Positions 1 to 64,000 of a DNA stretch of 64,000 nucleotides are shown in pieces. The position numbers were made by a program, and so were the translations under genes. Origin of the DNA: Dehalococcoidia bacterium (GTDB taxonomy: Bacteria; Chloroflexota; Dehalococcoidia; Lucifugimonadales; UBA3495); NCBI GenBank assembly GCA_965262735.1, contig CBDHFS010000002.1, positions 2,034,802 through 2,098,801 on the forward strand. Reading direction: 5' to 3'. Under the pieces are notes generated by a model. The model did no database searches. It was not told the origin of the DNA and saw nothing but the letters and a program-made list of their open reading frames with translations. How positions within the stretch are numbered: the stretch's first letter is position 1; each line of letters starts with the position of its first letter.

Positions 1-62
1 GAAACCGTCTTCGATCCCTGAGCCTGCTTAACCTGTTAGTCCAGTGGCCTTCCCCATCGTTA

Positions 63-88
63 GTCCTCAGGCTCTCGAAGGACTTCCC
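63..88 (-). repeat. REP-like hairpin element (consensus GGGAAGTCCTTCGAGRGCCTSAGGACGAACGG), reverse orientation
   Basis: gtcctcaggctctcgaaggacttccc. The same motif is read by eye at 600-624, 4225-4247, 5857-5887, 7397-7427, 25362-25392, 26536-26567 and 28118-28149. Confidence 0.7.
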
Positions 89-564
89 TATCGGTTCGCC
101 GACTCTCCGGCCTCATTCCAGAGGCGTCCGCCGATGGCCAGGGCAACAACCACGTACAGCGCATCAACTAGCGGGAAGTAAATGAGGTGCGACGTAACGG
201 CGTCGCCCGTTTCGCTGGCGGGATTCAGGGTCCAGAACCACTCCCAGAAGAACCACATAGTCAGGACGATGACCCCGTAGAAAATCAGGTTGACCCCCAC
301 CCGGTCCAGGGTGGATACGCTGCCCGCCTCCCGGTTTCCCAATGCCCGCTTCCAAACCAGGCCCACGACCAGAGCGACTAACACCGTCCCGGCCATGAAC
401 CAGTTCATAATCTCCCATAAGGGGTAATCGGGCGACCCGTCGTGGTACAGCGGCGTCACCGGCAGGTGGACCGCCACCACCACCCCGGTCAATACGAACC
501 AGGCTCCCAAAACCCGTTTCAACATATCCATAATGCTGTGCCACCTCCGTCGGGGCGGGTCCAT
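88..564 (-). CDS. hypothetical integral membrane protein
   Basis: 158-aa ORF with about four hydrophobic Trp/Phe-rich helices (LGAWFVLTGVVVAV, FMAGTVLVALVVGLV, LIFYGVIVLTMWFFWEWFW, LVDALYVVVALAIGG). No family recognised. Confidence 0.45.
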   Translation of the reverse strand: MDPPRRRWHSIMDMLKRVLGAWFVLTGVVVAVHLPVTPLYHDGSPDYPLWEIMNWFMAGTVLVALVVGLVWKRALGNREAGSVSTLDRVGVNLIFYGVIVLTMWFFWEWFWTLNPASETGDAVTSHLIYFPLVDALYVVVALAIGGRLWNEAGESANR

Positions 565-635
565 CTCAACCGTTCGTCCCCCGTCTCCCCCGGTGCAGGC
601 TCAGAGGCTATCGAAGGACTTCCCTGGGAATCGTC

Positions 636-1514
636 TCAGTCCTGCCCGTACCAGCCCGGATGGACCGCCTGAATGCCCAACTGCGGCCAGGCGGCCGGCG
701 CGCTGCATCGCTCCAGGCGCTCTTCCAGCGGCAGCGCGTCATCCCAGTTGTAGGCGATGATGCGGCGTCCGTTCCAGTGGCCCGCCTCGTCGGACGCAAC
801 CCAGACCACCGGCGACTGCATCACTTCGGGCTGGATGAGCGTGTTGGCGCTGGCCCCTTCCGGCGGCAGCACCATGTTGGTGGCCGTAGCCCCGCCCGGC
901 GTAACCACGTTGGCGGTAACTCCCGTCCCCTCCAGGTCCTGGGCCATAATGGCAACCAGGGCTTCGTGGCCGGCCTTGGAAGGCCCGTAGGGCGCGCCGC
1001 CCTTGCGCCACATGGTGTCCATGCTGGTCGTGACGCTGATAATGCGGCCGAATCCCTGTTGTATCATGTGACCGGCCACGGCGTGAGACATGATGAACGG
1101 CCCGCTCAGGTTCACGGCGATAACCCGCAGCCAGCCCGACGGTTCGATGTCCCAGAAGTCGGTGCGCCTGCCGGTGACTCCGGGAGCGGTGAACCCGCCG
1201 GAACGCAGGTTGATGCCGGCGTTGTTGACCAGGATGTGAAGCCCACCCATCTCGCGGATGGTACGTTCGACGGCCTGCGAAGCCGATTCCGGGTCGGTCA
1301 CGTCGGCGACAATGGGCAACACCGAGTTGTCACCGCCCAGCTCCCGCATATCGTTGGCCGTTTGGTCCAGCCAGTCTTCGTTGATGTCCAGCATGGCGAC
1401 GCGGGCCCCGGCCCGCACGAGGGCGGTGGTGATGGAACGGCCCATGCCGATGGGGCTGGCCGCTCCGGTGACGATGGCGACTTTGCCTTGCAAAACTCCC
1501 GGTGAAGTTGTCAT
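636..1514 (-). CDS. SDR family oxidoreductase (short-chain dehydrogenase/reductase)
   Basis: N-terminal Rossmann motif VTGAASPIGMG, NNAG motif, catalytic YGPSK (YxxxK). AGGGAG RBS lies upstream of the ATG. Confidence 0.85.
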   Translation of the reverse strand: MTTSPGVLQGKVAIVTGAASPIGMGRSITTALVRAGARVAMLDINEDWLDQTANDMRELGGDNSVLPIVADVTDPESASQAVERTIREMGGLHILVNNAGINLRSGGFTAPGVTGRRTDFWDIEPSGWLRVIAVNLSGPFIMSHAVAGHMIQQGFGRIISVTTSMDTMWRKGGAPYGPSKAGHEALVAIMAQDLEGTGVTANVVTPGGATATNMVLPPEGASANTLIQPEVMQSPVVWVASDEAGHWNGRRIIAYNWDDALPLEERLERCSAPAAWPQLGIQAVHPGWYGQD

Positions 1515-1972
1515 TGACCTGCTCCCTGTATTCTGCGCTCAAACCCCGGATATGCCGCCACGTATAATAGCGACGCCGGCGGGAAAATAGGTACCGCTCC
1601 CGGCGCCGCCATTATACGTGCCGTCTCTGCGCCCAACAAGGAAACCGTCAGGCGGGCAGAGAATACGCGAAGTCCCTCAATCCCGTAGGTCCGCGGACCT
1701 CGAAGGACAGGGCAATCGCGTTACGATTGTTTTCGCATAACGTGACACTTGCCCCTTTCCAACTCCGGCATCTCCCCGCTACCATATTTCTATTACTTTG
1801 GATTGGCCTGTGTGGGGCTGGCTTGCCGGGAGTTTTCCCGGGCCAATCGCGCTCCCATCGCACTCCCATCGCAAATGGACAGATTGGTTCCGTTGGCTTA
1901 TAGGCGGTGGGTAAAACCGCACCAAATTAGCAGTTCTGCTATACTTAAGCCCACAAACTGGAGACTGCATAA

Positions 1973-2401
1973 ATGTCGAAGGCGGGGCGGCTTCTTGACA
2001 AATACTGGGTTCTTTACTACGTGGTTTATGCAGGATTATCCGTATTTCATCTGATTCAATTATGGAACCGTCTGCCCCAAGAAAGCCGCTCCGACCGTGT
2101 AGTCGCCTTTTTCGGTACAACCGGTGCGCTGTCCGATGCGTTCGGGACCTCGGCTGGCATCGCCGTGTTGTTCCTAGTCTTTGTGGAAGGGATAGGACGT
2201 ATGGCTTTGCTCATTCCGGCAACGATTAAGAGAATCAAGCGGGAAGGGAAGCGGGAAGGGAAGCGGGAAGAACGCAGGGCATCCCGCCAACGCATGAAAG
2301 AGGCGTTGGAACGGTTCGGTGTTGAGCAAGACGGGGTTAAGCATCTTCCGATGACTCCCGAAGTCCAGGCTTTCCTGAATGTCGTTTCAGATCCCGATTG
2401 A
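1973..2401 (+). CDS. hypothetical membrane protein with Lys/Arg/Glu-rich C-terminal tail
   Basis: 142-aa ORF. Hydrophobic N-terminal half (YWVLYYVVYAGLSVFHLI, AGIAVLFLVFVEGIGRMALLIPA), then IKRIKREGKREGKREERRASRQRMKEALERFG. Its 3-prime part is duplicated downstream. Confidence 0.5.
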   Translation: MSKAGRLLDKYWVLYYVVYAGLSVFHLIQLWNRLPQESRSDRVVAFFGTTGALSDAFGTSAGIAVLFLVFVEGIGRMALLIPATIKRIKREGKREGKREERRASRQRMKEALERFGVEQDGVKHLPMTPEVQAFLNVVSDPD

Positions 2402-2634
2402 ACGGAACCTCGTCTTTGTGGAAGGGATAGGACGTATGGCTTTGCTCATTCCGGCAACGATTAAGAGAATCAAGCGGGAAGGGAAACGGGAAGAACGCAG
2501 GGCATCCCGCCAACGCATGAAAGAAGCATTGGAACGGTTCGGTGTTGAGCAAGACGGGGTTAGGAATCTTCCGATGACTCCCGAAGTCCAGGCTTTCCTG
2601 AATGCCGTTTCAGATTCCGATTGAGCGGAACCTC
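2177..2634 (+). repeat. tandem duplication (2 units of ~223-235 bp) covering the 3-prime cassette of the 1973-2401 gene
   Basis: gtctttgtggaagggataggacgtatggctttgctc... starts at 2177 and again at 2412. The copies differ by one 12-bp GCGGGAAGGGAA unit and a few substitutions. Confidence 0.9.
2436..2624 (+). CDS. free-standing tail cassette ORF (62 aa), duplicate of the C-terminus of the upstream gene
   Basis: ATG at 2436 preceded by GGAAGGGATAGG. Encodes MALLIPATIKRIKREGKREERRASRQRMKEALERFGVEQDGVRNLPMTPEVQAFLNAVSDSD. Translation is unproven. Confidence 0.35.
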   Translation: MALLIPATIKRIKREGKREERRASRQRMKEALERFGVEQDGVRNLPMTPEVQAFLNAVSDSD

Positions 2635-2764
2635 TGAGCCAATCCCGTTGCCTACAAGCAAACGGAACCGATAGATTGGCACAAAGTGAGACAGAAAAAA
2701 CTTCCAGGCCCAAAATCGCCGGACCTGTTTCTCTCCCTTCCAGGGGTGACAAAACCAGACATTG

Positions 2765-2844
2765 CCCGGACATTACCGGACAAGACCCGGACAAAAACCC
2801 TCAGCCCCCACGCTCAAATGTCCGAAAATGTCCGCTTTTGTCCG
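2765..2844. promoter_or_regulatory. array of six phased CGGACA half-sites (3 forward, 25-bp spacer, 3 reverse)
   Basis: CGGACA at 2767, 2777 and 2788. TGTCCG at 2819, 2829 and 2839, exactly 10-bp spaced. Function unknown. Confidence 0.4.
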
Positions 2845-3149
2845 ATATTCTCAGCGTTTCCGCCTCCCCAACCGACAATTGGGCTGCGTCGCGGGCCGGC
2901 GGCAGCCAGACAATGATGGCTGGGAGCGGCAACGATTCCCCGGTCTCCCCAAGGGCAGTCTCAAAAACACCGGCGAACTTGAAGGGCGTACCACCTGGAA
3001 GAGGCGCCAATTTTGCGCCCGATTTATAACGCCTTTGCCCTGCTTCCTCGTTGAATCCATGTTGAATCCCTCCAGAGCCGCCTTTATACTGCCCCCCAGT
3101 CTGGAAGACCCGCGCCGCGGGCCCAACGCCCGCAACGGTTGGAGGCAGG

Positions 3150-4202
3150 ATGCGCTTCGGTCATTTTTTCTATCCGATGAAGTTCGACGACTCCCGCGAC
3201 GAGGAGGCTATTCAGGAGTGTTTGGCCGAGGCTGAGCTGGTTGAAAAGCTGGGGTTCGACGCTATATGGCTTGCCGAACATTACTTCACCGGCGAATGTG
3301 TCTACGGTGACCCCCTGGTCTTCGCCGGCGCCCTGGCGGTTAAGACCAAGAGCATCGAAATCGGATTCGGCATCCTGGAACTGCCCTTGCACAACCCGGT
3401 GCGGGTGGCGATTCAGACCGCCCTGCTGGACAACCTCTGCCAGGGACGGTTGATCGTCGGTACTGCCAAAGGCTCCAACTACAACGCCTACGAGTACATC
3501 GGGTTTGGTTCCAACCCCGCCCTGGGCGTCGAGCAGTTGGAAGAGGCCGAGGAGTTGCTGGTCAAGGCGTGGACTACCGACAACGTGGACTTCCAGGGCA
3601 AGCACTACCAGGTCTCGTTTCCGTCGGTTCGGCCCCGTCCCTATCAGAAACCCCATCCGCGGCTGACCCGGGCCTGCGTCAACGAGGAATCCATCAAAGA
3701 AATGGGACGCATCGGCCGGCCCATCCTGTTGCGGGGCCGCTCCACCAACTCCACGGCGGCCAGCATCCGCCTGTACCGGGACACCATGCAGGAAGCCGGG
3801 TTTGACGACGCTGCCATCGAACGCAACCTCGACCAGATTTGGGTCTGGCGGGAGATGCACCTGGCAGCCACCGACGAGCAGGCCCTGGGCGAATTTATCC
3901 CCGCCCAGCACGAGGCCTACACCAAAATGGAGGCTTACCGCACCGGCTGGAACCCGGCGGAGTACCTTATGGACCGGCAGGCCCCGCCGATGGGCCGCGA
4001 GGGGTACGCTGACGCGCCGGACCCGGACGCCTCGGAAAACGTGGTCGGCGGTCCCGACCGTGTTGCGGAACAACTGGCCCAAATGCGCGACGCGGGCATT
4101 CGCAACCTGATGCTCACCAACCGGGGCCTCATGTCCCCCGAACAGACCACAGCATCCCTCAAGCTGTTCAGCGAACGGGTCATGCCCCTCTTCCGCGACT
4201 AA
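3150..4202 (+). CDS. LLM class flavin-dependent oxidoreductase (luciferase-like monooxygenase)
   Basis: 350 aa. MRFGHFFYP start, GFDAIWLAEHYF, and a length and layout typical of luciferase-like monooxygenases. Confidence 0.8.
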   Translation: MRFGHFFYPMKFDDSRDEEAIQECLAEAELVEKLGFDAIWLAEHYFTGECVYGDPLVFAGALAVKTKSIEIGFGILELPLHNPVRVAIQTALLDNLCQGRLIVGTAKGSNYNAYEYIGFGSNPALGVEQLEEAEELLVKAWTTDNVDFQGKHYQVSFPSVRPRPYQKPHPRLTRACVNEESIKEMGRIGRPILLRGRSTNSTAASIRLYRDTMQEAGFDDAAIERNLDQIWVWREMHLAATDEQALGEFIPAQHEAYTKMEAYRTGWNPAEYLMDRQAPPMGREGYADAPDPDASENVVGGPDRVAEQLAQMRDAGIRNLMLTNRGLMSPEQTTASLKLFSERVMPLFRD

Positions 4203-4355
4203 AGGATTCGCTCAAACCATTCGCCCTGAGACCTTCGAAGGATTTCCTTATCCATGCCTGAAAAACCCTGTACCCGTCAGAATCGCATTAACCACAGAAC
4301 CAATGTGACCAATACCGGGCTGGGGGAGCAGGCTGGGGAAGCACGCTAGGATGCG

Positions 4356-5825
4356 ATGCGGCGAATGACCGGCTACTATTTGTATATTCTGGTTGGCTTG
4401 GTCCTGGCCTGCGTGGTGGTCGTGGGGTGCGCGGCTGAGCCGGCGGCGGAAGCTCCGGCATCCGCCCCAACCGTTTCCGGCGTTTCCGGCGAACTACCGC
4501 AGTCAACAACCCCGCAGTCAACAACCCCGGCCGCGCCCGTGTCCGCCGCATCGCTGCCTGCCGAAAGCAGCCCAGCGGCCACAGAAGCGCATCCAAACGC
4601 TACTTCAAACGCTACTTCCGCCACCGCATTCGTGGATTCCGGGAAACGCGACCTGCTGGCGCTATTGGCCCTAGCCTACACTCGTGAGCTGGCCGAAGAT
4701 TTAGGTCCCAGAGAAAGCGCGACGGCGCAGGAGTTTAAGGCCGCCGAGCATCTGCTGGCCCGTCTTACCGGGTTGGGTTACGACCCGGAGTTGCAGGAGT
4801 TTGAGGAGAAGTCCCAAACGGCCGAATTGACCATCAACGCTGCGGAAGACGCGGAGACGGATTCCGAGTCGGTCCGTACCTCGCCTCTTAACGGCTCCGT
4901 GGCGGGGGATGTCTCTGGTCAGCTCGAGTTTGTAGGGCTGGCCAAAGCCGAGGACATTCCTGCCGAAGGGCTGGACGGCAAGATAGCCCTCATCGAGCGG
5001 GGCGGGATTACCTTTGGCAGCAAGGTGGAACAAGTGGCCGGCGCCGGCGCGGTGGCGGCGGTGATTTTCAACCGGGAATCAGGCGGGTTCCAGGGAACCC
5101 TGCGAGGGGAGAGCGCAATCCCCGCCGTCGCGATTTCCCGGGAAGCCGGGGCCAAACTGCGAGAGCTAATGTCCCGGCCTGACTTTGAGGTTTCCGTCGC
5201 GGTTCAGGAGACAGTGGAGCCTTCCCGGAATGTCATTGCCGAGCTGCCTGGAACCGGGGAAGGAGTAGTGGTCGTGGGAGCGCATTACGACACGGTCCCG
5301 GGGGTTAGCGGGGCCAATGACAACGCTTCCGGCGTTGGGGCGCTGCTGGTGTTGGCCGGGGAGTTGGCCGATAGGCCGTTCCCGTTCACCCTGCGGTTCA
5401 TAGCCTTCGGGTCCGAGGAGACCGGGCTGAATGGCAGCAGGCATTACGTGGACTCGTTGACCGACGAGGGACTTGACGAGATCAAGGCCATGATCAACCT
5501 CGACGTCATCGGCGCTGGGGAGGAACTTCGAGTGACCGGCGACCGGTGGCTGACCCGTCACGTATCGGAAGCCGCGGCGAGGGAAGGCATCGCCCTTGGC
5601 GTCAGCAGGGGTTCGAGGCGCGGCGGCAGCGACCACGCCAGCTTTCGGGATGCCTGGGTCCCGGTTATCTTCTTCTACGCCGACGACATGTCGCGCATCC
5701 ACACCCCCGACGACACGATGGAATTTGTCAGCCCCGGGCTTTTGGGCGAAACCGTTGTCTTGGTGCTGGACCTGCTGGAGTCTCTTGATGACTTGCGCGC
5801 CAGCCCGGTTTCCGGCCCTGGTTAA
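4356..5825 (+). CDS. M28 family metallopeptidase with PA domain, probable lipoprotein
   Basis: Signal/lipobox LVLACVVVVGC. PA-domain-like insert. M28 motifs VVVGAHYDTV, GANDNASGVGALL, FIAFGSEETGLNGSRHY, SDHASF. Confidence 0.85.
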   Translation: MRRMTGYYLYILVGLVLACVVVVGCAAEPAAEAPASAPTVSGVSGELPQSTTPQSTTPAAPVSAASLPAESSPAATEAHPNATSNATSATAFVDSGKRDLLALLALAYTRELAEDLGPRESATAQEFKAAEHLLARLTGLGYDPELQEFEEKSQTAELTINAAEDAETDSESVRTSPLNGSVAGDVSGQLEFVGLAKAEDIPAEGLDGKIALIERGGITFGSKVEQVAGAGAVAAVIFNRESGGFQGTLRGESAIPAVAISREAGAKLRELMSRPDFEVSVAVQETVEPSRNVIAELPGTGEGVVVVGAHYDTVPGVSGANDNASGVGALLVLAGELADRPFPFTLRFIAFGSEETGLNGSRHYVDSLTDEGLDEIKAMINLDVIGAGEELRVTGDRWLTRHVSEAAAREGIALGVSRGSRRGGSDHASFRDAWVPVIFFYADDMSRIHTPDDTMEFVSPGLLGETVVLVLDLLESLDDLRASPVSGPG

Positions 5826-5856
5826 TGCGGACTGACGTACGCGGACTGATGTACGC

Positions 5857-5887
5857 GGAAGTCCTTCGAGGGCCTCGGGACGAACGG
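5857..5887 (+). repeat. REP-like hairpin element
   Basis: ggaagtccttcgagggcctcgggacgaacgg, preceded by a 14-bp tandem duplication gcggactgaYgtac (5827-5854). Confidence 0.7.
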
Positions 5888-6213
5888 GTTAAATGGGCAA
5901 CTTGTAGCCCGAATGAAAGACCCTGCCGGCCAATCACCAGGCCGTTGAAAAAGGTTTTCTGCGGCTTTACACTTCCTCACGTGCTGCCAACCTCTGTAAA
6001 ACAACTTCCTCTTTTCTCCACCGGATTCACTTAAGCCCGGGACCGTGGGGCCTGTACTTGCAGGCGGTCCCTTGGGCCATTGTGCCGCTGACCATCCCGG
6101 CTCCGGCGTTCCTTCCCCAAGACCCTTAGCAGTCGCCCCCAAGGTATTCCGTTGGATTACCCTGCCGTCTCCGCGCATTCGACGGCTCACCAACTTTTCG
6201 CTAGGGTTTTGTT

Positions 6214-6990
6214 TTGGAAGTTTTGCGTTGCCTCCCCAGATTCGTTCTGGTCAATGCTGTCTTGCTCTTGCTTCTGCTTGGCGTCCCAGCGTGTGCTTCC
6301 GGAGATGATGCTCCGGTCCTGAAGGTGGGGGAATCCCCGATCAGGACACGGTCCGGTTGGCCCGGCGGTACGAGTCCTTCACCAAGTACCTGTCCGACGA
6401 GTTGGACGTGCCGGTGGAATTCGTCCCCAGCGTGGACTACGCTGCTGTGGTGACGGCGTTTTCGCAAAATGAGCTGCAACTGGCCTTCTTCGGAGGTCTG
6501 ACCGGGGTGCAGGCCCGCCTGCAAAACCCCGGGGCGCTGGCCATTGCCCGGCGGGAAAACGACGCCAGGTTTCATTCCAAGTTTATCGCCCGGGCCGACT
6601 TGCCCCTGGAGTCGCTGGAGGATCTGAAAGGGCGGGCCGGCGACCTGACCATTACCTTCGGCAGCCCCAGTTCCACCTCCGGGCACCTGATGCCCCGGCA
6701 TTTCCTGGTCGAGGCCGGCATTGACGCCGACACCGGCTTTCGCGAGGAACCCAGCTTCTCCGGCTCCCACGACACCACCTGGCAGTTGGTGGAGAGCGGC
6801 GCTTTCGACGTCGGCGCGCTGAACGAGGACGTTTGGGACCGGGCAGTGCGCGAGGGTAAGGTGGACACGGCCAGGGCGCGCGAGTTCTACACCACCCCGG
6901 ACTATTACGACTACAACTGGACGGTGCGGGGCGACCTGGATGAGTCCTACGGCAGCGACTTCACCAGCAAAGTGCAGCAGGCCCTCTGTC
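6214..6990 (+). pseudogene. phnD: phosphonate ABC transporter substrate-binding protein PhnD, frameshifted and 3-prime truncated
   Basis: Frame 1 gives a lipoprotein signal (LLLLLLGVPACASG..VLKVG). Frame 3 continues IPDQDTVRLARRYESFTKYLSDELDVPVEFVPSVDYAAVVTAF..LQLAFFGG. The frames join only if the G5 run 6327-6331 gains one G. Homology ends near KVQQAL (~6985). Confidence 0.7.
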
Positions 6991-7384
6991 CTCCGGCATT
7001 TTGCCCGGGGCGGTCGCTCTGGGGCTGCACAACTACGGCGTCGTGGGTCGGTTGACCGCCGAAGTTGTGGAAAACCTGAACCCCGCCCCGGCTCGGGCGC
7101 TGCGGTCCAGCGGGGCCGGCAACCTGCAAGTCCTGCTGTACGGAATACTTCCCCAGGCGCTGCCCCAGTTCATCACCTACCTGCTGTATCGCTGGGAGGT
7201 GATAATCCGGACGACGGTGGTGGTGGGATTTGTCAGCGCCGGTGGATTGGGCCGGGAGTTTATTCTGCGGCTTAGCTGGTTCCACTACACCGACGTGACG
7301 CTGATTATCGTCTGGTACCTGCTGCTGGTGGTCGGGGTGGACTTGCTCAGCGGCTGGCTGCGCCGTTTAGCCCGGCCTGACTGA
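6980..7384 (+). pseudogene. phnE: C-terminal half of phosphonate ABC permease PhnE (remnant)
   Basis: GILPGAVALGLHNYGVVGRL...LYGILPQALPQFITYLLYRWEVIIRTTVVVGFVSAGGLG matches the PhnE C-terminal half. There is no start codon. The N-terminal half and the ATPase gene are missing. Confidence 0.7.
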
Positions 7385-7483
7385 GTAGGGCGGGTAGGGA
7401 AGTCCTTCGAGAGCATCAGGACGAACGACCGGACGGGGACAAAGAGGTTGCCCCCTTGGTGAATGCGGGAGCCGAACGGCGCG

Positions 7484-8254
7484 TTAGTAGAACTGGACGG
7501 GGTAGATGACCTGAATGACCCGGCTTTGCTGGAGGGCTTCGAAGTAGGAGTGGGAACCCTCAGGGTTTTGCAACCAGCGCCGTGTGAAGTAGGCGCACAG
7601 GTTGGCGAGCTGGGTGCATACCGAGTGTTCCGCGGATACGTAGCAGAAGTTCTCCAGGACGGCGGGGGAGGGAATCTCGACCTCGTTGCGGAGGAACTGG
7701 TTCATAAACTGGGGGTCAATGGACTTGCCCTCCCCTGCGACCACCAGGCTGTAGTCCTTGATGGACAGGTCGGCTTCCATGTACCGCTCTGGGTCCACGT
7801 CCGCCACGCTCAGCTCGTCCACGTACAAATTCAGGGCGAACAGAAATTTGCTGATGGTGATTTCCGACGGGCTGCCCAGAAAGGCGTAGGGGCTGTCCTC
7901 CCGGCCCTTGGCGGTGGCAAATTCCTGCTTGTCTATGTAGGAGATGATGGCCGGAGTTTCGCGGCGCATCAGGATGTTAAGGCAGTCCTGGATTAGCTCG
8001 GCGCGTTTTACCGGACTCCAGGAGTTGAAGAAGCCGGTGCCCTGGTAGATTTGGGAAGGCTTTAACTCGCGGGGGGCGCCCGATTCACCCAGGGGATTGC
8101 CGAAGTGCCGGCGGCAAAGGGCGTTGAACTCGCCGTTGATGGAAATGCACTGCCCTTCGTGGACGATGAGGCCCAGATGGACGTGGTGCTTCTGATTGGC
8201 GTCGCCCAGGCTGGCGCCGGTGTCGCCGGATTCCCCCATGTAAATCAGGTACAT
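7484..8254 (-). CDS. DUF3800-like protein
   Basis: 256 aa starting MYLIYMGESGDTG, resembling the YiDESG start of DUF3800 but with Gly for Asp. Otherwise unrecognised. Confidence 0.4.
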   Translation of the reverse strand: MYLIYMGESGDTGASLGDANQKHHVHLGLIVHEGQCISINGEFNALCRRHFGNPLGESGAPRELKPSQIYQGTGFFNSWSPVKRAELIQDCLNILMRRETPAIISYIDKQEFATAKGREDSPYAFLGSPSEITISKFLFALNLYVDELSVADVDPERYMEADLSIKDYSLVVAGEGKSIDPQFMNQFLRNEVEIPSPAVLENFCYVSAEHSVCTQLANLCAYFTRRWLQNPEGSHSYFEALQQSRVIQVIYPVQFY

Positions 8255-8356
8255 ATTCAGCCTCCAGAATATGGTGGGCGACTGCGGGACGCTTTCGGTG
8301 GCGACCCGCGCCGGGACACGGCAGCGAAACCGGGCACACCGGCCGCAGGCGGTTTA

Positions 8357-8995
8357 CTACTCCGCGTCGGGTTGTTCCGCAGCTTCCTCGGGCATATCGC
8401 CTCCGGCGGCCTCGACTCTGGCCACTATGTCTTCACCGTCGGTGAGGACGGTTACCGCAGATGACAGGGTGATGTCGGCCACCCGGATCACGGCTTCGAC
8501 GGAGTCCAGGGTTTGCAGATCAAAGACGACTTCGGAGGGGATGTCCAGAGGAAGGGCTTCCACCGTCAACTCCCGCAGCAGTTGTACGACCAAGTGGCCG
8601 GTGGGGGCATCGCCGGACAGGTTGATGGGCACCTGCGCCGTGGCCCGCACGGTGGAGCTCACGGCCATGAAGTCTACGTGCAGGATGTCGCCGCGGACCG
8701 GATGCCATTGAACTTCCCGGGGGAAGGTCAACTGCTCACCGGTTTCCCCATCCACCGTGATGACAATGGCGGTGGTCCCGCCGGACTCGGACAAGACCCG
8801 CAGGACTTCCCGCTGTTGGCATTGCAACGGACGCGAGTCCATGCCTGGGCCGTACAGGTGCATGGGGATGATGCCGGCCCGCCTCAACTGCTTAACTTTT
8901 TTGCCCAGGACTGTCCTGGGTTGTAGCGCCAATCTAACCGCCTCGGTGGTCATGGGGAAACTGCTCCTTGAAATAACCGGAAATGGGGTTGGCAC
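8357..8995 (-). CDS. rplY: 50S ribosomal protein L25/general stress protein Ctc
   Basis: RTVLGKKVKQLRRAGIIPMHLYG plus an acidic C-terminal tail. The true start may be the internal ATG at 8953 (MTTEAVRLALQPR). Confidence 0.85.
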   Translation of the reverse strand: MPTPFPVISRSSFPMTTEAVRLALQPRTVLGKKVKQLRRAGIIPMHLYGPGMDSRPLQCQQREVLRVLSESGGTTAIVITVDGETGEQLTFPREVQWHPVRGDILHVDFMAVSSTVRATAQVPINLSGDAPTGHLVVQLLRELTVEALPLDIPSEVVFDLQTLDSVEAVIRVADITLSSAVTVLTDGEDIVARVEAAGGDMPEEAAEQPDAE

Positions 8996-9075
8996 GGGGT
9001 CGCTGGTTCACCGGCCCGCCAGCCAGCGTATATGATAGCACTGCACTACCGGAAAGGAAACCTCAGCAGCGGCGT

Positions 9076-9225
9076 GTAACAGTTCAGACTTGGTGAGATG
9101 AAGATGAATTGGTTTCAGCCAACTGCGACTATTTTCAGGGGGTTTGGGGGATGAATCCCCCAACGTAACCCAACCCCCATATTCCGCCATCAGCCACTCC
9201 GCTCCCCTCAACCCTGAACAGTTAC
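9076..9225 (+). mobile_element. MITE copy A (GTAACWGTTCAG terminal inverted repeats)
   Basis: Starts gtaacagttcagacttgg and ends ccctgaacagttac. Flanked by the 8-bp direct duplication agcggcgt (9068-9075 and 9226-9233). Confidence 0.85.
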
Positions 9226-9462
9226 AGCGGCGTCTACCGGCGGCTTTCATACTCTGAAGTTGTCGGGGAATCTGTTCGTGGTGAGCTTGTCCAACCACAG
9301 GCGGACGGCCTTCGGCAGGCTCGGTGCGGACAGGTCAACCGGACAGGTCAACAAGGAAGTCTCTTTAACCTTTTCCAGGCCCCTATAGCAAGCCTGGGAC
9401 ACGGAGGGAGCCGACCGGGGCATGGGAGAAAGGGGGCTGTTTGACGTTTCCTTTTGCGGGGC

Positions 9463-10143
9463 TTATTGCCAGGAACGGTAAAAGTGGTTGAGGGGGCCGT
9501 GTCCCTGGCCGATGGTAAAGGAGGAGCGGATGGCCTCGGTGACGTATTCCTTCGCCTGTGCCACGGCGTCGACCAGGGTGAAGTTGCGGGCAATTCCCGC
9601 CGCCACCGCCGACGCGAAGGTGCAGCCGGTGCCGTGGGTGTTGACGGTATCAATGCGCCCTACGCTGAACTCCCAGAACTCAGTCCCGTCGTAGAAGATG
9701 TCGGTGGCCGGGCCGTCGAGATGGCCTCCCTTGACCACAACGCTTCCGGCGCCCATGCCAACAATCTGCTCCGCAGCCCGGCGCATATCGTCCAACGACG
9801 CAATCTCGAAACCGACCAGCGTTTCCGCTTCGGGGATGTTGGGCGTAACCACTGTTGCCAAAGGGAGCAACTGTTCGCGGAGCGCACGGACCGCGTCATT
9901 TCGCAACAGAATGTCCCCGCTCTTGGCCACCATTACCGGGTCCATCACCACCTTTTGCACCCCGTGCCGGCGCAGGGCATCGGCGACCACACCGACGATG
10001 GCGCTGCTGGAGAGCATCCCGGTTTTTACGGCGTCGGCGCCGATGTCGGTGATTACGGCGTCGATCTGGGCGGTGATGTCGGCGGGTGGAATCTCATGGA
10101 TCGCCGTAACGCCGGTGGTGTTCTGGGCGGTGATGGCGGTCAC
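9463..10143 (-). CDS. thiD: hydroxymethylpyrimidine/phosphomethylpyrimidine kinase ThiD
   Basis: ITAQNT..GV, VKTGML, PNIPEAE and GTGCTFASA motifs. Homology (LTIAGSDSGGGAGIQADLKTF) continues upstream of the GTG at 10143 to ~10260, but there is no in-frame ATG/GTG/TTG before the TAG at 10303-10305. Confidence 0.85.
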   Translation of the reverse strand: MTAITAQNTTGVTAIHEIPPADITAQIDAVITDIGADAVKTGMLSSSAIVGVVADALRRHGVQKVVMDPVMVAKSGDILLRNDAVRALREQLLPLATVVTPNIPEAETLVGFEIASLDDMRRAAEQIVGMGAGSVVVKGGHLDGPATDIFYDGTEFWEFSVGRIDTVNTHGTGCTFASAVAAGIARNFTLVDAVAQAKEYVTEAIRSSFTIGQGHGPLNHFYRSWQ

Positions 10144-10310
10144 GGCCGAAGTGCCGTAGACGCCCAGGGCGGCAAAGGTCTTCAGGTCGGCCTGAATTCC
10201 GGCCCCGCCGCCGGAGTCGGACCCGGCGATGGTCAGCGCCGCGGGGACAGTGCGGACTCTTTCAGTTGCCGCGTTGTCTCCCTCGTTACCTACGATCGTT
10301 ACCTACGATG

Positions 10311-10697
10311 CTACGCCTCAGGGGAGTCGCCACCGGAGGGCAGCCGCCACTCCTCGGGGGACGATCCCTCGGACGCTGGCGGATCGGCGGCCTGTACCAA
10401 TGCTTCTTCGGAACCCTGGCCTACGTCGACGAACCCGGCGATGGCCATGGCCGGCATGGTCTCGCTGTGTAGGCCGGCCCTGACACCGAGTTCCAGCGCC
10501 AGCCGCCCCACGGCCTCGTTATCGTCGGCTTCAACCATCATGACGTAATCACACTGGCCCAACACCGCGTACTGGCCCAGAATATGCGCCCCGTCGTTCC
10601 GGCATTCCTGTACGGCTTCGACCATCATATCGGGGTTGCGGAGCAGCATCTTTTGTCCGGTTTCGTTGAGCCTGGCGAGCAAAAAGTACAGTGGCAT
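10311..10697 (-). CDS. GYD domain-containing protein
   Basis: 128 aa. YFLLARLNETGQKML..NPDMMVEAVQE....GAHILGQYAVLGQCDYVMMVEADDNEAVGRLALELG fits the GYD family pattern. Low-complexity C-terminal tail. Confidence 0.6.
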   Translation of the reverse strand: MPLYFLLARLNETGQKMLLRNPDMMVEAVQECRNDGAHILGQYAVLGQCDYVMMVEADDNEAVGRLALELGVRAGLHSETMPAMAIAGFVDVGQGSEEALVQAADPPASEGSSPEEWRLPSGGDSPEA

Positions 10698-10928
10698 CCT
10701 TCATCTCTCCTTCATCTCTCCGTCATCTCTCCGTAGAAATTCGCGCCTTCCAAAAAGGTTCAAGAATGTTATGTCGTGGGTCGAATTATACCACCACGTA
10801 CTCAAAACACGAACACCCCAGGGTCATGTCATGCTCTGAAATTTCAGGGGAACCCGTTCGTGGGGAGCTTGTCGGGCCACAGGTGGGCGGCCTTCGAGGG
10901 ACTCAGGAAAAACGGGAGATGTGGGGTG

Positions 10929-10979
10929 CGTTGGGGGATTCATCCCCCAAGCCCCCTGGATAAAAGGGTGCTTTGAGGG
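10929..10979 (+). repeat. GGGGATTCATCCCCC-core repeat (MITE-related subfamily), left copy flanking the amidohydrolase gene
   Basis: cgttgggggattcatcccccaagccccctggataaaagggtgctttgaggg. A direct-orientation partner lies at 12235-12286. Confidence 0.75.
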
Positions 10980-11170
10980 TCTCACGACCAGCGGGTTAAA
11001 TGGGCAGCTCGCTGTGAGATGGGTAGCTCGCTGTGAGAATGAAAAGCCCTGCCCGAATCTGTTTGCCCGCAGCCGGTGGGCGGCGTATTATTCAGCCATT
11101 CCAAGAGACACTATTTCTGCCCCTGGAAACCGGCTGCGGAGGCCGATATTTTGATTGTGGAGGCAACGTT

Positions 11171-12187
11171 ATGCCGTACGGAGGCAATGATTGGCTGGCG
11201 CTGAACACCGAGGAGACGCTGGAGCCGGACCTGCCCATCTGCGACCCGCACCACCACTTCTGGGACTTTCGCGACATTCGCATTCCCTACCAGCGTTATC
11301 TGCTGCACGAGCTGGCCGCCGACATTAACAGCGGCCACAACGTCCGCTCAACGGTTTTCATCGAGACCCGATCCATGTATCGCCAGGACGGGCCGCAGGA
11401 AATTCGCTCGGTGGGCGAAGTAGAGTTCGTCCAGGGTTTGGCGGCGGCGAGCGCCAGCGGACTATACGGCCCGGCCCGGGCAGCGGCGGCCATCATCGGC
11501 AATGCCAGCCTGAAGCTGGGCAAGGCGGTGGAGCCGGTTTTGGATGCGCTCCAGGCGGCCAGTCCCAACCGATTCCGGGGCATCCGCCAGTCCGCCGCAT
11601 GGGACCCGCATCCCGACGTGGAAAACCGGGCGGAACAGGGCGTGTTGGCTGACGCCGACTTCCGCGAGGGGGCGCGGGTGCTGGCCGGCAAGGGTTTGTC
11701 CCTGGAAAACACGCTGTACTTCCCGCAGTTGCCGGAGTTGGTGGACTTCGCCAACGCCGTGCCCGACCTGACCATCGTGCTGAACCACATCGGCGGTCTG
11801 TATCGCGTGGGGCCTTACGGCAACCGGGACGACGAGGTAATCCCCAAATGGCGGGAGGGCATCGCGGCGGTGGCCCAGTGTCCCAACATCGTGGTGAAGC
11901 TGGGCGGCGTGGGCCAGCCCCGCTATGGCTTCGACTGGTACGCCCGGGACCTGCCCATTGGCTCGGAAGAGTTGGCCGAGCATCTGGCCCCGCTGATGAA
12001 TTACTGCATCGAGCAGTTCGGTCCCAACCGCTGTATGTTCGAGAGCAACTTCCCGCCGGACAAGGTGTCCTACTCGCACAACACCCTGTTCAACGCTTTC
12101 AAGCGGCTGTCCCAGGGGTATTCGGAATCGGAACGGGCCGACCTGTTCCACGACACCGCCACCCGCGTCTACCGGATTGACGTTTAG
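11171..12187 (+). CDS. amidohydrolase family protein (PF04909 / Amidohydro_2 type)
   Basis: MPYGGNDWLALNTEETLEPDLPICDPHHHFWD and a C-terminal FESNFPPDK..YS motif. Paralog of 17116-18132. The track ORF start at 11033 reads through repeats and is unlikely. Confidence 0.8.
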   Translation: MPYGGNDWLALNTEETLEPDLPICDPHHHFWDFRDIRIPYQRYLLHELAADINSGHNVRSTVFIETRSMYRQDGPQEIRSVGEVEFVQGLAAASASGLYGPARAAAAIIGNASLKLGKAVEPVLDALQAASPNRFRGIRQSAAWDPHPDVENRAEQGVLADADFREGARVLAGKGLSLENTLYFPQLPELVDFANAVPDLTIVLNHIGGLYRVGPYGNRDDEVIPKWREGIAAVAQCPNIVVKLGGVGQPRYGFDWYARDLPIGSEELAEHLAPLMNYCIEQFGPNRCMFESNFPPDKVSYSHNTLFNAFKRLSQGYSESERADLFHDTATRVYRIDV

Positions 12188-12234
12188 GCCAGGAAGTCCT
12201 TTAACGGTCTGGAGGCAAATGGGGGGATGGATTA

Positions 12235-12286
12235 CGTTAGGGGATTCATCCCCCAAGCCCCCTGGATAGAGGGACGCTTCGTGGGG
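12235..12286 (+). repeat. GGGGATTCATCCCCC-core repeat, right copy flanking the amidohydrolase gene
   Basis: cgttaggggattcatcccccaagccccctggatagagggacgcttcgtgggg. Confidence 0.75.
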
Positions 12287-12448
12287 GCAGGGTGAACGGA
12301 TTGAATCGGGCCGCTGGTGGCGAGACCGGAAATATCCCCGAATATCCCTGCGCGCGTCTCTGGCGGTTAGAAGAATTTCAGCGGCGTATGTTACAATCTC
12401 GGTAACTATACAACACGCTCCCAAGTCCCGAAAACGAGGTGGTTGGTT

Positions 12449-14731
12449 ATGGCTAACATCGTATTGTCCAACACGGATTATAACGTGGTTGGGACTCGTC
12501 CCGTCCGTCCCGACGGCGCCGACAAGGTGACCGGCAGGGCCAAGTACGGCGGCGACTTTCAGATGAGCGGACTGCTCCACGGGGAGGTGCTGCGCAGTCC
12601 CCACGCCCACGCTAGAATCAAGTCTATTGACACCAGCAAGGCGGAGGCGTACCCGGGCGTCAGGGCCGTCGTCACGGTCAAAGACCTGCCAATTTTCCAG
12701 ATGGAAAACCCCGACCAGGGGATGCGCCACGCCAGCGACAACGTTTTGGCCCGGGACAAGGCGCTCTACAAGGGCCACCCCATTGCGGGGGTAGCGGCAG
12801 TAAATCCCCACGTTGCCGGGGTCGCGGTAGGGCTGATTGAGGTGGAGTACGAGGTGCTGCCCTCGGTGACTGACGTGCAGTCGGCCATGAAAGACGGCGC
12901 CCCTCTGCTGCACGACGAGATGACCACCGACGAGTTGGGCGAGGCAACCGAAAAGCACAGCAACATAGCAACCCACTTCAGCTACGAGTTGGGAGACACC
13001 GCCAAAGGGTTTGCCGCGGCCGATGTGGTGGTGGAGCGGGAGTTCTCCACGACGATGGTCCACCAGGGGTACATTGAGCCTCAAAACGCTTCGGCGCTGT
13101 GGAACGCCGACGGGCAGTTGAAGGTCTGGACCAGCACCCAGGGCGCTTTCGCGGTCCGGGATTCTCTGGCCAAGGTGCTGGACCTGCCGGTGTCGAAGAT
13201 TACCGTCGTACCCATGGAGATCGGCGGCGGGTTCGGGGGGAAGATCCCCATATACCTGGAGCCGCTGGCGGCGTTGCTGTCCCGCAAGACCGGCCAACCC
13301 GTCAAGCTGCTGATGTCCCGCATCGACGTTTTCGAGAGCACCGGCCCCACTTCCGGCTCCTGGATGAAGATAAAGATGGGCGCCACCAACGACGGCACGA
13401 TAACCGCCGCCGAGGCTACCATCGCGATGGAGGCCGGCGCCTTCCCCGGGTCTCCGGTGACGATGGGCGCGCAGTGCATCTTCGCCCCCTACGACATTGA
13501 AAACGTGCGCTCCCAAGGGTACGACGTGGTGGACAACAAGCCCAAGGTCGCTCCCTACCGGGCGCCGGGGGCGCCCATTGCCGCTTTCGGCGGCGAGCAA
13601 GTGGTGGACGAACTGGCCCGAAAGGTTGGCATGGACCCGCTGGAGTTCCGTCTGAAGAACGCTTCCAAAGAAGGCACCCGCCGGGTTGACGGCCCGGTCT
13701 ATCCCCGCATCGGCAACGTTGAATGCCTGGAAGCGGCCCGCAACACCGAGCATTACAACACGCCCCTCACCGGACCGAACCGGGGCCGGGGCGTAGCTAC
13801 CGGGTTCTGGTTCAACATCGGGATGCCTTCCAGTTGCAGCATCGGGGTCAACCCCGACGGGACCATCAGCCTGGTAGAGGGTTCGACCGACATCGGCGGC
13901 ACCCGCGCGTCCATTGGGATGCAGGCTGCCGAAGTGCTGGGCATTCCCGCCGAGGACGTTCACCCCAGCGTGGCCGACACCGACTCGGTGGGCTATACCT
14001 TCCTGACCGGCGGCAGCCGGGTGACCTTCGCCAGCGGGTGGGCGGCCTACGAGTGCGCCCAGGACGTGAAGCAGAAGATGATTGATCGCGCTGCCAGCAT
14101 CTGGGACGTTTCGGCGGAGGACGTCGAGTTGGTTGACGGCACCTTTCAGCACAAGTCCGAGCCGGAACTGCGCATAGGATTCAAGGAGTTGTCCGGGCAG
14201 CTCAACCGCACCGGCGGTCCTATCTCCAGCCAGGTCAGCGTCGACCCCAAGGGGGCGGGCGGGGCTTTCAGCACCCAGATGGCCGACGTTGAGGTAGACC
14301 CGGAGACTGGCAAGGTGACGGTACTCCGGTTCACCGCGCTTCAGGACGCAGGCAAGGCCATTCACCCCAGCTACGTGGAAGGCCAGATGCAGGGCGGCGT
14401 GGTCCAGGGCATAGGCTGGGCGCTCAACGAAGAGTATTTTATGAGTGACCAGGGATCCATGGTGAACTCCAGCTTCCTGGACTACCGGATGCCCACCAGC
14501 CTGGACCTGCCGATGATTGACACGGTGATTGTGGAAGTTGCCAACCCGGGCCATCCCTTCGGGGTTCGGGGCGTCGGCGAAGTTCCCATAGTGCCTCCAA
14601 TGGCCGCCATCGCCAACGCCATCCACGATGCCCTGGGCACCCGCATGGAGCACCTGCCCATGTCGCCCGGCGCGATCCTGGAAGCCTTGTGGGAGAAGGA
14701 CGGAGCGCCCGAACAGCAAGCGGCGGACTAG
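12449..14731 (+). CDS. xanthine dehydrogenase/aldehyde oxidase family molybdopterin-binding (large) subunit
   Basis: VGTRPVRPDGADKVTGRAKYGGD N-terminus, EIGGGFGGK motif, C-terminal GVRGVGEVPIVP. GAGGTGG RBS lies before the ATG at 12449. Confidence 0.85.
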   Translation: MANIVLSNTDYNVVGTRPVRPDGADKVTGRAKYGGDFQMSGLLHGEVLRSPHAHARIKSIDTSKAEAYPGVRAVVTVKDLPIFQMENPDQGMRHASDNVLARDKALYKGHPIAGVAAVNPHVAGVAVGLIEVEYEVLPSVTDVQSAMKDGAPLLHDEMTTDELGEATEKHSNIATHFSYELGDTAKGFAAADVVVEREFSTTMVHQGYIEPQNASALWNADGQLKVWTSTQGAFAVRDSLAKVLDLPVSKITVVPMEIGGGFGGKIPIYLEPLAALLSRKTGQPVKLLMSRIDVFESTGPTSGSWMKIKMGATNDGTITAAEATIAMEAGAFPGSPVTMGAQCIFAPYDIENVRSQGYDVVDNKPKVAPYRAPGAPIAAFGGEQVVDELARKVGMDPLEFRLKNASKEGTRRVDGPVYPRIGNVECLEAARNTEHYNTPLTGPNRGRGVATGFWFNIGMPSSCSIGVNPDGTISLVEGSTDIGGTRASIGMQAAEVLGIPAEDVHPSVADTDSVGYTFLTGGSRVTFASGWAAYECAQDVKQKMIDRAASIWDVSAEDVELVDGTFQHKSEPELRIGFKELSGQLNRTGGPISSQVSVDPKGAGGAFSTQMADVEVDPETGKVTVLRFTALQDAGKAIHPSYVEGQMQGGVVQGIGWALNEEYFMSDQGSMVNSSFLDYRMPTSLDLPMIDTVIVEVANPGHPFGVRGVGEVPIVPPMAAIANAIHDALGTRMEHLPMSPGAILEALWEKDGAPEQQAAD

Positions 14732-14851
14732 GTTGACCCGAATGTCTCGCGGGCTCCCGCACGTCAACGGAAGGACCGGAGTGCGGGCAGCCCGCCTGAT
14801 TGCAGCGGCCACCGGCGGGGCTAACCGTTGCCGGCGCAACAATTTGCAGGG

Positions 14852-15310
14852 ATGACCACGCGGCGCCGGGAACACCAAGACGGAGAAACACGTTCCGGAA
14901 TACTGAGCGTTCCCGCCAGCGCCATCCACTGGTTCTACTCCCTGTTCAGCATCGGGACGGTCTATTTGACCATCGCCAACACCCTGAAAGAAGCGGCAGC
15001 GGTCAACGCGGTCGGGTGGCTGGAGATACAGAGCATAGCTACCGTACAGTTAGTGCAGGCAGCCGGAGCGTCGGCCGCAGGCGCAGCCATAATCGTTGAA
15101 GGTGGAAACATGGTACTCGCTGCATTGTTGACCGAGAAGAAGCTACGCAAAGCCAGGGAAGAAGGCCTCGAGCAGGGGCTTGAGCAGGGGCTTGAGCAAG
15201 GCCGCGAACAGGTACGGCTTTGGGAAGCATGGAATCGGCGTAGGGTGGAGGCCGAGGCCCGTGGAGAAACTTTCACCGAGCCGCCGCCGACCAACGGCCA
15301 CCACAACTGA
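14852..15310 (+). CDS. hypothetical membrane protein, head gene of the tandem tail-cassette array
   Basis: Hydrophobic segments IHWFYSLFSIGTVYLTIANTL and AAGASAAGAAIIVEGGNMVLAALL, then the charged tail KKLRKAREEGLEQGLEQGLEQGREQVRLWEAWNRRRVEAEARGETFTEPPPTNGHHN. The start (14852 vs 14828) is uncertain. Confidence 0.45.
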   Translation: MTTRRREHQDGETRSGILSVPASAIHWFYSLFSIGTVYLTIANTLKEAAAVNAVGWLEIQSIATVQLVQAAGASAAGAAIIVEGGNMVLAALLTEKKLRKAREEGLEQGLEQGLEQGREQVRLWEAWNRRRVEAEARGETFTEPPPTNGHHN

Positions 15311-15347
15311 ACATCACGGCAAGCCTGACCCGGTTGAAGGTGGACAC

Positions 15348-15521
15348 ATGGTACTCGCAGCATTGTTGACCGAGCAGAAGCTACGCAAAGCCAGGGAAGA
15401 GATAAGCGCTCTTTGGGAAGCATGGAACTGGCGCAGGTTGGAGGCCGAGGCCCGTGGAGAAGCCTTCACCGAGCCGCCGCCGACCAACGGCCACCACAAC
15501 GGAACATCACGGCAAGCCTGA
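15348..15521 (+). CDS. tail cassette ORF 2 (57 aa)
   Basis: MVLAALLTEQKLRKAREEISALWEAWNWRRLEAEARGEAFTEPPPTNGHHNGTSRQA. AAGGTGG lies 5 nt upstream of the ATG. Confidence 0.35.
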   Translation: MVLAALLTEQKLRKAREEISALWEAWNWRRLEAEARGEAFTEPPPTNGHHNGTSRQA

Positions 15522-15540
15522 CCCGGTTGAAGGTGGACAC

Positions 15541-15735
15541 ATGGTACTCGCAGCATTGTTGACCGAGCAGAAGCTACGCAAAGCCAGGAAAGAAGGCCTT
15601 GAACAAGGCCGTGAAGAGGTACGGCTTTGGGAAGCATGGAACCGGCGCAGGCTGGAGGCCGAGGTCCGTGGAGAAACTTTCGCCGAGCCGCCGCCGACTA
15701 ACGGCCACCACGACGGAACATCACGGCAAGCCTGA
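15541..15735 (+). CDS. tail cassette ORF 3 (64 aa)
   Basis: MVLAALLTEQKLRKARKEGLEQGREEVRLWEAWNRRRLEAEVRGETFAEPPPTNGHHDGTSRQA, with its own RBS. Confidence 0.35.
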   Translation: MVLAALLTEQKLRKARKEGLEQGREEVRLWEAWNRRRLEAEVRGETFAEPPPTNGHHDGTSRQA

Positions 15736-15754
15736 CCCAGTTGAAGGTGGAAAC

Positions 15755-15976
15755 ATGGTACTCGCAGCATTGTTGACCGAGAAGAAGCTACGCAAAGCCA
15801 GAGAAGAAGGCCTTGAACAGGGCCTCGAACAAGGGCTTGAGCAAGGCCGTAAAGAAGTAAACGCTCTTTGGGAAGCAGGGAACTGGCGCAGGCTGGACGC
15901 CGAGGCCCGGGGAGAAGCCTTCACCGAGCCGCCGCCGACCAACGGCCACCACAACGGAACATCACAACAGGCCTGA
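15755..15976 (+). CDS. tail cassette ORF 4 (73 aa)
   Basis: MVLAALLTEKKLRKAREEGLEQGLEQGLEQGRKEVNALWEAGNWRRLDAEARGEAFTEPPPTNGHHNGTSQQA, with its own RBS. Confidence 0.35.
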   Translation: MVLAALLTEKKLRKAREEGLEQGLEQGLEQGRKEVNALWEAGNWRRLDAEARGEAFTEPPPTNGHHNGTSQQA

Positions 15977-15994
15977 TCCGGTTAGTGGGGACAC

Positions 15995-16195
15995 ATGGTA
16001 CTCGCAGCATTGTTGACCGAGAAGAAGCTACGCAAAGCTTGGGAAGAGGGCCGCGAGCAAGGGCTTGAGCAAGGCCGCCAACAGGTACGGCTTTGGGAAG
16101 CATGGAACCGGCGCAGATTGGAGGCCGAGGCCCGTGGAGAAACTTTCACCGAGCCGCCGCCGGCCAACGGCCACCACGACGGAACTCCTGGATAA
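15995..16195 (+). CDS. tail cassette ORF 5 (66 aa)
   Basis: MVLAALLTEKKLRKAWEEGREQGLEQGRQQVRLWEAWNRRRLEAEARGETFTEPPPANGHHDGTPG. Weaker RBS (GTGGGG). Confidence 0.3.
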   Translation: MVLAALLTEKKLRKAWEEGREQGLEQGRQQVRLWEAWNRRRLEAEARGETFTEPPPANGHHDGTPG

Positions 16196-16221
16196 TTTTT
16201 ACAGCAAGCGGAGAAAGAAAA

Positions 16222-16770
16222 ATGGCTAGAGTGCCTTTGGCTACCCGCGACACCATGACCCCGGCCGGGCAGCAAGTTTGGGACGAGATTGAAACCAGCC
16301 GCGGCGGTGTTGCCCGCAACTACGCCGCCATCCTCAACAATCCCGAGGCCGCTAAGTACATGGCCACCCTGGGTGGGTACGCCCGGTTTGAAACCCCGCT
16401 GGACCCACGGGTTAAGGCCCTGGCGGTGCTGACCGCTGCCCGCGAGGCCGGCGGCCACTACGTATGGACGGTGAACCAACGCAGTGCCAAAGAGGCGGGC
16501 ATTGACGACGCCGTTATCTCAGCCATCCTGGAGTACCGGGCGCCGTCTGGACTCGACAGCAAGGATGCAGCGGTGGTCCAGTTTGTCCTGGAGTTGCTGC
16601 GGCAGCACCGGGTCAGCGACGCGTCCTTTGAAGCGTTGCGCTCGCTGGTCGGGGACGCCGGCTTGATTGACGTTCTGGTGGTCGTGGCCTACTACCACGG
16701 GTTGGCCCACACCCTGCAGGCGCTGGACGTGGAACTTCCCGAAGGCGTCGCTTCCGCCCTGACCTACTAG
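16222..16770 (+). CDS. carboxymuconolactone decarboxylase (CMD/AhpD-like) family protein
   Basis: MARVPLATRDTMTPAGQQVWDEI..., paralogous to 48389-48937 (MARVPYVSREELDADGQRIYDQI). GGAGAAAG RBS. The track start at 16093 reads through the repeat array. Confidence 0.65.
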   Translation: MARVPLATRDTMTPAGQQVWDEIETSRGGVARNYAAILNNPEAAKYMATLGGYARFETPLDPRVKALAVLTAAREAGGHYVWTVNQRSAKEAGIDDAVISAILEYRAPSGLDSKDAAVVQFVLELLRQHRVSDASFEALRSLVGDAGLIDVLVVVAYYHGLAHTLQALDVELPEGVASALTY

Positions 16771-16818
16771 GGAATCCCTGAGCAACGGGGCGCAGCTTGT
16801 TATGCTGAACCGACCGGG

Positions 16819-16845
16819 GCCGGGGTAAGCCCCGGCTCCATTTTT
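16819..16845 (+). terminator. rho-independent terminator after the CMD gene
   Basis: gccgggg-taag-ccccggc hairpin followed by tccattttt. Confidence 0.7.
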
Positions 16846-17115
16846 GGCGTGGGCCAGGGTGGTTATCGCCATCGCAGCGCCTTTGGACAGTTGTCCAGCC
16901 TGTATAACAGGGCCAGCCGCTCGGTGTTGTTGACCAAGCCCTGTTGTCCATCCACAAACGGGTTCTCTATTCCCGATAGCTGTCTGGGAAGCCGAAGCCC
17001 CTTGGATTGGACGGACGTCTTGGCGGCTTGCTCTGCCGCGCGGTCTCGTTCCCCCACTCCTGGTCTGGCCTGCCGTGGTAATATGCAATGATTCAACACC
17101 CCAAAGGAGGACGCT

Positions 17116-18132
17116 ATGGCTCCTGGAGGCTCGGACTGGCTGGCGAAAACCCCGGAGGAAACTCTGGAGCCCGAGATTCCCATTTGCGACCCCCACCACC
17201 ATTTCTGGGTTTCCAGGCCGGAACCCGTTGACTATCAACAGTACCTGCTGCCGGAGTTGACCGCCGACGTCAACAGTGGACACAACGTCCGCTCCACGGT
17301 GTTCATCGAAGTACGGTGCCAGTACCGCGAGACCGGCCCGGAAGAGATGAAGCCGGTGGGTGAGATTGAGTACATCGAGGCCATCGCCGCTGAGAGCGCC
17401 ACGGGGAATCATGGCCCCACCCGGGCTGCCGCGGCCATCATCGGGCACGCCGACCTGAAATTGGGAGAGGGGGTGCGCCCGGTGCTGGAAGCCATGCAAT
17501 CTGCCAGCCCCACCCGGTTCCGGGGCATCCGTCATTCCGTGGGTTGGGACGAAAGCCCCGAGCTGGCCAACCGGGAAATCCGGGGGGTCTTGTCCACCGG
17601 GGGCTACCGGGCCGGGGCGGGAGTCCTGGCTGACCTGGGCCTGATTCTGGAGAACTCGATGTATTTCCACCAGCTACCCGAGCTGGCGGAATTCGCCCGC
17701 GCGGCGCCGGACTTGACCATCGTTCTGAACCACATCGGTGGGTTGTGCCGCATAGGTCCCTACGCCAACCGCGACGATGAAGTTCTGCCCGTATGGCGGC
17801 AGGGTGTGGCAGAGGTCGCCCAGTGTCCCAACATCGTTATGAAGCTGGGCGGCGTTGGACAACTGCGCTACGGCTTCTATTGGGACCATCGGGAAACTCC
17901 CATCGGCTCAGAGGAGTTGGCCGAGTCCCTTGCCCCGCTCATGGAACACTGCATCGAGCAGTTCGGCCCGGACCGGTGCATGTTCGAAAGCAACTTCCCG
18001 GTGGACAAGCCCTCCTACTCCTACAATGTCCTGTACAACGCCTTCAAGCGGCTTTCCCGGGGATATTCGCCAACGGAACGGGCCGCCATGTTCCACGACA
18101 CCGCCGCCCGGGTTTACAACATTAACGTCTGA
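17116..18132 (+). CDS. amidohydrolase family protein (PF04909 type), paralog of 11171-12187
   Basis: MAPGGSDWLAKTPEETLEPEIPICDPHHHFW and FESNFPVDKPSYS. Collinear with the first paralog over the full length. Confidence 0.8.
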   Translation: MAPGGSDWLAKTPEETLEPEIPICDPHHHFWVSRPEPVDYQQYLLPELTADVNSGHNVRSTVFIEVRCQYRETGPEEMKPVGEIEYIEAIAAESATGNHGPTRAAAAIIGHADLKLGEGVRPVLEAMQSASPTRFRGIRHSVGWDESPELANREIRGVLSTGGYRAGAGVLADLGLILENSMYFHQLPELAEFARAAPDLTIVLNHIGGLCRIGPYANRDDEVLPVWRQGVAEVAQCPNIVMKLGGVGQLRYGFYWDHRETPIGSEELAESLAPLMEHCIEQFGPDRCMFESNFPVDKPSYSYNVLYNAFKRLSRGYSPTERAAMFHDTAARVYNINV

Positions 18133-18210
18133 CTTGGGGCCTGAACCGGCAGCTCGGTTCTGCCGGTTCAGGCGTTCGGTTCAGGCGTTCCGACTGTCCT
18201 CAACCGGCCG

Positions 18211-19317
18211 TCAGTCAACAAAAATATCCAACGGCAGGAACGCCGACACCACGAAGTTGGGGATGTCGACCACTTCGCTGACCTTAAGGTCCACCGCCAC
18301 GCTGCAAATGCAGTAGGCTTGCTCCCGGGTCCAACCCCGCTCCATCAGCAGGTGAATCATGTTCAGCAGGGCTTGGCGGGAAGCCAGGGTCGCATGTTCC
18401 GATTCGTTGACGCCCCCGGCGATGCACATACCCGTTGCCGCGATGAAACGCCGGGGGGCGGCCATCTCCGGCGAGGTGAAGTAGTCGTCGCGCTCGAAAT
18501 AAGGGAAGTTGATGCCCCTGCCGGACGCCTCTCCCTTTCTTAGCTCGAAGCTCACGTGCAGCGTGCAGTCCATCTCGATGGCCGTGCCGCAGCACTCGGA
18601 ATCGCCCTGGGCGTAGTGGGCATCGCCGGCGGAGAATAGCGCCCCTGGGGTGAAGACGGGAAGGAACAGGCGCGTACCGGCGGTCAACTGCTTGATGTCC
18701 ACGTTGCCGCCGTTCTCCCGGGGCGGGATGGTCCGCAGCCCCTCGGTGGCAAAGGGTTCATGTGCGGGAACGGCGCCCGCCGGAGTTGGCCCCACCACCA
18801 TGCCGCCTCGCCGCAGCAGTTCATCCTCCCGCAACAGGATTTCCTGGCGCAGCGTCCTTGACGGGGCCACGCCGATGGTCCCCATGAAGGACGCCTCGGG
18901 CACCCGTACTCCGGGCAGTTGCTCCGATTGGGCAAAGCCGTCCCGCATCTCCCAGTGGACGATGTAGGGTTCGGTGTATACGTCCCGCAGAAAGCCAAAG
19001 CCGGGGAGAATGGTGGTAAACCCCCAGCCGGCGGGTTCGATGTTCAGAATGTTGATTTGCAGAAGGTCCCCAGGCTCCGCGCCGTTGACATACACCGGCC
19101 CGGTAAGAGGGTGGACCAGGTTCAAGTCGGCGTTCAACAGGTCAGCGGCCTGGGAGGAAGGGGTGATCTGCATATCGAAGGCGTTGCGGGTCTGCATCGC
19201 CACCTCTTCCCCGGGGTCGGCGGTCACGGCGGGCGGGATGTCCGGGTGCCAGCGGTTATGGCCTTTATCCGGCTCGTCGCCGCACTGCTTGGTGTAGTCC
19301 AGTTCGATGGTCTTCAC
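18211..19317 (-). CDS. acetamidase/formamidase family protein
   Basis: 368 aa. GHNRWHPDIPP N-terminus, GGNVDIKQL, AGDAHYAQGDSECCGTAIE, typical of the FmdA/AmdA family. Confidence 0.8.
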   Translation of the reverse strand: MKTIELDYTKQCGDEPDKGHNRWHPDIPPAVTADPGEEVAMQTRNAFDMQITPSSQAADLLNADLNLVHPLTGPVYVNGAEPGDLLQINILNIEPAGWGFTTILPGFGFLRDVYTEPYIVHWEMRDGFAQSEQLPGVRVPEASFMGTIGVAPSRTLRQEILLREDELLRRGGMVVGPTPAGAVPAHEPFATEGLRTIPPRENGGNVDIKQLTAGTRLFLPVFTPGALFSAGDAHYAQGDSECCGTAIEMDCTLHVSFELRKGEASGRGINFPYFERDDYFTSPEMAAPRRFIAATGMCIAGGVNESEHATLASRQALLNMIHLLMERGWTREQAYCICSVAVDLKVSEVVDIPNFVVSAFLPLDIFVD

Positions 19318-19735
19318 GCCCGTCCTCCTGATGTTGAGACACGCTCATGGGATTTGTGGGACGCCCGCAGTATACCATTCCGCGGACTTGCGGCGGTTTT
19401 TCCCACTCGGTTCATGGTAATCAAGTTGGACACGTTTGGATTGTAGTCGGGTGGGGTTGGGACTCCTGAAAATCGTGTCATTTCGTGTCATTTCCGCGGG
19501 CGGCAGTCCAGGAACTGGGTTCGTGCAGCGCATTTGACAGGAATTGTAAGGAGGGGTTACCGGGGTTGGCAAGAGGCCGGTGTCAGTTGGGCCGGTCAAC
19601 AAGGAAGTCTTTTGGGTCTTTCTTGTTATTCGCCGGAATCTGTTCAGTGCTGCTCAATTACTGATGCGATTTACCAGGGGTTCCTGCTGGATTCAGTCCT
19701 TCCGGCAATAGTTGGTAAGGACTGATGAGTCCAGG

Positions 19736-19758
19736 TGATTTACAAATTGATTTACAAA
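19736..19758 (+). repeat. attL-like direct repeat
   Basis: tgatttacaaattgatttacaaa, itself an 11-bp internal tandem. Identical to 25257-25279. Confidence 0.8.
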
Positions 19759-20121
19759 TCGGGGGTTGGCCGCCCCCTTGAAAATCCGGCCGGTCCGGCT
19801 TGCTCCGGGCCTGCCGGATTCCCGGTTTGCAGTTCATTGTCTTTTCCCCCGGTTTTTACGCTTGGCTCACCCATCTCCGTGCTCACTTTCTTCCCGGAAA
19901 TGCAAAACTCCATGTTGTCAACACATGGAATTATGGTCCCATCGGTTCAATTACAAAAATTTCCGATTTTGGTGAGATATGACTCCAAATGTTGAGGACC
20001 TGAGCCGGTTTGTAAGCGGCGGAGTTAAAGTGGACCACGCGGGCGGATCGACTGACTGATTTGGGGCGGTTGAAAAATGCACCGTCTGCCGCCATCCATA
20101 GGTTGGAAGTAGAACTTATGG

Positions 20122-21633
20122 ATGGTGGGATGGATGTTCCAGGTGGACGTGCACCTGCGGGTCCGACGAGGGGTGATGGTGGAGGGGATGAGCATTCGGG
20201 AAGCCTCCCGGGTGTTCGGTTTGCACCGGGACACGGTGCGCAAGATGCTGGCCTACTCGGCGCCGCCGGGCTACCGGCGGCAGACTTCTCCCCGGCGCCC
20301 CAAGCTGGAGCCCTACACCGGCGTCATCGACCGCATCCTGGATGATGATCACCGGGTCCCCAGAAAGCAGCGCCACACGGCCCAGCGCATCTTTGAGCGG
20401 CTCAGGGACGAGTACGGGTTCGGTGGGGGATACACCACGGTCAAGGACTACGTGAGGGAGCATCGGCGGCGGACGCAGGAAATGTTCGTGCCGCTCTCCC
20501 ACGCGCCGGGCCACGCCCAGTGCGACTTCGGCGAGGCTCTGGTCGTAATCGGCGGAGTACAACAGAAGGCCCACTACTTTGTCCTGGACCTGCCCCACAG
20601 CGACGGATGCTTCATCAAGGCCTACCCGGCGGAGACCACCGAGGCCTTCCTGGACGGCCACGTCTCGGCCTTTGCCTTCCTGGGCGGGGCGCCCCAGAGC
20701 ATCCTCTACGACAACACCAAGCTGGCGGTGGCCCGGATCCTGGGGGACGGCCGGAGGAAGCGCACCCGGGCCTTTACCGAGCTCCAGTCCCACTACCTGT
20801 TCGAGGACCGGTTCGGCCGCCCTGGGAAGGGCAACGACAAGGGGAAAGTCGAAGGCATGGTGGGCTACGTGCGGCGGAACTTTCTGGCGCCCATACCGTC
20901 CTTCGAGAGCTTCACCGCGCTGAACGCCCACCTGGAGGGGCGCTGCCTGGAACGGATGGACGCCAGGCTCCGGGGCCACACCGAGACCATCGGCCAGCGG
21001 ATGGAGCGGGACCTGGAGGCCCTGCTGCCCCTGACTGCCGTGCCCTACGACGCGTGCGACAAGCAGGCGGGCCGGGTGAGTTCCCTGTCGTTGGTGCGGC
21101 ACCGGACCAACGACTACTCGGCGCCGGTGGCCTACGGGCGCCGGGACGTGCTGGTGCGAGGCTATGTGGATGAGGTAGTCATCAGCTGCGGCTCGGAGAT
21201 CATCGCCCGGCACCCCCGCTCCTATGAGAGAGACGACTTCGTCTACGATCCCATCCACTACCTGCCTCTCCTGGAGCAGAAGACCGGCGCCCTGGACCAG
21301 GCGGCTCCGCTGCAGGGGTGGGACCTGCCCGAGGAGTTCGGCACACTGCGCCGGTTGCTGGAGTCCCGGATGGGACGCAGGGGCAAGCGGGAATTCGTGC
21401 AGGTGCTGAGACTGCTGGAGACCTTCTCCGGGCAGGAGGTGCATGCCGCGGTGAAAGATGCCCTCCGCCTGGGAGCTCTCAGCTTCGATGCGGTAAAGCA
21501 CCTGGTGATGTGCCGGCTGGAGGGACGGCCTCCCCGCCTCGACCTGGAGCTCTACCCCTACCTGCCCAGGGTGCGGGTCAGCACCACCTGCGCGGGAGAC
21601 TACATGACCCTGCTGTCGGGAAAGGCCGCATGA
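20122..21633 (+). CDS. istA: IS21 family transposase IstA
   Basis: N-terminal HTH (MSIREASRVFGLHRDTVRKML), DDE region (QCDFGE..., LYDNTK...). Stop overlaps the istB start (ATGA). Alternative start at 20134. Confidence 0.9.
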   Translation: MVGWMFQVDVHLRVRRGVMVEGMSIREASRVFGLHRDTVRKMLAYSAPPGYRRQTSPRRPKLEPYTGVIDRILDDDHRVPRKQRHTAQRIFERLRDEYGFGGGYTTVKDYVREHRRRTQEMFVPLSHAPGHAQCDFGEALVVIGGVQQKAHYFVLDLPHSDGCFIKAYPAETTEAFLDGHVSAFAFLGGAPQSILYDNTKLAVARILGDGRRKRTRAFTELQSHYLFEDRFGRPGKGNDKGKVEGMVGYVRRNFLAPIPSFESFTALNAHLEGRCLERMDARLRGHTETIGQRMERDLEALLPLTAVPYDACDKQAGRVSSLSLVRHRTNDYSAPVAYGRRDVLVRGYVDEVVISCGSEIIARHPRSYERDDFVYDPIHYLPLLEQKTGALDQAAPLQGWDLPEEFGTLRRLLESRMGRRGKREFVQVLRLLETFSGQEVHAAVKDALRLGALSFDAVKHLVMCRLEGRPPRLDLELYPYLPRVRVSTTCAGDYMTLLSGKAA

Positions 21634-22412
21634 ACGACCGTCCCACGCTGCTGCTGGAACACCACCTGAAGGAGTTGAAGCTGCCCAGCTTTCTCCGTGA
21701 GTACGGAAAGCTGGCCGCCCTGTGCGCCGCCGAGGGAGTGGACCATCCCAGCTACCTGCTCCGGCTGGCCGAACTGGAACTCATCGAGCGCCACCAGCGC
21801 ATGGTGCAGCGCCGGATCAGAGCGGCGCGATTCCCCGCCGTCAAGAGTCTGGACACCTTCGACCTCCTGGCCATCCCCTCGGTGAACAAGGTCCTGGTGG
21901 CAGAACTGGCCCGCTGCGAATACATCCAGCGCCGGGAGAATGTCATCGCTGTCGGCAACAGCGGCGCCGGCAAGACCCATGTCGCCCTGGGGTTGGGCCT
22001 GCCCGCCTGTCAGCGGGGGATGTCGGTGGGCTTCACCACCGCCGCCGCCCTGGTCCACGAACTGATGGAGGCCCGGGACGAGAGACGCCTGCTCAACCTC
22101 CAGCGGCAGATGTCCCGCCTCGGCCTGCTGATCATCGACGAACTGGGCTTCGTGCCCCTGTCCCCCACCGGGGCGGAACTGCTCTTCGAAGTCTTCAGCC
22201 AGCGCTACGAGCGGGGCTCCATCCTGGTCACCACCAACCTCCCCTTCGACGAGTGGACCCAGGTCTTCGGGTCTGAGCGCCTCACCGGAGCGCTGCTGGA
22301 CCGGCTCACCCACCACGTCCACATCCTGGAGATGAACGGCGACAGCTACCGCCTCAAGCACAGCCGGCAGAATGCCCCATCCCAGGCCTCGGAAGAACCG
22401 GAAGACTCCTAG
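21630..22412 (+). CDS. istB: IS21 family helper ATPase IstB
   Basis: MNDRPTLLLEHHLKELKLPSF, Walker A GNSGAGKTH, Walker B LLIIDELG. The track start at 21318 is an upstream extension. Confidence 0.9.
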   Translation: MNDRPTLLLEHHLKELKLPSFLREYGKLAALCAAEGVDHPSYLLRLAELELIERHQRMVQRRIRAARFPAVKSLDTFDLLAIPSVNKVLVAELARCEYIQRRENVIAVGNSGAGKTHVALGLGLPACQRGMSVGFTTAAALVHELMEARDERRLLNLQRQMSRLGLLIIDELGFVPLSPTGAELLFEVFSQRYERGSILVTTNLPFDEWTQVFGSERLTGALLDRLTHHVHILEMNGDSYRLKHSRQNAPSQASEEPEDS

Positions 22413-22566
22413 CTATCTCCTCCTGTCCCTGAAGGATCCCCCTGCTTGCTACTCCCCCTGGACTCCCTTGTCATCGCACCAGTGGGACAATTTCTCTCCG
22501 CCGCAGTGGTACACCTTGTCGACGCCCTTGACAATCCATGTTTCAATCCGTGTTTCAATCCGTGTT

Positions 22567-22845
22567 TCAGGCGGAATTACCGGCGCTGGCCCGGTGTTTC
22601 TCATCGGGCCCGTCTTCCTCCGTCCGGTCCTTCTGGGGTCTCCGGTATTCCTCGATGGTGATCCCGAGGTCCCGGCACCACTGGTACAGGGTGCCGTTGG
22701 ATATACCCATGTCGATGGCTGCCTGGGCGACCATGAATCTCTGTCCCTCCCGGGACTTCATGACGCCCTCGATGACCTCCCGGATGCTCTTGCCGGGGTT
22801 CCGGGCTTCGAGCAGCTGCTGTGCCGTCGTTTTCTGCATACTCAT
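22567..22845 (-). CDS. small helix-turn-helix protein (Cro/Xis-like) of the integrative element
   Basis: 92 aa. QAAIDMGISNGTLYQWCRDLGI HTH. Divergent from the repressor gene. An 11-bp x3 tandem repeat and the IS21 end lie just 3-prime of its stop. Confidence 0.5.
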   Translation of the reverse strand: MSMQKTTAQQLLEARNPGKSIREVIEGVMKSREGQRFMVAQAAIDMGISNGTLYQWCRDLGITIEEYRRPQKDRTEEDGPDEKHRASAGNSA

Positions 22846-22924
22846 CTCCCTGGGTCCATATTGTGTGATTTAGTGAAAAGCTATTAAAATTAGTAGAGGA
22901 GAATCGTGGGGGGAGTTGTTGAAG

Positions 22925-22957
22925 TCTGTCAAGCAATTAGTTTAATCTCTTGACAGA
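22925..22957. promoter_or_regulatory. palindromic operator candidate between the divergent HTH genes
   Basis: TCTGTCAAG-N15-CTTGACAGA perfect 9-bp arms in an AT-rich intergenic region. Each arm contains TTGACA. Confidence 0.55.
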
Positions 22958-23012
22958 TTCAAACTTTTATAAAACCTGGTGCGCGATTTTGAGCACCCAT
23001 GGGAGGTTGTGG

Positions 23013-23753
23013 ATGGTTGACGATGCTTTTGCTCAGGTTGAGTCTTCGGCTGAGTCCTCGGCTAATTCTTCGGTGGAATCTTCTCAGCCCCCGAGTCTGA
23101 TGGCCCAGCGTCTGCGGATTGCTCGCGAAGCCGCGGGACTCTCCCGGACGCAGGCGGCGGCCCGGGCTGAGATAGCCGATAACAGCATTTACCGTTATGA
23201 GAACGGCAGGAATACGCCGAGGTCGGAGATCCTGGCGAAGCTGGCCAGAATCTACGGGCGCCCGGTGGAGTGGTTCCGCGGGGACCCGGCCGCGGTGGTG
23301 GGGCCGATCTGGCATTTCTCTGATGCCGCCATGGCCGGGAGTATCCGGGATGTGGAGGTTACGAGTGTCCCGGTGATCGCCACGGTCGCCGGCGCGGGTT
23401 CCTTCGACTGGGACGATTCGTCCCGCTACTGGCTGCCCTACCGGCAGGACTGGCTGACGCCCAATGGGATGAATGTCCTGAATTGCCGGCTCGTTGAGGT
23501 CCGGGGGGACTCGATGCTGCCGATATTCCCGTCAGGGTCGCTAGTCATGGTGGACCTCGATCGGTTCTCCCTCTGGGACGGACGTCTCTACCTGATTTCC
23601 GTGGCCAATGAGGGGGTGGTCCTGCGCCGGGTCAGTCAGGATGGGACGGGTTGGGTTGTCGCTGCGGATAATCCTGCGGTGAGGCCCAGGATCTACGATA
23701 AGTCCTGGACGGTCTACGGCCAGGTCCGCATGTCCTACACGGTCTTCGACTAG
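23013..23753 (+). CDS. XRE-family HTH + S24 (LexA/CI-like) peptidase-domain repressor
   Basis: HTH AQRLRIAREAAGLSRTQAAARAEIADNSIYRYENGRNTP. S24 motif VRGDSMLP. GGGAGG RBS before the ATG at 23013 (alternative start 23100). Confidence 0.8.
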   Translation: MVDDAFAQVESSAESSANSSVESSQPPSLMAQRLRIAREAAGLSRTQAAARAEIADNSIYRYENGRNTPRSEILAKLARIYGRPVEWFRGDPAAVVGPIWHFSDAAMAGSIRDVEVTSVPVIATVAGAGSFDWDDSSRYWLPYRQDWLTPNGMNVLNCRLVEVRGDSMLPIFPSGSLVMVDLDRFSLWDGRLYLISVANEGVVLRRVSQDGTGWVVAADNPAVRPRIYDKSWTVYGQVRMSYTVFD

Positions 23754-23946
23754 CTGTTTGACTGGTTTTCCCCGGCATTTTCCGGGGAAAAGTTCCGAAA
23801 GCGTCCGGTTGCGTTCTGCAGTTTCCTACAGGGCCTCTGGCCCGTGTACCCGGGGGTGTTTCAACGAGGGGGAGGTCCATGGCGCGCGCGTTCCCGCAGC
23901 TTGACGGTCCTTCAGTCCAGGTCTAACCGTATGCCGGGTTGGATTC

Positions 23947-23978
23947 ATACCGGGAGATTGTTCTCCCGGTATCTTTTT
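23947..23978 (+). terminator. rho-independent terminator between the repressor and integrase genes
   Basis: ataccgggag-attgtt-ctcccggtat 10-bp stem followed by cttttt. Confidence 0.7.
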
Positions 23979-24132
23979 GTGCTCAGCCTGCGGTCTCGGG
24001 GGTTTATTCGTCCTTCTTGGTTCTTCCCTTGAAGGCGGTCCGGGCCTTCATTCGGTTATGGTTCGTGGGTTGTCGAAGGTATGTGCGGTGGATATGGCAA
24101 CCCGGTGAAACCGTTGTGCGAGGTGGACCCGC

Positions 24133-25287
24133 ATGGCTCGAGACATATCCGGCAGAGGTCTCCGAAGCATCCTGATCGATGGACGATCTACATCTACCTG
24201 GGTAGGAACCCGGTGACGGGCGGGAGTAAGTACAAGACTGAAGTCTTCCGGGGAACTAGGAGGGAGGCCAACCGGCGGCTCACCAAGCTGCTCCCGGATC
24301 TGGATAACGGTGATTACGTCGAACCTTCCGGTTTTACCACTGCGGAGTTCATTCGGGTCTGGCTTAGGGATTTTGTCGAAGTACGGGTTCGCCAGCAGTC
24401 CTTTGTGGTGTACCGCCGTATTTCGGAGCGGCATATCATTCCCGTCCTGGGACATATTCCGGTTGAGAAGCTCAGCTCCCAGGAAATCCAGTCGATGGAG
24501 TCCGGATTTATTAGGAATGGGCTTTCAGCTCGTATGGTCCAGCATTGTCACGGGGTGCTTTCGCAGGCTCTGAAGTGGGGTGTCAAGATTAGGTATCTTG
24601 ATACGCAACGCGGCAGATCAGGTGGATGCCCCCAGATTTCAGGCCTATCGGTCCCGGACTCTGAACTGGGATGAGGTTTCAACCTTGCTGTCATTGGTGG
24701 AGTCGACACCCTATTATTCTCTGGTCCTGATCGCCCTGCTCACCGGGTTGAGGCGGTCCGAGCTGTTGGGGCTGAGGTGGCGGGACGTTGACTTTGACCG
24801 GTCCCTGGTCTCGGTGAATCACAGCCTGGTTGAGCTCCCCGGCAGGGTGGAGCTGGGTCCGACCAAGTCCGGCAGGCCGCGGTCCGTGTCCCTGCCACCG
24901 CAGGCGGTTGACTGTCTGGCGGGCCTGCTGGAGTCCCGTGGTGGGAGTGGGCCGGACCATCTTGACGGCATGGTGTTCTGCCGCGGGGATGGCCGGCCTC
25001 TCAGGCAGGGGTCGGTGTCCCGGGGTTTCCGGAAGCTGATTATGGAGGCGGGTTTCGAGGGGTTCCGTTTTCATGACCTGCGCCACACTCACGCGAGTCT
25101 GCTGCTGGGTGAGGGGGTCCATCTCAAGGTTGTGTCAGAGCGGCTGGGCCATGCCGGGATCGAGATTACTGCGGATCTGTACTCCCATGTGGCGCCGAGT
25201 CTTCAGCAGGAGGCGGCAGTTCAATTGAGTGAAAGGTTTAAGGATCTCCGGGGAGTTGATTTACAAATTGATTTACAAACGGTCTGA
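24133..25287 (+). pseudogene. tyrosine recombinase/integrase with at least two frameshifts
   Basis: ATG at 24133 has an AGGTGGA RBS, but the reading MAR... is out of frame with HIRQRSPKHPDRWTIYIYLGRNPVTG. A second shift near 24590 (ALKWGVK / LGILIRNAADQVDAPR). Catalytic R (LTGLRRSEL), HDLRHTH and LGHAGIEITADLYSH are present. Confidence 0.8.
25257..25279 (+). repeat. attR-like direct repeat
   Basis: Identical 23-mer to 19736-19758. Confidence 0.8.
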
Positions 25288-25439
25288 GGGTGAGTCGGAA
25301 GACTGTGGTTTCGTGCTTGGGGACGGGAGTTTTGGCCCGGTTTGGGGAGGGTGTGACGAAAGGAAGTCCCTTCGGGGCCCCGGGACGAACGGGTTGAAAT
25401 TGCCGCACGCCCCGGACAAGCGGCCTTTTGATATAGTCC

Positions 25440-26432
25440 CTAAATGCCCAGGGTTGGGTACAACTCCGGGTTGGCGCAGGCCTCCATGCGCTCGCCACGG
25501 AGTCCGGCCAGCAGGTTGCGGACGGCCAGAAACATGGTCTGCCGGCGGGTGGGAATGGCTGCGCTGCCAACGTGGGGCGTGATGACGATGTTGTCCAGGG
25601 TCAGCAGTGGGCTGTCGGCGGGCAGCGGCTCCGGGTCGGTGACGTCCAGCCCGGCGGCGTAAATCCAGTTTTCCTTCAAAGCGGTGTACAGGGCCTGCGG
25701 GTCTACCACCGGCCCCCGGGCGGCGTTGATTAGCACCGCCGAGGGCTTCATCGCCCGCAGTTGGGCCTCGCCGATGAAGTGCCGAGTTTCCGGTGTCAGC
25801 GGGACGTGCAGCGAAACGTAGTCCGCGGTTTCGAGCAGCGTGGACAGGTCGGCGTATTCCAGGCCATGCTGGGCTTCCAGGTCCGGCTTGCGGGTCCGCG
25901 AGTAGTACAGCACCCGCATATCGAACCCCTGCGCCCGCTTCACCATTTCCAGGCCGATTTCTCCCAAACCGATAATGCCCAGCGTCGCGCCGTGGACGTC
26001 GACCCCAAGCCATCCCAGGGGATGAAAGGCAAGCTGCCATTCGCCCCGGCGGACCCAGCGTTCGCCTTCACCCACCCGTCGGGCGGCGCACATCAGCAGC
26101 GCGAAGGCCAGGTCGGCGGTGCACTTGGCCAGAACTCCCGGCGTGTTGCCCACCAGAATCCGCCGGCGGGTGGCCTCGGCCAGGTCTATGTGGTCGACGC
26201 CGACCCCGAGTTGGCTGATGACGGTCAGGCCGGGGGCCGCTGCCATCGTGGGGCCGTCCATGCGGTCCATGATGTTGATGAGCGCGCCCGCCTTGCCGGA
26301 CAGAAGCCCCCGCAGCTCTTCCGGCGACGGCGGATATTCGTCGGGCCAGACTTCGACCTGGGCGGCTTCTTCCAGAAGCGCCAGGGCTTCGGGCAGAATT
26401 TCGCGGGTTACCAGCACCAGCGGTTTGGGCAT
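25440..26432 (-). CDS. D-isomer specific 2-hydroxyacid dehydrogenase (glyoxylate/hydroxypyruvate reductase-like)
   Basis: 330 aa. NAD motif GIIGLGEIGLEM and catalytic region NAARG..VD...L. TPHVGSA near the C-terminus. Confidence 0.85.
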   Translation of the reverse strand: MPKPLVLVTREILPEALALLEEAAQVEVWPDEYPPSPEELRGLLSGKAGALINIMDRMDGPTMAAAPGLTVISQLGVGVDHIDLAEATRRRILVGNTPGVLAKCTADLAFALLMCAARRVGEGERWVRRGEWQLAFHPLGWLGVDVHGATLGIIGLGEIGLEMVKRAQGFDMRVLYYSRTRKPDLEAQHGLEYADLSTLLETADYVSLHVPLTPETRHFIGEAQLRAMKPSAVLINAARGPVVDPQALYTALKENWIYAAGLDVTDPEPLPADSPLLTLDNIVITPHVGSAAIPTRRQTMFLAVRNLLAGLRGERMEACANPELYPTLGI

Positions 26433-26677
26433 AAACGCCTTCCTATGGGGGTAGAGTTTGGAACCGGGAGGGACCTTTAATGAGGGACCTTTAATTCAAT
26501 GCGCCCCGACGCCCCGATGCCCTGAAATGTTTTGACCGTTCGTCCTGAGGCTCTCGAAGGGCTATCCGCCGAACACCGCCATTGTAGCGAACCGGGCTGG
26601 TGTTGTTCCAGCGGTTTTTCGGAAGGCTGGGCTGATGCTATACTTGGCCGGACATTTTGAAGCGCCCGGAGGATGGA

Positions 26678-27637
26678 ATGGCCCTGTTTTTGACCGAACG
26701 CGAAGTCGTGGAACTGCTGCCGATGAACGAGTGCATTGACGTGCTGGACGAAGCCTTCGCTCATGCCGGCGCAGGGCAAGTGGAGATTAAGCCCCGGTCC
26801 CGCATCCGTATGCCCAACGGCTTCTTTCATTTTATGTCGGCGTCCGACGCTGAACACGGCGTGTTCGGCTACAAGGCGTATCCCTCTTTTGCCGGCCCCG
26901 GGGGGAGCAAGTTCCTGGTGATGCTCTACGACTTTGAGACCGGGCAGCTTCTGGCGCTGCTGGAAGCGGGACGCTTGGGGCAAATCAGGACCGGCGCCGC
27001 TTCGGGTCTGGCCACGCGGTACATGGCCAAGGCGGACGCTTCGACCGTGGCGGTGTTCGGCTCCGGGTTCCAGGCCCGCACCCAACTGGAGGCGGTCTGC
27101 GCCGCCCGGGACATCCGGCAGGCCCGGGTGTACAGCCGGCGGGCGGAACGCCGCGAGGAGTTTGCCCGGCAGATGAGCGAGCGGCTGAACCTGGATGTGC
27201 AGGCGGTGGACAGCCCCCAGGACTGTATTGCCGATGCCGACGTGGTGGTTACCATTACTTCGGCGCGTGACCCGGTGTTCGAGGGCGCCGGGTTGAGTCC
27301 TGGGGCCCACGTCAACGCCGCCGGCGGCAATCACTGGCAGCGCCGGGAGGTGGACGAGGACACGGTTACCCGGTCCGACGTTATCGTTGTGGACGACCTG
27401 GACCAGGCCAAGGTTGAGTGCGGCGACCTGTTGTGGCTGGAGGCCCGGGGCAGTTTCCGCTGGGACATGGCCCACGAGTTGCAGGACGTGGCGGCCGGTC
27501 GGGTCCAGGGGCGGCCTTCGCCGGATTCGATAACCCTGTTCGAGTCTATGGGGGTGGCGCTGGAGGACATTGCGGCGGCGCAACTGGTGTACCGCAAGGC
27601 CGTGGAGCGGGGAATGGGTCAGGAGCTGCCTTTCTGA
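26678..27637 (+). CDS. ornithine cyclodeaminase/mu-crystallin family protein
   Basis: LFLTEREVVELLPMNECIDVLDEAF, GQIRTGAASGLATRYMA, VFGSGFQARTQLEA. GGAGGA RBS before the ATG at 26678. Confidence 0.85.
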   Translation: MALFLTEREVVELLPMNECIDVLDEAFAHAGAGQVEIKPRSRIRMPNGFFHFMSASDAEHGVFGYKAYPSFAGPGGSKFLVMLYDFETGQLLALLEAGRLGQIRTGAASGLATRYMAKADASTVAVFGSGFQARTQLEAVCAARDIRQARVYSRRAERREEFARQMSERLNLDVQAVDSPQDCIADADVVVTITSARDPVFEGAGLSPGAHVNAAGGNHWQRREVDEDTVTRSDVIVVDDLDQAKVECGDLLWLEARGSFRWDMAHELQDVAAGRVQGRPSPDSITLFESMGVALEDIAAAQLVYRKAVERGMGQELPF

Positions 27638-27683
27638 GGATGGGCCGGGGTTGCTCGGCTGAAGTGGGAAGGGGACTCGGAAG

Positions 27684-27711
27684 AAGGCCCCCGGCAATTG
27701 CCGGGGGCCTT
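27684..27711. terminator. bidirectional hairpin between convergent transcription units
   Basis: Perfect 28-nt palindrome aaggcccccggcaattgccgggggcctt followed by gttgttg. Confidence 0.6.
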
Positions 27712-27720
27712 GTTGTTGGC

Positions 27721-27891
27721 TTAGCCGGACATCCGCACGACTAGCCGGAACCGCTCGTAATCGGCGAGTTCCCGGGCCACGCGCTCCTGGTCGCTCATTC
27801 CGGGACCGGAGAACAGGTTATAGACGTGGACAATCTGGTGGCCCAACTTGGGCAGGATTCCCTTTTCTAGGATATGCGCTGGCGTAGTCAA
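27721..27891 (-). CDS. candidate small ORF (56 aa, TTG start) downstream of a consensus promoter
   Basis: TTPAHILEKGILPKLGHQIVHVYNLFSGPGMSDQERVARELADYERFRLVVRMSG. Below the track cutoff. No family recognised. An internal ATG would give only 25 aa. Confidence 0.3.
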   Translation of the reverse strand: MTTPAHILEKGILPKLGHQIVHVYNLFSGPGMSDQERVARELADYERFRLVVRMSG

Positions 27892-28004
27892 AGTTGGTTT
27901 CTGTGAACCCCCTTGAGATTTTTTTGCGATGCTGTCCCTGGGTCAGGCGCTGCCGGAATGTACGTCTACACCCGGATATGCCGATACTTCCAAGGGTTTA
28001 ACAT

Positions 28005-28033
28005 CACTAAGAATAATATACACCCGCCTCTAT
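28005..28033 (-). promoter_or_regulatory. near-consensus sigma70-type promoter on the minus strand
   Basis: Minus strand reads TTGACA-17 nt-TATATT, inside a ~200-bp AT-rich island (27890-28090) in an otherwise GC-rich window. Confidence 0.55.
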
Positions 28034-28366
28034 ATCGTGTCAAGCGATATTAACTGATGCTTAATATATTTGACGTAAATATAATGGGGGCTTGACCGGC
28101 TTGCAAACGCGGATGCAGGGAAGCCCTTCGAAGGGCCCACGAAGAACGGGGTCAACGAAGAAGACATTCGGGGCAGGGTCTTTTAATTGTTCCCGCAATT
28201 CCTCCGGCAAGCTCAGTGCTGCATTGTCGGACTACCCCAATCCAGGGGGTTTGGGGGATGAATCCCCCAACGTAGCCCCCGTCCCAGAAAATTAAAAGAC
28301 CCTGACATTCTGGGGGGTCGGAGCTTACCCTCTTGGATGCGGGGAATGAAGGAGTTCGAGGGGCGG

Positions 28367-29761
28367 TTACAGGCCGAGCTTGCCGGGGTTCATAATGTTG
28401 GCCGGGTCGAGGGTCTGCTTGAGGGAGCGGATGACGTCCTGGGCCGGGCCGCGTTCCCGGGCCAGCAGGTGGTTCAGCTTGACGCCCGTGCCGTGGCAGT
28501 ATTCCACGATGCCGCCCATGTCTTGGGCCAGCGTGAGCACTCGTTCCACGCCCTGGCCCAACTGGTCCCGATTGTGGGCAACTCTGCCCGGAGCGGGGAC
28601 AACCATCATCGAGAACAGCTCAGGCCGGCTCCAGATGGCGTACTCCACCACGCGCGCGCCGTGTTCTGCGAGAATTTCCTGGCTGCGACGGCGGTACTCC
28701 AGGACCTGGGAAATGGGCAGGGCCAGGTGCAAGTAGTCGAAGCTGCGCCTTTGCCGCCGGTTCCACCGCACTTCCCGGGGCTTGTCCAGCGCGGTGCGCT
28801 TGTAGTTCTCCGCCGACTCGTGGCGGTATTCCCAGTAATCCAGCGTGGCATCGGGGCCAATGTCCCGCCCGCCAAAATCGGCGCAGACCTGCATCGCCCG
28901 GCTATGCTGGGCGGCCACCCCTTCGCGGAACCCCTCAAAGAGCAGGAAGAGGCGCACGTGCCGGTCTTCCTCGGTCAAGTCCAGCAGGGTGGGGCGGATG
29001 CCCAGGGCCAGCATTTCCCCAGCTGCGTCGAACCCTTGCTCGAAGTTGTCGAAAGCGGCGGTGGCGAACACCTGCGCCTCCGGCAGGCGAAACACCTTGA
29101 CGGTGGCCCTGGTGATGATGCCGAACACGCCCTCGGAGCCGATGAACAAATGGTTGAGGTTGGGGCCGGTGGAGTTCTTGGGCACCGCCCGGGTGGATAT
29201 GACCTGTCCGGTGGGCAACACGACTTCCAGCGCCACCACCTGCTCGCCCATTGGCCCAAAGGCGGCGGCCCGGTAGCCAACGCCGTTGGTGGAAATCGTA
29301 CCGCCCACGGTGGCGATGGGTACGCTGTAAGGGTCGTGGCCCGGCATCAGGCCGTGTTCGGCCACGGCGTCGTAGAGGTCTTCCAGCACCACGCCCGCCT
29401 CGACGGTGGCGGTGAGGTCCTGGGGGCTAATGGAGAGGATGCGGTTGAGCCGCTTCACGTCGACGACGATGCCGCCCTGCACGGGCAGGACGCCGCCCAT
29501 GACGCCAGTGCCGCCGCCGTAAGGGACAATGGGAACGCCCCATTGGTTGGCCAGCGACACGACTCCGGCGACTTCCCCGGTGGAACCGGGACGGACCACC
29601 ACGTCGGCGGTCTTCTCGAAGGCCGCTTCCGCTTCCGCACCGAAGGCGCGCCACGGCGTCAGCGCATCGGCCGAGTAGAGGTCCAGGTCGAAGGGTTCGG
29701 CGGTGACGTTGCCGGCGCCGACCACGGCGGCCAGGGACTCAATGTGGGAAGGGTCAATCAT
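28367..29761 (-). CDS. FAD-binding oxidoreductase (GlcD / FAD-linked oxidase family)
   Basis: MIDPSHIESLAAVVGAGNV..., VVRPGSTGEVAGVVSLANQWGVPIVPYGGGTGVMGG, C-terminal NPGKLG. The longer track ORF would overlap cysS. Confidence 0.85.
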   Translation of the reverse strand: MIDPSHIESLAAVVGAGNVTAEPFDLDLYSADALTPWRAFGAEAEAAFEKTADVVVRPGSTGEVAGVVSLANQWGVPIVPYGGGTGVMGGVLPVQGGIVVDVKRLNRILSISPQDLTATVEAGVVLEDLYDAVAEHGLMPGHDPYSVPIATVGGTISTNGVGYRAAAFGPMGEQVVALEVVLPTGQVISTRAVPKNSTGPNLNHLFIGSEGVFGIITRATVKVFRLPEAQVFATAAFDNFEQGFDAAGEMLALGIRPTLLDLTEEDRHVRLFLLFEGFREGVAAQHSRAMQVCADFGGRDIGPDATLDYWEYRHESAENYKRTALDKPREVRWNRRQRRSFDYLHLALPISQVLEYRRRSQEILAEHGARVVEYAIWSRPELFSMMVVPAPGRVAHNRDQLGQGVERVLTLAQDMGGIVEYCHGTGVKLNHLLARERGPAQDVIRSLKQTLDPANIMNPGKLGL

Positions 29762-29879
29762 GGCCGTTACCGGAGCGTTCCGGGCCGGCACCTGGCCGTG
29801 GCGGGTGGGAATCCGAAAAGCGGCGGCAAGACTTGTCCTGCCGTGGTTGAGACGGAGCCGGGACGGCGCGCCGGCACGC

Positions 29880-31274
29880 CTACGCGCCCGATTGACGCTG
29901 CCACTCGGTGCCTCGGGGCGTGTCTTCCAGCACGATGCCCTGTCCGGCCAGGCCGTCGCGAATCTTGTCGGCCAGCTCAAACTGACGGTTCTTGCGCAGT
30001 TCGGCCCGGGTCTCCAGCAGCAGCTCGATGAAGGGTTGGGCCGAAAGCAGGTCTCCGCCCGTTGTATCCCGCTCCTTGAAGGTCAGCCCCAGCACACTGC
30101 CCAGCCGGGAGAGGCTTTCCTGGGCGGCCCGCACGTCCATTCCCGACTCATGGCTGCGGTTAATCTCCCGGGCCAAGTCGAACAGGGAAGCGACGGCCTG
30201 GGGGGTGTTCAGGTCGCTGTCCATCGCGGTGTGGAAGCGTTGGTCGAAGGGCGCGGCGTCCAGCGGTTCGCCGGTGTTGCTGTCGTTGCCGGTGTTGTTG
30301 TCGTTGCGCAGGGCGTGGCGGAACCGCTCCATGCTGCGCTCCATGGCGGCTGCGCCTTCTTCGGTGTAGTTCAGCGGGCTGCGGTAGTGGGAACTGAGGA
30401 AGTAAAGCCGCAGGGAGTCGGCGCTGAACCGCTCCAGGGCTTCCTCGGCGGATACCAGGTTGCCCAGGGACTTGCTCATCTTGTCGTCGCCGAACTGGAG
30501 CAGGCCGTTGTGTACCCAGTAGCGCGAGAAGGGTTGGCGCCCGGTGAACGCCTCGCTCTGGGCGATTTCGTTTTCGTGGTGGGGAAAGACCAGGTCCATT
30601 CCCCCGCCGTGAATGTCCAGCGGGTCGCCCAGGCGGTCCAGGGACATGGCGGTGCATTCAATGTGCCAGCCCGGACGGCCCGGCCCCCAGGGACTGTCCC
30701 AGGCGGGTTCCCCCTCCTTGGCCCCTTTCCACAGGGCAAAGTCCATGGGGTGTTCCTTGTCTTCGTCAATTTGGATGCGGGCGCCGGCAATCATGCCGTC
30801 CAGGGTGCGGTGGCTGAGCTTGCCGTAGTCCGAACTGCGGTCGACGCGGAAGTAGACGTCGCCGCCGGCCGGGTAGGCGTAATCCTGTTCGACCAGTCGG
30901 GCGATGGTCTTGATGATGCTTGGGATTTCCTGGGTGGCCCGGGGGTAGGCGTGGGCCCGCTGGATGTTCAGGGTGTCCATGGCGGCGAAGAAGTCTTCGA
31001 TGTACCGCTGGACCAGGACATCTTCGGAAATCCCCTCGTCCTGGGCGCGCTGGATTATTTTGTCGTCAATGTCTGTGAAGTTCTGGACGTGCTTCACCTG
31101 GTAGCCGACGTGCTCCAGGTAGCGGCGCAGGACGTCGAACACCACGTAGCTAAGGGCGTGGCCGACGTGGGTGGACGAATACGGAGTAACGCCGCAGACG
31201 TACATCTTGACGGTATTGCCGTCGGCGGGAACAAACTCTTCTTCCCGGCCGGTAAGCGTGTTGTAAAGTCTCAT
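29880..31274 (-). CDS. cysS: cysteine--tRNA ligase
   Basis: MRLYNTLTGREEEF, HVGHA (HIGH) and KMSKSLGN motifs. Confidence 0.95.
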   Translation of the reverse strand: MRLYNTLTGREEEFVPADGNTVKMYVCGVTPYSSTHVGHALSYVVFDVLRRYLEHVGYQVKHVQNFTDIDDKIIQRAQDEGISEDVLVQRYIEDFFAAMDTLNIQRAHAYPRATQEIPSIIKTIARLVEQDYAYPAGGDVYFRVDRSSDYGKLSHRTLDGMIAGARIQIDEDKEHPMDFALWKGAKEGEPAWDSPWGPGRPGWHIECTAMSLDRLGDPLDIHGGGMDLVFPHHENEIAQSEAFTGRQPFSRYWVHNGLLQFGDDKMSKSLGNLVSAEEALERFSADSLRLYFLSSHYRSPLNYTEEGAAAMERSMERFRHALRNDNNTGNDSNTGEPLDAAPFDQRFHTAMDSDLNTPQAVASLFDLAREINRSHESGMDVRAAQESLSRLGSVLGLTFKERDTTGGDLLSAQPFIELLLETRAELRKNRQFELADKIRDGLAGQGIVLEDTPRGTEWQRQSGA

Positions 31275-31349
31275 GCTAGTTTGACGGCCTGAGGGAATAC
31301 GGTCGCTGGATACGGTCGTTTGGGATGGCGGCCCGGCCCGCCGCTCCGG

Positions 31350-31847
31350 TCAACCCTGGGCATGGCGCGCCAGAGATGCGACGGCGCAGGCGGCGATGCC
31401 TTCTTCCCGGCCGGTAAACCCCATGTAGTCGGTGGTGGTCACCTTGACGCTGACCTGTTCCGCCGTTACGGAAAGCGCGGCGCCCAGATTGTCCCTCATC
31501 GTGGAAACGTAGGGTCCCAGCCTGGGATTTTGCGCCAGTATTGTAGCATCAACGTTCAGGATGCGCCAACCGGCATTGTTCACCAGGTCCTTGACCTTGC
31601 TCAGCAGTATCAAGCTGGATATGTCTTTGTACTGGGGGTCGCTGGACGGAAAATGCGTCCCTTTGTCGCCGAGGTTGGCCGCTCCCAGCAGGGCATCCAT
31701 CGCGGCATGGGTCAAAACGTCGCCGTCGCTGTGTCCGGCCAACCCCCGGTCGTGGGGCACGTCCACACCGCCCAGGACCAGCCTGCGGCGCGCCGCCAAA
31801 CCGTGGGCGTCGAAACCCAAGCCTACGCGAAAATCAATAGAACTCAT
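31350..31847 (-). CDS. ispF: 2-C-methyl-D-erythritol 2,4-cyclodiphosphate synthase
   Basis: RVGLGFDAHGL...LGGV.VPHDRGLAGHSDGDVLTHA, typical IspF. Confidence 0.95.
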   Translation of the reverse strand: MSSIDFRVGLGFDAHGLAARRRLVLGGVDVPHDRGLAGHSDGDVLTHAAMDALLGAANLGDKGTHFPSSDPQYKDISSLILLSKVKDLVNNAGWRILNVDATILAQNPRLGPYVSTMRDNLGAALSVTAEQVSVKVTTTDYMGFTGREEGIAACAVASLARHAQG

Positions 31848-32108
31848 TCCGGAGGACTCATGCCGGCAATTGTATCAGAAAGAGACGGCGCCCTGTCCGC
31901 GCAAACATCGAACGGGGCGCCGGTTGGTCTCCCCGATTGGTGTCTCCCTGATTGGTTTCCATTGAAGTCCCTGTGAAGTCCCTGGACGAACACACCCAAC
32001 AGGCTGAGCAGCCAACTCAGTCAGTAGGCAAGTGCTTCGGGAGCCTCAAGAGGAACGAGTTTTGATTGACAGTCCCGCCGGCTCCTGGGGCCGTTGCCGG
32101 GACTTGTG

Positions 32109-32528
32109 CTAGGTGACGATGGCGCTGCCCTGGCCGACCGCGGTCATGGCGCCGTCCTGGTTCTGGCAGGTGATGTCCACGGTGACCATCGTGCCGTTAT
32201 CCACATCCTGGCTGCTGTTGTAGGAGCCGTTGATGGTAACGGTATCGCCTTCCTTGACCGGCCGCAGGAACTTGAGGTTGACCACGCCGCTGTGGTGGAA
32301 AGCCTCGGCTCCGAAGTACCGGCGGAGCAGCTCGGAGGCGAAGGCCACGGACATACGGCCCGAGGCGATGGGGTAGGTGGTCCCCAACCGCTGCTTGGCC
32401 AGCTCCGGGCTGTTGTGGATGTTTTCCCGGTCCCGGATGCCGCAGGACTCGAACTGGTTAATTTTGACCTGGGTAATGCTCTTGGTCAGCGCGGGGATGG
32501 TCTTTTCCTCTAGCCCTGTGGATGCCAT
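32109..32528 (-). CDS. MaoC-like (R)-hydratase hotdog-fold protein
   Basis: 139 aa. NPLHxD-like region and a hotdog C-terminus. Overlaps the upstream partner by 19 nt (translational coupling). Confidence 0.7.
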   Translation of the reverse strand: MASTGLEEKTIPALTKSITQVKINQFESCGIRDRENIHNSPELAKQRLGTTYPIASGRMSVAFASELLRRYFGAEAFHHSGVVNLKFLRPVKEGDTVTINGSYNSSQDVDNGTMVTVDITCQNQDGAMTAVGQGSAIVT

Positions 32529-32935
32529 TTCTTTCCCACCTCGTCCGGTTTTTTCATCTGGTAAGTCCGCATCTTTTCGATCAACCGGCCATCTTCATCG
32601 GTGGCGGTGGCCTCGATGACCAGGTACGGCTTGTCGCGACGGGAATACTTGTCGTGAATGCGTCCGGTCACTCGTATAATCTTGCCGGGAATGGGCGGAT
32701 TGTAGAACTCCATTTCATTGCCGGCATTGACTCCGCCGGTGTTGTCCTCGTAGGCCATTCCCAAGGCGGTGGCGTCGTGCTTGACCGCAATGGTGGGGAA
32801 CACGCCCTCGGGATCGTCCACTGACTTGCGGTACTCGTCGACCATTTCCTGGGTGAGGACGTACTCGTAAGCCCCCAACTCCTCGCCAATTTCGAGGTTG
32901 TTGTAGACCAATTCCGGCAGCTGCTGTTGCGCCAT
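32510..32935 (-). CDS. MaoC/FAS1-like dehydratase N-terminal hotdog-fold protein
   Basis: 141 aa, paired with 32109-32528 like two-subunit hotdog hydratases. Confidence 0.65.
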   Translation of the reverse strand: MAQQQLPELVYNNLEIGEELGAYEYVLTQEMVDEYRKSVDDPEGVFPTIAVKHDATALGMAYEDNTGGVNAGNEMEFYNPPIPGKIIRVTGRIHDKYSRRDKPYLVIEATATDEDGRLIEKMRTYQMKKPDEVGKKWHPQG

Positions 32936-33041
32936 TTGTCCAACTCCTTTCGGGGAAAGCCCTGGCGGGCAAACGGCCCCGCCTGTTGGAATTTCATCCC
33001 TACATTACTGTAATTCCCAGGGCAAGTCAACGCGGTTTTAG

Positions 33042-33161
33042 GTAACAGTTCAGACTTGGTGAGATGAATTGGTTTCAGCCAACTGCCACTTTTTTCAGGG
33101 GGTTTGGGGCAGGAGGTTTGGGGGATTCATCCCCCGACGTAATCCAACCCCCATATTCCGC
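33042..33161 (+). mobile_element. MITE copy B, 3-prime truncated
   Basis: gtaacagttcagacttggtgagatgaattgg...ccatattccgc, then diverges into tcggtggatcggggc, which resembles the IS1380-like right end. Confidence 0.75.
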
Positions 33162-33535
33162 TCTTCGGTGGATCGGGGCTAAGTCGGGCACAATTGCTAA
33201 CTCCCTCCCGTTACGTTGGCGGCTCCCATACGCAGCCGGCTCCTACCATGTCCAGCGCGGGGGCCGCACGATTAGCACCAGATTCCAGATGGACAGCGCC
33301 AGCAGTACCAGAGCCGTCGGAGCGTAGAGGTGCCCCACTCCCGCCACTGACAGGCAGACTCGGACCAACAGCAGGATGTGGGCCACTGCGAACGCCAGGG
33401 CGGCTATGCCCCAAACCAGGGAACGGCCACGATGAAAGCTCCATGCGATACTGAAGCCGGCCGCCGCCCCGGGAACCCCAATGAGGGCGTACAGGACCAA
33501 ACTGCCCCACTCCACGCCGGGGTCGTCGTACCCAA

Positions 33536-35238
33536 GCCCGAATCCACCGAAGGAGGGCGTCGGGTCAGCGTCCTGAAGTGGCCAAAGGGTGCTCCTCTGA
33601 ATCTGGGATAATGGTTTTGTAACAGCAAACCGGTCCCAGAAAAGGAGCACCCAATAGATGCTACCACGCCGCCACCCCGACCGCATCCGTATCGCCTTCG
33701 ACCAACGCTGGGCTGCTCCTTCCGGCCACCCTGGCCCGGCGCCTGGGCCTGCCCCGAACTGGTACAGGAGCACCTGGACTTGGGCGAAGCGCCGGGCCGG
33801 GCCAACACCGGAGACAAGATCATGACGCTGGTGTCCTCCGCTCTGGCGGGCGGCGACTGCATCGACGACGCCGATGTGTTGCGCACTGGCAGGACGGCCT
33901 GCGCTCTCGGCTGCGTAGTCAAGGCGCCCTCCACCCTGGGCACTTTCCTGCGCAGCTTCAGGTGGGGCCACGTCCGTCAGTTGGACCGGGTGAGCCGCGA
34001 GCTGCTGGCCCGGGCCTGGCAGGCGGGGGCCGGACCCGGCGACGCGCCATTCACCATCGACCTTGATTCGACGATCTGCGAGACTTACGGACTGGCCAAG
34101 GAGGGCGCCCGCCACCACGGCTATACCGGTGCACGGGGCTATCACCCACTGCTGGCCGTCGCCGCCGGAACCGGCGACGTGCTGATGGCCCGGCTGCGCG
34201 AGGGCCGGTCCAACACCGCCCGGGGCGCCGCCCACTTCCTGCGTGAGACGGTGAGCCGGGTTCGCTGCGGCGGGGCCAGCGGGCAGCTCACCATGCGTGC
34301 CGACAGCGGCTTCTATACCCACGCCGTGGCCGCCGTCTGCCGCCGGATGGACGTCCGCTTCTCCATCACCATCCGCCAGCACAAAAGCCTGCACAATCTC
34401 ATCGAGGCGATACCCGAAGATGCCTGGACGCCGATTCCTTACTGGATGGACGGCGCCGCCGATGTGGCCGAAACCACCTACACCCCCTTCCAGAGCGAGC
34501 CGGATGCCGCGCCGGTGCGGCTCATCGTCCGGCGGGTGAAGCCGGCGCCCGGTTCTCAACTGGCTCTCTTCGCCACCTACAGCTATCACGGCTTCATCAC
34601 CGACCGGGACGGAGAGACCCTGGAACTGGAGGCCGACCACCGCCGCCACGCCGAGATCGAGAATGCGATACGCGACCTCAAGTACGGCGTGGGGCTGAAC
34701 CATCTCCCCTCGGGCCGCTTCGCTGCCAACGGCGCCTGGCTGGCGGTACAGGTGATGGCCCACAACCTGGCCCGCTGGACCGCCCGCATCGGCCTCGGTG
34801 AGCGGACCGTGACCACCAAGACCCTCCGGCGGCGGTTCTTCGCCCTGGCCGGACGGCTCACCCGCTCGGCACGCCGGATCACCCTGCATCTTCCCAAGCG
34901 CTGGCCCTGGGAGGAGCAGTTCAGCCGCGCCCTGGCCCGACTGCGAGCCATTCCACTCCCAGCCTGACGGCGCCCGTCCGCCACTGACCCGCCAGCCAAC
35001 CCAACGTCCCCGCAAACTCGCGCCAGCCCAGTCCGCGAGCGCCTCTTGCCGTGTCCTATCCCGCCATCTCGCTCGCCACAGCCACTGCAGGCCGACATCG
35101 GCGCCCCCCAAAGCGCCTGCAGACCGCCGCCAACCTCCCATCTACCCGAATTCGAGCCCGGATTATCGCGCCTGTAACTCCCTCACCCCCTTCCGCTGTC
35201 CTCACGCCGTCCATCCCTGTCCATCGGTGGATTCGGGC
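33536..35238 (+). mobile_element. IS1380 family-like insertion sequence
   Basis: 15-bp terminal inverted repeats gcccgaatccaccga (33536-33550) / tcggtggattcgggc (35224-35238). Flanked by CAA on both sides. 1.7 kb. Confidence 0.8.
33658..34967 (+). pseudogene. IS1380 family (DDE) transposase with two N-terminal frameshifts
   Basis: ATG at 33658 with an AAAGGAG RBS. MLPRRHPDRIRIAFDQ (frame 1), AGLLLPATLARRLGLP (frame 2), ELVQEHLDLG...DKIMTLVSSALAGGDCIDDADVLR... (frame 3, to 34967). Confidence 0.75.
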
Positions 35239-35350
35239 CAAACGGAACCAGAAGGAAAACTCCCCCAACCCCCAGGGCAACCACGCCCGCCACGAGCGAA
35301 GCTACAAGCAGGCAGTTGACCCTCATATTTCGCTGGTCCGGGGCATAAAA

Positions 35351-35626
35351 CTAGGGCAAGGGATACCTGTTGGCATAGCAGGCCCAGTCCAACGGCCCAG
35401 GGGAGTCCCCGCCGTGGCTGCACTCGTAACCCCAGTTTCCGGGCCAAGCCTCGAACTTGCTACGCTGCCAGTTTTCAGAGCCGGGAATGACGAAATTGTC
35501 AAACTCCCCTCTGGTCTGGCTATCGACCGAGCTGGACCCGTGTGGCCACCACGTATAGGTACACTCTTCGGTATGCCACCCATCAGGAAAGACCCTGCAC
35601 CGATTGTGTCTATGGGAATTACATAC
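35351..35626 (-). pseudogene. Cys/Trp-rich ORF fragment lacking any start codon
   Basis: Open frame VCNSHRHNRCRVFPDGWHTEECTYTWWPHGSSSVDSQTRGEFDNFVIPGSENWQRSKFEAWPGNWGYECSHGGDSPGPLDWACYANRYPLP. A stop lies directly upstream and there is no ATG/GTG. It abuts the low-GC segment. Confidence 0.35.
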
Positions 35627-35724
35627 CTAAAGTAAACAGGGCGTCAATGGTATACTTTTGCTGTACAACAAAAGTAGGTGAGCAGTACAAGCATCACCAT
35701 TTTTGAATCTGAAGGAATAACAAG

Positions 35725-36075
35725 ATGGGAACGTTCAGCGTATCCGTGGGCATTGGTCAACCCAATGGAAATAACCTGCTGGAAGTTTATGCACTGGTTG
35801 ATACTGGTGCTACTCATTCGATGATTGCTAAGTCTATGTTGGACGAGTTGGGCATTAAGCCTTATGGCGAACGGCCAGTTGGGTTCGCGAATGGTCAAAG
35901 GGAAAGGCGGTCCATAGGCAAGATGCGGGTTGTCTATGGTAGGGAGGAATGGGAGTGTCCGGTCTTCTTTGGCCCAGAGGGTAGATACCTCATGGGTGCG
36001 ACCACATTGGAACTCTTCGGACTGATGGTTGACCCTAACGGGCAGAGATTGATTCCTTTTGAATGTGTTTCTTAG
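35725..36075 (+). CDS. retropepsin-like (clan AA) aspartic protease
   Basis: 116 aa with ALVDTGATHSMI (DTGA active-site motif). Lies in a locally lower-GC segment. Confidence 0.65.
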   Translation: MGTFSVSVGIGQPNGNNLLEVYALVDTGATHSMIAKSMLDELGIKPYGERPVGFANGQRERRSIGKMRVVYGREEWECPVFFGPEGRYLMGATTLELFGLMVDPNGQRLIPFECVS

Positions 36076-36113
36076 GCCGTATGTTTAACCATTCCGGGAA
36101 TCAGATTTGTCCT

Positions 36114-36196
36114 TGGCGGATCGGGCGGGGTTTGAACCCGCGTGGACTTTCGCCCCACCCGATTCTCACGCAGAATTAGCCCGGTTGCCCCCACCC
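36114..36196 (-). ncRNA. non-canonical tRNA-like element (T-arm + acceptor strand + encoded GCCA), 15 nt after the gyrB stop
   Basis: Minus strand ...GUCCAC GCGGG UUCAAAC CCCGC CCGAUCC G CCA. Two alternative 5-prime acceptor strands (GGGUGGG with G3:U70, or GAAUCGG). A GAAA-capped hairpin sits in place of the variable arm. No D-arm or canonical anticodon loop by eye. Confidence 0.4.
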
Positions 36197-36211
36197 TTCT
36201 AAAACGTCGAG

Positions 36212-38161
<1,950 letters not shown>

Positions 38162-38205
38162 TCATTTAATCCTCGGACAAAATTGATTGTCCTTAGCCGC
38201 TGGGC

Positions 38206-38238
38206 AAACAAAAAGAGGGCGGCGCGCCGCCCTCTTTT
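38206..38238 (-). terminator. rho-independent terminator after the Nudix gene
   Basis: Palindrome aaaagagggcggcgcgccgccctctttt followed on the minus strand by tttttgtttg. Confidence 0.7.
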
Positions 38239-38417
38239 AGCCCTAACATAACATGATGTCATTATACCAAATTTCGCCGCATAACGCCCGGCTTTTCCCG
38301 CTGGGATTCGGTTGATATACGCACGAAATGTAGGCGAGGAAGCGGGCAATGGCCGACCCAATTTGGGATGAAGGAGGGGGCCGTGCCTGCCGCAAGGCTG
38401 TGGAACCGGGCTGCTGG

Positions 38418-38888
38418 TCAGGAATTTGGCGGCGGCGTCCCGAATTGGGACAGAGCGGATGCGTCGGGGTAGTAGGAACGGCCGGTTTTCAAACTGTCCA
38501 GCGCGTATTTCACCGGGTCGAACAGCGGCTGGGGCAGACGGTCCAGGGCAAACCAGTCCTGTTCCGAGAAGCTGTCCGGCTCCGCCAGCCGCGGCTCCTG
38601 TTGGCCGATGTCTCCCAGAAACTCCACGTCCAGGTAGTGCTTCCCGTAGGCGACGATGTTGCTGACGCAGAGGAATATGAGGCTGCCAACCTCCAGGCCC
38701 AGCTCCTCCCGGGCTTCCCGCCGGGCGCACTGCTCCAGCGACTCCCCCATTTCCAGGTGACCGCCCGCCGACGCCCAGGTTGACGCGCCATGCGAGCCTT
38801 GCCGCCGAGCCAGAAAGACCCGTCCCGCCCGCACGAAAATCACGCCCACTCCCACCAGCGGCCTTTCCTGTTCAATGCTCATCTTCAT
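38418..38888 (-). CDS. NUDIX hydrolase
   Basis: Nudix box GGHLEMGESLEQCARREAREELGLEV. Confidence 0.85.
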   Translation of the reverse strand: MKMSIEQERPLVGVGVIFVRAGRVFLARRQGSHGASTWASAGGHLEMGESLEQCARREAREELGLEVGSLIFLCVSNIVAYGKHYLDVEFLGDIGQQEPRLAEPDSFSEQDWFALDRLPQPLFDPVKYALDSLKTGRSYYPDASALSQFGTPPPNS

Positions 38889-38945
38889 TGCTTATCAACG
38901 GGAGTATACCATTGCCCCGCTGCCCACCAACCCGAAACCCCATGC

Positions 38946-39087
38946 GTAACAGTTCAGATTTGGAGAGATGAATTGGGTTCAGCCAACTGCCACTTTTTCA
39001 GGGGGTTTGGGGGATGAATCCCCCAACGTAACCCAACCCCATATTCTGGCATCAGCCACTCCGCTCCCCTCAACCCTGAACAGTTAC
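38946..39087 (+). mobile_element. MITE copy C
   Basis: gtaacagttcagatttgg...ccctgaacagttac. No clean target duplication. The right end abuts the second repeat family. Confidence 0.8.
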
Positions 39088-39223
39088 CCTGACAATTGCC
39101 CCTTTCCAACTCCGGCATCTCCCCGCTACCATAATCCCTATCGTATTTATATTGATCGTATTTATATCGTTTGAGAGTGGGCCGTCCGGAAGTCTTGCCC
39201 GGGGCAATCGCAGCCCCCCTCGC

Positions 39224-39253
39224 AAATGGCACAAAATGGCACAAAATGGTACA
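39224..39253 (+). repeat. 10-bp phased iteron triplet AAATGGCACA x3 inside the second intergenic repeat family
   Basis: aaatggcaca aaatggcaca aaatggtaca. Analogous triplets at 2816-2845, 19473-19494 (reverse) and 50539-50568. Confidence 0.8.
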
Positions 39254-39447
39254 GAAAAACTACCGCCTGAGACCCTCGAAGTACGTGATTGAAGTACGTG
39301 ATTGAAGTACGTGATTATCGACCCGGCCCTCCGGCGTCTTGTAGGTTTCCGCCGCTCCGTGCTAGACTGCCGGCCAAGGTGTTGGGCACAATTGGCTCGA
39401 CATCCGGCAATCGCCCGCACTCATAAACGGAGTTTAGGAACGCGCTC

Positions 39448-40509
39448 ATGGTCTCAACATCTGCCTCAACATCCAGCGACCAGTCCGCACACCAAAAAGG
39501 GGTCATTCTTTCTGGAATGCGGCCCACCGGCAGGCTCCACTTGGGCAATTACCTGGGAGCGCTGCAAAACTGGGTTGACCTGCAAGAGGACTACCGCTGC
39601 ATCTACACCGTGGTGGATGTTCACGCGCTGACCACGCTGGAAAACCCCCAGGATGTTGCCGACATTCAGCCCAACATCGCCGAAATGGCGATGGACTGGC
39701 TGGCCGCCGGGCTTGACCCCGAGCGCTGTACCATCTTTGTCCAGTCCCAGGTGCCGGAAGTGCTGGCCCTGCATACCCTGCTCAGCATGGTCACGCCCCT
39801 GGGTTGGCTGATGCGGGTGCCCACCTTCAAGGAAAAAGTCCGCCAGATGGACGAGACCGAGGAGAGCGTCAACTATGGGCTGGTGGGCTACCCGGTGTTG
39901 CAAACCGCCGACATTATTCTCTACAAGGCCGACACCGTGCCCGTTGGCCAGGACCAACTGCCCCACCTGGAGCTGGCCCGGGAAATTGTCCGCAGGTTCA
40001 ACCACCGCTTTGGCGACACCTTCCCCGAACCCCAGGCCAAGCTTACCGAAGACCCCCTGATTGTCGGCCTGGACGGTCAGCACAAGATGAGCAAGTCCCT
40101 GGACAACCACATAGACCTGGCATCCACCCCGGATGAGACCTCGAAACGGGTGCTTACTGCCTTCACCGACCCCCAGCGCACCACCCGCAACATCCCGGGC
40201 CGGCCCGAAGTCTGCAACGTTTACTCCCTGCACCGCACCTTCTCCGGGCTATCCCAAGCCGCCACAGTCTATGAGGAATGCACCGCCGCATCCCGGGGGT
40301 GCGTGGACTGCAAGCGTCATCTGGCCGCCAGCGTCAACGATTTCCTGGAACCGATGCGGGAACGGCGCCGCGAGTTTGAGCAACGCCCCGATTACGTGAA
40401 AGAAATTCTGGAGCACGGCGGCAAACAGGCCAGGGCCATCGCCCGGGAGACGCTCAACGAGGTCTACGAAAAGATGGGCCTGGGCCCTTACGCCGACGGT
40501 TCCCGGTAG
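39448..40509 (+). CDS. trpS: tryptophan--tRNA ligase
   Basis: SGMRPTGRLHLGNYLGAL and KMSKSL motifs. Confidence 0.95.
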   Translation: MVSTSASTSSDQSAHQKGVILSGMRPTGRLHLGNYLGALQNWVDLQEDYRCIYTVVDVHALTTLENPQDVADIQPNIAEMAMDWLAAGLDPERCTIFVQSQVPEVLALHTLLSMVTPLGWLMRVPTFKEKVRQMDETEESVNYGLVGYPVLQTADIILYKADTVPVGQDQLPHLELAREIVRRFNHRFGDTFPEPQAKLTEDPLIVGLDGQHKMSKSLDNHIDLASTPDETSKRVLTAFTDPQRTTRNIPGRPEVCNVYSLHRTFSGLSQAATVYEECTAASRGCVDCKRHLAASVNDFLEPMRERRREFEQRPDYVKEILEHGGKQARAIARETLNEVYEKMGLGPYADGSR

Positions 40510-40519
40510 AGGCGGCCCC

Positions 40520-41344
40520 ATGACCGAAGACGTGAACTCCCCCCTGCCCTTGTCTCAGTCCGGGCGCACCGTGCTGGAAGTTTGCAGCGATGCCGCTCGG
40601 CAGGCCGGTGAATTGGTCAGCGGCCGGTTCCAGACCGAAATGGCTATCAGCTTCAAGGGACGGGCCGACATCGTTACCGACGTGGACCTGGCATCCGAAA
40701 AGCTCATCCTGGGGCTGTTGACCTCCGAGTTCCCCGACTTCAGCATTCTTTCCGAGGAATCGGAGCCGGTCATCAACGAGTCCGCCTACACCTGGGTCGT
40801 GGACCCCATTGACGGGACGCGCAACTTCGCCGAGGGCATCCCGCATTACTGCGTGGTGGTGGCTTTGGCCCGGGGACCCGAAACGGTCGCGGGAGTTACT
40901 TACGACCCCCTGGTGGACGAGATGTTCACCGCCGAGCGTGGCAAGGGGGCCTTTCTCAACGGCAAGCCGCTGTCTGTGTCGCCGCGGCAGGAAGTCGCGG
41001 AGTCGGTGATGGGGTTCGACCTTGGCTACGTGGATGAGAAGGCGGGGTTGGCCTTGGACATGGTGCGGGGATTGTGGCCCAACATTCAGTCAATGCGGCT
41101 CATGGGGTCGTCGGCGCTGGGGCTGGCCTACGCCGCCGCCGGACGCCTGGACATCTACTTCCACCATCACCTGTCCCCCTGGGACCTGGCCTCCGGGCTG
41201 CTGCTGGTCACCGAGGCCGGCGGCGCCATCGTTGACAAGCAGGGGAATCCGTCGAACCTGTTCACCCCCAGCATCATCGCCTCTAGTCCCCGGCTGGTGC
41301 AAAAGTTCCTTGAAGCCACCGAGGGCATGGCCTGGCGGGAATAG
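40520..41344 (+). CDS. inositol monophosphatase family protein
   Basis: SEE...WVVDPIDGTRNF and WDLASG motifs. Confidence 0.85.
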   Translation: MTEDVNSPLPLSQSGRTVLEVCSDAARQAGELVSGRFQTEMAISFKGRADIVTDVDLASEKLILGLLTSEFPDFSILSEESEPVINESAYTWVVDPIDGTRNFAEGIPHYCVVVALARGPETVAGVTYDPLVDEMFTAERGKGAFLNGKPLSVSPRQEVAESVMGFDLGYVDEKAGLALDMVRGLWPNIQSMRLMGSSALGLAYAAAGRLDIYFHHHLSPWDLASGLLLVTEAGGAIVDKQGNPSNLFTPSIIASSPRLVQKFLEATEGMAWRE

Positions 41345-41421
41345 CCCGGGCTTGACCGCAACCCCAATAAACCCGTTCGTCCTGGGTACCCGACGGATTT
41401 CCGCTCTGGCCCGGCCACAAC

Positions 41422-42666
41422 TCACTCCCGGACGACGCCGGCCTCCACCAGACTATCTATCTCTGCCGCGTCGAAGCCGAACTCCAGCAACACTTCCCGG
41501 CTGTGTTCGCCCAGGCCCGGCGCCCGCCGCCGCACCGACCCCGGCGTTTCCGACAGCTTGACCGGCACCCCGATGTGGCGCAGCGTTCCCAAGGCCGGGT
41601 CTTCCAGGTCAACCAGCATATTCCGCGCTTGAACGTGGGGGTCGGCGTACACCTGGGCCATGTCGTATATCGGCCCGGCGACCACCCCCGCCGCCCCCAG
41701 AGTCTCCAGCCAGTGGCGGGTGTCCCGTTGGCCCAGGGTCTCTTCCAGCAGCGCGGCCAACTCCGCTTCCCGGGCCTTGCGATCGCTAGGGGCGCGGAAA
41801 CGGGCATCATCAATCAGCGCTTCCAACCCCACGGCCCGGCAGAACTGCTCCCAAGTTGTCTGGGTCGCGGCCCCGAGGTTGATGTAGCCGTCTTTCGTCC
41901 GCAAGGCTTGGTAGGGGGCCGAAACCCGGTGCGCCGAACCCAGCGGGCCGGGAACGTCTCCGTTGGCGAAGTAACCGGAGGACTCCCAGATGGTGTAGGC
42001 AATCCCCGCTTCCAGCAGGGAGGTGTCCACCATTTGGCCCTGCCCGGTCTTGAGGGTGTGGATGTAGGCTGCCAGGATGCCGTTGGCCGCCAGCAGCCCT
42101 GCGGAGATGTCGGTGATGGGGACCCCGACCTTGGCCGGGGGTCCGTCGGGAAACCCGGTAATGCTCATCAACCCGCTCATGCCCTAGGCCACCAGGTCAA
42201 ACCCGCCCCGGTTCCGGTAAGGGCCGGTGCTGCCGAAACCGGAAATTGTGCAGTAGACCAGGTTGGGCCTCATGCCGCTGAGCCTCTCGTACCCCAACCC
42301 CAGCCGGTCCATAACCCCCGGACGGAAGTTCTCCGCCACCACGTCCGCCGATTCCAGCAGCCGTAGAAAGACCTCGCGCCCGGTGTCGGCTTGCAGGTTC
42401 AGGGCCAGGCTTCGCTTGTTGCGGTTCAAGGCCAGGAACCCGGCCCCCCAACCGTTGACGAAGGGCGGCCCCATTCGACGGGTATCATCGCCGCCGTTGG
42501 GTCTTTCCACCTTGACGACGTTGGCGCCCAGGTCGGCCAGCATCATGGTGCAAACCGGCCCGGCCATTATCTGGGTTAGGTCCAGCGCCACCACGCCGTC
42601 CAGGGGTCCCTTTGGCATTGCCATCGCTCCACCATCCGACAAAAATCTCGCCTGGAATTCGTGCAA
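41422..42666 (-). pseudogene. family III CoA-transferase (CaiB/BaiF/Frc type) interrupted by one in-frame TAG
   Basis: LDGVVALDLTQIMAGPVCTMMLADLGANVVKVE...GGFDLVA-TAG-GMSGLMSITG. TAG at 42184-42186 replaces the Gln of the conserved D-x-x-x-Q-x-x-S-G motif. Both halves are in the same frame. Confidence 0.8.
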
Positions 42667-42712
42667 CGAGTCTACCAGAACCGGGGATTGCCCGGTGCCA
42701 CTGCGTCATAAA

Positions 42713-42869
42713 GTAACAGTTCAGACTTGGTGAGATGAATTGGTTTCAGCCAACTGCCACTTTTTTCAGGGGTTTGGGGCAGGAGGTTTGAGGGATTCAT
42801 CCCCCAACGTAACCCAACCCCCATATTCCGCCATCAGCCACTCCGCTCCCCTCAACCCTGAACAGTTAC
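42713..42869 (+). mobile_element. MITE copy D
   Basis: Complete ends, flanked by the 8-bp duplication gtcataaa (42705-42712 and 42870-42877). Confidence 0.9.
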
Positions 42870-43019
42870 GTCATAAACTGTCGGCATCATTACCATCGCC
42901 AAGTGCGTGGCCGGCTCCTGGTTCCACGTGGAGCTGTTCGGCATCCCGCCCACAACACCTTCGCCGTCCTTGCCAAGCCTAGGCCCAGGCGGATAAAATT
43001 CCGTAATGAAGGAACAGAT

Positions 43020-43736
43020 ATGACCACAATCAACACAGAATCCGACTTCCTGCGCGCCCTGACGGAACACCCCGAATGGAAGGCAGCCGTCCGCGCCCAA
43101 ATACTGGGCGAAGAATTGCTGCTGCTGCCGGTGCGGTTCAATGCCTTCGTCGAGGAGCAACGGGAGGTGAACACCGAGTTCCGTGAGGCGATCACTGAGA
43201 TCCGGGAATCAGTCGCCGATCTGAAATCATTCAACGTTGAGCAGAAGAAGGCGAACGCCGAGTTCAGAGAGTCAATCGCCGAGTTGAAGGAGTCGACCCA
43301 ACGGATAATCGATGACGTGGGAATCCTCAAAGGAGACCTCGTTGGACGCGCCGCCTGGGACCGCCACCAGGAGATCCTAGACCAGCTTGGTTTCACCCTC
43401 GTAAGAATGCTTACCAAGAATGACCTGAACAACCTGGCCAACCGCAGCGGCACCACCGGCGCAGATCTTCGCAGCTTCTTCCGGGCCGACCTCATCATGG
43501 AGGTCACCGGCGATGATGGCAGCCCCCAATACGTTGCGATGGAAGCCTCATACACCGCCGACGAGCGCGACACCGACCGGGTGTTGCGCAACTGCCGGTT
43601 CATGCAGCATTTCACCAACCGACCGGCCCACCCGGTCATCTCCAGCCTCCGCAACACGCACCATGTCCTGTCCCTGGTCAACAATGGGACAGTCCATTGG
43701 TTCGAGTTGACGGAAAGGGACCTCCACACCGACTGA
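43020..43736 (+). CDS. coiled-coil protein with conserved C-terminal domain (possibly PD-(D/E)xK-like), paralog 1
   Basis: MTTINTESDFLRALTEHPEWKAAVRAQILGEELLLLP, a heptad-rich middle, and C-terminus LGFTLVRMLT...FFRADLIMEV...YVAMEASYT. Near-identical paralog at 49274-49978. Confidence 0.6.
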   Translation: MTTINTESDFLRALTEHPEWKAAVRAQILGEELLLLPVRFNAFVEEQREVNTEFREAITEIRESVADLKSFNVEQKKANAEFRESIAELKESTQRIIDDVGILKGDLVGRAAWDRHQEILDQLGFTLVRMLTKNDLNNLANRSGTTGADLRSFFRADLIMEVTGDDGSPQYVAMEASYTADERDTDRVLRNCRFMQHFTNRPAHPVISSLRNTHHVLSLVNNGTVHWFELTERDLHTD

Positions 43737-43946
43737 TACTGCCCCGCGGCCTCCGATTCCCCCTATTGTGCCGAAGTTATAACGCCACAGCCTCGGGGAA
43801 ATTCTCGATTGACCAATCTCAGGGGCCGGGGTATAACTAGCAAACCGCAACCCGTTGGAACCCGGCAGCCTTCAGTCCCGGTTCATTAGTCCCGGTTCAT
43901 TGTCGGAACGCTCAGCCATCCCGCAGCTGTTCCCAAGAGGTATCTG

Positions 43947-45410
43947 TTGAGTTCTTCCCTTGAGTCCGCCAACCGGCCCCGGGTCAAACGGGACGCCGAC
44001 TACATCTTCCACGAGTTGACCCGCAGCATCTGCCCGGAATGCAAGTCGGTTATTGACGCCCAGATAATCATCAGGGACAACCGGGTTTTCATGCGGAAGC
44101 GATGCCAGACCCACGGTTGGTTTGAAGCAATCATCAGCTCCGACGCGGAGATGTACGTCAACTCCGTCAAGTTCAACAAACCGGGGACCATCCCGCTGGA
44201 ATTCAGTACCGAGGTTAACAACGGCTGTCCCCTGGACTGCGGCCTGTGCCCGGAGCACAAGCAGCACATGTGCCTGGCTCTGGTCGAGGTCAACACTGCC
44301 TGCAACCTGAATTGCCCGGTCTGTTTCGCCAACGCCGGCATTGGCTACAGCCTGACCCTTGAGCAGGTTGAGTCCATGCTGGACCGCCTCGTGGAAACCG
44401 AGGGAGACCCGGAGGTGGTGCAGTTCAGCGGTGGTGAGCCGACAATCCACCCCCAGCTTCCCGAAATGATTCAGGCGGCCAAAGACCGGGGCATCCGGCA
44501 GGTGATGGTCAATACCAACGGCGTCCGCATTGCCAGGGACGACCGGTTCCTGGGGCGGTTGGCCCAACTGGACCCGGTCATCTATTTCCAGTTTGACGGG
44601 CTTAGACCGTCCACCTACCAGGCGATACGGGGCGAAGACCTGCTGGACACCAAGCTGCGCGCCCTGGACCGCATTAACGACGCCGGCCTAACCGCTGTGC
44701 TGGTGGCCGCGGTTGAGCGCGGCATCAACGTTGACGAAGTGGGTGCGATTGTGGAGTTCGGCTTGGAGCATCCGGCGGTGCGTGGCGTCGTGCTTCAGCC
44801 GGTGACCCACGCTGGTCGCCACCCGGATTTTGACCCCATGCAGCGGGTCACCATTCCCGACGTCATCCACGGGATTGTCCAACAGACCGCGGGGCGGTTC
44901 GTCCTGGACGACTTCGTGCCGGTACCCTGCTGTTTCCCCACCTGCCAGGTCAACACCTACGTCTTTGTGGACGGCGATACGGTCGTGCCGCTGCCCCGGC
45001 TATTGAAGATTGACGATTACCTGGACTACATCACCAACCGGGCGCTGCCCCGACTGCCCGATGCCGCCGCGGTACAAAAGGCGCTGGAGGGTCTGTGGTC
45101 GGCCTCGGCGGTGGGCGGGGCCGAAGCTACTGCCCAGCAGTTCCAATGCGCCTGCGGCCCCGGACTGGACCTGCCCGGCGACCTCACCCACCTGAAAGAC
45201 CACGTATTCCAAATTGCCATCAAGGATTTCCTCGACCCCTACACCTTCAACGTCAAGCAGGTGATGAAGTGCTGCGTGGGGGTCCTCGTCCCCGACGGAC
45301 GGGCCATACCTTTCTGCGCCTACAACTCCGTGGGGTATCGCGAGCAGGTCCGGGAGCAGCTTACCCGCGAGCAGTCCCAGCGTCTCCCGGTTGACCGACC
45401 CGCTGGATAA
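43947..45410 (+). CDS. radical SAM protein with N-terminal Cys-rich domain (MJ0619/Tes-like layout)
   Basis: CPECKSV...RCQTHG, then GCPLDCGLCPEHKQHMC, then the radical SAM CNLNCPVCFA and GGEPT. 487 aa. TTG start. Confidence 0.75.
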   Translation: MSSSLESANRPRVKRDADYIFHELTRSICPECKSVIDAQIIIRDNRVFMRKRCQTHGWFEAIISSDAEMYVNSVKFNKPGTIPLEFSTEVNNGCPLDCGLCPEHKQHMCLALVEVNTACNLNCPVCFANAGIGYSLTLEQVESMLDRLVETEGDPEVVQFSGGEPTIHPQLPEMIQAAKDRGIRQVMVNTNGVRIARDDRFLGRLAQLDPVIYFQFDGLRPSTYQAIRGEDLLDTKLRALDRINDAGLTAVLVAAVERGINVDEVGAIVEFGLEHPAVRGVVLQPVTHAGRHPDFDPMQRVTIPDVIHGIVQQTAGRFVLDDFVPVPCCFPTCQVNTYVFVDGDTVVPLPRLLKIDDYLDYITNRALPRLPDAAAVQKALEGLWSASAVGGAEATAQQFQCACGPGLDLPGDLTHLKDHVFQIAIKDFLDPYTFNVKQVMKCCVGVLVPDGRAIPFCAYNSVGYREQVREQLTREQSQRLPVDRPAG

Positions 45411-45428
45411 GCGGAAAGGAGGCGCGTA

Positions 45429-46241
45429 ATGGAACCTGACCGACCGGACCAGACGACCGCGCTGGCCTGCTGCGCCGACCTGTACCAGTCCGACCTGGCG
45501 CGCCTGCTGCTGGGCGATTCCCTGCATCCCGGGGGACTGCGGCTGACGCACCGCCTCGGTACGTTGATGGGCATTCAACCCGATGATTGGGTGGTTGACC
45601 TGGCCTGTGGCCGGGGAATCAGCGGGATGGCCGTTTCCCGGGCATTTCGCTGCAAGGTCGCCGGCATCGAATACGGCGTTGCCGCCGTGGCGGAGGCCCA
45701 CGCCGGAGCTCGGGAAGCGGCAGTCCCGGCCCGCGCCTTCTTCATCAACGCTGACGCCGGGCTGCCGCCCATCAGGCTGTCCAGCGTTGATGCTGTCCTT
45801 TGCGAGTGTTCCATGAGCATCTTCGCCGACCAGCCCGGCGCCATTGTCCAGGCTGCCCGAATGCTCCGGCCAGGAGGGATTCTGGGCTTGAGCGACGTCA
45901 CCGTCAAACCCGGCAGTCTGCCGGACGGCTTCCCCGAAGCTGTCGGCCAGGCGTTGTGTTTGACCGGCGCTCTGGACGTGGCCGGGTATACCCGGTTGGC
46001 GGGGGATGCCGGGCTGCTCCCCGAACGGTCCGAAGACGCTTCGGACGCAATAGCCGACTTGCTGAATGACCTGGAAGGCAAGCTGGGCGCGCTGGCGGCC
46101 TGGCAGTCGCTGGCGGCGGGGACGCTGCCGGTGAAAAAAGAGTGGCTGGACGCGGCCCCAGGCATTATCAATCATCTGCGCCGGCTAATAGACGACGGGG
46201 CGCTGGGATACTGGCTGTTCACGGCCCGGAAGCCGGTCTGA
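45429..46241 (+). CDS. class I SAM-dependent methyltransferase
   Basis: N-terminal ACCADLYQSDLARLLLGDSLHPGG, motif I VVDLACGRGISG, post-I GGILGLSDV. Confidence 0.8.
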   Translation: MEPDRPDQTTALACCADLYQSDLARLLLGDSLHPGGLRLTHRLGTLMGIQPDDWVVDLACGRGISGMAVSRAFRCKVAGIEYGVAAVAEAHAGAREAAVPARAFFINADAGLPPIRLSSVDAVLCECSMSIFADQPGAIVQAARMLRPGGILGLSDVTVKPGSLPDGFPEAVGQALCLTGALDVAGYTRLAGDAGLLPERSEDASDAIADLLNDLEGKLGALAAWQSLAAGTLPVKKEWLDAAPGIINHLRRLIDDGALGYWLFTARKPV

Positions 46242-46470
46242 ACCGGCGGAAAGCGTGGTCATCCTGGGCGACGGCGGCAAGGAAGGATGGACCGGCACGG
46301 CGTTGGCTGAATCCGGGGATAATGAGGTTGTGTTATGTATATTCTATCGCCGCAAATTGGTATTATGTAGTCCAAGCTGGATGCCAAGGTTCCTTGGGTC
46401 CCAACATGGGGGGCCACCACAATCCGGTCCAATACCGCTGGATGTGACTGAGATGTATGAGATGTAATTG

Positions 46471-47160
46471 ATGGGTAGCGAAGACTTCCTGCTCCTGCAA
46501 AAGCTGACCTTCTCCCTGCTGCTGGGATACCTTCTCGGGTCGGTGCCTTTTGCCCACCTGGCGGGCCGGCTGAAAGGCGTGGACATCTTCAGCACGGGCA
46601 GCCAGCGGGCTGGCACCGCCAACATATTCTGGAACGTAAGCCGTCGGGTCGGGGTGATGGTGTTAGCTGGCGACGTGGCCAAAGGCTCCCTCGCCGTATT
46701 CGCCGCCCAGCAAATGAACTGTCCGGTCCCCCTGTTGGTAATGGCAGGGGCCGCCGCCGTACTGGGACACTGGAAATCACTGTTCACCGGCTTCAAGGGC
46801 GGCGATGGGATGGCGACGCTGCTGGGAGTGACCGCCACGTTAATCCCCGTCCTGGCCGTGCCGGGCATCGCCCTGGGGGTTACAGCTGTGGCGCTGGCCT
46901 GGAAGTCCCATTACCGTTCTGGCGTGGGGATCGCCGTCTGCTATACGCTGGTGCTGCTGCTGAGTCTGGTAATTTTGCAGCGCGACCAGCAGTTGACCCT
47001 GGGACTGACTGCCCTGGCCGCGCTGGTGCTGACCCACAACATTGTTGTCCACCGGCGGGTCGCCGCGTCGGGCGTGGAGCCCCGCGATGACTTGGACGAC
47101 TTGGAGCTGGACCTGACCGTGGACGACGATCTGGAGTCCGCTGTACCCGAACAACCCTAG
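46471..47160 (+). CDS. divergent PlsY-family (glycerol-3-phosphate acyltransferase-like) membrane protein
   Basis: LLLGYLLGSVPFAHLAG, but the usual GSGNxGATN motif reads GSQRAGTANI. A second, more canonical plsY lies at 53576-54256. Confidence 0.6.
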   Translation: MGSEDFLLLQKLTFSLLLGYLLGSVPFAHLAGRLKGVDIFSTGSQRAGTANIFWNVSRRVGVMVLAGDVAKGSLAVFAAQQMNCPVPLLVMAGAAAVLGHWKSLFTGFKGGDGMATLLGVTATLIPVLAVPGIALGVTAVALAWKSHYRSGVGIAVCYTLVLLLSLVILQRDQQLTLGLTALAALVLTHNIVVHRRVAASGVEPRDDLDDLELDLTVDDDLESAVPEQP

Positions 47161-47171
47161 CCGGGTGGAAG

Positions 47172-48347
47172 TTACCCCCGGCGCTGCCGCCGCCGCTTCA
47201 ACTCATCCAGGTCCAACACCCATTTTAGTTGCTCGTCTTTGGCGGCCTCGGCCCGCCAGCCTGGTTGGAGTCTCTCGGCGGTTTCCAGGTATTGGAGCGC
47301 CTCGTCCAGCCGTCCCAGTCTGGAGCATAGGCGCGCTGCGTTGAAGTAGGCCACCGAAAACCTGGGCATCGCCTGCATCGCCGCCGCGTATTCCCGCATC
47401 GCCCCATCATCATCGCCCAACGCCTCCAGCGCCGCGCCCCGGTTGCTGAAAACCTCGGCGAAGTCCGGCTGCAAAGCCAGCGCCTTTTCGTAGTCCTGCA
47501 AAGCCCGGCGGTAATCGCCCAGCGCATCGAACCCCAGCCCCCGGTTGTTCCATGCCTCGGCATCCTCGGGCCGCAGGGCAATCACCTGGGAGTAATCGTC
47601 CACGGCCTCTTCGACATGCCCCAGATGGTAGCGGGTGCGGGCCCGGTTGAACCAGGCATTGGCGTTGTCCGGGTCCAGGAGGACGGCCCGGCTGTAATCG
47701 CCGATGGCGGCTTTGTGCTCGGAAAGTTCGTCCAGCGACGCCCCCCGGTTCAGGAAGGCATTGGACAGGTCTGGCCTCATTCCGATAACCAGGTCGAACT
47801 GCGCCACCGCTTCTTCGTGCCAACCCAGCTTGCCCAGCACGACGCCCCGGTTGTAGTGCGCCCGCAGAAAGCCGGGGTCGAGATTGATTGCCGCAGAGTA
47901 ATCGGACACCGCCCTTTCGCCCTGGCCCAGGTCGTCGTGGGCGTTGCCCCGCTGATAGTAGACCTGCGGCAGCGCGGCGTCCGATTCTTGCAGCCGGTCG
48001 AGCGCCAGGTCGAAATGCTGCACGGCTTCATCGGGCCGCCGCAACCTCATGCAGCACAGGCCCAGGTTGAATCGGGCCGCGGAATTGCTCTCGTCCGCTT
48101 CCAGCAACCCCGTGTATACCTCCGCCGCATCGTGGTGCCGGCCCACTGCGAAGCAGGCGTTGCCATATACCAGGCCCCGGCCCGCTTCCGGGAGGGGTCC
48201 CAGGGAATCCAGCATATCCAGCGCCCGTTCCTTGTTGACGCCGGTCAGGCCGGCCCCCCGGGGAGGCGGGGTGACGTAGGAGTCGCCGATCCCGCTCTCG
48301 ACCAGCAGTTCGGCCAATCGTTGATGAAGGTCATATAATGGTTGCAT
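47172..48347 (-). CDS. tetratricopeptide (TPR) repeat protein
   Basis: Repeated A..Y..A..L.P....A..N.G motifs throughout 391 aa. Confidence 0.85.
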   Translation of the reverse strand: MQPLYDLHQRLAELLVESGIGDSYVTPPPRGAGLTGVNKERALDMLDSLGPLPEAGRGLVYGNACFAVGRHHDAAEVYTGLLEADESNSAARFNLGLCCMRLRRPDEAVQHFDLALDRLQESDAALPQVYYQRGNAHDDLGQGERAVSDYSAAINLDPGFLRAHYNRGVVLGKLGWHEEAVAQFDLVIGMRPDLSNAFLNRGASLDELSEHKAAIGDYSRAVLLDPDNANAWFNRARTRYHLGHVEEAVDDYSQVIALRPEDAEAWNNRGLGFDALGDYRRALQDYEKALALQPDFAEVFSNRGAALEALGDDDGAMREYAAAMQAMPRFSVAYFNAARLCSRLGRLDEALQYLETAERLQPGWRAEAAKDEQLKWVLDLDELKRRRQRRG

Positions 48348-48388
48348 CGCCGGTTCGCTCGCTCGCTGTGCTGGTTCCGTCGTCCGCC

Positions 48389-48937
48389 TTACAGGGTGGA
48401 AACCCGGCCCCCGCCCATTTCCGGTTTCAATGCGTTCTGGGCGACGGCCAGGGCGGTGTAGTAGGCAATCGTCAATGTGAGGTCAACCACGCCCGTAACG
48501 CCGAGCAAGTCCTGGGCGGCGGCAAAGGTCTCATCGGAAACCTCTTTGTCCCGCAGCGATTCTTGCACAAACCGGGCGATGACAACCTCGCCGCCGCTGA
48601 GACCTTCCGGCGCCTGCCAGGTGCGGATGCTTTCGATGGCGCCGTCGCTGATGCCTGCCCGCGCCGCCGCTACCGAGTGCCCAGTCCACTCGATGCCGCT
48701 ATTCCACTCGCGCGCGACCAGGATAATCGCCAACTCCTTCAGCGCGTCGGGCATCGCGCTCTGGAACCGGAGCTGCGCTCCCATGGACGTCAAGTGTCCC
48801 GCCGCCTGCGGACTGTTGAGCAAGGCGCGGAACTGCAACCCAACCTCGTCGGTGTTCCGGTCCTGCCTTATTTGGTCGTAGATGCGCTGTCCGTCTGCAT
48901 CCAACTCTTCTCTCGAAACATAGGGAACTCTCGCCAT
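48389..48937 (-). CDS. carboxymuconolactone decarboxylase (CMD/AhpD-like) family protein
   Basis: MARVPYVSREELDADGQRIYDQI..., paralog of 16222-16770. Confidence 0.65.
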   Translation of the reverse strand: MARVPYVSREELDADGQRIYDQIRQDRNTDEVGLQFRALLNSPQAAGHLTSMGAQLRFQSAMPDALKELAIILVAREWNSGIEWTGHSVAAARAGISDGAIESIRTWQAPEGLSGGEVVIARFVQESLRDKEVSDETFAAAQDLLGVTGVVDLTLTIAYYTALAVAQNALKPEMGGGRVSTL

Positions 48938-49034
48938 ATCATCACCTTTCACTCGGCTTTCGGCCAGTTCCGGCCCAACGGCCGCCTATAGAATATCACG
49001 GCGGCAGGCGGCAGGCGACAGGGAAACGTCACCA

Positions 49035-49192
49035 GTAACAGTTCAGAGTTAGGGAGGTGAATTGTTTTCAGGCAAGGCTTTCAGGCAACTGCCAATTCTT
49101 TCCAGGGGGTTTGGGGGATGCATCCCCCAACGTAACCCAACCCCCATATTCCGCCATCGCCCCCTCTCATCCCCTCAACACCGAACAGTTAT
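49035..49192 (+). mobile_element. MITE copy E (diverged, degenerate right end cagttat)
   Basis: gtaacagttcagagttagg...ccgaacagttat. Shares an extra aaggctttca insertion with copy F. Confidence 0.75.
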
Positions 49193-49273
49193 GTCAAGGC
49201 AATCGTATTATAACTTCGGCGCGTTGGGGGATAATCGGAGGTTGCGGGGAAACACAGGAGGCGGGAGCAGCAA

Positions 49274-49978
49274 TCAGTCGGTGTGGAGGTCCCTTTCCGT
49301 CAACTGGAACCAGTGGACCGTCCCATCGTTGACCAGGGGCTGGACATGGTGGGTGTTGCGGAGGCTGGAGATGACCGCGTGGGCCGGGCGGTCGGTGAAC
49401 TGCTGCATGAACTGGCAGTTGCGCAACACCCGGTCGGTGTCGCGCTCGTCGGCGGTGTATGAGGCTTCCATCGCAACGTACTGGAGGCTGCCATCATCGC
49501 CGGTAACCTCCATGATGAGGTCAGCCCGGAAGAAGCTGCGGAGACTGGCTCCGGCGATGCCGGTGGTGTGGCTGCGGTTGGCCAGGTTGTTCAGGTCGTT
49601 CTTGGTGAGCATTCTGACGAGAGTGAAACCAAGCTGGTCAAGGATGTCCTGATGGCGGTCCCAGGCAGCGCGTCCAACGAGGTCTCCCTTGAGAATCCCC
49701 ATGTCATCAAGCATGCGTTGGTTGAACTCCCGCTGCTCGCCGTTGAACTGTTCCTCCCTGACGTTGATCTCCTTCAGCTCGGCGACTGATTCCCTGAGCT
49801 CGGCGATTGAGTCCCGGAACTCAGTGTTCGCCTCTCGCTGCTCCTCAACGAAGGCATTGAACCGCACCGGCAGCATCAGCAGTTCTTCGCCCAGTATCTG
49901 GGCGCGAACAGCTGCCTTCCATTCGGGGTGTTCCGTCAGGGCGTGCAGAAAGTCGGATTCCGTGTTGATTGTGGTCAT
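49274..49978 (-). CDS. coiled-coil protein with conserved C-terminal domain, paralog 2
   Basis: MTTINTESDFLHALTEHPEWKAAVRAQILGEELLMLP... The upstream ~65 bp is also shared with paralog 1. Confidence 0.6.
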   Translation of the reverse strand: MTTINTESDFLHALTEHPEWKAAVRAQILGEELLMLPVRFNAFVEEQREANTEFRDSIAELRESVAELKEINVREEQFNGEQREFNQRMLDDMGILKGDLVGRAAWDRHQDILDQLGFTLVRMLTKNDLNNLANRSHTTGIAGASLRSFFRADLIMEVTGDDGSLQYVAMEASYTADERDTDRVLRNCQFMQQFTDRPAHAVISSLRNTHHVQPLVNDGTVHWFQLTERDLHTD

Positions 49979-50044
49979 ATCTATTCCTTCGTTATGAAAT
50001 TTTATCCGCCTGGGCTTGGACTTGGCAAGGGCGGACCGAAGCCG

Positions 50045-50214
50045 GTAACAGTTCAGACTTGGTGAGATGAATTGGTTTCAGCCAAGGCTTTCATCCAACC
50101 GCCACTTTTTTAGGGGGTTTGGGGCAGGGGGTTTGGATGATTCATCCCCCAACGTAACCCAACCCCCATATTCCGCCATCAGCCACTCCGCTCCCCTCAA
50201 CCCTGAACAGTTAC
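50045..50214 (+). mobile_element. MITE copy F
   Basis: gtaacagttcagacttggtgagatgaattgg...ccctgaacagttac. Confidence 0.85.
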
Positions 50215-50220
50215 CGTCAC

Positions 50221-50766
50221 CAGGGCAATCACGTTTTAAATTGTAACTGCACGACTACTCAGTGTTCTGGCGTCCGTCTCTCAACAAAACCCTGGAAATG
50301 CACTCCATCACTGGAAATAGGGCTGGCTGGATGGACCAGGAGACCCAACGATATGCAAGTGGTGCACAAAAATGCCGGTCATTTGAAAGGATTATCAATT
50401 CCTTTGATACCGGTTATGCCTCGCAGTTAACCCGCGATTCCCCCAACTGACGCCCCGCCTCTTGCCAACCACGGCAACCCTTCCTTACCATAACCCCAGA
50501 CCTGCATGACGCCTCCCAACCCGCCGCGGTCCAGGGGCAAATGACATTAAATGGCATAAAATGACACGATTTCCAGGAGTCCCAACTGGTTTCAGCCGGA
50601 CCCCGCCCACCGTAACCGTTCAGTCTCGAGAGGATATACCGGCTAACCAGGCCAATTTCCAATGCCTGATTTCCAATGGTAGCAAGCGTTTCGAGGGTTT
50701 TTCGAGTAGCAACACGCCATGAGATCGAGTAATTGTCCAGTTACGAATTAAAACGCGATTGCCCTG
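50221..50766. mobile_element. ~550-bp element bounded by 29-bp imperfect inverted repeats (second non-autonomous element type)
   Basis: cagggcaatcacgttttaaattgtaactg (50221-50249) vs the reverse complement of 50738-50766 (26/29 by eye). It contains a copy of the iteron-bearing repeat family. A third copy of the end motif is at 1706-1740. Confidence 0.55.
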
Positions 50767-50976
50767 AAAACGTCACCGGCATCAGGCAATCGCCAGGCTT
50801 TCTTATCCACCGGACCTGCTCAGGGCCAGGAGGACGCCTGGTCACAACAAGCGGCAGATGTTGTGATCCCCCGCTGTTCGTTGAATCTTCAGGCGGCGGC
50901 TCTTACAATTAGGCCACGGCAATGGGGCCGCCGGCGCCCGCCGGAAGCAATCTTGGGCAAATTTGAGGGAGTTATC

Positions 50977-51216
50977 GTGACGCAAGCCAGCCAGGCCGAG
51001 ACCATCATCTACACCCATCCCGACTGCGCCTTTTCCGCGGCGGCCAAAATGGAATACCGGCGCAACAAGACGGCGTACACCGAGGTGGACGTTTCCAAGC
51101 AGCCCGACAAGATTCCCGACCTGCTGGCCCTGACCAACGGGGAAAGAGTCACGCCGGTCATCGTCGAAAACGGTCAGGTCAGCATTGGGTTCAAGGGCGG
51201 CAATTGAGAATTCTAG
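50977..51216 (+). CDS. glutaredoxin-like protein, candidate selenoprotein with Sec three residues from the C-terminus
   Basis: GTG start with a GAGGGA RBS. IIYTHPDCAFSAAAKMEY...VDVS...ERVTPVIVENGQVSIGFKGGN-TGA-GAA-TTC-TAG. As a conventional ORF it would end at 51207. Confidence 0.5.
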
Positions 51217-51218
51217 CC

Positions 51219-51234
51219 GAAGACGGTCGTCTTC
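51219..51234 (+). promoter_or_regulatory. SECIS-like hairpin (alternatively a terminator without a U tract)
   Basis: GAAGAC-GGTC-GTCTTC starts exactly 11 nt after the TGA at 51205-51207. Confidence 0.4.
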
Positions 51235-51425
51235 ACCAATTCAACGCAAGAATACAAGCAAGAGTGCGGTAAGCAGACCCGCCCATCCAACCGTTCTTCC
51301 CGATTCATCCGGGCAATTTGTGAGGACTTTTTTGATGCGAAAAATTACTGACAGTTGGCCGTTGTGAGAGTTTGGGGACCTGTGCTAGGATTCGGCCATC
51401 AAATCGGGGGAGGGAAGGGTTCACC

Positions 51426-52511
51426 ATGCCGACCGACAACAAAGACAAGCTGAATGCCCTGGAAACGGCCCTGAGCCGCATTGAGAAAGACCACGGCAAG
51501 GGCGCCGTGATGCGCCTGGGCGAGGTTGCCCAGAGCCTGGTTACCGATGTTATCCCCACCGGGTCGCTCAGCCTGGACATTGCGCTGGGTGCGGGCGGCA
51601 TCCCCCGGGGCCGCGTGACCGAAATATATGGAGGCGAGTCGGCCGGTAAGTCAACGGTGGCGATTCACATAATGGCTGAGACCCAGCGGTTGGGAGGCAT
51701 CGCCGCCTACATAGACGCCGAACACGCCCTCGACCCCACTTACGCCGCCAACTGCGGCCTGATCCTCGACGACCTGCTGATTTCCCAGCCGGACAGCGCC
51801 GAGCAAGCCCTGGACATTACCGAGCAACTGGTCCGCAGCGGCGCGATAGACACGGTGATAGTGGACAGCGTTGCCGCCCTGGTGCCCCAGGCGGAGATTG
51901 AAGGCGACATGGGAGACACCCACGTCGGCCTCCAGGCCCGGCTCATGTCCCAGGCCCTCCGCAAGCTGACCTCCGCCATTCACCGTTCCAAGACCGCCGT
52001 TGTCTTCATCAACCAACTGCGCGAAAAGGTGGGGGTCGTCTACGGCAGCCCGGAAGTCACGCCGGGGGGCCGCGCCCTGAAGTTCTACAGCTCGGTACGC
52101 ATCGACCTGCGCCGCTCGGAGTCCCTGAAGCAGGGTTCGGAGATTATCGGCAACCGGGTCCGGGCCAGAATCGTCAAGAACAAGATAGCCGCTCCTTTCC
52201 GCGTCGCCGAATTCGACATCATGTTCAACAAGGGCATCAGCAAGATGGGCGACATTCTGGACATCGGGGTTGCTCAGGGCCACGTCCGCAAGGCCGGGTC
52301 GTTCTACTCTTACGGGGATACCCGCCTGGGCCAGGGGCGTGAAGCATCCAAGCAGTTCCTGTCCGAACACCCGGAGATTGCCGACTCGGTGGAAGCCCGC
52401 ATTCGCGGCAACCAGACCACCGATCAAGCGCCATCCAGCAACGGTGCCCATCCCCCGGAAGGGGAATCCGGCGAATCCTTGGCGGCTGCCGGCTCCGAAT
52501 CGGCGGAATAA
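51426..52511 (+). CDS. recA: recombinase RecA
   Basis: [63 protein letters not shown]. Confidence 0.97.
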
Positions 52512-52564
52512 CGCGCCCGCCCTCCTCGATCCGAGTAACCGTGACGACCCGATCAACTGTCAAA

Positions 52565-53101
52565 ATGGCAAGAGGCGGTGGAGACGCGCCAACCTCCACC
52601 GCCTTTGCCACAGCCAAAGACGCTGCTCTCAGGTTCCTGACCTATCGGTCCCGCAGCGAGGCTGAGGTGCGCCGCCGGCTGTCCGGCAAGTATGCCCCGG
52701 CCACCGTAGAAGCGGTGGTCGAGTCCCTGCTGCGGCAGAATTTGCTCAACGACCTGGGCTTCGCCCGGGAATGGCGCACCAGCCGGGAGCGGTTCCGCCC
52801 CCGCGCCGCCAGTCTGGTGCGGCAGGAACTCCTGCGCAAGGGCGTATCGCCGGAGGTAATACAGGAATCTTTGCAGGAGTTTGACGACGAATCCAACGCG
52901 GCCCGCGCCGCGGCAGGATTGGCCCGACGGTTGGTCGCGCGGGAGGTCACGCAGAGGGAGTTCAAGGGAAAGTTGGCGGCCCACCTGCAACGCAGGGGCT
53001 TCGGGGGAGGCTTGGTCTGGTCAATCGTCGAGCAGCTTTGGGAAGAGCTAGGGGCGGACTCGCTGCACCGCCAGGGCGACGCCAACGACGACCAACGCTA
53101 G
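52565..53101 (+). CDS. recX: recombination regulator RecX
   Basis: ALRFLTYRSRSEAEVRRRL and a three-repeat helical layout, immediately after recA. Confidence 0.85.
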   Translation: MARGGGDAPTSTAFATAKDAALRFLTYRSRSEAEVRRRLSGKYAPATVEAVVESLLRQNLLNDLGFAREWRTSRERFRPRAASLVRQELLRKGVSPEVIQESLQEFDDESNAARAAAGLARRLVAREVTQREFKGKLAAHLQRRGFGGGLVWSIVEQLWEELGADSLHRQGDANDDQR

Positions 53102-53566
53102 GTTCCACAGGCCGAGGCTCCAGGGTCCGGCCAGTGTGCTAATCAAGAACGCTCCGACCACCGCTCCGCCGGCCAGCAGCGCTAGACCCATGCTTCGTTT
53201 TCGGTTGACGACCAGGCCCAGCAATTCCCCGGTGCAGTAGCCCAAGCCCAACCCATACAACCCGCTCACGAAAGGCAAACCTCCGAAGAAGAAGTTGAAC
53301 GCAATCCACAAGATGCCGCCCAACACCGCCAAGGCCAGCGTCACGCCCACGGCCCGGGCGTAGTGGACGGTTCCCACGTCATAGGTCGGCATCCTCTCCG
53401 GCTTCCCACATTCTTTACAGCGGATACCCACGGGGGCCTGCACCATGCAGGAGGGGCAGATTCCCCGTCCGCACCGGCTGCACGACAAACCGGTCTCGGC
53501 GTCCGGGTGCCAGTGGCAGCGGCCCATGACCGTGGGGCCGGAGTTAGTTGGTGAAGGATCTACCAA
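53048..53566 (-). CDS. zinc-ribbon (B-box-like) membrane protein
   Basis: CHWHPDAETGLSCSRCGRGICPSCMVQAPVGIRCKECG, followed by about four hydrophobic helices. Its 3-prime end overlaps the recX 3-prime end. Confidence 0.6.
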   Translation of the reverse strand: MVDPSPTNSGPTVMGRCHWHPDAETGLSCSRCGRGICPSCMVQAPVGIRCKECGKPERMPTYDVGTVHYARAVGVTLALAVLGGILWIAFNFFFGGLPFVSGLYGLGLGYCTGELLGLVVNRKRSMGLALLAGGAVVGAFLISTLAGPWSLGLWNLALVVVGVALAVQRVRP

Positions 53567-53575
53567 TTGTTGCCG

Positions 53576-54256
53576 TCACATCTCATGTAATGCGGGTGTC
53601 CGGTGTACCCAATCGTCGCGGCGGGCCACGTCCCGGTCGTGGAGCAGGCGGTTGACCAGCACGCTGCGCCAGGGCTGTCCTTCGGGACGGGAGACGGTAT
53701 TCCCCAGCGCCCGTTTCAGGATGGTCAACCCCAGCAGGGTAAGGAACAAAACTGCCGTGGCCGCGTGGTCGTCAAAAATGAAGGCCCAAACCGGCAGAGC
53801 CGCCAAGCAGCCGAGCACCCACGCAGCGGAGCTCGTGGTCAATTTCTTGCCTGCCCACGTCACGGCCAAGCACACAACCAACGCCACCGGGTTTACCGAC
53901 AGCAGCGTGCCGGCAACGACCGATATGCCCCGGCCGCCCTGCAACTTCACAAACGGCGACCAGTTGTGGCCGGCAATCGCCAGCGCCGGCGCGATTATCA
54001 GGAGGAAGGAGCCGCGCCCCAACCCAGCCACGTAAATGCCGGCCAGCATTGGCGTAGCCCCTTTTACCAGAATGTCGAAAATCAGCAGCGGAACCACCCA
54101 ATGGCGCCCCGCGTGCTGGGCCAGGTTTGAGCCTCCCACGTTGCCGCTGCCGTACTGCCGAATGTCTATGCCCCGGGCCAGCTTGCCCAGCACGTAGGCC
54201 GTCGGGACTGCGCCCACGAGGTAGGAATAGACGTACAACCCGGCGATTTCCCACAT
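53576..54256 (-). CDS. plsY: glycerol-3-phosphate acyltransferase PlsY
   Basis: YLVGAVPTAYVLGKL..GIDIRQYGSGNVGGSN and a multi-pass membrane profile. Confidence 0.8.
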   Translation of the reverse strand: MWEIAGLYVYSYLVGAVPTAYVLGKLARGIDIRQYGSGNVGGSNLAQHAGRHWVVPLLIFDILVKGATPMLAGIYVAGLGRGSFLLIIAPALAIAGHNWSPFVKLQGGRGISVVAGTLLSVNPVALVVCLAVTWAGKKLTTSSAAWVLGCLAALPVWAFIFDDHAATAVLFLTLLGLTILKRALGNTVSRPEGQPWRSVLVNRLLHDRDVARRDDWVHRTPALHEM

Positions 54257-54265
54257 AAGGAACGG

Positions 54266-55147
54266 TTAAACGGTCCCGGGCGCGTTCCCGGATGGTGCGT
54301 TCCCGGACGGCGCTATCTTTCGGGCCGCTTCCTCCAGCCGTTCCACGGTTTCCATGGGCGGGCCCAGCAGGCCGGGAGGCTGTTCCCCGGTATTGCCCAA
54401 GCCGTGATAGTCGCTGCCGCCGCAGGGAATCAAGCCGTGGCGGTTGGCCGCGTCCAAGAGCCGGGCGATGGTGTCCGGGGCATACATCTGGTAATGCACT
54501 TCCATTCCTACCAACCCGGCGGCCTTTAGGGCGGCGCACTTCTCATCCAGGTCCGGCAGTTGCGCCGGGTGGGCCAGGACAGCGACGCCCCCCACCTTGG
54601 CCAGCATTTGCACGCCTTCCTCGGGGGTCATCTTTTCCCGCTCGGCGTAGGCCAGCCCGTTCCGTCCCAAGTATTCGGCGAAGGGATCCTTGGGTTCCCT
54701 GAAATAACCCTTCTCGACCAAGGCCAGCGCAACGTGGGGACGACCCACGGCGCCGCCCTCGCCGGCGATTTCCTGAACGCGCTCCCATTCGACATACAGG
54801 CCGTACTCCGCCAGCTTCTCGACCATTGCTTTGCCCCGGTCCAGTCGCCCCAGGCGGAAACGGGTGAGAATGTCCTGAAAATCCGCATCTTCTCGGTCAA
54901 AGAAATACCCCAGCATGTGGATCTCATCGCCGGGTATGTCGGTGCTAAGTTCAATGCCCGGGATTATTCTCAGGTCCGGGTACTGCCGGGCCGCGGCGTA
55001 AGCCTCATCCAGCCCGGCGGTGGTGTCGTGGTCGGACACGGACACCACTTTCAACCCCTGCCGGGCCACCAGTCCGATAAGCTCCGCCGGTTCGAGACGC
55101 CCATCCGAGGCGGTGGTATGCAAATGAAGGTCAACGACAGCGCTCAT
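54266..55147 (-). CDS. PHP domain-containing phosphoesterase
   Basis: VDLHLHTTASDGRL, SVSDHDT, GGSDYHG. Confidence 0.85.
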   Translation of the reverse strand: MSAVVDLHLHTTASDGRLEPAELIGLVARQGLKVVSVSDHDTTAGLDEAYAAARQYPDLRIIPGIELSTDIPGDEIHMLGYFFDREDADFQDILTRFRLGRLDRGKAMVEKLAEYGLYVEWERVQEIAGEGGAVGRPHVALALVEKGYFREPKDPFAEYLGRNGLAYAEREKMTPEEGVQMLAKVGGVAVLAHPAQLPDLDEKCAALKAAGLVGMEVHYQMYAPDTIARLLDAANRHGLIPCGGSDYHGLGNTGEQPPGLLGPPMETVERLEEAARKIAPSGNAPSGNAPGTV

Positions 55148-55149
55148 GG

Positions 55150-55920
55150 TTAATCGACCGTCCTGTCAATCCGTTGAATACCCGTAGCTCGGCCTGTTTC
55201 CAGGTCGATATCCAGCAAAACCGAATTCATAATCGAGGGGCCGGTGGCCACGTTCAAGCGTTGCGGCATTCCGGTCAAAAACCGTTCCAAAACATCGCTC
55301 ACGTTGCTGCCGATGACCGAGTTGGTGGGGCCGGTCATCCCAACGTCGCTGAGGTAAGCGGTGCCCTTGGGCAGAATTTTAGCATCCACCGTTCCCACGT
55401 GGGTATGCGTACCCAGCACCGCGCTGACCCGGCCGTCCAGGTACCAACCCAGCCCCTGCTTCTCGGACGTGGCCTCCGCGTGAAAGTCCACGATGATCGC
55501 CCGGGGTTTTTCGGTCGCGGCCACGTCTTCCAGGATGGAGTCGGCAGTTCGAAAAGGGCAGTCCAACGCCGGCATGAAGACCCGGCCCATGAGGTTCATC
55601 ACCATCACGCCGTCGTACACCAGGTAACCCCGCCCTGGCGCGTCCGGGTAATTGGCCGGACGCAGCAGCGGCAGCCCTTCATCCATGTGAGGAATAATTT
55701 CTTTCTGGTCCCAGATATGGTTGCCCGACGTGAGGATGTCCACGCCGTTGTCCAACAGTTCGTAGGCCGTGTCCAGGGTGATGCCGAAGCCGCCAGCAGT
55801 GTTCTCGCCGTTGGCGATTACCAAGTCTATGCCGTACTCTTGCCGCAGGCCCGGCAGAATGCTTTTTATCGTCTGCCGTCCCGGCCTGCCGATAATGTCC
55901 CCGATCATCAAGATACGCAA
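55150..55920 (-). CDS. ymdB: TIGR00282 family metallophosphoesterase (YmdB-like)
   Basis: MRILMIGDIIGRPGR, NGENTAGGFGIT, DFHAEATSEK, immediately downstream of rny. Confidence 0.9.
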   Translation of the reverse strand: MRILMIGDIIGRPGRQTIKSILPGLRQEYGIDLVIANGENTAGGFGITLDTAYELLDNGVDILTSGNHIWDQKEIIPHMDEGLPLLRPANYPDAPGRGYLVYDGVMVMNLMGRVFMPALDCPFRTADSILEDVAATEKPRAIIVDFHAEATSEKQGLGWYLDGRVSAVLGTHTHVGTVDAKILPKGTAYLSDVGMTGPTNSVIGSNVSDVLERFLTGMPQRLNVATGPSIMNSVLLDIDLETGRATGIQRIDRTVD

Positions 55921-56057
55921 GTTACCCCTTCCTGGGTACTCTCAAATTAAAGAGGGTCCAACCCCGGGTAGCTCCGGTCCTGGACCCTCTGGAAGTTCTA
56001 TCCGGTCATTCGCGGCTGTCGGCGCGGAGGGGGTCGTCCGTTGTCCGGCGCGCAGAC

Positions 56058-57593
56058 CTACCTGGCGAACTCGGTGTTGCGGGTTTCCCGTATCACCGTG
56101 ACCTTAATCTGCCCTGGGAACACGAGGTCGGTTTCCACCTTCTTGGCAATGTCCCGGGCTAGGCTGGCCGATTGGATGTCGTTCACCTCCCCCGGTTTTA
56201 CCATGACCCGCACTTCCCGACCGGCCTGAATGGCGAAGGCCCGTTCTACGCCGTCAAAGCTGATCGCCGCGTCTTCCAATTCCCGCAACCGCTGCACGTA
56301 CTGTTCCAGGGATTCCTTGCGGGCCCCTGGCCGGGCTGCGCTAATGGCATCGGCCGCCGCCACCAAGAACGACTCTATGGAAGAGTGCTCGTCGTCGTGG
56401 TGCTCCTTGATGCAGGCGCAGGTGGCGATATTGACGCCGTACCTGGCCGACAGATCCGCGCCGATTTCGGCGTGAGGGCCGGGCACTTCGTGGGTCAATG
56501 CCTTCCCGATGTCGTGGAGCAGACCGCCGGCGCGGGCCAACTGCACGTTGGCGCCGACTTCCGACGCCATCATGCCGGCCAGCAGGCCGACCTCGATGCA
56601 GTGCTTGAGCACGTTTTCACCGTAGCTGTACCGGTACTTCAACTGGCCCAGATACCGGACTAGCTCGGGGTCCAAGCCGGATATTGCCAGGTCGAAGGTC
56701 GCCTGTTCTCCGGCTTTCCAGATGGTTTGTTCAATATCCGTGTGGGCCCGGTTTACCATATCCTCGATGCGCGCCGGTTGAATGCGCCCATCGGTGATGA
56801 GCTTTTCCAGCGCGAGCTTGGCGATCTCGCGCCTTACCGGGTCGAAACAGGATACGGTCACGACTTCCGGGGTGTCGTCAATGACGATATCAACCCCGGT
56901 CAAGGCTTCCAATGCTCGAATGTTCCGCCCTTCGCGGCCGATGAGACGCCCTTTCATCTCATCGTTAGGCAGGGATACCGTGGACGTGGTGGTTTCAGAA
57001 ACTACATCGGTGGCAAGACGGTTTATAGCGAGAGTGATAATCCGGCGGGCATTGTCGTCGGACTTGGTCTTAAATTCCTTCTCCAACTCGTAGTAGCGCC
57101 GGGAAAGGTCGTGCTCGGCTTGTTCCTGGCCCTTGAGCACGATCATCTCTCTGGCCTCGGCGATGCTAAGACCGGATATTCCCTCCAAAACGTTCAGTTG
57201 CTGCGTTTTTACTGCGTCTACTTCGAACAGGGCATCCTGGACCTGTTGTTCCTTCTCAGAGAGCGCCCCCCGCTGTTTGTCGAGAGCTTCGTTCTTTCGC
57301 TCCAACTGCTCTTCCCGCTGGAGATACCGCCGTTCCAGCCGATTGAGATCCTGCCGCTGCTCCTTGATTTCCTTCTCGCCAGTGGTCCGCAGCGACAGAA
57401 CTTCTTCCTGTGCGCCCAGGAGAATCTTGCGTTTCTCCTCTTCGGCCTGGGCGATCAATCCAGTGGCTTGGACGTTCGCGTTGTCCAACCGCTTGCCGTT
57501 TCTGTTGGACCTGACTATCAGCCATACGGCCACGCCAGACCCCGTTATCCCTGCGGCCGCCAGAACGGACAGGAAAATGACTAATTCCAACAT
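56058..57593 (-). CDS. rny: ribonuclease Y
   Basis: N-terminal TM helix, coiled coil, KH domain (GRLIGREGRNIRALE), HD domain (LLHDIGKA). Confidence 0.95.
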   Translation of the reverse strand: MLELVIFLSVLAAAGITGSGVAVWLIVRSNRNGKRLDNANVQATGLIAQAEEEKRKILLGAQEEVLSLRTTGEKEIKEQRQDLNRLERRYLQREEQLERKNEALDKQRGALSEKEQQVQDALFEVDAVKTQQLNVLEGISGLSIAEAREMIVLKGQEQAEHDLSRRYYELEKEFKTKSDDNARRIITLAINRLATDVVSETTTSTVSLPNDEMKGRLIGREGRNIRALEALTGVDIVIDDTPEVVTVSCFDPVRREIAKLALEKLITDGRIQPARIEDMVNRAHTDIEQTIWKAGEQATFDLAISGLDPELVRYLGQLKYRYSYGENVLKHCIEVGLLAGMMASEVGANVQLARAGGLLHDIGKALTHEVPGPHAEIGADLSARYGVNIATCACIKEHHDDEHSSIESFLVAAADAISAARPGARKESLEQYVQRLRELEDAAISFDGVERAFAIQAGREVRVMVKPGEVNDIQSASLARDIAKKVETDLVFPGQIKVTVIRETRNTEFAR

Positions 57594-57823
57594 ACCAACC
57601 TTTCCTTTCCGTTAAATGTGCCGCCCTTCGGAGACCCACTCCCCGAAGCACATATTTTAGAAAGAACCACCTCTAAAGTCAAGGCGAAACAACGCAATTG
57701 AACGGATCATCCCGCTTGCAGGGGCGGTTCTTGCGTACCCAAAACGGGCCTCAAAACGGCCTTTTCTACCCACGCACTCCATCCACTTGTCGAATAAACC
57801 TACTCCTGCGGGTTGGCCCTTCG

Positions 57824-57966
57824 GTAACAGTTCAGACTTGGTGGGATGAATTGGTTTCAGCCAACTGCCATTTTTTGCAGGGGGTTTGGGGGATGAATCC
57901 CACAACGTAATCCAACCCCCATATCCCGCCATCAGCCACTCTGCCCCCTCAACCCTGAACAGTTAC
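57824..57966 (+). mobile_element. MITE copy G
   Basis: Flanked by the 9-bp duplication ggcccttcg (57815-57823 and 57967-57975). Confidence 0.9.
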
Positions 57967-58143
57967 GGCCCTTCGCACCCAATTGGCAAATGGGCGACAA
58001 CCCGTTATACTGCCGCAAATTAGTGGTTTCCAGGGTTTTTCCTCTCCCATCCGCATTGACACGGCTGCTCTACCCGGCTCTATTCCAGGCAGTTCCTCGA
58101 GATGTGCGCTTCGAGGGATTCCCGGGTCAAAGGCAGCATCACC

Positions 58144-59080
58144 ATGAATCGCGCCCGCCCCGCCGGTTGGTTCCTCCCCATAATCATGGCTTCCGCCGTC
58201 GTCATCGGCGGCGTTTTGGCCCTGGTTCTCACCTTTCAGGACAACCCCGACGACCCAACCGCTCGCCCCTCGCCCAACGTCACCCTGGGGGTTGACCGCC
58301 GAGGCCCGCCGCTCTCTCCAGCAGGGCGACGCCTTCCCCAGCGCCGCCGGGTTCTCCGCCTACTACCGGGTTACCAACACTTCCAACCTCTCTGCCCTGG
58401 ACAAGGCCGCCGTTGACGAGGCGGTGATGGGCGAGGTCAAGGGCTCCACGCACCGCGCCTCTCCCGCCTCTCTCATCGACACTGGCGACAACTACTCCGT
58501 CGTTTCCCTGCCAATCCACAACATCGACCAGACCACCACCACGGTACACCTGTACTACGACAGCGAGGGCTGGGTGGTGGCATATTTTCTGCGGGAAGAG
58601 GAGTCATCTCGCGCCTGGCAGGCCCGGCATCTGGAATTGGAAAACCCGGCTATGGATACGATTGACATCACCCTGCTGGACGCAATCAACGTTGTGGTGG
58701 AAGAGGCTCTGGGCCAACCGTCGTTAGTTGCGGAAAACCTGAATTTCTACCACTGGGCTCACCCCACCGCCACCGACTTCTTTATGATGGCCAACGCCCG
58801 GGGCGACGTTGGGACAGACACCATCTCCTTCGCCGTGCCAGAGAGCTTTACTATGCGGGAGGTCTCGGTCTCCCTGTGGGTCAGCGGGGACGCCTGCGCC
58901 AGTGTAACGCTGGACGGCGAACCCTTGACCCAAGACCGTTGCCAACGCCAATTCCACCACACCCCCGTTGCATGGAACGATTTCACCAACCAGACCGGGC
59001 ACACGATGCTGCTGGAGCAATCCGTTCCCAACGCGGGCGCATCCGGCGCAATAATCATGCTGGTCTATTCCGTTGAATAG
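58144..59080 (+). pseudogene. membrane-anchored hypothetical protein, anchor and ectodomain separated by a frameshift in a G5 run
   Basis: MNRARPAGWFLPIIMASAVVIGGVLALVLTF...NVTLG (frame 1), then LTAEARRSLQQGDAF... to 59080 (frame 2). They join if the G5 run at 58287-58291 loses one G. Alternatively a TTG start at 58292 gives a 262-aa protein. Confidence 0.5.
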
Positions 59081-59107
59081 CCCGATGGGTAGCCCGACCG
59101 GAACCCG

Positions 59108-62100
59108 GTGCGAAGGCCGCCAATGCGCCTTCCGGTAAGTTTGGGGTGGAAAGCCGGGTTGCTGCTGGCCCTGGCTATCCAGTCCTTTGCACCCCAGGCG
59201 TCAGTCTCGGTCAACGCCCAAGCCGTCCAGGACGTTGGCGTCACCGCCATCGAACTCCCCACCGGCCCGGTCAACCAGGGCGACACCGCAGAGATAAAGG
59301 TGACTATCGAAAACCTGGGTTCCTCCACCGCTTCCGTCATGGTAATTCTTAATTATCTTGATGCAGATTACACGGCCGCAGGTGTCGGGCAAACGATGCA
59401 AGACGTTGCGGCAGGCCAGACCTCGAAAGCGTCCTTCTCCTGGGACACCACCGGCGTCCCCCTCGGCAGCTACATTTTCCAGGCAGTAGCGTTGTCGGGT
59501 GAAAACCTCGACGGCGAGGACGGCAACTATGAGAATAACTCCCTGATTTCAACAAGCTCGGTCACCATTCGCACCCCGCCGCCCTACGCTGTTGCCGTCA
59601 CCGCCGTCGATGTCCCCGCCGGGCCAGCAATCCAGGGTGAAACCGTGGACGTGGAGGTGACCGTCAAGAATCAGGGGACTTCCGATGCCAACGCCAAGAT
59701 AACGCTTTTGTACGTTCCGGCCGAGGGACAACCGGGAATCGCCGCCGAGAAAACCGTTGCCATCGCCGCCGGAGCCACCGAAACGGTGACCCTGTCCTGG
59801 GACACATCCGGCACCACCCTGGGCGTCTACACCATCAGGGCCGGCGCCACCCTGGTTGAGGACAGCAGCGTTGCCCATTTCTTGATTTCGACAACTTCCA
59901 TTACCATTGTCACCCCGCCTCCGTATGCCGTTGCCGTCACCGCCGTAAAGGCTGCCAGCGCCACAGCAATCCAGGGGGCCACCGTGGACGTGGACGTGAC
60001 CGTCAAGAATCTGGGGACATCCGACGCCAACGCCAAGATAACGCTTTTGTACGTCCCCGCCGAGGGCCAACCGGGAATCGCCGCCGAGAAAACCGTTGCC
60101 ATCGCCGCCGGAGCCGCCGAAACGGTCACCCTATCGTGGGACACATCCGACTCGACGCCGGGCGTCTACACCATCAGGGCCGGCGCAACCCTGGTTGAGG
60201 ACACTGACGTTGCCCATTTCCTGGTTTCGACAACTTCCATCACCATTGTCACCCCGCCTCCGTATGCCGTTGCCGTCACCGCCGTAAAGGCTGCCAGCGC
60301 CACGGTAACCCAGGGGGCCACCGTGGACGTGGACGTGACCGTCAAGAATCTGGGGACATCCGACGCCGACGCCAAGATAACGCTTTTGTACGTTCCCACC
60401 GAGGGCCAACCGGGAATCGCCGCCAACAAAACCGTTGCTATCGCCGCCGGAGCCGCCGAAAAAGTCACTCTATCCTGGGATACTTCCGACTCGACGCCGG
60501 GCGTCTACACCATCAGGGCCGGCGCCACTTTGGTTGAGGACACCAGCGTTGCCGACTTTCGGGACGCGGCATCCACCGTCACCATTAGCACCCCGCCTCC
60601 CTATGCCGTTGCCGTTACCGCCGTGGATGTTGCCAGCGCCACGGCAACCCAGGGTGAAGTCGTGGACGTGGAGGTGACCGTCAAGAATCTGGGGACATCC
60701 GACGCCAACGCCAAGCTAACCCTCCTGTACGTTCCCGCCCAGGGCCAACCGGGAATCGCCGCCGAGAAAACCGTTGCCATCGCCACTGGAGCCGCCGAAA
60801 CGGTCACCCTATCGTGGGACACATCCGACGCTACGCCGGGTGTCTATACTATCAGGGCTGGCACCACCCTGGTTGAGGACGCTGACGTTGCCCATTTCCT
60901 GGTTTCGACAACTTCCGTCACCATTAGCGCCCCGACCTATGGCGTTTCCATCACCGCCTTTGATGTCCCATCCGGTCCGGCAACCCAGGGCTATGTCGTT
61001 GACGCGGACGTGACGGTCAAGAACCTCGGTTCAGTCGCGGCAATGTTCACGGTGACGCTCTTTGACCAACCCGCCGGTGGCACGGAAGGGACTGCGGACG
61101 AGGAAACCGTCGAGATTGCCCCGCCGCCACCAAGAAAGTCACCCTATCTTGGGACACATCCAACGCTACGCCGGGCGCCCACACCTTCAGGGCCGGCGTC
61201 ACTTTGGTTGATGACACCAACGTTTCCGACTTCCTGGACTCGGCAGCTACCATCACCATTAGCCCGCCGCCTTATGCTGTTGCCATCACCGCCGTTGAGG
61301 TTGCCAGCGCAACGGCAATCCAGGGGGCCACCGTGGAGGTGGAAGTGACCGTCGAGAATCAGGGGACATCCGACGCCAACGCCAAGATAACGCTTCTGTA
61401 CGTTCCCGCCGAGGGCGAACCGGGAATCGCCGCCAAGAAAACCGTTGCCATCGCCGCTGGAGCCACCGAAACGGTCACCCTATCCTGGGATACATCCGGC
61501 ACCACCCTCGGCGCTTACACCATCAGGGCCCGCGCAACCCTGGTTGAGGACAGCACCGTTGCCGATTCCTTGGACGGGGCATCCACCATCACCATTAGCG
61601 CTCCACCGCCCTATGCCGTTGCCGTCACCGCCGTTGAGGTTGCCAGCGCAACGGTAATCCAGGGGGAAACCGTGGACGTGGAGGTGACCGTCAAGAATCT
61701 GGGGACATCCGACGCTAACGCCATGATAACGCTTCTGTACGTCCCCGCCGAGGGCCAACCGGGAACCGCCGCCGAGAAAACCGTTGCTATCGCCGCCGGA
61801 GCCGCCGAAACGGTCACTCTATCGTGGGACACAGCCGACGCCAACCCCGGCGCCCACACCATCAGGGCCGGCGCCACCCTGGTTGAGGACACCAATGTTT
61901 CTGACTACCGGGACGCGGCATCCACCATCACCATTAGCGCCCTGACCTATGGCGTTTCCATCACCGCCTTTGATGTCCCATCCGGTCCGGCAACCCAGGG
62001 CTATGTCGTTGACGCGGACGTGACGGTCAAGAACCTCGGTTCAGTCGCGGCAAGGTTCACGGTGACGCTTTTTGACCAACCCTCCGGTGGCACGGAAGGA

Positions 62101-64000
62101 ACTGCGGACGAGGAAACCGTTGAGATTGCCGCCGGCGCCACCAAGACGGTCACCCTATCCTGGGACACATCCGACGCTACGCCGGGCGCCCACACCTTCA
62201 GGGCCGGCGTCACTTTGGTTGATGACACCAACGTTTCCGACTCCCTGGACTCGGCAGCCATCATCACCATCAGCGTCCCACCGCCCTACGCCGTTGCCGT
62301 CACCGCCGTCGATGTCCCCGCCGGGCCAGTAACCAGGGGGGACACCGTGGACGTGGGCGTGACCGTCGAGAATCAGGGAACCTCCGACGCCAACGCCAAG
62401 ATAACGCTCCTGTACGTCCCCGCCGAGGGCGAACCGGGAATCGCCGCCGAGAAAACCGTTGCTATCGCCGCCGGAGCCACCGGAACGGTCACCCTGTCCT
62501 GGGATACTTCCGACGCCGCCCTCGGCGCACACACCGTCAGGGCCGGCGTCACCCTGGTTGAGGACACCAACGCTGCCGACTCCCGGGACGCGGTATCCCC
62601 CATCACCATTATCCTACCGCCTTATGCCGTTGCCGTCACCGCCGTCGATGTTCCCGCCGAGCCGGTAGCCCAGGGGGAAACCGTCGACGTGGTCGTGTCC
62701 GTCGAGAATCAAGGGACCTCCAACGCCGCCGCCATGATAACGCTTCTGTACGTCCCCGCCGAGGGCGAACCGGGAACCGCCGCCGAGAAAACCGTTGCCA
62801 TCGCCGCCGGCTCCACCGAAACGGTCACCCTGTCCTGGGATACTTCCGACGCCGCCCCCGGCGCCTACACCATCAGGGCCGGCGCCACCCTGGTTGAGGA
62901 CAGCAATGTTTCCGACTCACAGGACGCGGTATCCACCATCACCATTAGCCCACCGCCCTACGCCGTTGCCGTCACCGCCGTGGACATAGCCAGCGCGACC
63001 GTCACCAAGGGCGACACCCTGGATGTGGACGTGACCGTGGAGAATCGGGGGACCTCCGACGCCAACGCCGTGGTCACGGTTCTGTACGTTCCCACCGACG
63101 GCCAACCGGGAATCGCAGCTGCGGAAACTGTCGCCATCGCCGCAGGGGAGTCGGAGACCACTACCCTGTCCTGGAATACCTCCGAGGCCACGCCCGGCGC
63201 CTACACCATTAGGGCCAGCGTCACCCTGGTTGAGGACACCGACGTTTCCGATTCCCGGGACGCGTTGTCCACCATCACCATTGGGACCCCAACCTATGGC
63301 GTCGTCGTAACCTCCGTTGATGTCCCCACCGGGCAGGCAACCCAGGGCGACACGGTGGACATACTTGTGGCCATTGAAAACCGCAGCTCGGTCGCGGCAA
63401 TGTTTGAGGTGACGCTCTTTTACCAACGCGCAGGTGGTCAGGAAGGAATCGCCGCTAAGGAAACCTTCAAAATCACCGCTGGCTTTACCAAGGGTCTCAC
63501 CATGTCCTGGGATACATCCGGCGTTACGCCTGGCGTTTACCAGGTCGGCGCCAAGGTGATGTTGGTGGGAGTGGCAGGCGTTGACGATTCCCGGATTTCT
63601 GAAACGTCCATCACTATCATCGCCCCCGTAACCTACGGCGTCTCCATCACCGCCATTGATGTCCCCGCCGGGCCGGTAGCCCAGGGGGAAACCGTTGACG
63701 TTGACGTGACCATTGAGAACAGCAGCTCAGTCGCGGCAATGTTCGCAGTGACGCTCTTTTACCAACCCGCCGGTGGCCAGGAAGTAACCGCAGCAGAGGA
63801 AACCGTCGAAATCGCCGCTGGCGCTATCGAAACGGTCACCCTGAATTGGGATATATCCGACGCCACCTTCGGCGTGTACACCATCAGGGCCAAGGCGATA
63901 CTAGCGGACGTGGCAGGTGTTGACGACGTTGCCGATTCCCGGATTTCTGAAACGTCCATCACCATCAGCGCCCCCGTAACCTACGGCGTCGCCGTCACCG
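59108..64000 (+). CDS. giant secreted protein made of tandem CARDB-like domains (partial, runs off the window; one frameshift near 61120)
   Basis: Signal peptide MRLPVSLGWKAGLLLALAIQSFAPQASVSVNA. At least 15 repeats of ~113 aa (PPPYAVAVTAVDVP.GP..QGETVDVEVTVKNQGTSDANAKITLLYVP....TVAIAAGATETVTLSWDTS....YTIRAGATLVED). The frame changes from 2 to 1 at 61118-61122. Confidence 0.8.
59576..64000 (+). repeat. coding tandem repeat, period ~339 bp, at least 13 units
   Basis: Repeat starts at 59576, 59915, 60254 and so on. Neighbouring units are near-identical at the DNA level. A 3-unit block (60925-61938) is re-duplicated at 61939-62950. Confidence 0.9.

Follow-up and report, generated by a model that had tools for sequence, protein, structure and literature searches.

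Tandem arrays of putative tail cistrons behind small membrane-protein genes of Dehalococcoidia and Poribacteria

Why should the gene for a small membrane protein be followed by several further copies of its own 3' end, each apparently equipped for translation? The question is raised by a 64,000-nucleotide stretch of a Dehalococcoidia bacterium genome (hereafter the window), in which five tandem units of 193-240 bp lie at 15090-16215. Their ATGs stand at 15110, 15348, 15541, 15755 and 15995, so that the array has successive periods of 238, 193, 214 and 240 bp; the units share 82% mean column identity, and Tandem Repeats Finder (TRF) recovers periods of 193 and 214 (scores 762 and 730). The sequence and TRF thus bear out the five-fold array, unit lengths and ATG positions described in a previous, sequence-only reading. 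The ORF list likewise agrees with that reading's view of one copy fused to a hydrophobic head and four potential peptides of 57-73 aa: unit 1 continues the head in frame and forms the 3' end of a gene for a two-helix membrane protein of 152 aa (ORF 14852-15310), and each of units 2-5 holds an intact ORF, of 57, 64, 73 and 66 aa respectively. We reject an assembly artefact in view of the divergence of the copies and of the same architecture in independent assemblies, single-contig genomes included.

The full-length gene (14852-15310, forward strand, as are all features given below) is supported by the ORF list, an AlphaFold2 model, its start context and an ortholog, P0001, which is 81% identical and starts at the same Met. 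The protein begins with a short basic N-terminus, after which come two TM helices joined by a loop; TM helix 2 is Ala/Gly-rich and leads into tail copy 1; the model of head plus tail has helices at residues 22-51 and 56-136 (mean pLDDT 71, pTM 0.35). Since a K/R-rich stretch follows TM helix 2, the positive-inside rule predicts a cytoplasmic tail. The gene's own start has only a weak Shine-Dalgarno (SD) sequence (TTTGCAGGG-ATG). Within TM helix 2, an SD-like GAAGGTGGA (15098-15106) and ATG 15110 encode E-G-G-N-M, and this segment (15098-15112) is the proposed start of tail 1.

The same motif recurs downstream. It stands at 15336-15344 before cistron 2 (15348-15521, 57 aa), which has the shortest spacer and an EISAL variant, at 15529-15537 before cistron 3 (15541-15735, 64 aa), and at 15743-15751 before cistron 4 (15755-15976, 73 aa), which has the longest (GLEQ)n spacer and an EVNAL variant. 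Cistron 5 (15995-16195, 66 aa) has a degenerate SD, AGTGGGGA, at 15984-15991. An RBS-like sequence had been reported before every unit; this holds for ATGs 1-4, each preceded by GAAGGTGGA(A/C)AC, but not for unit 5, with its degenerate TTAGTGGGGACAC. The distance of about 20 nt formerly given from stop to next RBS has to be corrected to about 5 nt, with 18-19 nt from stop to next ATG (37 nt for unit 1). Unit 1 does carry the G-to-T change said to create an earlier stop, with AAC-TGA in place of the AAC-GGA of units 2-4 and the GAC-GGA of unit 5; selenocysteine at this TGA was set aside, as the other units have GGA and no TGA at that codon. The 3' end of unit 5 is unlike the others because it adjoins the original downstream flank. 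Some peptides are unit-specific (EISALWEAWNWR in unit 2, EVNALWEAGNWR in unit 4 and AWEEGR in unit 5). Length varies in two places, a (GLEQ)n block with a 12-nt repeat and the EISAL/EVNAL segment, and the alignment confirms that variation is concentrated there, as had been noted. The block, a tandem coding repeat for a GxxxG-type helical spacer, occupies 15164-15205 (TRF row 15170-15198, alignment gaps) and, in unit 4, 15803-15848 (TRF row); alignment gaps show the spacer to be longer or shorter from unit to unit.

The array lies among XDH, CMD and amidohydrolase genes. Upstream, outside the repeat, is an XDH/CODH-family molybdopterin large subunit gene (12443-14731), a recurrent partner next to genes of the family described below, and downstream is a CMD/AhpD-family gene (16223-16770). 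There is no terminator-like hairpin between units on the coding (+) strand, and as the first one appears only at 16816-16839, 3' of the CMD/AhpD-family gene, head, tails and CMD probably form one transcript.

Is this architecture a peculiarity of one locus? The family to which the protein belongs comprises about 2,000 clusters at 50% identity and has no Pfam or NCBIfam model; sequence searches of Pfam, NCBIfam and PDB with family proteins gave no true family match, and a literature search for a described equivalent of head plus tail array found none. This genome alone has 14 family loci, 7 of them with two to five tandem tails. One lies in the same window: a full-length gene (1973-2401) whose distal tail is of a different type (..ERFGV..LPMTPEV..FL) is followed by a free tail cistron of 62 aa (2436-2624) with GGAAGGGATAGGACGT-ATG upstream. 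The sequence-only reading had called this locus (1973-2634) unrelated, but it is a paralog: it shares 43% identity over 116 aa with a further paralog (C2:2134200), and a family HMM from which it had been left out still matches it at E = 2e-9. A repeated sequence occurs near three of the paralogous loci; this adjacency is not significant at the genome density of that repeat, and an Rfam scan returned only a tRNA.

Among 41 related genomes, 18 carry the family, and arrays are seen at some 20 loci retrieved from related genera, including two four-tail arrays in a single genome (G019). Candidatus Poribacteria carry arrays too (L088, for example, has three tails); the family is multi-copy and patchily distributed across two phyla. 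The head-plus-array layout, whose absence from any relative would have spoken against the original description, is thus common among relatives. Syntenic orthologs (XDH, family gene, CMD) have one, two and two tails against five here, and an exact-pattern scan of metagenome contigs for the 5' end of the unit found no near-identical strain. The conserved tail end of the family, W..W..RR..AE..G..F.EPPP, is described here as invariant. Some copies are degenerate, with altered N-termini in copy 3 of L026, copy 2 of L035 and copy 3 of locus D in this genome.

If the tails are genes in their own right, the junction between head and tail should look like a translation start. Across 92 scored tails the start column holds 83 ATG, 6 TTG and 2 GTG, with one tail mis-registered; a Leu at this position is encoded by TTG in every case, against a TTG share of 17% among Leu codons. 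Met occupies the junction in 86% of 228 diverse family members, the other 14% having none. A strong SD-like 5-mer is found at -20 to -4 in 69 of the 92 tails (75%), versus 6.9% of 15,363 internal in-frame ATGs, leaving about a quarter of tails, unit 5 included, without one. Motif and start are arranged in this way at all 14 paralogous loci, and the 3' end of the 16S rRNA is the canonical CACCUCCUU. Judged by sequence, the family has what is expected of internal starts that yield tethered plus free products: a conserved in-frame internal start codon where two domains meet, accompanied by initiation signals. The E-[G/V] residues behind the SD-like motif could owe their conservation to the protein, and some free copies hold part of TM helix 2 and may have their start further upstream.

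The same junction is marked by the breakpoints of the duplications. These were scored for the first duplication only, the BLAST step being noisy for later copies. In the roughly 23 scorable arrays, the 5' end precedes the start by 1-38 codons (median about 9), the head being about 85 codons long, and the 3' end falls 1-96 nt past the stop. Head and tail have also come apart here. In one orthologous group a fused member (L074) is accompanied by two with a TAG ahead of the TTG start, three codons before it in L075 and two in L078. In the member of the group from this genome, a frameshift at C2:2181864-2182216 brings the head to a TGA within AGGAGGTGA, and a TTG follows 4 nt on. Sequence comparison marks these three as independent splits, all within three codons before the start. 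Two loci in Poribacteria (L106 and L109) show GGA changed to TGA three codons before the Met, and an orphan tail at C2:1400531 retains SD and ATG, its orthologs being full length.

The free tails also evolve as coding sequence. They stay open reading frames, and dN/dS for tail pairs is 0.1-0.6, free-versus-free pairs included. The free second tails of two genomes (G005 and G007) differ with pS 0.48 and pN 0.06, and cluster together by amino-acid changes. Variable sites fall on the three codon positions in the ratio 32:25:62 among free tails (p = 6e-5) and 105:80:218 between head-fused and free tails (p = 3e-18), although these p-values overstate significance because paralogs are not statistically independent. 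The signal of purifying selection in free tails could in part reflect gene conversion from a selected head-fused copy. That units recombine is evident from their mosaic make-up, and in one metagenomic relative (P0009) the reading frame of the head leads across a frameshifted tail 1 to tail 2. Two specialised mechanisms of variation were rejected. Shufflon-like, site-specific tail switching does not fit units that are all direct repeats, the sole inverted pair in 14600-16400 being a 20-nt match at 80%; and for a diversity-generating retroelement, variable columns span all four bases with no A-specific pattern, and there is no reverse transcriptase among the neighbouring genes.

The explanation we favour, with somewhat better than even confidence, is that the tail is an autonomous cistron and that the arrays are selected amplifications of dosage or variants, produced by unequal recombination. 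Each family member would be a small inner-membrane protein with two TM helices, the second running on as one long cytoplasmic helix made up of a basic stretch, a GxxxG or heptad spacer of variable length and the conserved end. A conserved internal start, composed of SD-like E-[G/V] codons and a subsequent ATG, GTG or TTG, would sit where the helix passes from membrane to cytoplasm, and would make the tail an autonomous cistron whether attached to a head or free. Tandem duplications reaching from just upstream of this start to just past the stop would yield extra, self-sufficient tail cistrons; unequal recombination, together with slippage in the 12-nt spacer repeat, would expand, contract and reshuffle the array, and selection would retain the extra cistrons. 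Translation from the internal start, co-assembly and a dosage function are the steps that we infer. The extra cistrons would raise the ratio of free to anchored tail and supply tails of differing spacer length, and free tails may pair with anchored ones through the GxxxG/coiled-coil helix, serving as partners or competitors for the ligand of the conserved end. Among the interpretations originally offered, free peptides and dosage are thereby the best supported, by the start codon, a mostly present SD-like motif, open frames and purifying selection.

Such a mechanism has precedent. In-frame internal starts are widespread in bacteria, according to a preprint (bioRxiv 10.1101/520783), and in MthK free RCK domains made from internal Met107 co-assemble with tethered ones (PMC9440719). 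The likeness is that the cytoplasmic C-terminal part of a membrane protein is also a free product of a same-frame internal start, here a putative one. There is, however, no kinship in sequence or fold, the tail being a single long helix in place of an RCK domain; moreover, the free form is here also encoded by one to four extra tandem cistrons, and co-assembly is presumed by us.

One alternative is that the arrays are a neutral by-product: a 3' end prone to recombination would often undergo tandem duplication and slippage, and the debris would keep intact-looking ORFs through concerted evolution with a first copy that is functional. A duplication that starts inside the gene and ends past its stop spares the first copy, and the mosaic units with their visible exchange, slippage of the 12-nt spacer repeats, variation of copy number between close relatives, the degenerate distal copies (L026 copy 3, L035 copy 2 and copy 3 of D) and the weakened SD of unit 5 would all be expected. 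Yet 5' breakpoints should then be spread across the head of some 85 codons and inside the tail as well, and those scored lie 1-38 codons upstream of the start. Nor would neutrality restrict the start column to ATG, GTG or TTG, hold pN at 0.06 against pS of 0.48 in the second tails of G005 and G007, bias codon positions in free-versus-free comparisons too, or let every independent split and head deletion spare the tail cistron; we therefore consider it unlikely. The mosaic units and P0009, whose head runs via a frameshifted tail 1 into tail 2, also speak for the tail-switching reservoir proposed from the sequence, in which only the head-fused tail is expressed and the downstream copies are silent donors for recombination. 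Neisseria pilE/pilS and Borrelia vlsE are the known examples, each an expression locus with tandem 5'-truncated cassettes that have conserved flanks and a variable middle and recombine with one another, and the layout here, a full gene followed by tandem copies without the 5' part, is the same. Silent donors, however, need neither SD and ATG nor intact frames, whereas units 2-4 have GAAGGTGGA-N4-ATG and the start codon is retained in 91 of 92 scored tails. In place of a surface-exposed, diversifying segment we find a tail of dN/dS 0.1-0.6, under purifying selection and predicted to be cytoplasmic, hence with no obvious diversifying pressure on it; the copies differ little, mostly by synonymous changes or in the length of the spacer. 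No recombinase gene was seen on inspection of the neighbouring ORFs, and the split and orphan variants favour tails that stand alone. A silent reservoir thus seems decidedly improbable to us. Polymorphic toxin genes with orphan C-terminal modules behind them (CdiA-CT, Rhs) are comparable in that a main gene is followed by tandem fragments repeating its 3' region, with short shared homology, but here there are no distinct toxin domains or immunity genes, the copies are near-identical and each has its own start.

Two further alternatives concern what the units would make. A toxin/inhibitor pair of holin-antiholin or TA type, in which head plus tail forms a membrane lesion, free tails inhibit it by binding the anchored tail and arrays buffer the dose of inhibitor, would be a special case of the autonomous tail cistron with a specific function added. 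The small size of the protein, its pair of TM helices and the strong charge of its cytoplasmic tail suit such a role, as do the weak SD of the head versus the strong SD-like motif of the tails, the multi-copy genes patchily spread over two phyla, and weak Phage_holin_2 matches in 7 of 40 members (E about 0.01). These matches, however, are far under any threshold, no phage context was seen, and 14 chromosomal loci beside ordinary catabolic operons, several of them syntenic, are atypical of TA systems or holins; we regard this function as quite unlikely. Alternatively, programmed frameshifting or stop-codon read-through could join the units into one multi-tail protein. The periods 238, 193 and 214 are all 1 mod 3, so units 1-4 are offset by +1 nt each, the ORFs at 15180-15521, 15454-15735 and 15599-15976 extend the frame of the next unit into the preceding one, and a like pattern is found at C2:1333. 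These frame relations are not conserved, though: units 4 and 5 share a frame, two in-frame stops separate the tails of L021, and at other loci a stop lies directly upstream of the start. The array sequence showed no slippery site, and with a GC content of 62% it is nothing unusual for an alternative frame to stay open, the units also being copies of one another. Recoding is, in our estimation, extremely improbable.

Could the tail instead be a known domain in disguise? Members of the array family match models of several other families, all at the level of repeats or composition only. In Yae1-Lto1, GX3 repeats reportedly mediate the pairing of two proteins; matches to Yae1_N/deca-GX3 (PF09811) with E <= 0.1 occur in 6 of 40 members, the best reaching E = 4e-5, and at this locus score 12.4 bits for head plus tail 1 and 14.4 for unit 4, below the 27.5-bit gathering threshold. 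FliH models (NF004267/NF004270/NF009925) match the repeat region of 10 of 40 members (best E = 1e-10), and the present protein scores 15.7 bits against a cut-off of 293 (NF004267), over residues 98-121, the GLEQ repeat, only. With a limit of E <= 0.1, the holin family 2 model (PF23778) matches 7 of 40 members, the best reaching E = 0.01, and the protein of the window not at all. FliH/YscL do resemble the tails, since their helical (xxxG)n repeats abound in E, Q and R and vary widely in number between homologs (PMC2674601), but only the repeat segment matches and the FliH C-terminal domain is absent here; the membrane head and W..W..F.EPPP end set the array family apart from both FliH and Yae1-Lto1.

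Returning to the autonomous tail cistron, a bolder form of it, which we put forward with low confidence, is that the array works as a stoichiometry dial, tuning the free:anchored ratio and the mix of spacers in Dehalococcoidia/SAR202 and Poribacteria as unequal recombination rapidly expands, contracts and reshuffles it, much as a contingency locus does but acting on subunit dosage instead of an on/off switch, and at some loci linked to molybdenum hydroxylases. The conserved tail end might dock lone Mo-hydroxylase large subunits at the membrane, and the recurrent site directly after lone XDH-family large subunits is a lead to function. Gene callers are inconsistent on the tail ORFs, and the annotation of such genomes is therefore affected. 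If the explanation is true, uncultivated Dehalococcoidia/SAR202 and Poribacteria would harbour a sizeable overlooked family, providing comparative evidence of a conserved in-frame internal start of a kind rarely had from sequence comparison alone. The three independent splits, the head deletions and the cistron amplifications would then amount to natural experiments at one junction, and the arrays would represent a bacterial route to altering how much of one protein part is made, through amplification of its internally initiated module alone as extra cistrons.

The array described at window positions 14852-16195 in the sequence-only reading is borne out. It opens with a full-length ORF of 152 aa on the + strand (14852-15310), the N-terminal half of which is hydrophobic (the head) and which continues from an ATG at 15110 into a charged tail; the segment that begins at about 15095 and extends about 20 nt past the stop is then repeated in four further head-to-tail copies after unit 1. 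The ATGs of units 2-5 lie at 15348, 15541, 15755 and 15995 (periods of 238, 193, 214 and 240 bp), each opening an intact free ORF, of 57, 64, 73 and 66 aa respectively, and variation in unit length lies in a 12-nt (GLEQ)n block (TRF rows 15170-15198 and 15803-15848). Two details require amendment. A ribosome-binding motif had been assigned to every unit, and GAAGGTGGA(A/C)AC does precede the ATG in units 1-4, but unit 5 has a weaker TTAGTGGGGACAC. Stops had been placed about 20 nt before the next ribosome-binding site; they instead lie 18-19 nt before the next ATG, or 37 nt in the case of unit 1, which bears an early TGA. Between units, the coding (+) strand has no terminator-like hairpin; the first lies at 16816-16839, 3' of the downstream CMD/AhpD-family (CMD) gene. 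The start codon of the head itself (ATG 14852) has only a weak Shine-Dalgarno (SD) sequence (TTTGCAGGG, window 14827-14854) and, since GAAGGTGGA stands at the tail starts, initiation may be more efficient at the tails than at the head. Elsewhere in the window, a large tandem repeat at 59562-63360 (period 339 bp, 11.3 copies, 79% matches, TRF score 3900) presumably encodes a protein of repeated domains of about 113 aa.

The array is not a curiosity but one locus of a family. A search of the genome (4.1 Mb, two contigs, 62% GC; the window is C2:2034802-2098801) that used first a single tail and then a tail HMM identified 14 loci, all of which encode a short N-terminus, TM1, a loop and a TM2 ending in (T/V)-E-(G/V)-x(1-3)-M. 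The tail consists of a basic stretch, a variable spacer and then W..W..RR..AE..G..F.EPPP, the distal end differing at two loci (window 1973-2401 and C2:2177876), where it reads ..ERFGV..LP.TPEV..FL. Tandem extra tails are present at seven of the 14 loci, with tail numbers of 5 (the present array), 4, 3, 2, 2, 2 and 2. The window locus at 1973-2634, previously taken to be unrelated, is in fact a paralog with tandem tails, sharing 43% identity over 116 aa with C2:2134200 and matching a family HMM built without it at E = 2e-9. Next to three family loci (C2:452401-452622, C2:2162886-2163086 and C2:2133992-2134153) lies a repeat about 150-200 nt long, whose translation reads ..NCSGLRGAEWLMAEYGGWVTLGD.SPKPPEKSGSWLK..; it is probably a MITE family, and the adjacency is not significant at the MITE density of this genome.

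Among Pfam and NCBIfam models and PDB sequences we found no match to the family, the GxxxG spacer alone giving sub-threshold matches to FliH and Yae1_N. A repeat of the GxxxG kind reportedly pairs the two proteins Yae1 and Lto1. The likeness to FliH is likewise limited to the spacer segment, and repeats of this kind in FliH reportedly vary in number between species (PMC2674601). A profile search of 1.84 billion representatives returned 1,992 clusters at E <= 1e-3, of which 872 pass the stricter limit of E <= 1e-10. Of 41 related genomes, 18 contain the family (at most 25 matches in any one), and it is nearly absent from an even sample of the remaining phylum, where 3 of 300 genomes have it. 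It also occurs in SAR202, Tepidiformaceae and many Candidatus Poribacteria MAGs.

A survey of relatives for the head-plus-array layout recovered it in related genomes, among syntenic orthologs and in Poribacteria. We fetched 20 loci from related genomes, and at these extra tails lie 3' of the head at almost every suspected place, including two 4-tail arrays in one genome (G019) and a 3-tail array in another (G003); a Poribacteria chromosome (L088) has three tails at one locus. Three syntenic orthologs from one metagenome, in which an XDH/CODH-family molybdopterin large subunit (XDH) gene is followed by the family gene and then CMD, carry two tails (L021), two (L022) and one (L024). As tails of one array are more alike than tails elsewhere, the duplications are either independent and local or undergoing homogenisation.

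All variants pivot on one junction, the boundary between TM2 and tail. Among 92 scored tails, the start column holds 83 ATG, 6 TTG and 2 GTG codons (one tail is mis-registered); Leu at the junction is always encoded by TTG, which makes up only 17% of Leu codons in the genome, and Met occupies this position in 86% of 228 diverse family members. A strong SD-like 5-mer is found at -20..-4 in 69 of the 92 tails, versus 6.9% of the 15,363 in-frame ATGs that lie inside long ORFs. SD-like 4-mers or longer are present at all 14 own loci; the 16S rRNA has a canonical 3' end, and SD sequences are in use among neighbouring genes. For the first duplication, which could be scored in approximately 23 arrays (the BLAST step is noisy for later copies), the 5' end lies 1-38 codons upstream of the tail start (median ~9) in a head of about 85 codons.

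Natural splits fall at the same point. In one orthologous group, the gene is fused in G001 (L074, G001:C57; ..ATREVV-TTG..), interrupted by TAG three codons before the TTG in G007 (L075, G007:C2:576500-577500) and by TAG two codons before it in G004 (L078, G004:C3:54800-55800), and frameshifted in our genome (C2:2181864-2182216), where the head ends at a TGA inside AGGAGGTGA with TTG 4 nt later, in a classic coupling arrangement. This makes three independent disruptions, all inside the three codons that precede the start, although the gene is some 130 codons long. A head-less tail ORF of 53 aa at C2:1400531 (region C2:1400375-1400662) keeps an SD-like GTAGAGGGATACGAA-ATG, and its orthologs are full length in G002 (L049) and G005 (L066). 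In Poribacteria, many tail-only ORFs start at the junction point, two of them with GGA changed to TGA three codons before the Met. These ORFs (67-79 aa; L093, L102, L105, L106, L107 and L109) are dispersed, with near-identical ends (..RRLEAEARGETFTEPPPGHDSLKPRKKKRFIFF) and conserved downstream sequence, and several adjoin a dispersed repeat translating as ..FTFGIKIWYN..ITLADI.SVPA..; this repeat appears to have truncated the head, and in that phylum the family may have a connection to a mobile or repeat element. The tail behaves as a self-contained genetic module equipped with translation signals of its own.

An AlphaFold2 model from 40 family sequences (mean pLDDT 71, ~90 over the W..W..RR segment) has a helix at 22-51, one continuous helix at 56-136 and a disordered F.EPPP end. 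Basic residues flank both hydrophobic helices on their N-terminal and C-terminal sides; on this basis we infer that the topology is N-in/C-in, which would place the tail in the cytoplasm. A free tail begins with just seven hydrophobic residues (MVLAALL) and would be a soluble single helix requiring a partner. Spacer repeats differ among family members, close relatives included: GxxxG in the present array, EGRQ or KREG in paralogs, and 4-7 copies of a REEETLR heptad in the metagenomic relatives P0003 and P0007. In another metagenomic relative, P0009 (226 aa), one ORF covers the head and then a frameshifted tail 1 and continues into tail 2.

Three of the ten XDH/CODH-family large-subunit genes in the genome directly precede a family member on the same strand (C2:2047244-2049532, C2:3087071-3089407 and C2:1553688-1556189), against a rough chance expectation of about 0.04 (assuming ~3,800 genes for 4.1 Mb), and the arrangement is conserved in L021, L022 and L024. 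The two may form a functional pairing. Two further family loci adjoin genes that we take, by eye from end sequences, to be DUF1800-like and DUF1501-like. Such neighbours hint at a role for the membrane protein in tethering or organising particular soluble enzymes.

Are the free tails functional, or pure debris of neutral duplication? Pairwise dN/dS among tails of the array is 0.15-0.60, free-versus-free pairs included, and the free second tails of G005 and G007, which their amino-acid changes place in one group, have pS 0.48 against pN 0.06. By codon position, variable sites number 13:3:12 in the free tails of the array, 32:25:62 across all arrays with at least two free tails (p = 6e-5) and 105:80:218 between head-fused and first free tails (p = 3e-18), these counts not being phylogenetically independent. 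Free tails evolve in the manner of genes, and the debris reading fits the data worse. Part of the constraint could nevertheless be borrowed from unit 1, since the units recombine: in the array, 5' halves group as (u1,u4)(u2,u3) and 3' halves as (u1,u3,u5)(u2,u4). Silent cassettes, recoding and a DGR also fit worse, as does a shufflon, there being no inverted repeats of note around the array. A reservoir for tail switching is not favoured, whereas the reading as free peptides or a dosage system gains support from the comparative evidence. We favour a pairing of free with anchored tails by way of the spacer helix, in which the free tail would act as a partner or would compete for whatever ligand the invariant end binds; a toxin/inhibitor version is possible but weakly supported.

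The most economical model would have four steps. A single-copy gene would already make some free tail by internal initiation, for which MthK Met107 (PMC9440719) and the many in-frame internal starts reported genome-wide (10.1101/520783) provide precedents. Duplications that happened to span start and stop would then yield additional tail cistrons, these would be retained where more free tail, or other spacer lengths, proved useful, and unequal exchange would rapidly change copy number. Such a mechanism would join internal-start proteoforms to tandem gene amplification, both already known, and would do so in a family that appears not to have been described before; the array observation is confirmed and extended to a whole family with a recurrent layout.

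Follow-up and report, generated by a model that had tools for sequence, protein, structure and literature searches.

Positions 43947-46241 of the window, the 64,000-nucleotide stretch of DNA that was analysed, probably form a two-gene accessory operon, and the PlsY paralog downstream of it is probably a resident core gene that stands outside the system. The operon encodes a radical SAM protein (rSAM) with the Tes fold, which is neither Tes nor TrsS, and a cysteine-rich methyltransferase related to DVU_1556 and ArsM. Together with the mechanism proposed below, this pairing is likely to be the best joint explanation of the locus.

The host is a marine SAR202-type Chloroflexota bacterium. The rSAM gene (43947..45410, forward strand) encodes 487 amino acids and is followed by an 18-nucleotide spacer (45411..45428, forward strand), which contains a Shine-Dalgarno sequence, AAGGAGG, 7 nucleotides before the ATG of the methyltransferase gene and represents an operon junction. 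The latter (45429..46241, forward strand) encodes a class-I SAM methyltransferase of 270 amino acids. A second spacer of 226 nucleotides (46242..46467, forward strand) separates it from the gene of a divergent PlsY-family membrane protein of 230 amino acids, PlsYb (46468..47160, forward strand). The GC3 of the three open reading frames is 0.78-0.81, which is of the coding type, and the second spacer has a GC content of 0.54-0.58 compared with about 0.65 in the surroundings. The rSAM consists of the Pfam domains PF23545 and PF04055, the second protein has class-I methyltransferase domains, and both PlsY copies in the window belong to PF02660. The three open reading frames, the lower-GC spacer ahead of the third gene and all the motifs quoted for the three proteins in an earlier note on this DNA are present as described there.

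Fold and family of the radical SAM protein

The rSAM is predicted to have the four-domain fold of the archaeal tetraether-lipid synthase GDGT-MAS/Tes (MJ0619; PDB-id 7TOL and 7TOM; NF045702; PF23545 and PF04055), which comprises a rubredoxin Fe site, a [4Fe-4S]N cluster, the radical SAM (RS) cluster and a [4Fe-4S]C cluster. Its AF2 model, with a pLDDT of 90, aligned to 7TOM/7TOL with a Foldseek TM-score of 0.82, while the next match, MoaA, gave 0.43. Homology to GDGT-MAS covers the full length of the protein, with 33% identity, E=1e-83 to 7TOL, both halves aligned and the same domain order. All four metal-site motifs are kept in the alignment. The rubredoxin-type site, C-x2-C-x20-C-x2-H, corresponds to C29-P-E-C32...C53-Q-T-H56, with ligands C29, C32, C53 and H56. 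The N-terminal auxiliary cluster, bound by three cysteines and a histidine, is found in the segment G93-CPLDCGLCPEHKQHMC109 (C94, C98, C101 and the His). The C-x3-C-x2-C motif of the radical SAM cluster is C119-NLN-C123-PV-C126, and the cysteines of the C-terminal cluster are C333, C442/C443 and C457. The earlier note had given this domain order as that of the MJ0619/Tes group, which was right; by the curated model, however, the protein falls outside the Tes clade.

The curated family models, a check that the note had asked for, score the rSAM below their cut-offs. The Tes model NF045702 gave 349.1 bits (cut-off 450), with a best stretch restricted to residues 25-333, and the TrsS model NF045646 gave 358.1 bits (cut-off 490) over a single stretch, 25-461; the C-terminal half is closer to TrsS than to Tes. 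A search of the whole genome found no protein above the Tes cut-off (best 285 bits); in 3 of 14 control genomes the same model does find matches above it. The labile cluster ligand Met439 and Tyr459 of GDGT-MAS were described as 'completely conserved' in 1000 archaeal homologs (PMC9433317). Each is found in 8 of the 10 Tes-clade representatives, and the aligned residues of the window rSAM are K426 and V446. Moreover, an insertion of about 23 residues, which precedes the first cysteine of the C-terminal cluster, is specific to Tes, being present in 10/10 representatives and absent from the window rSAM and from every other clade. Based on the scores, the two substitutions and the missing insertion, Tes was rejected as the identity of this protein. 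The rSAM further differs from GDGT-MAS/Tes in having three extra conserved cysteines, C328 and C401-x-C403, and in being a bacterial protein of an aerobic lineage, dispensable and bound to an obligate methyltransferase partner.

In the maximum-likelihood tree, representatives of Tes and of TrsS with scores above the respective cut-offs form two sister clades on one branch, and the window rSAM is located outside them in the other branch, with an SH-aLRT of 99. All 21 scored members of its branch fail both cut-offs. A constrained tree that joins Tes and the window clade is 64.8 lnL units worse, although the AU test stops short of rejecting it (p-AU of 0.054). As judged from sequence, the rSAM belongs to a large, separate and unnamed branch of the Tes superfamily. 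TrsS (NF045646) is part of the same superfamily, and its DVU_1556-family partner (NF045667) is homologous to the window methyltransferase. However, TrsS was also rejected as the identity of the rSAM, which scores below the cut-off of the model, has lost the Met439 that TrsS keeps, and is encoded at a locus without genes for XdhC, AMP-ligase, C_GCAxxG_C_C or a Mo-hydroxylase. Mss, the bacterial membrane-spanning lipid synthase of Thermotoga and Thermoanaerobacter, is another radical SAM enzyme, for which the coupling of lipid tails has been proposed or shown. It is not a relative of the window rSAM, since homology is confined to the radical SAM core and the Mss authors found no Tes homolog in the Mss-bearing model organisms (PMC13159169).

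The methyltransferase partner and the PlsY neighbour

ArsM has four conserved cysteines, of which Cys44 and Cys72 take part in a disulfide cascade and Cys174 and Cys224 form the metalloid site (PMC6138428). C127 and C177 of the window methyltransferase are invariant and align with the 'SNC' and 'ECLAGA' cysteines of ArsM, the metalloid-binding Cys174 and Cys224. The protein thus retains the counterpart of the pair by which ArsM binds arsenic. N-terminal cysteines are also present, in the motif A-C14-C15-ADLY, and the motif H33-P-G-G lies in the region of Cys72. The ArsM model PRK11873 scored 51.7 bits against a cut-off of 263, and the DVU_1556-family model NF045667 scored 111.9 bits against 155, both below the cut-off. 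The best curated match is DVU_1556, followed by ArsM, for 24/24 module methyltransferases, and the protein as a whole is nearer to generic small-molecule O/N-methyltransferases than to ArsM. It has the HPGG motif and the E-C...C-x-x-G-A cysteines in common with the TrsS partner, from which it differs by an extra N-terminal CC extension. These motifs suggest a resemblance to the thiol-pair enzymes of the ArsM/DVU_1556 type and not to a lipid C-methylase.

The methyltransferase is a true and obligate partner of the rSAM. Its gene is located directly downstream of the rSAM gene in 79 of 80 SAR202-type loci and in 49 of the 80 loci of a wider survey of eight phyla (Chloroflexota, Acidobacteriota, Actinomycetota, Armatimonadota, Dormibacterota and three archaeal phyla), and the two genes overlap by 4 nucleotides in at least 17 other loci. 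Co-occurrence is perfect among 61 related genomes, 19 having both genes and 42 neither. A methyltransferase-rSAM fusion (P0225) is found within the TrsS clade; the two genes behave as a single unit in inheritance, in loss and, in a sister clade, in fusion. The distribution of the cassette is patchy even inside one genus, with clean empty sites in congeners, and the cassette is a dispensable accessory operon. The module is also found in Streptomyces, Kitasatospora, Mycobacterium and Ktedonobacteria.

The PlsY paralog is not part of the cassette; it is a core gene that resides at this site and has its own upstream element. It is a member of PF02660, the family of the acyl-phosphate:glycerol-3-phosphate acyltransferase PlsY (103.6 bits, gathering threshold 24.1), in which D-x-x-KG and H...F-x-GG-x-G are kept by eye, but it falls below the equivalog cut-off of TIGR00023 (95.5 versus 137.2 bits). 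Its motif GSQRAGTANI represents a subfamily-wide change, since most of 74 orthologs have GS-x-x-AG-T/A-AN in place of GSGN-x-G-x-x-N. It had been counted as the second plsY of the genome; a standard copy, with the motif GSGNVGGSN, does exist at 53576-54256, but the genome has five PF02660 paralogs in total, of which the best-scoring one is outside the window. Of 37 family genomes, 36 carry PlsYb. Five cassette-free congeners are among these 36, and in three of the five the site is cleanly empty, with a CoA-transferase gene followed by PlsY. Among the 61 genomes, 16 have both the cassette and PlsYb, 3 the cassette only, 30 PlsYb only and 12 neither, so there is no association. In 74 of 81 SAR202-type loci all three genes lie side by side, while PlsY adjoins the module in none of 43 loci outside this lineage. 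A candidate element upstream of PlsYb, CAAATTGGTATTATG at about 46353-46367, resembles an extended -10, and congeners keep it whether or not they have the cassette; a simple sigma-70 scan of the spacer 46242-46467 found no site. The co-occurrence of the three genes expected in the earlier note is borne out for the rSAM and the methyltransferase and fails for PlsYb.

Substrate and chemistry of the cassette

An SRPBCC gene, whose product has a helix-grip fold (TM 0.6-0.7), is located between or beside the rSAM and methyltransferase genes in at least 11 loci. CDP-alcohol phosphatidyltransferase genes adjoin the module in 4 loci from 3 phyla, and sister clade C has Lgt-like domains, either as fusions or as neighbours. 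This context, although lipid-enzyme neighbours make up a minority of loci, suggests that the substrate is hydrophobic and probably a lipid, a reading of gene neighbourhoods towards which we lean slightly. MerA-like reductases are found in 7 of 43 loci, other neighbours are MauE, AhpC, thioredoxin and cation-efflux proteins, and one clade-C member has an ArsP-like permease and a YedE-like transporter as neighbours. No ars, mer or sel operon genes were consistently adjacent in the flank survey. TrsS is the closest named family whose partner methyltransferase is homologous to that of the window. A true TrsS locus (L096) encodes an aldehyde/xanthine-oxidase-type enzyme, XdhC, AMP-ligase and C_GCAxxG_C_C, which fits molybdenum-hydroxylase maturation with no lipid link, and partners of this kind are fused to TrsS in some proteins. 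None of these partners, nor a Mo-enzyme, was found near the cassette in the window or in the 123 other module loci examined (79 SAR202-type and 43 from other lineages).

In the mechanism that we propose, the rSAM would work as GDGT-MAS does: a hydrophobic chain, most likely the tail of a lipid, would be threaded into the active site, and the 5'-deoxyadenosyl radical would abstract hydrogen from an unactivated carbon. The C-terminal site lacks the Met and Tyr of Tes and has three extra conserved cysteines; from this we infer that it would capture the carbon radical on a soft heteroatom, either the sulfur of a cluster or S, Se or As bound by thiolates, instead of joining it to another lipid tail. 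The ArsM-type cysteine pair of the methyltransferase would then hold the heteroatom for methylation by this enzyme. A methylated heteroatom product is put forward tentatively, and is more plausible than tail-to-tail coupling. A more specific version is quite unlikely: the two enzymes would attach the methylated heteroatom to a lipid tail at its terminal, unactivated carbon, where the radical formed by the rSAM would be trapped by cluster sulfur or by As(III)/Se bound to C328, C401 and C403. If it were true, sulfur would give methylthio-lipids, and arsenic would give dimethylarsinoyl fatty acids or hydrocarbons, which are marine arsenolipids, making abundant SAR202 bacteria a microbial source of them. 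We know of no biosynthetic genes of marine arsenolipids.

The earlier note had proposed the three genes as a candidate membrane-lipid remodelling cluster. In this model the rSAM would join two acyl tails into a membrane-spanning chain, branches would come from the methyltransferase, and the PlsY paralog would be an acyltransferase reserved for the modified acyl chains. The GDGT-MAS fold and cofactors, the adjacency of the three genes in SAR202-type loci and the stably altered phosphate loop of the PlsYb subfamily are consistent with this model, and bacterial Tes homologs have been proposed for brGDGT synthesis (PMC8941075, PMC11868695). However, PlsYb occurs in 30 genomes without the cassette and is absent from 3 with it, the empty site keeps PlsYb and its upstream element, adjacency is confined to one lineage and PlsYb is one of five paralogs. 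Furthermore, the rSAM has neither the signature residues nor the insertion of Tes, the cassette is dispensable even among members of one genus, and the module is also present in Streptomyces, Kitasatospora, Mycobacterium and Ktedonobacteria, which are not known to make membrane-spanning lipids. The model is largely refuted for PlsY by co-occurrence, and as a whole it is highly improbable. The two genes alone could be a synthase of the tetraether or diabolic-acid type, which would join acyl tails by a C-C bond and methylate the product or an olefinic intermediate. Fold and metal-site motifs are those of GDGT-MAS, lipid-enzyme neighbours occur in several phyla, a sister relation to Tes is compatible with the AU test (p=0.054), and loss of Tyr459 need not abolish coupling, since Y459F/L variants of GDGT-MAS are robustly active (PMC9433317). 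The missing insertion, the three extra cysteines, a thiol pair that is unexpected for lipid C-methylation and the patchy distribution inside one genus argue against such a synthase. We also know of no reports of tetraether or diabolic-acid-type lipids from the cultured hosts, which we count against it. This reading is unlikely, and so is a membrane-spanning lipid as the product.

By analogy with known organoarsenical pathways, which pair a radical SAM enzyme with a thiol-pair methyltransferase (ArsL and ArsM for arsinothricin, ArsS and ArsM for arsenosugars), the cassette might transform or detoxify As, Se, Te or Hg by acting on a small substrate other than a lipid, the rSAM making a C-X bond and the ArsM-like enzyme methylating it. 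The invariant ArsM-type pair, the MerA-like reductases in 7 loci with their redox and efflux neighbours, the ArsP-like and YedE-like transporters, the selenoproteins in the sister family TrsS and an accessory distribution that fits a resistance trait all agree with this. However, ars, mer and sel linkage was not seen in the flank survey, the window rSAM is unrelated to ArsL and ArsS and has the fold of a lipid-tail enzyme, its SRPBCC, Lgt and phosphatidyltransferase partners suggest hydrophobic substrates, and the methyltransferase is far below the ArsM cut-off. The metalloid reading has a small chance of being correct. A system that matures a protein or cofactor, by analogy with TrsS/DVU_1556, which is thought to mature a molybdenum hydroxylase, would suit the sister relation of the TrsS and Tes clades, the best curated match of the methyltransferase and the gene content of TrsS loci, with their fusions. 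It is very unlikely, given that no such partner or Mo-enzyme adjoins the cassette at the loci surveyed and that the rSAM has lost Met439.

Bacterial Tes homologues

Bacterial homologs of the Tes type have been proposed as enzymes of membrane-spanning lipids (PMC8941075, PMC11868695), and a Black Sea study counted Tes homologues in 111 Chloroflexota MAGs (PMC11868695). In a 2026 review the bacterial homologs were still bioinformatic only. Such 'Tes homologues' currently serve to nominate producers of branched GDGTs, which are the basis of palaeotemperature and pH proxies in wide use. Sequence comparison indicates that the homologues of the Chloroflexota/SAR202 type, with those related to them in Acidobacteriota and Actinomycetota, are a separate branch with a changed active site. 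Because of this, and of the obligate thiol-pair methyltransferase and the dispensability, homology searches at E<1e-50 over-call tetraether potential. Since the locus is a two-gene cassette with an unrelated PlsY neighbour, homologues of this kind should not be taken to mark membrane-spanning lipids. The two-gene cassette defines a compact construct, and with it the radical chemistry of a large family, with thousands of members, becomes testable on hydrophobic substrates. Cultured carriers and natural congeners with and without the cassette permit comparison; the cultured carriers are Streptomyces vastus, Kitasatospora hibisci, Dictyobacter alpinus and Mycobacterium sp. SM1.

The two-gene cassette and the neighbouring PlsY paralog

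Three open reading frames lie on the forward strand: a radical SAM protein (43947-45410) matching the Pfam families PF23545 (Zn_ribbon_HMPTM) and PF04055, a protein with class-I methyltransferase domains (Pfam; 45429-46241), and PlsYb, a divergent PlsY paralog (46468-47160, PF02660). All three are real genes at the coordinates claimed in the earlier note, and every motif quoted there was found. Their GC3 of 0.78-0.81 is usual for real genes in this genome of about 64% GC. The first two genes, hereafter the cassette, are separated by 18 nt, with AAGGAGG located 7 nt before the ATG of the methyltransferase, and a 226-nt spacer of lower GC (0.54-0.58) precedes PlsYb. The flanks are of a housekeeping type and include gyrB, a NUDIX protein, trpS, an inositol-monophosphatase-family gene, a family-III CoA-transferase, a TPR protein, recA and recX. 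Close homologs come from Dehalococcoidia/SAR202 MAGs. Scanning the forward strand of the region for sigma-70 and terminator sites gave no hit.

The methyltransferase is an obligate partner of the radical SAM protein. Co-occurrence, which had been proposed as a check on all three genes, holds for these two in 61 close relatives: both occur in the same 19 genomes, always adjacent, and neither in 42. The methyltransferase is directly downstream in 79 of 80 SAR202-type loci, in the metagenomic contexts of four distant representatives, and in 49 of 80 loci of named genomes. The latter range from Chloroflexota (including Ktedonobacteria and Tepidiforma), Acidobacteriota, Actinomycetota (Streptomyces, Kitasatospora, Haloechinothrix, Mycobacterium), Armatimonadota and Dormibacterota to the archaeal Heimdall-, Thor- and Thaumarchaeota, and in at least 17 of these 49 loci the two genes overlap by 4 nt. 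Streptomyces vastus JCM 4524, Kitasatospora hibisci and Dictyobacter alpinus are cultured carriers of the pair. A natural methyltransferase-radical SAM fusion is found in P0225, a protein of the clade of TrsS, the radical SAM (seleno)protein that has a DVU_1556-family methyltransferase as partner. More distant radical SAM clades, in Planctomycetota, Paenibacillus, cyanobacteria and Bacteroidota, are without the methyltransferase. Clustering of the flanks yielded no other universal partner; those recovered later, namely SRPBCC proteins, MerA-like PNDR and CDP-alcohol phosphatidyltransferases, are partial.

PlsYb, which the earlier note had joined to the other two genes in one cluster, falls outside this two-gene unit. 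Of 37 family genomes 36 have it, and so does each of the five cassette-free congeners among them (62-72% identity); it is missing at E<=1e-25 from the three more distant cassette-bearing genomes, and the 2x2 table of cassette against PlsYb reads 16/3/30/12. Three cassette-free congeners have a clean empty site, with the order trpS, IMPase, CoA-transferase, 208-237 nt, PlsYb and TPR, while in the window and in its nearest relative, G429, the 2.3-kb cassette sits between the CoA-transferase and PlsYb. The segment CAGATTGGTATNATA, just upstream of PlsYb, is kept with and without the cassette. Outside the window's lineage, PlsY is adjacent in 0 of 43 loci of the module. Because the whole trpS-to-TPR block is syntenic throughout the family, the adjacency of PlsYb to the cassette has no functional weight.

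The orthologs of PlsYb form a stable subfamily in which GS-x-x-AG-T/A-AN replaces GSGN-x-G-x-x-N. The window's genome has five PF02660 paralogs (C2:1629003, C2:749571, C2:3147862, and 46468-47160 and 53576-54256 of the window), the two in the window being the weakest matches. Their phosphate-loop motifs differ (GSGRTGMTN, GSQNVGTLN, GSQRAGTAN, GSGNVGGSN) and none of the paralogs scored reaches the PlsY equivalog cut-off. They represent an expansion in the window's lineage.

The cassette is accessory. By taxonomic rank, its carriers number 3 of 8 genomes in the genus, 17 of 38 in the family, 3 of 24 in the sampled remainder of the order, 23 of 201 in the class and 28 of 251 in the phylum. Within the family, the site that it occupies is always identical. 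The radical SAM protein is conserved at 77-89%, against 43-77% for the methyltransferase and 43-86% for PlsYb. This pattern fits ancestral presence followed by repeated loss, with the radical SAM protein strongly constrained when kept.

Fold and classification of the radical SAM protein

Over its full length, the radical SAM protein is homologous to the archaeal tetraether synthase GDGT-MAS (Tes; 7TOL, E=1e-83), with both halves aligned. Its AlphaFold2 model (pLDDT 90, pTM 0.90) superposes on 7TOM/7TOL with a TM-score of 0.82 and 33% identity, the next match being MoaA (TM 0.43). The structure of GDGT-MAS defines four metal sites, which are a rubredoxin-type C-x2-C-x20-C-x2-H site, the [4Fe-4S]N cluster with three Cys and one His as ligands, the radical SAM cluster C-x3-C-x2-C, and a C-terminal cluster (PMC9433317). 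The motifs of all four are kept in the alignment, and the domain order of the MJ0619/Tes group, as given in the earlier note, is therefore correct.

Fold and domain order thus stood, but membership of Tes did not, and the protein is neither Tes nor TrsS. It scores 349 bits against the NCBIfam Tes model (cut-off 450) and 358 bits against the TrsS model (cut-off 490). A search of 1.8 billion representatives returned 11,051 relatives, and a tree of the superfamily was built from 101 full-length representatives, 30 of which were scored against NCBIfam, so that clade labels stand for curated HMM cut-offs and not for the experimentally characterised Tes sequences MA_1486, Maeo_0574, Saci_0703 and MJ0619. 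Sequences passing the Tes and TrsS models form sister clades within one 38-row branch. The window's protein is in the opposite 63-row branch (SH-aLRT 99), in which 21 of 21 scored members are below both cut-offs. On the tree alone, Tes and the window's clade are not formally rejected as sisters: the tree constrained to this relationship was 64.8 log-likelihood units worse, with a borderline p=0.054 in the AU test. The Tes model performed as expected in controls, passing its cut-off in 3 of 14 control genomes, and has no match above it in the window's genome.

The two proteins also differ at the C-terminal site. Met439 and Tyr459 of GDGT-MAS are "completely conserved" in 1000 archaeal homologs, and Met439 is a labile ligand of the C-terminal cluster (PMC9433317). 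In the window's protein these residues are replaced by Lys426 and Val446, respectively, and an insertion of about 23 residues, found in 10 of 10 Tes representatives, is missing. Conversely, C328 (in 'PVPC') and C401-x-C403 are additional cysteines that are conserved in the window's clade and missing from Tes. The bacterial membrane-spanning lipid synthase Mss was ruled out as a relative, since according to the Mss study its Mss-bearing model organisms have no Tes homolog (PMC13159169). Selenocysteine was likewise ruled out in the homolog of genome G300, flagged as '1 TGA', because this TGA terminates an intact protein.

Methyltransferase, gene neighbours and proposed chemistry

The methyltransferases of the module keep several motifs across phyla: K-x-CC-A...Y, HPGG, the SAM-binding glycine loop, D-A-V-x-x-E-C and A-C-I/L-x-D/G-A. 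For 24 of 24 sampled proteins the best curated match is the DVU_1556 family, with arsenite methyltransferases (ArsM) second. When the Cys-bearing core alone is the query, the top PDB matches are ArsM structures, and the 'SNC' and 'ECLAGA' cysteines of ArsM, its metalloid-binding pair Cys174/Cys224 (PMC6138428), are matched in the alignment by two invariant cysteines (C127 and C177 of the window's protein). The whole protein, however, is below the cut-offs of both ArsM and DVU_1556 and resembles a generic small-molecule methyltransferase. Identity as ArsM is weak in that comparison, where MitM, RebM-like and sugar O-methyltransferases outscore it.

Neighbouring genes offer clues to the substrate. 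In three Dehalococcoidia relatives, which belong to the same taxonomic order as the window's genome, a SRPBCC gene of about 178 residues is located between the radical SAM and methyltransferase genes (L185:2914-3450, reverse strand; L186:3397-3933, forward; L187:2307-2849, reverse). SRPBCC homologs are beside or near the pair in seven Actinomycetota loci and one Limnocylindrales locus; none was found in the window's genome at E<=1e-3. This protein is modelled (pLDDT 84) with the helix-grip SRPBCC/Bet v 1 fold, at TM-scores of 0.6-0.7 to TcmN ARO/CYC, TTHA0849 and PYR/PYL. This fold is a known binder of hydrophobic ligands. Four loci from three phyla have a CDP-alcohol phosphatidyltransferase gene immediately beside the pair, and a UbiA prenyltransferase follows it in the locus of P0140. 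Genes for MerA-like flavoprotein disulfide reductases are present at 7 of 43 loci, and MauE, AhpC, thioredoxin and cation-efflux genes are near the pair in a few. In clade C, a sister clade of Tes-like proteins, the genes after the radical SAM gene encode an Lgt-like protein, an ArsP-type permease and a YedE-like/ICMT fusion (L092:829-5408). In P0157 (733 aa), the radical SAM protein is fused to a membrane domain of Lgt type, which matches only E. coli Lgt in the PDB. This is a separate undescribed module, which ties the radical SAM family to diacylglyceryl-transfer chemistry.

By analogy with GDGT-MAS, the radical SAM protein would bind a hydrophobic chain and abstract hydrogen from an unactivated carbon. 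In GDGT-MAS, a sulfur of the C-terminal cluster takes up the carbon radical, which is then coupled to a second tail (PMC9433317). In the window's protein, the Met and Tyr of this site are replaced, three Cys are added and the Tes insertion is missing, and the methyltransferase, judged from ArsM, appears designed to grip a soft atom with two thiolates and to methylate that atom. Given the altered C-terminal site and the thiol pair of the obligate partner, we favour the hypothesis, inferred from these analogies, that a carbon-heteroatom bond (S, Se or As) would form and methylation would follow, over tail-to-tail coupling. Such a scheme would match the radical SAM and ArsM logic of known organoarsenical pathways.

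The superfamily and its fold are already known, and thousands of members are in databases as 'radical SAM protein'. The literature searched held no description of the separate branch and its changed active site, nor of the obligate methyltransferase and the presence/absence polymorphism of the cassette. New are the test of co-occurrence at genus level, the empty sites, by which PlsY is excluded, and the links to SRPBCC, Lgt and phosphatidyltransferases. Bacterial Tes homologs were still bioinformatic only in a 2026 review, and 'Tes homologues' of Chloroflexota, Acidobacteriota and others have been counted as potential brGDGT producers (PMC8941075, PMC11868695); these surveys probably count the window's branch.

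Further observations at related loci

True TrsS differs in being located in a molybdenum-hydroxylase maturation locus. Its clade includes fusions to operon partners (P0220, P0243, P0227, P0197, P0235, P0225), the fused domains being MobA-like NTP transferase, C_GCAxxG_C_C-like, AMP-ligase-like and methyltransferase; as a set they form a Rosetta stone for TrsS, an uncharacterised system. A small membrane protein, which carries the motif G-CC-V-GP and has no family match, adjoins the module in five loci (L088:5371-5775 and the flanks of L087, L129, L138 and L140).

In the window, the family-III CoA-transferase (41422-42666, reverse strand) is split by a single in-frame TAG at codon 42184-42186, within the motif GFDLVA-Q-GMSGLMSITG. 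Recoding at a conserved stop was ruled out, because the position is CAG or CAA (Gln) in 76 of 76 related loci; the TAG is private to the window and comes either from a C-to-T nonsense change or from an error of assembly. The gap between this gene and the radical SAM gene (42667-43946) is 1280 nt, against about 250 nt in G429 (L183), and the extra DNA includes an ORF (42903-43736) that is an 81%-identical paralog of 49274-49978. This insertion lies between the cassette and its ancestral upstream region, with a possible effect on the promoter of the cassette.

Follow-up and report, generated by a model that had tools for sequence, protein, structure and literature searches.

A gene and its two flanking MITEs as a probable composite transposon beside the RecA operon of a Dehalococcoidia bacterium

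The window analysed here is a stretch of 64,000 nt from a Dehalococcoidia bacterium (GCA_965262735.1, contig CBDHFS010000002.1, positions 2,034,802-2,098,801, forward strand). Beside the RecA operon it holds a gene for a 234-aa protein, the cargo, lying between two copies of a MITE family, E and F. The original prediction had described E and F as lying in direct orientation around this gene, and the coordinates given for them are correct to the base. Comparisons were made with loci from related strains and relatives, labelled L001, L002 and so on up to L030. The features needed for the argument are listed below, numbered from the first base of the window.

42713-42869, + strand: MITE D, a simple insertion with GTCATAAA at 42705-42712 and 42870-42877, within the left inverted repeat of the paralog's cassette
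43020-43736, + strand: paralog of the cargo gene, 238 aa, in a cassette of its own with its right inverted repeat at 43777-43795
49024-49032 and 50768-50776: perfect 9-bp duplication AAACGTCAC of element X
49027-49034, + strand: left target-duplication copy CGTCACCA, attributed to insertion of the whole unit
49035-49192, + strand: MITE E, 158 bp, a divergent copy with right end GTTAT, downstream of the cargo gene
49193-49200, + strand: inner flank of E, GTCAAGGC, E's own 8-bp duplication copy, brought from the donor locus
49195-49213, + strand: right terminal inverted repeat of the gene cassette, CAAGGCAATCGTATTATAA, common to all paralogs
49274-49978, - strand: cargo gene, 234 aa, with a helical N-terminal domain, a coiled coil and a predicted PD-(D/E)xK-fold C-terminal domain
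49999-50028, - strand: promoter-like site TTGCCA-18-TAAAAT in the conserved leader, kept inside the unit
50037-50044, + strand: inner flank of F, CGAAGCCG, F's own 8-bp duplication copy, brought from the donor locus
50045-50214, + strand: MITE F, 170 bp, 66 bp upstream of the cargo start codon
50215-50222, + strand: right target-duplication copy CGTCACCA, the same 8-mer as at 49027-49034
50221-50766, unstranded: element X, an older non-coding insertion at whose left edge the unit inserted
50221-50239 and 50748-50766: 19-bp inverted ends CAGGGCAATCaCGTTTTAA of element X

Copies of the MITE family measure 142-170 bp and have no ORF conserved among them. The left end reads GTAACAGTTCAG and the right end CTGAACAGTTAC; within their first 12 positions, the terminal inverted repeats agree at 11 in most copies (11/14 when 14 are counted). 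Solo copies are flanked by their own perfect 8-9 bp target duplications (A, AGCGGCGT; D, GTCATAAA; G, GGCCCTTCG; one copy in L002, GCCGCCCT). In addition, the site of D is unoccupied at the same locus in L027 and L028, as is the site of L025's copy in L029. The duplications and the MITE-free relatives together establish that the MITE is genuinely mobile. Identity between E and F is only 79%. They share a 13-bp insertion that had been taken to be private to the pair; a third copy (L002:1782-1920) has it as well, and the insertion is a subfamily marker.

The 1,180-bp block from 49035 to 50214 has one perfect 8-mer, CGTCACCA, at both of its outer ends, while the inner flanks of E and F (GTCAAGGC and CGAAGCCG) do not match it, just as had been predicted. 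The length of this duplication fits that seen at solo MITE copies (8-9 bp). The E-gene-F arrangement is present in at least eight independent assemblies. In a related strain (L020), the RecA locus reads ...GACAGGGAAA-CGTCACCA-GGGCAATCACG..., with one copy of the 8-mer, no MITE and no gene; gene order there is shared with the window and the flanks are 98-99% identical. This is the empty site in a relative, with a single CGTCACCA, that the original prediction had proposed to look for. In principle, L020 could represent precise excision instead of a never-occupied site, in which case the block would still be one discrete unit. These observations bear on the idea that two MITEs inserted independently beside a resident gene and that the outer 8-mer recurs by chance or as a local repeat. 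A third copy of CGTCACC does occur at 50771, and the window holds 33 copies of this motif where about 14 would be expected. However, the copy at 50771 is the right half of element X's 9-bp duplication and is thereby accounted for, the chance of a given 8-mer recurring in full (8/8) at a fixed position is about 2e-5 for the base composition of the window, and the inner flanks of E and F are those found at another locus, locus 2. Element X's duplication together with L020 rules out a local repeat as the source of the outer 8-mer, and the single 8-mer of L020, where there is no gene, rules out two independent insertions at the RecA locus. We give this explanation virtually no credence.

The same E-gene-F block is found in L002, L007 and L013 at locus 2, which has an ABC-transporter gene on one side and a Fer4/CCG gene on the other. 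The window block and the locus-2 block of L007 are identical at 1178 of 1180 positions; E is 100% identical to the locus-2 E of L002 and L007, and F 99.4% identical to the F of L007. Since the RecA-locus block and the locus-2 block lie on one contig of ERZ25069145, the donor copy persists, which points to copy-and-paste transposition or to repair of the donor. At locus 2 each MITE has an 8-bp duplication of its own: F stands between CGGCTCCG and CGGCTTCG and E, read in the orientation of the gene, between GCCTTGAC and GCTCTGGC, the left 8-mer being GCCTTG(A/G)C. Upstream of F, the locus-2 sequence runs collinear with other paralogs' leaders. In L030, a more distant relative, locus 2 contains the gene without E and without F, and there is a single 8-mer at each MITE position (a single CCGCTTCG at the position of F). 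The claim that the block transposed as one piece with a single duplication is thus borne out by the empty site in L020, the donor at locus 2 and the MITE-free version in L030. Recovery of a donor site, a MITE-free donor and an empty target shows the direction and the unit of movement, which would otherwise have been inferred from structure only, and the event is documented with unusual completeness because related strains keep both its place of origin and its unoccupied target.

The outer signature alone would also be produced by homologous recombination. A circle formed between F and E at locus 2 and carrying the gene with one MITE could enter, by RecA-dependent crossover, a MITE already resident at CGTCACCA, and one duplication would then surround MITE-gene-MITE. 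Recombination between MITEs does occur in these genomes. The right end of the RecA locus is rearranged in L001, L005 and L006, which have a chimeric E' and a duplicated 59-bp flank, indicating that the process also acts at this locus. A scrambled MITE triplet is present at locus 3 (L009, L010), where the gene, here lacking the cassette leader, has F on one side and an E-like copy on the other; rearrangement of the right end among three neighbouring MITEs leaves no flanking duplication readable there. The recombining circle, however, would hold one hybrid MITE, whereas E and F are both essentially unchanged at the new site and keep their distinguishing features at the RecA locus and at locus 2 alike. 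That both are intact at the two loci while being only 79% identical excludes simple recombination by way of one MITE and, with it, the circle. Moreover, the sole unoccupied RecA-locus allele seen, that of L020, has no resident MITE. We consider recombination a very unlikely origin of the RecA-locus block.

We conclude that the segment 49035-50214 is, with high probability, a composite transposon made of two MITEs and a gene, built by two MITE hits and then transposed en bloc. The gene resided in its cassette at locus 2, where F inserted 66 bp upstream of the start codon and E, in a separate event, 80 bp past the stop codon, each duplicating 8 bp. A transposase acting in trans may then have used the outermost F and E ends and not the two ends of one MITE. 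The 1,180-bp block entered CGTCAC/CA at the edge of the older element beside the RecA operon, again duplicating 8 bp. The relocated gene is probably expressed, as judged from its sequence, since the promoter-like site and ribosome-binding site are kept in the block and the reading frame is intact.

Every paralog of the cargo gene lies within a cassette that has 19-bp inverted repeats, CAGGGCAATCGCGTTATAA, at its two boundaries; the ends are ISAs1-like, there is no transposase inside, and the leader is conserved in all paralogs. Across four paralog loci the inverted motifs are the exact limits of homology, and element X has the same ends. It could therefore be argued that the gene moved by its own cassette ends, through an ISAs1-type transposase, and that the MITEs were passengers or later arrivals. 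The exact bounding of paralog homology by CAGGGCAATCGCGTTATAA favors this, as do the perfect 9-bp duplication of element X, the fact that ISAs1 ends start with CAGGG and that these elements make duplications of about 10 bp (PMC11946415), and the occurrence in L020 of an ISAs1-type IS with the end CAGGGTCTTTTAATTGTC. The junctions at the RecA locus nevertheless refute it for that event: the left repeat of the cassette is missing from the block, together with about 165 bp of leader, its boundaries are the outer MITE ends to the base, and its duplication is 8 bp, the MITE length, not 9-10 bp. Such a movement is extremely unlikely to account for the block beside RecA. The cassette ends probably did serve in an older spread of the gene family. 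The gene cassettes are syntenic in a 4.4-Mb relative, and no presence/absence polymorphism was seen among the relatives compared. A clean duplication of the cassette type was found only for element X, the non-coding relative; there is none around the cassettes at locus 2, locus 4 or the window paralog, and at locus 5 a possible CGCCGCCC(C) repeat lies in low-complexity sequence. What the IS in L020 has in common with the ends of the cassettes is limited to CAGGG and TTTTAATTGT, and no cognate IS with ends identical to those of the cassette was found in the related loci examined.

The window paralog had been described as near-identical to the cargo and as standing beside a MITE. Protein identity is 82%, lower than that description implies. 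The adjacency to MITE D is real but is no sign that the paralog was mobilised, D being an independent insertion with its own duplication. D lies there because the MITE repeatedly lands at cassette ends: at least four independent insertions are in, or within a few bases of, the CAGGGCAATCGCGTTATAA motifs, which suggests a target preference for the ends of another mobile element. An automated test of the proximity of MITEs to the cassette motif in the window returned a P of only ~0.006 with 2/7 copies, using a simple pattern that misses both the motif into which D inserted and the gapped one next to B. At three other loci the paralogs are old and syntenic across relatives, one without a MITE nearby and two with MITE-free versions in relatives. 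When public genome contigs were scanned with the protein, only two loci were returned (Dehalococcoidia, 45% identical), without a MITE and without obvious flanking repeats. The same scan of metagenome contigs gave no match, and an Rfam search of 42500-51000 gave nothing meaningful.

The GTAAC-starting ends of the MITE and its 8-bp duplications lead us to infer, from sequence features, that the mobilising enzyme may be of the IS66 type. IS66 elements have ends of 20-30 bp starting with GTAAGCG and make 8-bp duplications (PMC11946415). The duplication length agrees; the MITE ends, GTAACAG, share only GTAA with those of IS66, and the length of their inverted repeat is only about 12 bp. The DNA examined showed no IS66-type transposase. 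Neither the window nor about 370 kb of related DNA nor a public metagenome scan yielded a transposase or a full-length parent element having GTAACAGTTCAG ends. Outside MITE copies, the related DNA (367 kb) contains no GTAACAGTTCAG-like ends, and scanning metagenome contigs with the 18-base end of the MITE gave 16 chance matches, none of them a MITE.

The cargo consists of a helical N-terminus, a coiled coil of variable length (residues 36-107 in the 234-aa protein) and a C-terminal domain for which the original prediction had guessed a PD-(D/E)xK fold. This guess is supported at the level of the fold. The AlphaFold model (mean pLDDT 89) has a core of alpha-beta-beta-beta-alpha-beta; the best Foldseek matches are NucS/EndoMS (E 4e-4, prob 1.00), followed by MspJI, Can2 and BamHI; and a search of a viral library gave Mrr-like and restriction-endonuclease matches. 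With NucS/EndoMS, MspJI and the nuclease domain of Can2 the C-terminal domain shares the predicted core fold. D153, at the start of strand 2, and E171, on strand 3, are invariant and on the expected strands. Unlike those nucleases, the cargo has an invariant Ser at the canonical Lys position (E171-x-S173), near which R179, R183 and R186 are also invariant; its helical N-terminal domain and variable coiled coil differ from theirs, and in sequence it is similar to no solved structure and no Pfam family. Searches of Pfam, NCBIfam, PADLOC, PHROGs and PDB sequences with the protein and 44 relatives returned only coiled-coil noise, and the family goes unnamed in the source annotations. The cargo profile is matched by about 3,400 cluster representatives, none of them annotated. 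The locus thus exposes a large family that appears to combine a coiled coil with a restriction-endonuclease-like domain and that, in this lineage, occupies IS-like cassettes. The cargo is most likely a DNA-binding or DNA-cleaving protein. None of the present results shows it to have a part in its own movement. We think it improbable, though worth stating, that the cargo targets the CAGGGCAATCGCGTTATAA ends of the cassette that encodes it, working as a new kind of selfish nuclease or non-DDE transposase, with breaks or complexes at these ends spreading the cassette and attracting MITEs; such an activity would explain the four or more independent MITE insertions in or near them.

In its architecture the unit resembles classical IS-flanked composite transposons such as Tn5, Tn10 and Tn6645. 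Like them, it appears to have moved by the outermost ends of the elements on its two sides and has one target duplication around the whole; here, in contrast, neither flanking element encodes a transposase. Pairs of MITEs have been suspected of moving genes in bacteria, and most cases rest on structure alone and concern resistance plasmids. Movement of a MITE-gene-MITE unit en bloc is a rare event. In Acinetobacter (PMC6382973; the review PMC10969869; citing Gillings 2009, Domingues 2011), class 1 integrons lie between two identical 439-bp MITEs, and pairs of MITE-297 flank a 76-kb mer region. These units and ours are alike in having a non-autonomous pair in direct orientation, cargo without a transposase, an arrangement 'comparable to a composite transposon' and, presumably, mobilisation by a transposase in trans. 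The Acinetobacter units carry resistance genes on plasmids, whereas here a single chromosomal gene of an uncultured member of the Dehalococcoidia is involved; the integron MITEs are identical, whereas E and F are only 79% identical. In our case, an occupied donor, a donor without MITEs and an unoccupied target have all been recovered.

The cassettes invite a second comparison, with mobile insertion cassettes: MIC231 of Bacillus cereus and the TnXax1-derived MICs with TALE and effector genes in Xanthomonas (PMC4337579). Both have passenger genes without a transposase between IS-type inverted repeats, which here enclose all the paralogs and have ISAs1-like CAGGG ends. Unlike MICs, the cassettes described here show clean duplications only for the non-coding element X and have no identified cognate IS with identical ends in the loci examined; they are syntenic in relatives without visible presence/absence polymorphism, and the recent move used MITE ends. 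Composite units flanked by MITEs are already known, and the present one is a new and very well documented member. Natural variation among uncultured relatives has kept the whole series: the gene in its MITE-free state, the gene hit twice by MITEs, and the target both before and after it was filled. The locus shows directly that an ordinary chromosomal gene can become mobile through two non-autonomous elements that have diverged from one another.

MITE copies E and F bracket a 234-aa ORF (49274-49978, - strand). They belong to a 142-170 bp non-coding repeat with ends GTAACAGTTCAG...CTGAACAGTTAC, of which the window holds seven copies:

9076-9225, + strand, MITE A, own duplication AGCGGCGT
33042-33161, + strand, MITE B, truncated
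38946-39087, + strand, MITE C
42713-42869, + strand, MITE D, own duplication GTCATAAA
49035-49192, + strand, MITE E
50045-50214, + strand, MITE F
57824-57966, + strand, MITE G, own duplication GGCCCTTCG

Since solo copies have their own target-site duplications (GCCGCCCT around one in a related contig), the repeat is a genuine MITE, duplicating 8 (once 9) bp of target. Its GTAA-starting ends and 8-bp duplications are like those of IS66-family elements (PMC11946415), to which it might be related; no cognate transposase was found in the window, in about 370 kb of related loci or in a metagenome scan. The orientation is identical for 7/7 copies in 64 kb (chance expectation about 1.6%), which may reflect insertion or retention biased by strand or by the direction of replication. 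A second short repeat family, GTCCTTCGAGGGCCTCGGGACGAACGGG, has eight copies (at 5861, 7402, 9307, 10889, 10968, 25366, 28123 and 32032). Some adjoin isolated GGGGGATGAATCCCCC hairpin modules, with 10919-10966, 12213-12268 and 28241-28279 also listed; the same module is the core of the MITE. Elsewhere in the window, 59233-63975 comprises 12 to 14 tandem 336/339-bp repeats within a very large gene, whose orthologs give weak CARDB domain matches, which suggests a giant repetitive surface protein.

The octamer CGTCACCA lies directly outside E (49027-49034) and directly outside F (50215-50222), an 8/8 match at fixed positions with a probability of about 2e-5 given the window base composition; the inner flanks are GTCAAGGC and CGAAGCCG. 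The flank sequences thus confirm the observation behind the original prediction, namely two MITEs bracketing a gene with a single duplication outside the pair. Exact matching of window proteins against public assemblies recovered this locus, in the RecA region, from many related assemblies. In one of them, L020 (ERZ25766727, a 1.18-Mb contig), the flanks are 98-99% identical to the window and the unit is absent. The site reads ...GACAGGGAAA-CGTCACCA-GGGCAATCACGTTTTAA..., with the octamer in one copy, and no MITE profile match occurs anywhere in the L020 locus; this strain therefore supplies the empty site that had been proposed as a check. A further CGTCACC at 50771-50777 had raised the possibility that the flanks are a local repeat, and is explained by an older insertion. 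The 19-bp CAGGGCAATCaCGTTTTAA at 50221-50239, inverted at 50748-50766, bounds a 546-bp non-coding element, X, probably an ISAs1-type MITE, which is flanked by the perfect 9-bp duplication AAACGTCAC (49024-49032 and 50768-50776). E-gene-F inserted at CGTCAC|CA, where X's left duplication meets the first two bases of X. X itself varies: about 151 bp (window 50597-50747) is missing from it in L020 and in L001, a further RecA-locus assembly, and the missing piece has GTAAC...GTTAC-like ends. In L020, X holds two full insertion sequences (L020:2359-3579 and L020:3796-4878). One, of ISAs1 type, has perfect 18-bp ends (CAGGGTCTTTTAATTGTC) and is flanked by a 10-bp duplication, GCGTCAGTTG; the second, from the IS5 family, is IS903-like and its ends are GGCTTTGTTGAATGAATGG.

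Protein P0002, which differs from the window's by a single residue, is encoded at three sites with unrelated surroundings:

Locus 1, the RecA locus
Locus 2, flanked by an ABC-transporter gene and a Fer4/CCG gene (in L002 and L007, and in L013 as a 262-aa variant)
Locus 3, adjoining an abhydrolase gene (L009, L010)

Loci 1 and 2 share one contig in ERZ25069145. Locus 2 carries the whole block, outer F end to outer E end, and L007 matches the window there at 1178/1180 positions. Each of the two MITEs at locus 2 is flanked by a separate duplication (CGGCTCCG|F|CGGCTTCG and GCCTTG(A/G)C|E|GCTCTGGC), and upstream of F the sequence is collinear with other paralogs' leader. In L030, a more divergent relative, the gene is at locus 2 without either MITE, with a single CCGCTTCG at F's position and a single GCTCGGTC at E's. 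F and E therefore inserted at locus 2 separately, each as a simple insertion, and the window's inner flanks are locus-2 duplications carried along. Movement was from locus 2 to the RecA locus, and a TTGCCA-18-TAAAAT promoter-like site was kept inside the unit. The insertion shared by E and F is not private to them, as had been thought, since a third copy (L002:1782-1920) also has this 13-bp insertion. At locus 3, F and an E-like copy likewise flank the gene at the same position, and the cassette leader is again missing; no flanking duplication is readable in L009 or L010 because the right end is scrambled among three adjacent MITEs. These stand in a row downstream of the unit (L009:10769-11371, L010:3458-4151), none with a readable duplication and with spacing that differs between the two assemblies; the region is a local hotspot of MITE insertion and recombination.

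The L020 empty site, the locus-2 block and the MITE-free L030 support the main interpretation, en-bloc transposition. The best explanation is that the outermost ends of the two MITEs would have been used, as in IS-flanked composite transposons, with transposase supplied in trans. Excision of a circle followed by homologous recombination at the target would be expected to give the same outer duplication, and these genomes do show recombination between MITEs: in L001, L005 and L006 (RecA locus; about 10787-11000 in L001), E's outer half has given way to canonical MITE sequence without the 13-bp insertion, and a second copy of 59 bp from X's left end follows the altered E. We nevertheless regard this route as very improbable, because a circle would bring one hybrid MITE only, whereas E and F, only 79% identical to each other, are both preserved at the new site, and because it needs a resident MITE at the target, which the unoccupied L020 allele lacks. 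The L001/L005/L006 variant itself resembles the product of an unequal crossover with another MITE copy; no partner allele was seen.

The gene also seems to have its own cassette. When paralog loci were aligned after removal of MITEs, homology started at CAGGGCAATCGCGTTATAA, about 230 bp upstream of the ATG, and stopped at an inverted copy of this motif about 45-65 bp past the stop codon. CAGGG-starting ends and 9-10 bp duplications fit ISAs1-type elements (PMC11946415); the ISAs1-type IS in L020 has the end CAGGGTCTTTTAATTGTC, of which only part is shared with the cassette ends, and a 10-bp duplication. Because its homology limits are inverted ISAs1-like motifs, the gene family looks like a passenger of mobile insertion cassettes (as defined in PMC4337579). 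Other stretches bounded by the inverted motif are X, a 1.3-kb segment of the window (1708-3042) and, in L009 and L010, short segments; clean duplications were found around X only. In a 4.4-Mb relative, the cassettes of the paralog-1, 4 and 5 loci occupy syntenic positions; this spread is old. The 1708-3042 segment, bounded by the inverted CAGGGCAATCGCG motif, contains a 142-aa ORF (1973-2401) and a 95%-identical 163-bp tandem duplication (2249-2411 and 2472-2634), and its internal sequence is related to L009:3053-3575.

MITE D does lie beside the window paralog, whose protein is 82% identical rather than near-identical, but this adjacency does not signify mobilisation: D is an independent insertion, with its own duplication, inside the left cassette repeat of that paralog, and two relatives (L027 and L028) lack it. 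At locus 2, E is at the outer edge of the right cassette repeat. At locus 5, an independent MITE in L025 lies a single base off the equivalent position; it is flanked by a duplication of its own (CCTCGGCG/CCTTGGCG), and in L029 the site is empty. The composite unit itself inserted at the edge of X's left repeat. Thus, the MITE apparently targets cassette-type ends repeatedly. A crude automated test of MITE proximity to the cassette motif, on the window alone, gave P of about 0.006; the locus-4 paralog has no MITE.

Searches of Pfam, NCBIfam, PADLOC, PHROGs and PDB sequences with the cargo protein returned coiled-coil noise only. In an AlphaFold model based on 44 relatives (mean pLDDT 89), short helices at the N-terminus are accompanied by a single long helix (residues 36-107) and, at the C-terminus, by an alpha/beta domain. 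Foldseek matched this domain to NucS/EndoMS (E 4e-4), MspJI, Can2 and BamHI, and it also matches viral Mrr-like and restriction-endonuclease models. The domain is thus predicted to have a PD-(D/E)xK fold, in agreement, at fold level, with the original guess. Invariant D153, E157, E171, S173, T175, D177, R179, R183, R186 and N187 cluster in it, with Ser in place of the canonical Lys. The coiled coil changes length by heptad-like units even within one locus: at locus 2, L002/L007 and L013 differ (234 vs 262 aa) by four FNxxQEQ-type heptads, and lengths across the family run from about 190 to 440 aa. A profile search returned 3,405 cluster representatives at E <= 1e-3 (436 at E <= 1e-30); the sources covered offered no informative family name, the sole label seen being "hypothetical protein".

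E-gene-F is not the first arrangement of its sort, since in Acinetobacter MITE pairs are known around class 1 integrons and around a 76-kb mer region (PMC6382973, PMC10969869). This further case is set apart by a complete natural record (MITE-free donor, two-MITE donor, empty target and filled target), by the use of two diverged MITEs, by its cargo, a chromosomal gene of unknown function that already lay within an IS-like cassette, and by the apparent preference that one element shows for another's ends.

Follow-up and report, generated by a model that had tools for sequence, protein, structure and literature searches.

A glutaredoxin-like gene upstream of recA in a Dehalococcoidia bacterium very probably encodes a UXX-star family 2 selenoprotein and is followed by a covarying SECIS-like hairpin

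Does the TGA at the end of a short glutaredoxin-like gene in a Dehalococcoidia genome terminate translation, or is it read as selenocysteine (Sec)? The question arises within a 64,000-nucleotide stretch of DNA (the window; contig CBDHFS010000002.1 of assembly GCA_965262735.1), where an open reading frame stops at a TGA that is followed, after two further codons in the same frame, by a TAG and then by a hairpin. A sequence-only reading of this locus had proposed a candidate C-terminal selenocysteine protein. It had described a reading frame of about 76 amino acids with CAFS in place of the usual CxxC, so that the resolving cysteine is missing, a TGA at 51205-51207 followed by GAA-TTC-TAG, and a hairpin GAAGAC-GGUC-GUCUUC at 51219-51234, starting 11 nt after the TGA and followed by no U tract. 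All of these elements were found in the sequence as described. The features of the gene and its surroundings that the argument below draws on are as follows.

50881-50909, + strand: site resembling a promoter, TTGAAT-17-TACAAT, roughly 70 nt before the start codon, predicted by a consensus scan only
50965-50971, + strand: Shine-Dalgarno sequence GAGGGAG, ending 5 nt ahead of the GTG, read from the sequence
50977-51216, + strand: predicted full selenoprotein coding sequence of 79 codons (76 plus Sec, Glu and Phe) followed by TAG, based on the NF041211 score and the family-wide TGA-[E/D]-F-stop
51025-51036, + strand: CxxS active site, Cys17-Ala-Phe-Ser20, at the N-terminal end of helix 1 (Cys17 codon 51025-51027); close homologues all keep C17 and S20
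51205-51207, + strand: in-frame UGA, the predicted selenocysteine codon (residue 77); TGA in the window and 80 related loci, and the column occupied by Cys in homologues P0140, P0144, P0152, P0157 and P0188
51208-51216, + strand: Glu and Phe codons and the second stop (GAA 51208-51210, TTC 51211-51213, TAG 51214-51216)
[quoted passage not shown]

Reading of the sequence placed the GTG start codon at 50977-50979 on the forward strand, and in the homologue alignment the relatives begin at the same M/V-T-Q position as the window's reading frame. From this start, the frame runs through 76 sense codons to the TGA (50977-51207) and yields the product MTQASQAETIIYTHPDCAFSAAAKMEYRRNKTAYTEVDVSKQPDKIPDLLALTNGERVTPVIVENGQVSIGFKGGN, which begins MTQASQAETIIYTHPDCAFS and ends ...GQVSIGFKGGN. 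Across the window, TGA ends 20 of the 52 predicted genes, at normal lengths, so UGA is not globally reassigned here. Nothing notable was found on the opposite strand beneath the gene.

We compared the product with curated protein families. Against NCBIfam NF041211 ('UXX-star (seleno)protein family 2'), which is an equivalog model and has a curated cut-off of 100 bits, the 76-residue form scored 110.7 bits. Appending Cys-Glu-Phe raised the score by 8.5 to 119.2 bits, with profile positions 2-71 of 71 matched; because the extended alignment reaches the end of the profile, the curated model expects three further residues after ...GGN, and C/U-E-F fits this expectation. The parent model NF041212 (Uxx-star family) was also passed at its cut-off. 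Scores against UXX-star families 1 and 3 stayed below their thresholds (61.7-65.6 versus 72 and 68.6-69.3 versus 97, respectively), as did those against TIGR02194 NrdH (31.3 versus 85.75), TIGR02196 YruB (34.2 versus 88.55) and TIGR02181 Grx3 (29.4 versus 90), and Pfam returned only the generic glutaredoxin domain (PF00462, 30.8 bits). With a CAFS motif and scores under the family cut-offs, the protein is neither a classical dithiol glutaredoxin nor an NrdH-redoxin; by its profile score, its Sec/Cys-X-X-stop end and its glutaredoxin-like thioredoxin fold it belongs to NF041211. The window protein is thus a member of the glutaredoxin-like family with Sec three residues from the C terminus that the sequence-only reading had mentioned.

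The finding is thus already known at the level of the family, which is curated in NCBIfam (NF041211) and present in the literature: a 2026 review lists UXX-star family 2 among the prokaryotic selenoprotein families, citing Haft & Tolstoy 2025 (PMC13188914). NCBI already names one homologue (P0022) 'UXX-star (seleno)protein family 2 [Dehalococcoidia bacterium]'. The identical protein is found in many public assemblies, truncated and labelled 'glutaredoxin'. Because gene callers truncate at the UGA, what would be the catalytically decisive Sec-Glu-Phe tail is lost from such annotations.

An AlphaFold model of the 76-residue form, built with 16 homologues, had a mean pLDDT of 81.8 and elements in the order E-H-E-H-E-E: a strand at residues 9-13, a helix at 18-30, a strand at 35-38, a helix at 43-52, and strands at 61-64 and 67-70. 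The C-terminal helix is absent from the model, and tail residues 73-76 have pLDDT values below 50. The best Foldseek matches were BC3987 (3zij, TM 0.76), NrdH (1h75, TM 0.73) and a clostridial glutaredoxin (7c10). Cys17 aligns with the first cysteine of the CPPC or CPYC motif in solved glutaredoxin- and NrdH-like proteins, and the position of their second cysteine is a serine here. According to the model, the fold is that of a minimal thioredoxin (beta-alpha-beta-alpha-beta-beta), the active site is a monothiol CxxS at Cys17, and a predicted flexible tail, Lys-Gly-Gly-Asn-Sec-Glu-Phe, takes the place of the usual last helix. The Pfam match, the AlphaFold model and the Foldseek hits to glutaredoxins, NrdH and BC3987 thus agree with the thioredoxin fold that had been assigned from the sequence.

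Next, we asked how the region around the TGA is conserved. A search of 5.8 billion proteins returned 544 relatives, and all 20 of the top hits that were inspected end ...G-F-K-G-G-[N/Y/T/S], that is, at the position of the TGA. At the DNA level, a scan of one genome per GTDB species yielded 80 related loci, and every one of them comes from a metagenome-assembled genome (MAG) of Dehalococcoidia, Chloroflexota or SAR202. The first stop is TGA in the window and in all 80 of these loci, one of which is cut by a contig edge exactly at the TGA. Each of the 80 assessable relatives has exactly two codons after the TGA, for [Glu/Asp] and Phe, and then a stop. Codon usage at these positions was counted in 78 sequences, namely the window and the 77 loci that an initial motif search had matched. 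Directly after the TGA, the codon was GAA in 19, GAG in 27, GAC in 30 and GAT in 2; the second was TTC in 63 and TTT in 15; and the second stop was TAG in 49, TAA in 20 and TGA in 9. The amino acids and the stop function are kept while the nucleotides vary, which is the signature of a translated sequence. The sequence-only reading would have been refuted by homologues that uniformly end at ...GGN with nothing aligned beyond it, and this is not what the relatives look like in their DNA. At least 23 independent contigs encode the identical protein with TGA-GAA-TTC-TAG and hairpin intact, and the protein is also encoded on a circular contig of 4,425,306 bp (ERZ25072076:ctg246042_69x_c). Close homologues are present on the Dehalococcoidia chromosomes OZ253670.1 and OY762444.1 and on the 2.8-Mb contig CBDBDT010000002.1.

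A wider search of 1.84 billion representatives clustered at 50% identity brought in distant relatives that end in Cys-x-x-stop or near variants of it. These include P0140 (...GVGCAF), P0144 (...GFGCSF) and P0188 (...GFGCVE), as well as P0157 (...GIGCNFS) and P0152 (...GIGCNYNY). P0140, P0157 and P0152 each exceed the NF041211 cut-off, which places Cys and Sec forms within one model. In a joint alignment, the cysteine of the distant members occupies the column of the window's TGA, and the DNA of two Cys forms has TGT and TGC at the aligned codon. Aligning homologues to see whether Cys or TGA fills this column had been suggested as a check, and its outcome is TGA in the close relatives and Cys in distant NF041211 members. 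In the two Cys-form genes that we examined at the DNA level, no GC-rich hairpin lies downstream of the Cys codon; one is followed by AT-rich sequence and the other by an apparent tRNA gene. Because these two Cys forms are without it, the hairpin appears to go with the TGA forms.

We then turned to the hairpin itself. In the window, the base of its stem lies 11 nt and its apical loop 17 nt after the TGA. The latter distance falls within the 16-37 nt that have been given for the apical loop of bacterial SECIS elements (PMC10778597). The hairpin has a folding energy of -7.4 kcal/mol, and the 55-nt region around it folds no better than shuffled sequences (z = -0.68). In mononucleotide shuffles of the window, a match to 'TGA + 8-16 nt + GC-rich stem + NGTY or GTN loop' turns up about three times; the real window has a single one, at the present site. 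The hairpin in a single sequence is not statistically remarkable; the comparative data carry the evidence. Nor did Rfam, searched over the whole window at gathering thresholds, return any match.

In an alignment of 77 distinct 3′ ends, the hairpin stays in register. The second loop base is always G, and the T after it is conserved to at least 90%; the exceptions are L060 and L071, two relatives from one subclade whose loop is without the G, which we could not explain beyond lineage variation. The stems are diverse in sequence (for example, GAAGAC/GTCTTC, CGGGCC/GGCCCG, GGAGGCC/GGCCTCC and GGGTC/GACCC), and a simple stem search placed the stem base 10-13 nt after the TGA in most loci. RNAalifold, applied to all 77 sequences, gave a weak consensus of four pairs, because triloop and tetraloop variants displace the 3′ arm by one column, and covariation was computed separately on the 53 tetraloop sequences. 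In these, 95.6% of cells form standard pairs, and compensatory double changes are found in five of the six pairs. We counted 50 doubly changed cells, compared with 13.3 ± 2.6 in column shuffles, and the observed covariation score was reached by none of 500 shuffles. Sliding the 3′ arm by 1-3 columns reduced pairing to only 22-54%. In its distance from the UGA, its loop G-U and its compensatory changes, the hairpin has the properties of a SECIS element, and the earlier suggestion that it is one is supported by the covarying structure, the conserved loop G-U and the spacing of 10-13 nt in relatives.

A search for other selenoprotein genes in the window and the related loci, using the rule of a TGA, a spacer and a hairpin with a G-T loop, left the gene's own site as the sole clean match in the window. 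Cross-locus conservation over in-frame TGAs produced only off-frame artefacts and adjacent in-frame genes.

Downstream of the hairpin, the gene is followed by recombination functions, the first of them 218 nt from the gene.

51426-52511, + strand: recA (TIGR02012, 503.5 bits), given as context only
52541-53101: recX, matched by RecX models, following recA

This order is widely shared. Of the 78 related loci analysed, 76 have recA downstream on the same strand, almost always at a distance of 120-300 nt, and upstream of the selenoprotein gene the related loci carry a divergently transcribed gene for a TPR protein. In the window, the TPR gene and the selenoprotein gene are separated by an insertion of about 2.6 kb, with two ORFs of unknown function and copies of a dispersed repeat. 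Elsewhere, the window also encodes a LexA-like HTH/peptidase S24 protein, carries IS elements, and has another gene with an in-frame TAG.

The near-universal place before recA-recX in Dehalococcoidia is a concrete lead on the function of the family. One reading of it is that the selenoprotein is functionally tied to recA-recX, either through a role in repair or the damage response, or because selenium-dependent read-through or termination at the UGA modulates transcription into recA. If this were true, the gene would act as a leader that senses selenium or redox state for the recombination functions. We consider such a tie unlikely. A conserved promoter-like block of recA's own lies downstream of the hairpin, which weakens this reading, and for the same reason co-regulation with recA is possible but not indicated.

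Decoding of the UGA as Sec would need a dedicated machinery, and searches for its genes covered the window, the related loci and some flanking sequence. ARAGORN found no tRNA-Sec in the 64-kb window, which has no tRNA gene at all, and none in the 80 related loci, which together amount to about 1.5 Mb. No SelA, SelB or SelD was found by NCBIfam annotation among 50 predicted proteins from across the window, and tblastn with approximate E. coli probe sequences for selA, selB and selD gave no matches in the window and loci. A further 10 kb past the left end of the window, reached through the identical protein on other contigs, also contained no sel genes. The stretches searched for sel genes represent less than 2% of a genome of about 4.4 Mb. 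We assume that the Sec machinery is present in this genome. Genes for Sec synthesis, together with selC and selB, are present in cultured Dehalogenimonas, a member of this class (PMC4918011), and a 2026 database paper gives 46-49 selenoprotein genes for Dehalococcoidia MAGs of the same naming series (PMC13326102). The persistence of an intact UGA, tail and hairpin over so many lineages would be hard to explain without a working machinery. In the window itself, one gene exceeds the TIGR04553 cut-off ('putative selenate ABC transporter substrate-binding protein') and lies in a putative selenate-transporter operon that looks truncated.

These observations allow the alternatives to Sec decoding to be weighed. 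The TGA might be an ordinary stop, with the protein ending at ...GGN and the hairpin serving as a stabiliser of the mRNA 3′ end or as a terminator or attenuator before recA. The gene callers of every source do stop at the TGA and report 76-residue products, the hairpin does lie in the intergenic region upstream of recA, and no Sec machinery turned up in the window or in the roughly 1.5 Mb of related loci. An ordinary stop, however, fails to explain why two synonymously varied [E/D]-F codons and a second stop follow in every assessable relative, why Cys-form members have Cys-x-x-stop at the same column, and why the profile reaches three positions past ...GGN and gains from C-E-F. As for a terminator, the hairpin is followed by ACCAATTCAACG, in which there is no T tract, and this argues against one; a run of at least four T is found nearby in only 9 of 78 sequences, and a terminator scan of positions 50400-51500 identified no terminator-like site. 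The G-U of the loop is, moreover, conserved on one strand only, as expected for recognition by SelB. We therefore regard an ordinary stop as very improbable.

It is also conceivable that the gene is a decaying pseudogene, or that the Sec trait has been lost from this genome, so that the TGA now truncates the protein. The stretches searched contained no Sec machinery, the selenate-transporter operon is apparently truncated, and the IS elements and the in-frame TAG of another gene in the window would fit a history of decay. Against this, the protein recurs unchanged, with its complete signature and hairpin, on the independent contigs described above, close and distant relatives alike retain the signature, and the window's own hairpin is perfect, whereas loss of the Sec trait would be expected to erode both the TGA signature and the hairpin; we give this explanation only a slight chance. 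That the inverted repeat is a DNA operator, such as a LexA/SOS-type box for recA, and its spacing to the TGA a coincidence is barely credible. Its perfect palindromic arms do lie directly upstream of recA in conserved synteny, and the window does contain a gene for a LexA-like HTH/peptidase S24 protein. The stem, however, varies by compensatory substitutions, which keep RNA pairing but would abolish recognition by a protein, and what is conserved is the G-T of the loop, which is not palindromic, on one strand. Both features speak against a palindrome that a protein binds as DNA, such as an SOS box. The stem base also keeps to 10-13 nt from the TGA in most loci, while the distance to recA varies over 120-300 nt, and further downstream recA has a conserved promoter-like block of its own.

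We thus consider it highly likely that the gene encodes a 79-residue UXX-star family 2 selenoprotein in which the UGA is decoded as Sec. The candidate C-terminal selenocysteine protein proposed at the outset is supported by the family score, the conservation of TGA-[E/D]-F-stop, the Cys forms and the covarying hairpin. In the mechanism that we propose, translation would start at the GTG at 50977, and the ribosome would not terminate at the UGA at 51205-51207. While the ribosome sits at the UGA, the hairpin at 51219-51234 would act as a SECIS and recruit SelB with Sec-tRNA(Sec). Sec would then be inserted, Glu and Phe would be added, and termination would occur at the UAG at 51214-51216. Because only two codons follow the UGA, the SECIS would lie wholly in the 3′ UTR. 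The data establish the family, the fold, the UGA-X-X-stop arrangement and a hairpin under selection; that Sec is inserted and SelB bound, and which redox or metal chemistry the product has, is inferred from them.

In glutaredoxins, a Gly-Gly turn after the last strand adjoins the active site. In the window protein, Sec77, carried on the flexible Gly-Gly tail, may stand in for the missing resolving cysteine. It could form a reversible Cys17-Sec77 selenenylsulfide, or the two residues could bind a soft metal or metalloid as a thiolate/selenolate pair. The review suggests that the Sec of the listed family may bind metals or unknown substrates (PMC13188914). Going by the modelled fold alone, a selenenylsulfide and a metal or metalloid role seem to us about equally probable. 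The redox centre is probably split between the N-terminal CxxS and the C-terminal Sec.

The arrangement at this locus can be compared with several known systems. In E. coli fdhF, the minimal SECIS is separated from the UGA by 11 nt and consists of a short stem containing GC pairs and a GGUC apical loop, of which the G and the U contact SelB. The window hairpin resembles it in its 11-nt spacer, its 6-bp stem and its GGUC loop. It differs in that its stem has no bulged U, and also in its location: the fdhF SECIS lies inside the reading frame, whereas the window element lies entirely beyond the real stop, in the 3′ UTR. If the UGA is read as Sec, as we think very likely, the gene is a natural example of a bacterial SECIS that acts wholly from the 3′ UTR, two codons past the Sec codon. 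Such placement has been used in E. coli for recombinant thioredoxin reductase, in which the Sec codon is near the end and the SECIS works from untranslated sequence (PMC10778597).

Among the UXX-star proteins, the window protein is like family 2 in its glutaredoxin-like fold and in having Sec or Cys three residues before the stop, and nothing essential differs. The motif that precedes Sec is G-G-N-U in the window, compared with 'GxGU' in the review (PMC13188914), the latter of which fits the distant ...G-V-G-(U) members. UXX-star families 1 and 3 share the fold, the size and the Uxx-stop or Cxx-stop C terminus, and it is by their scores, below the cut-offs, that the window protein is set apart from them. 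Family 1 has two Sec residues, including one in a UxxT active site (PMC13188914), whereas the window protein has CxxS and a single Sec.

NrdH-redoxin, BC3987 and the small dithiol glutaredoxins are the closest solved folds, and Cys17 matches the first cysteine of their CxxC; the window protein differs from them in having Ser for the second cysteine and a Sec tail for the C-terminal helix. Mammalian thioredoxin reductase, with its Gly-Cys-Sec-Gly tail, likewise carries Sec on a flexible C-terminal tail shortly before the stop. It is, however, an unrelated flavoprotein in which the partner cysteine is adjacent to Sec, whereas in the window protein the presumed partner is Cys17, in the active site of the thioredoxin fold.

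In two of the 80 related loci that carry a homologue of the selenoprotein gene, L060 and L071, the sequence at the 3′ end of that gene departs from the pattern of a loop G followed by U that is kept in relatives.

L060, 9297-9346 (own locus coordinates): 3′ end of the selenoprotein homologue
L071, 10208-10257 (own locus coordinates): 3′ end of the selenoprotein homologue

The two loci belong to a subclade, with the active site CPFS and a tail ending ...KGQY-U-DF, and both retain TGA-GAC-TTC-TAA. Their hairpin, which lies 3′ of the stop codon, has an ATTT loop without a G and a stem with one mismatch; it is an exception to the G-U loop rule.

Downstream of the selenoprotein gene, a conserved block common to close relatives precedes recA, and a gene for a LexA-like protein is found elsewhere in the window.

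51340-51395: block 5′ of recA, ACTGACAGTTG...TTGTGA-18 nt-TGCTAGGAT
22950-23753: gene for a LexA-like HTH/peptidase S24 protein

The block resembles a recA promoter, with TTGTGA at 51362-51367 as the −35 element and an extended −10 element at 51383-51391; a possible operator lies immediately upstream of this putative promoter.

The window also holds repeats and mobile-element genes.

9082-9225, 33042-33199, 38946-39087, 42713-42869, 49067-49192, 50045-50214, 57824-57967: intergenic repeat, roughly 150-170 nt long, dispersed in at least seven copies
42964-43737 and 49273-50034: pair of inverted repeats, each about 770 nt long, with 78-89% complementarity
15095-16273: tandem array of about five units of 193-240 nt, 63-92% identical
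20122-22412: IS21 transposase with IstB helper
33780-34967: IS1380 transposase
24580-25287: tyrosine recombinase

The dispersed repeat, which has one copy about 760 nt 5′ of the selenoprotein gene, has inverted ends (GTAACAGTTCAG ... CTGAACAGTTAC) and for this reason looks like a miniature inverted-repeat transposable element. The inverted repeats of about 770 nt consist of two paralogous ORFs, each with the C terminus ...LTERDLHTD, for which searches of Pfam and NCBIfam returned no match; the 5.5-kb segment between them holds genes for a radical SAM protein, a methyltransferase, a PlsY-like protein and a TPR protein, together with one further gene. The tandem array overlaps small ORFs that start with M..K.V.RYGFGKHG. 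The tyrosine recombinase may be a fragment, since its alignment to the XerC and XerD models is confined to their C-terminal part.

Three further features are an interrupted gene, a repetitive gene and an ORF with a partial profile match.

41425-42666, minus strand: family III CoA-transferase gene (CaiB/Frc-like), with a single in-frame TAG at 42184-42186
59108-64000, plus strand: very large repetitive gene, extending past the window end
6357-7384, plus strand: ORF matching TIGR04553, ‘putative selenate ABC transporter substrate-binding protein’, above the profile cut-off

The CoA-transferase parts on either side of the TAG match profile positions 5-151 and 155-388, and the TAG falls in the conserved region ...GFDLVA-*-x-MSGLMSITG, where a glutamine codon (CAG) would be expected; the codon may be due to sequencing error or nonsense mutation, or the gene may be a pseudogene. 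The repetitive gene comprises at least 12 tandem units of about 339 nt (113 amino acids), mutually 60-93% identical, and has matches to CARDB/Ig-like domains. The TIGR04553 match (266 bits against a cut-off of 250) is partial, covering profile positions 16-222 of 266, and the ORF continues directly into a PhnE-like permease, of which the C-terminal half is present (positions 128-250 of 252). As this arrangement is accompanied by the lack of an ATPase gene in the putative selenate transporter operon, the operon looks internally deleted. An assembly error is ruled out as the source, since the same arrangement recurs on independent contigs.

In roughly one in four related loci, a radical SAM and methyltransferase pair occurs no more than 10 kb from the selenoprotein gene.

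43947-46241, plus strand: radical SAM protein gene, top NCBIfam match ‘radical SAM (seleno)protein TrsS’

In the window, this gene scores 358 bits against the TrsS cut-off of 490, with tetraether lipid synthase Tes almost equal, and is followed by a gene for a DVU_1556-family-like methyltransferase (112 bits, cut-off 155). Both scores lie under their cut-offs, and the two proteins therefore count only as relatives.
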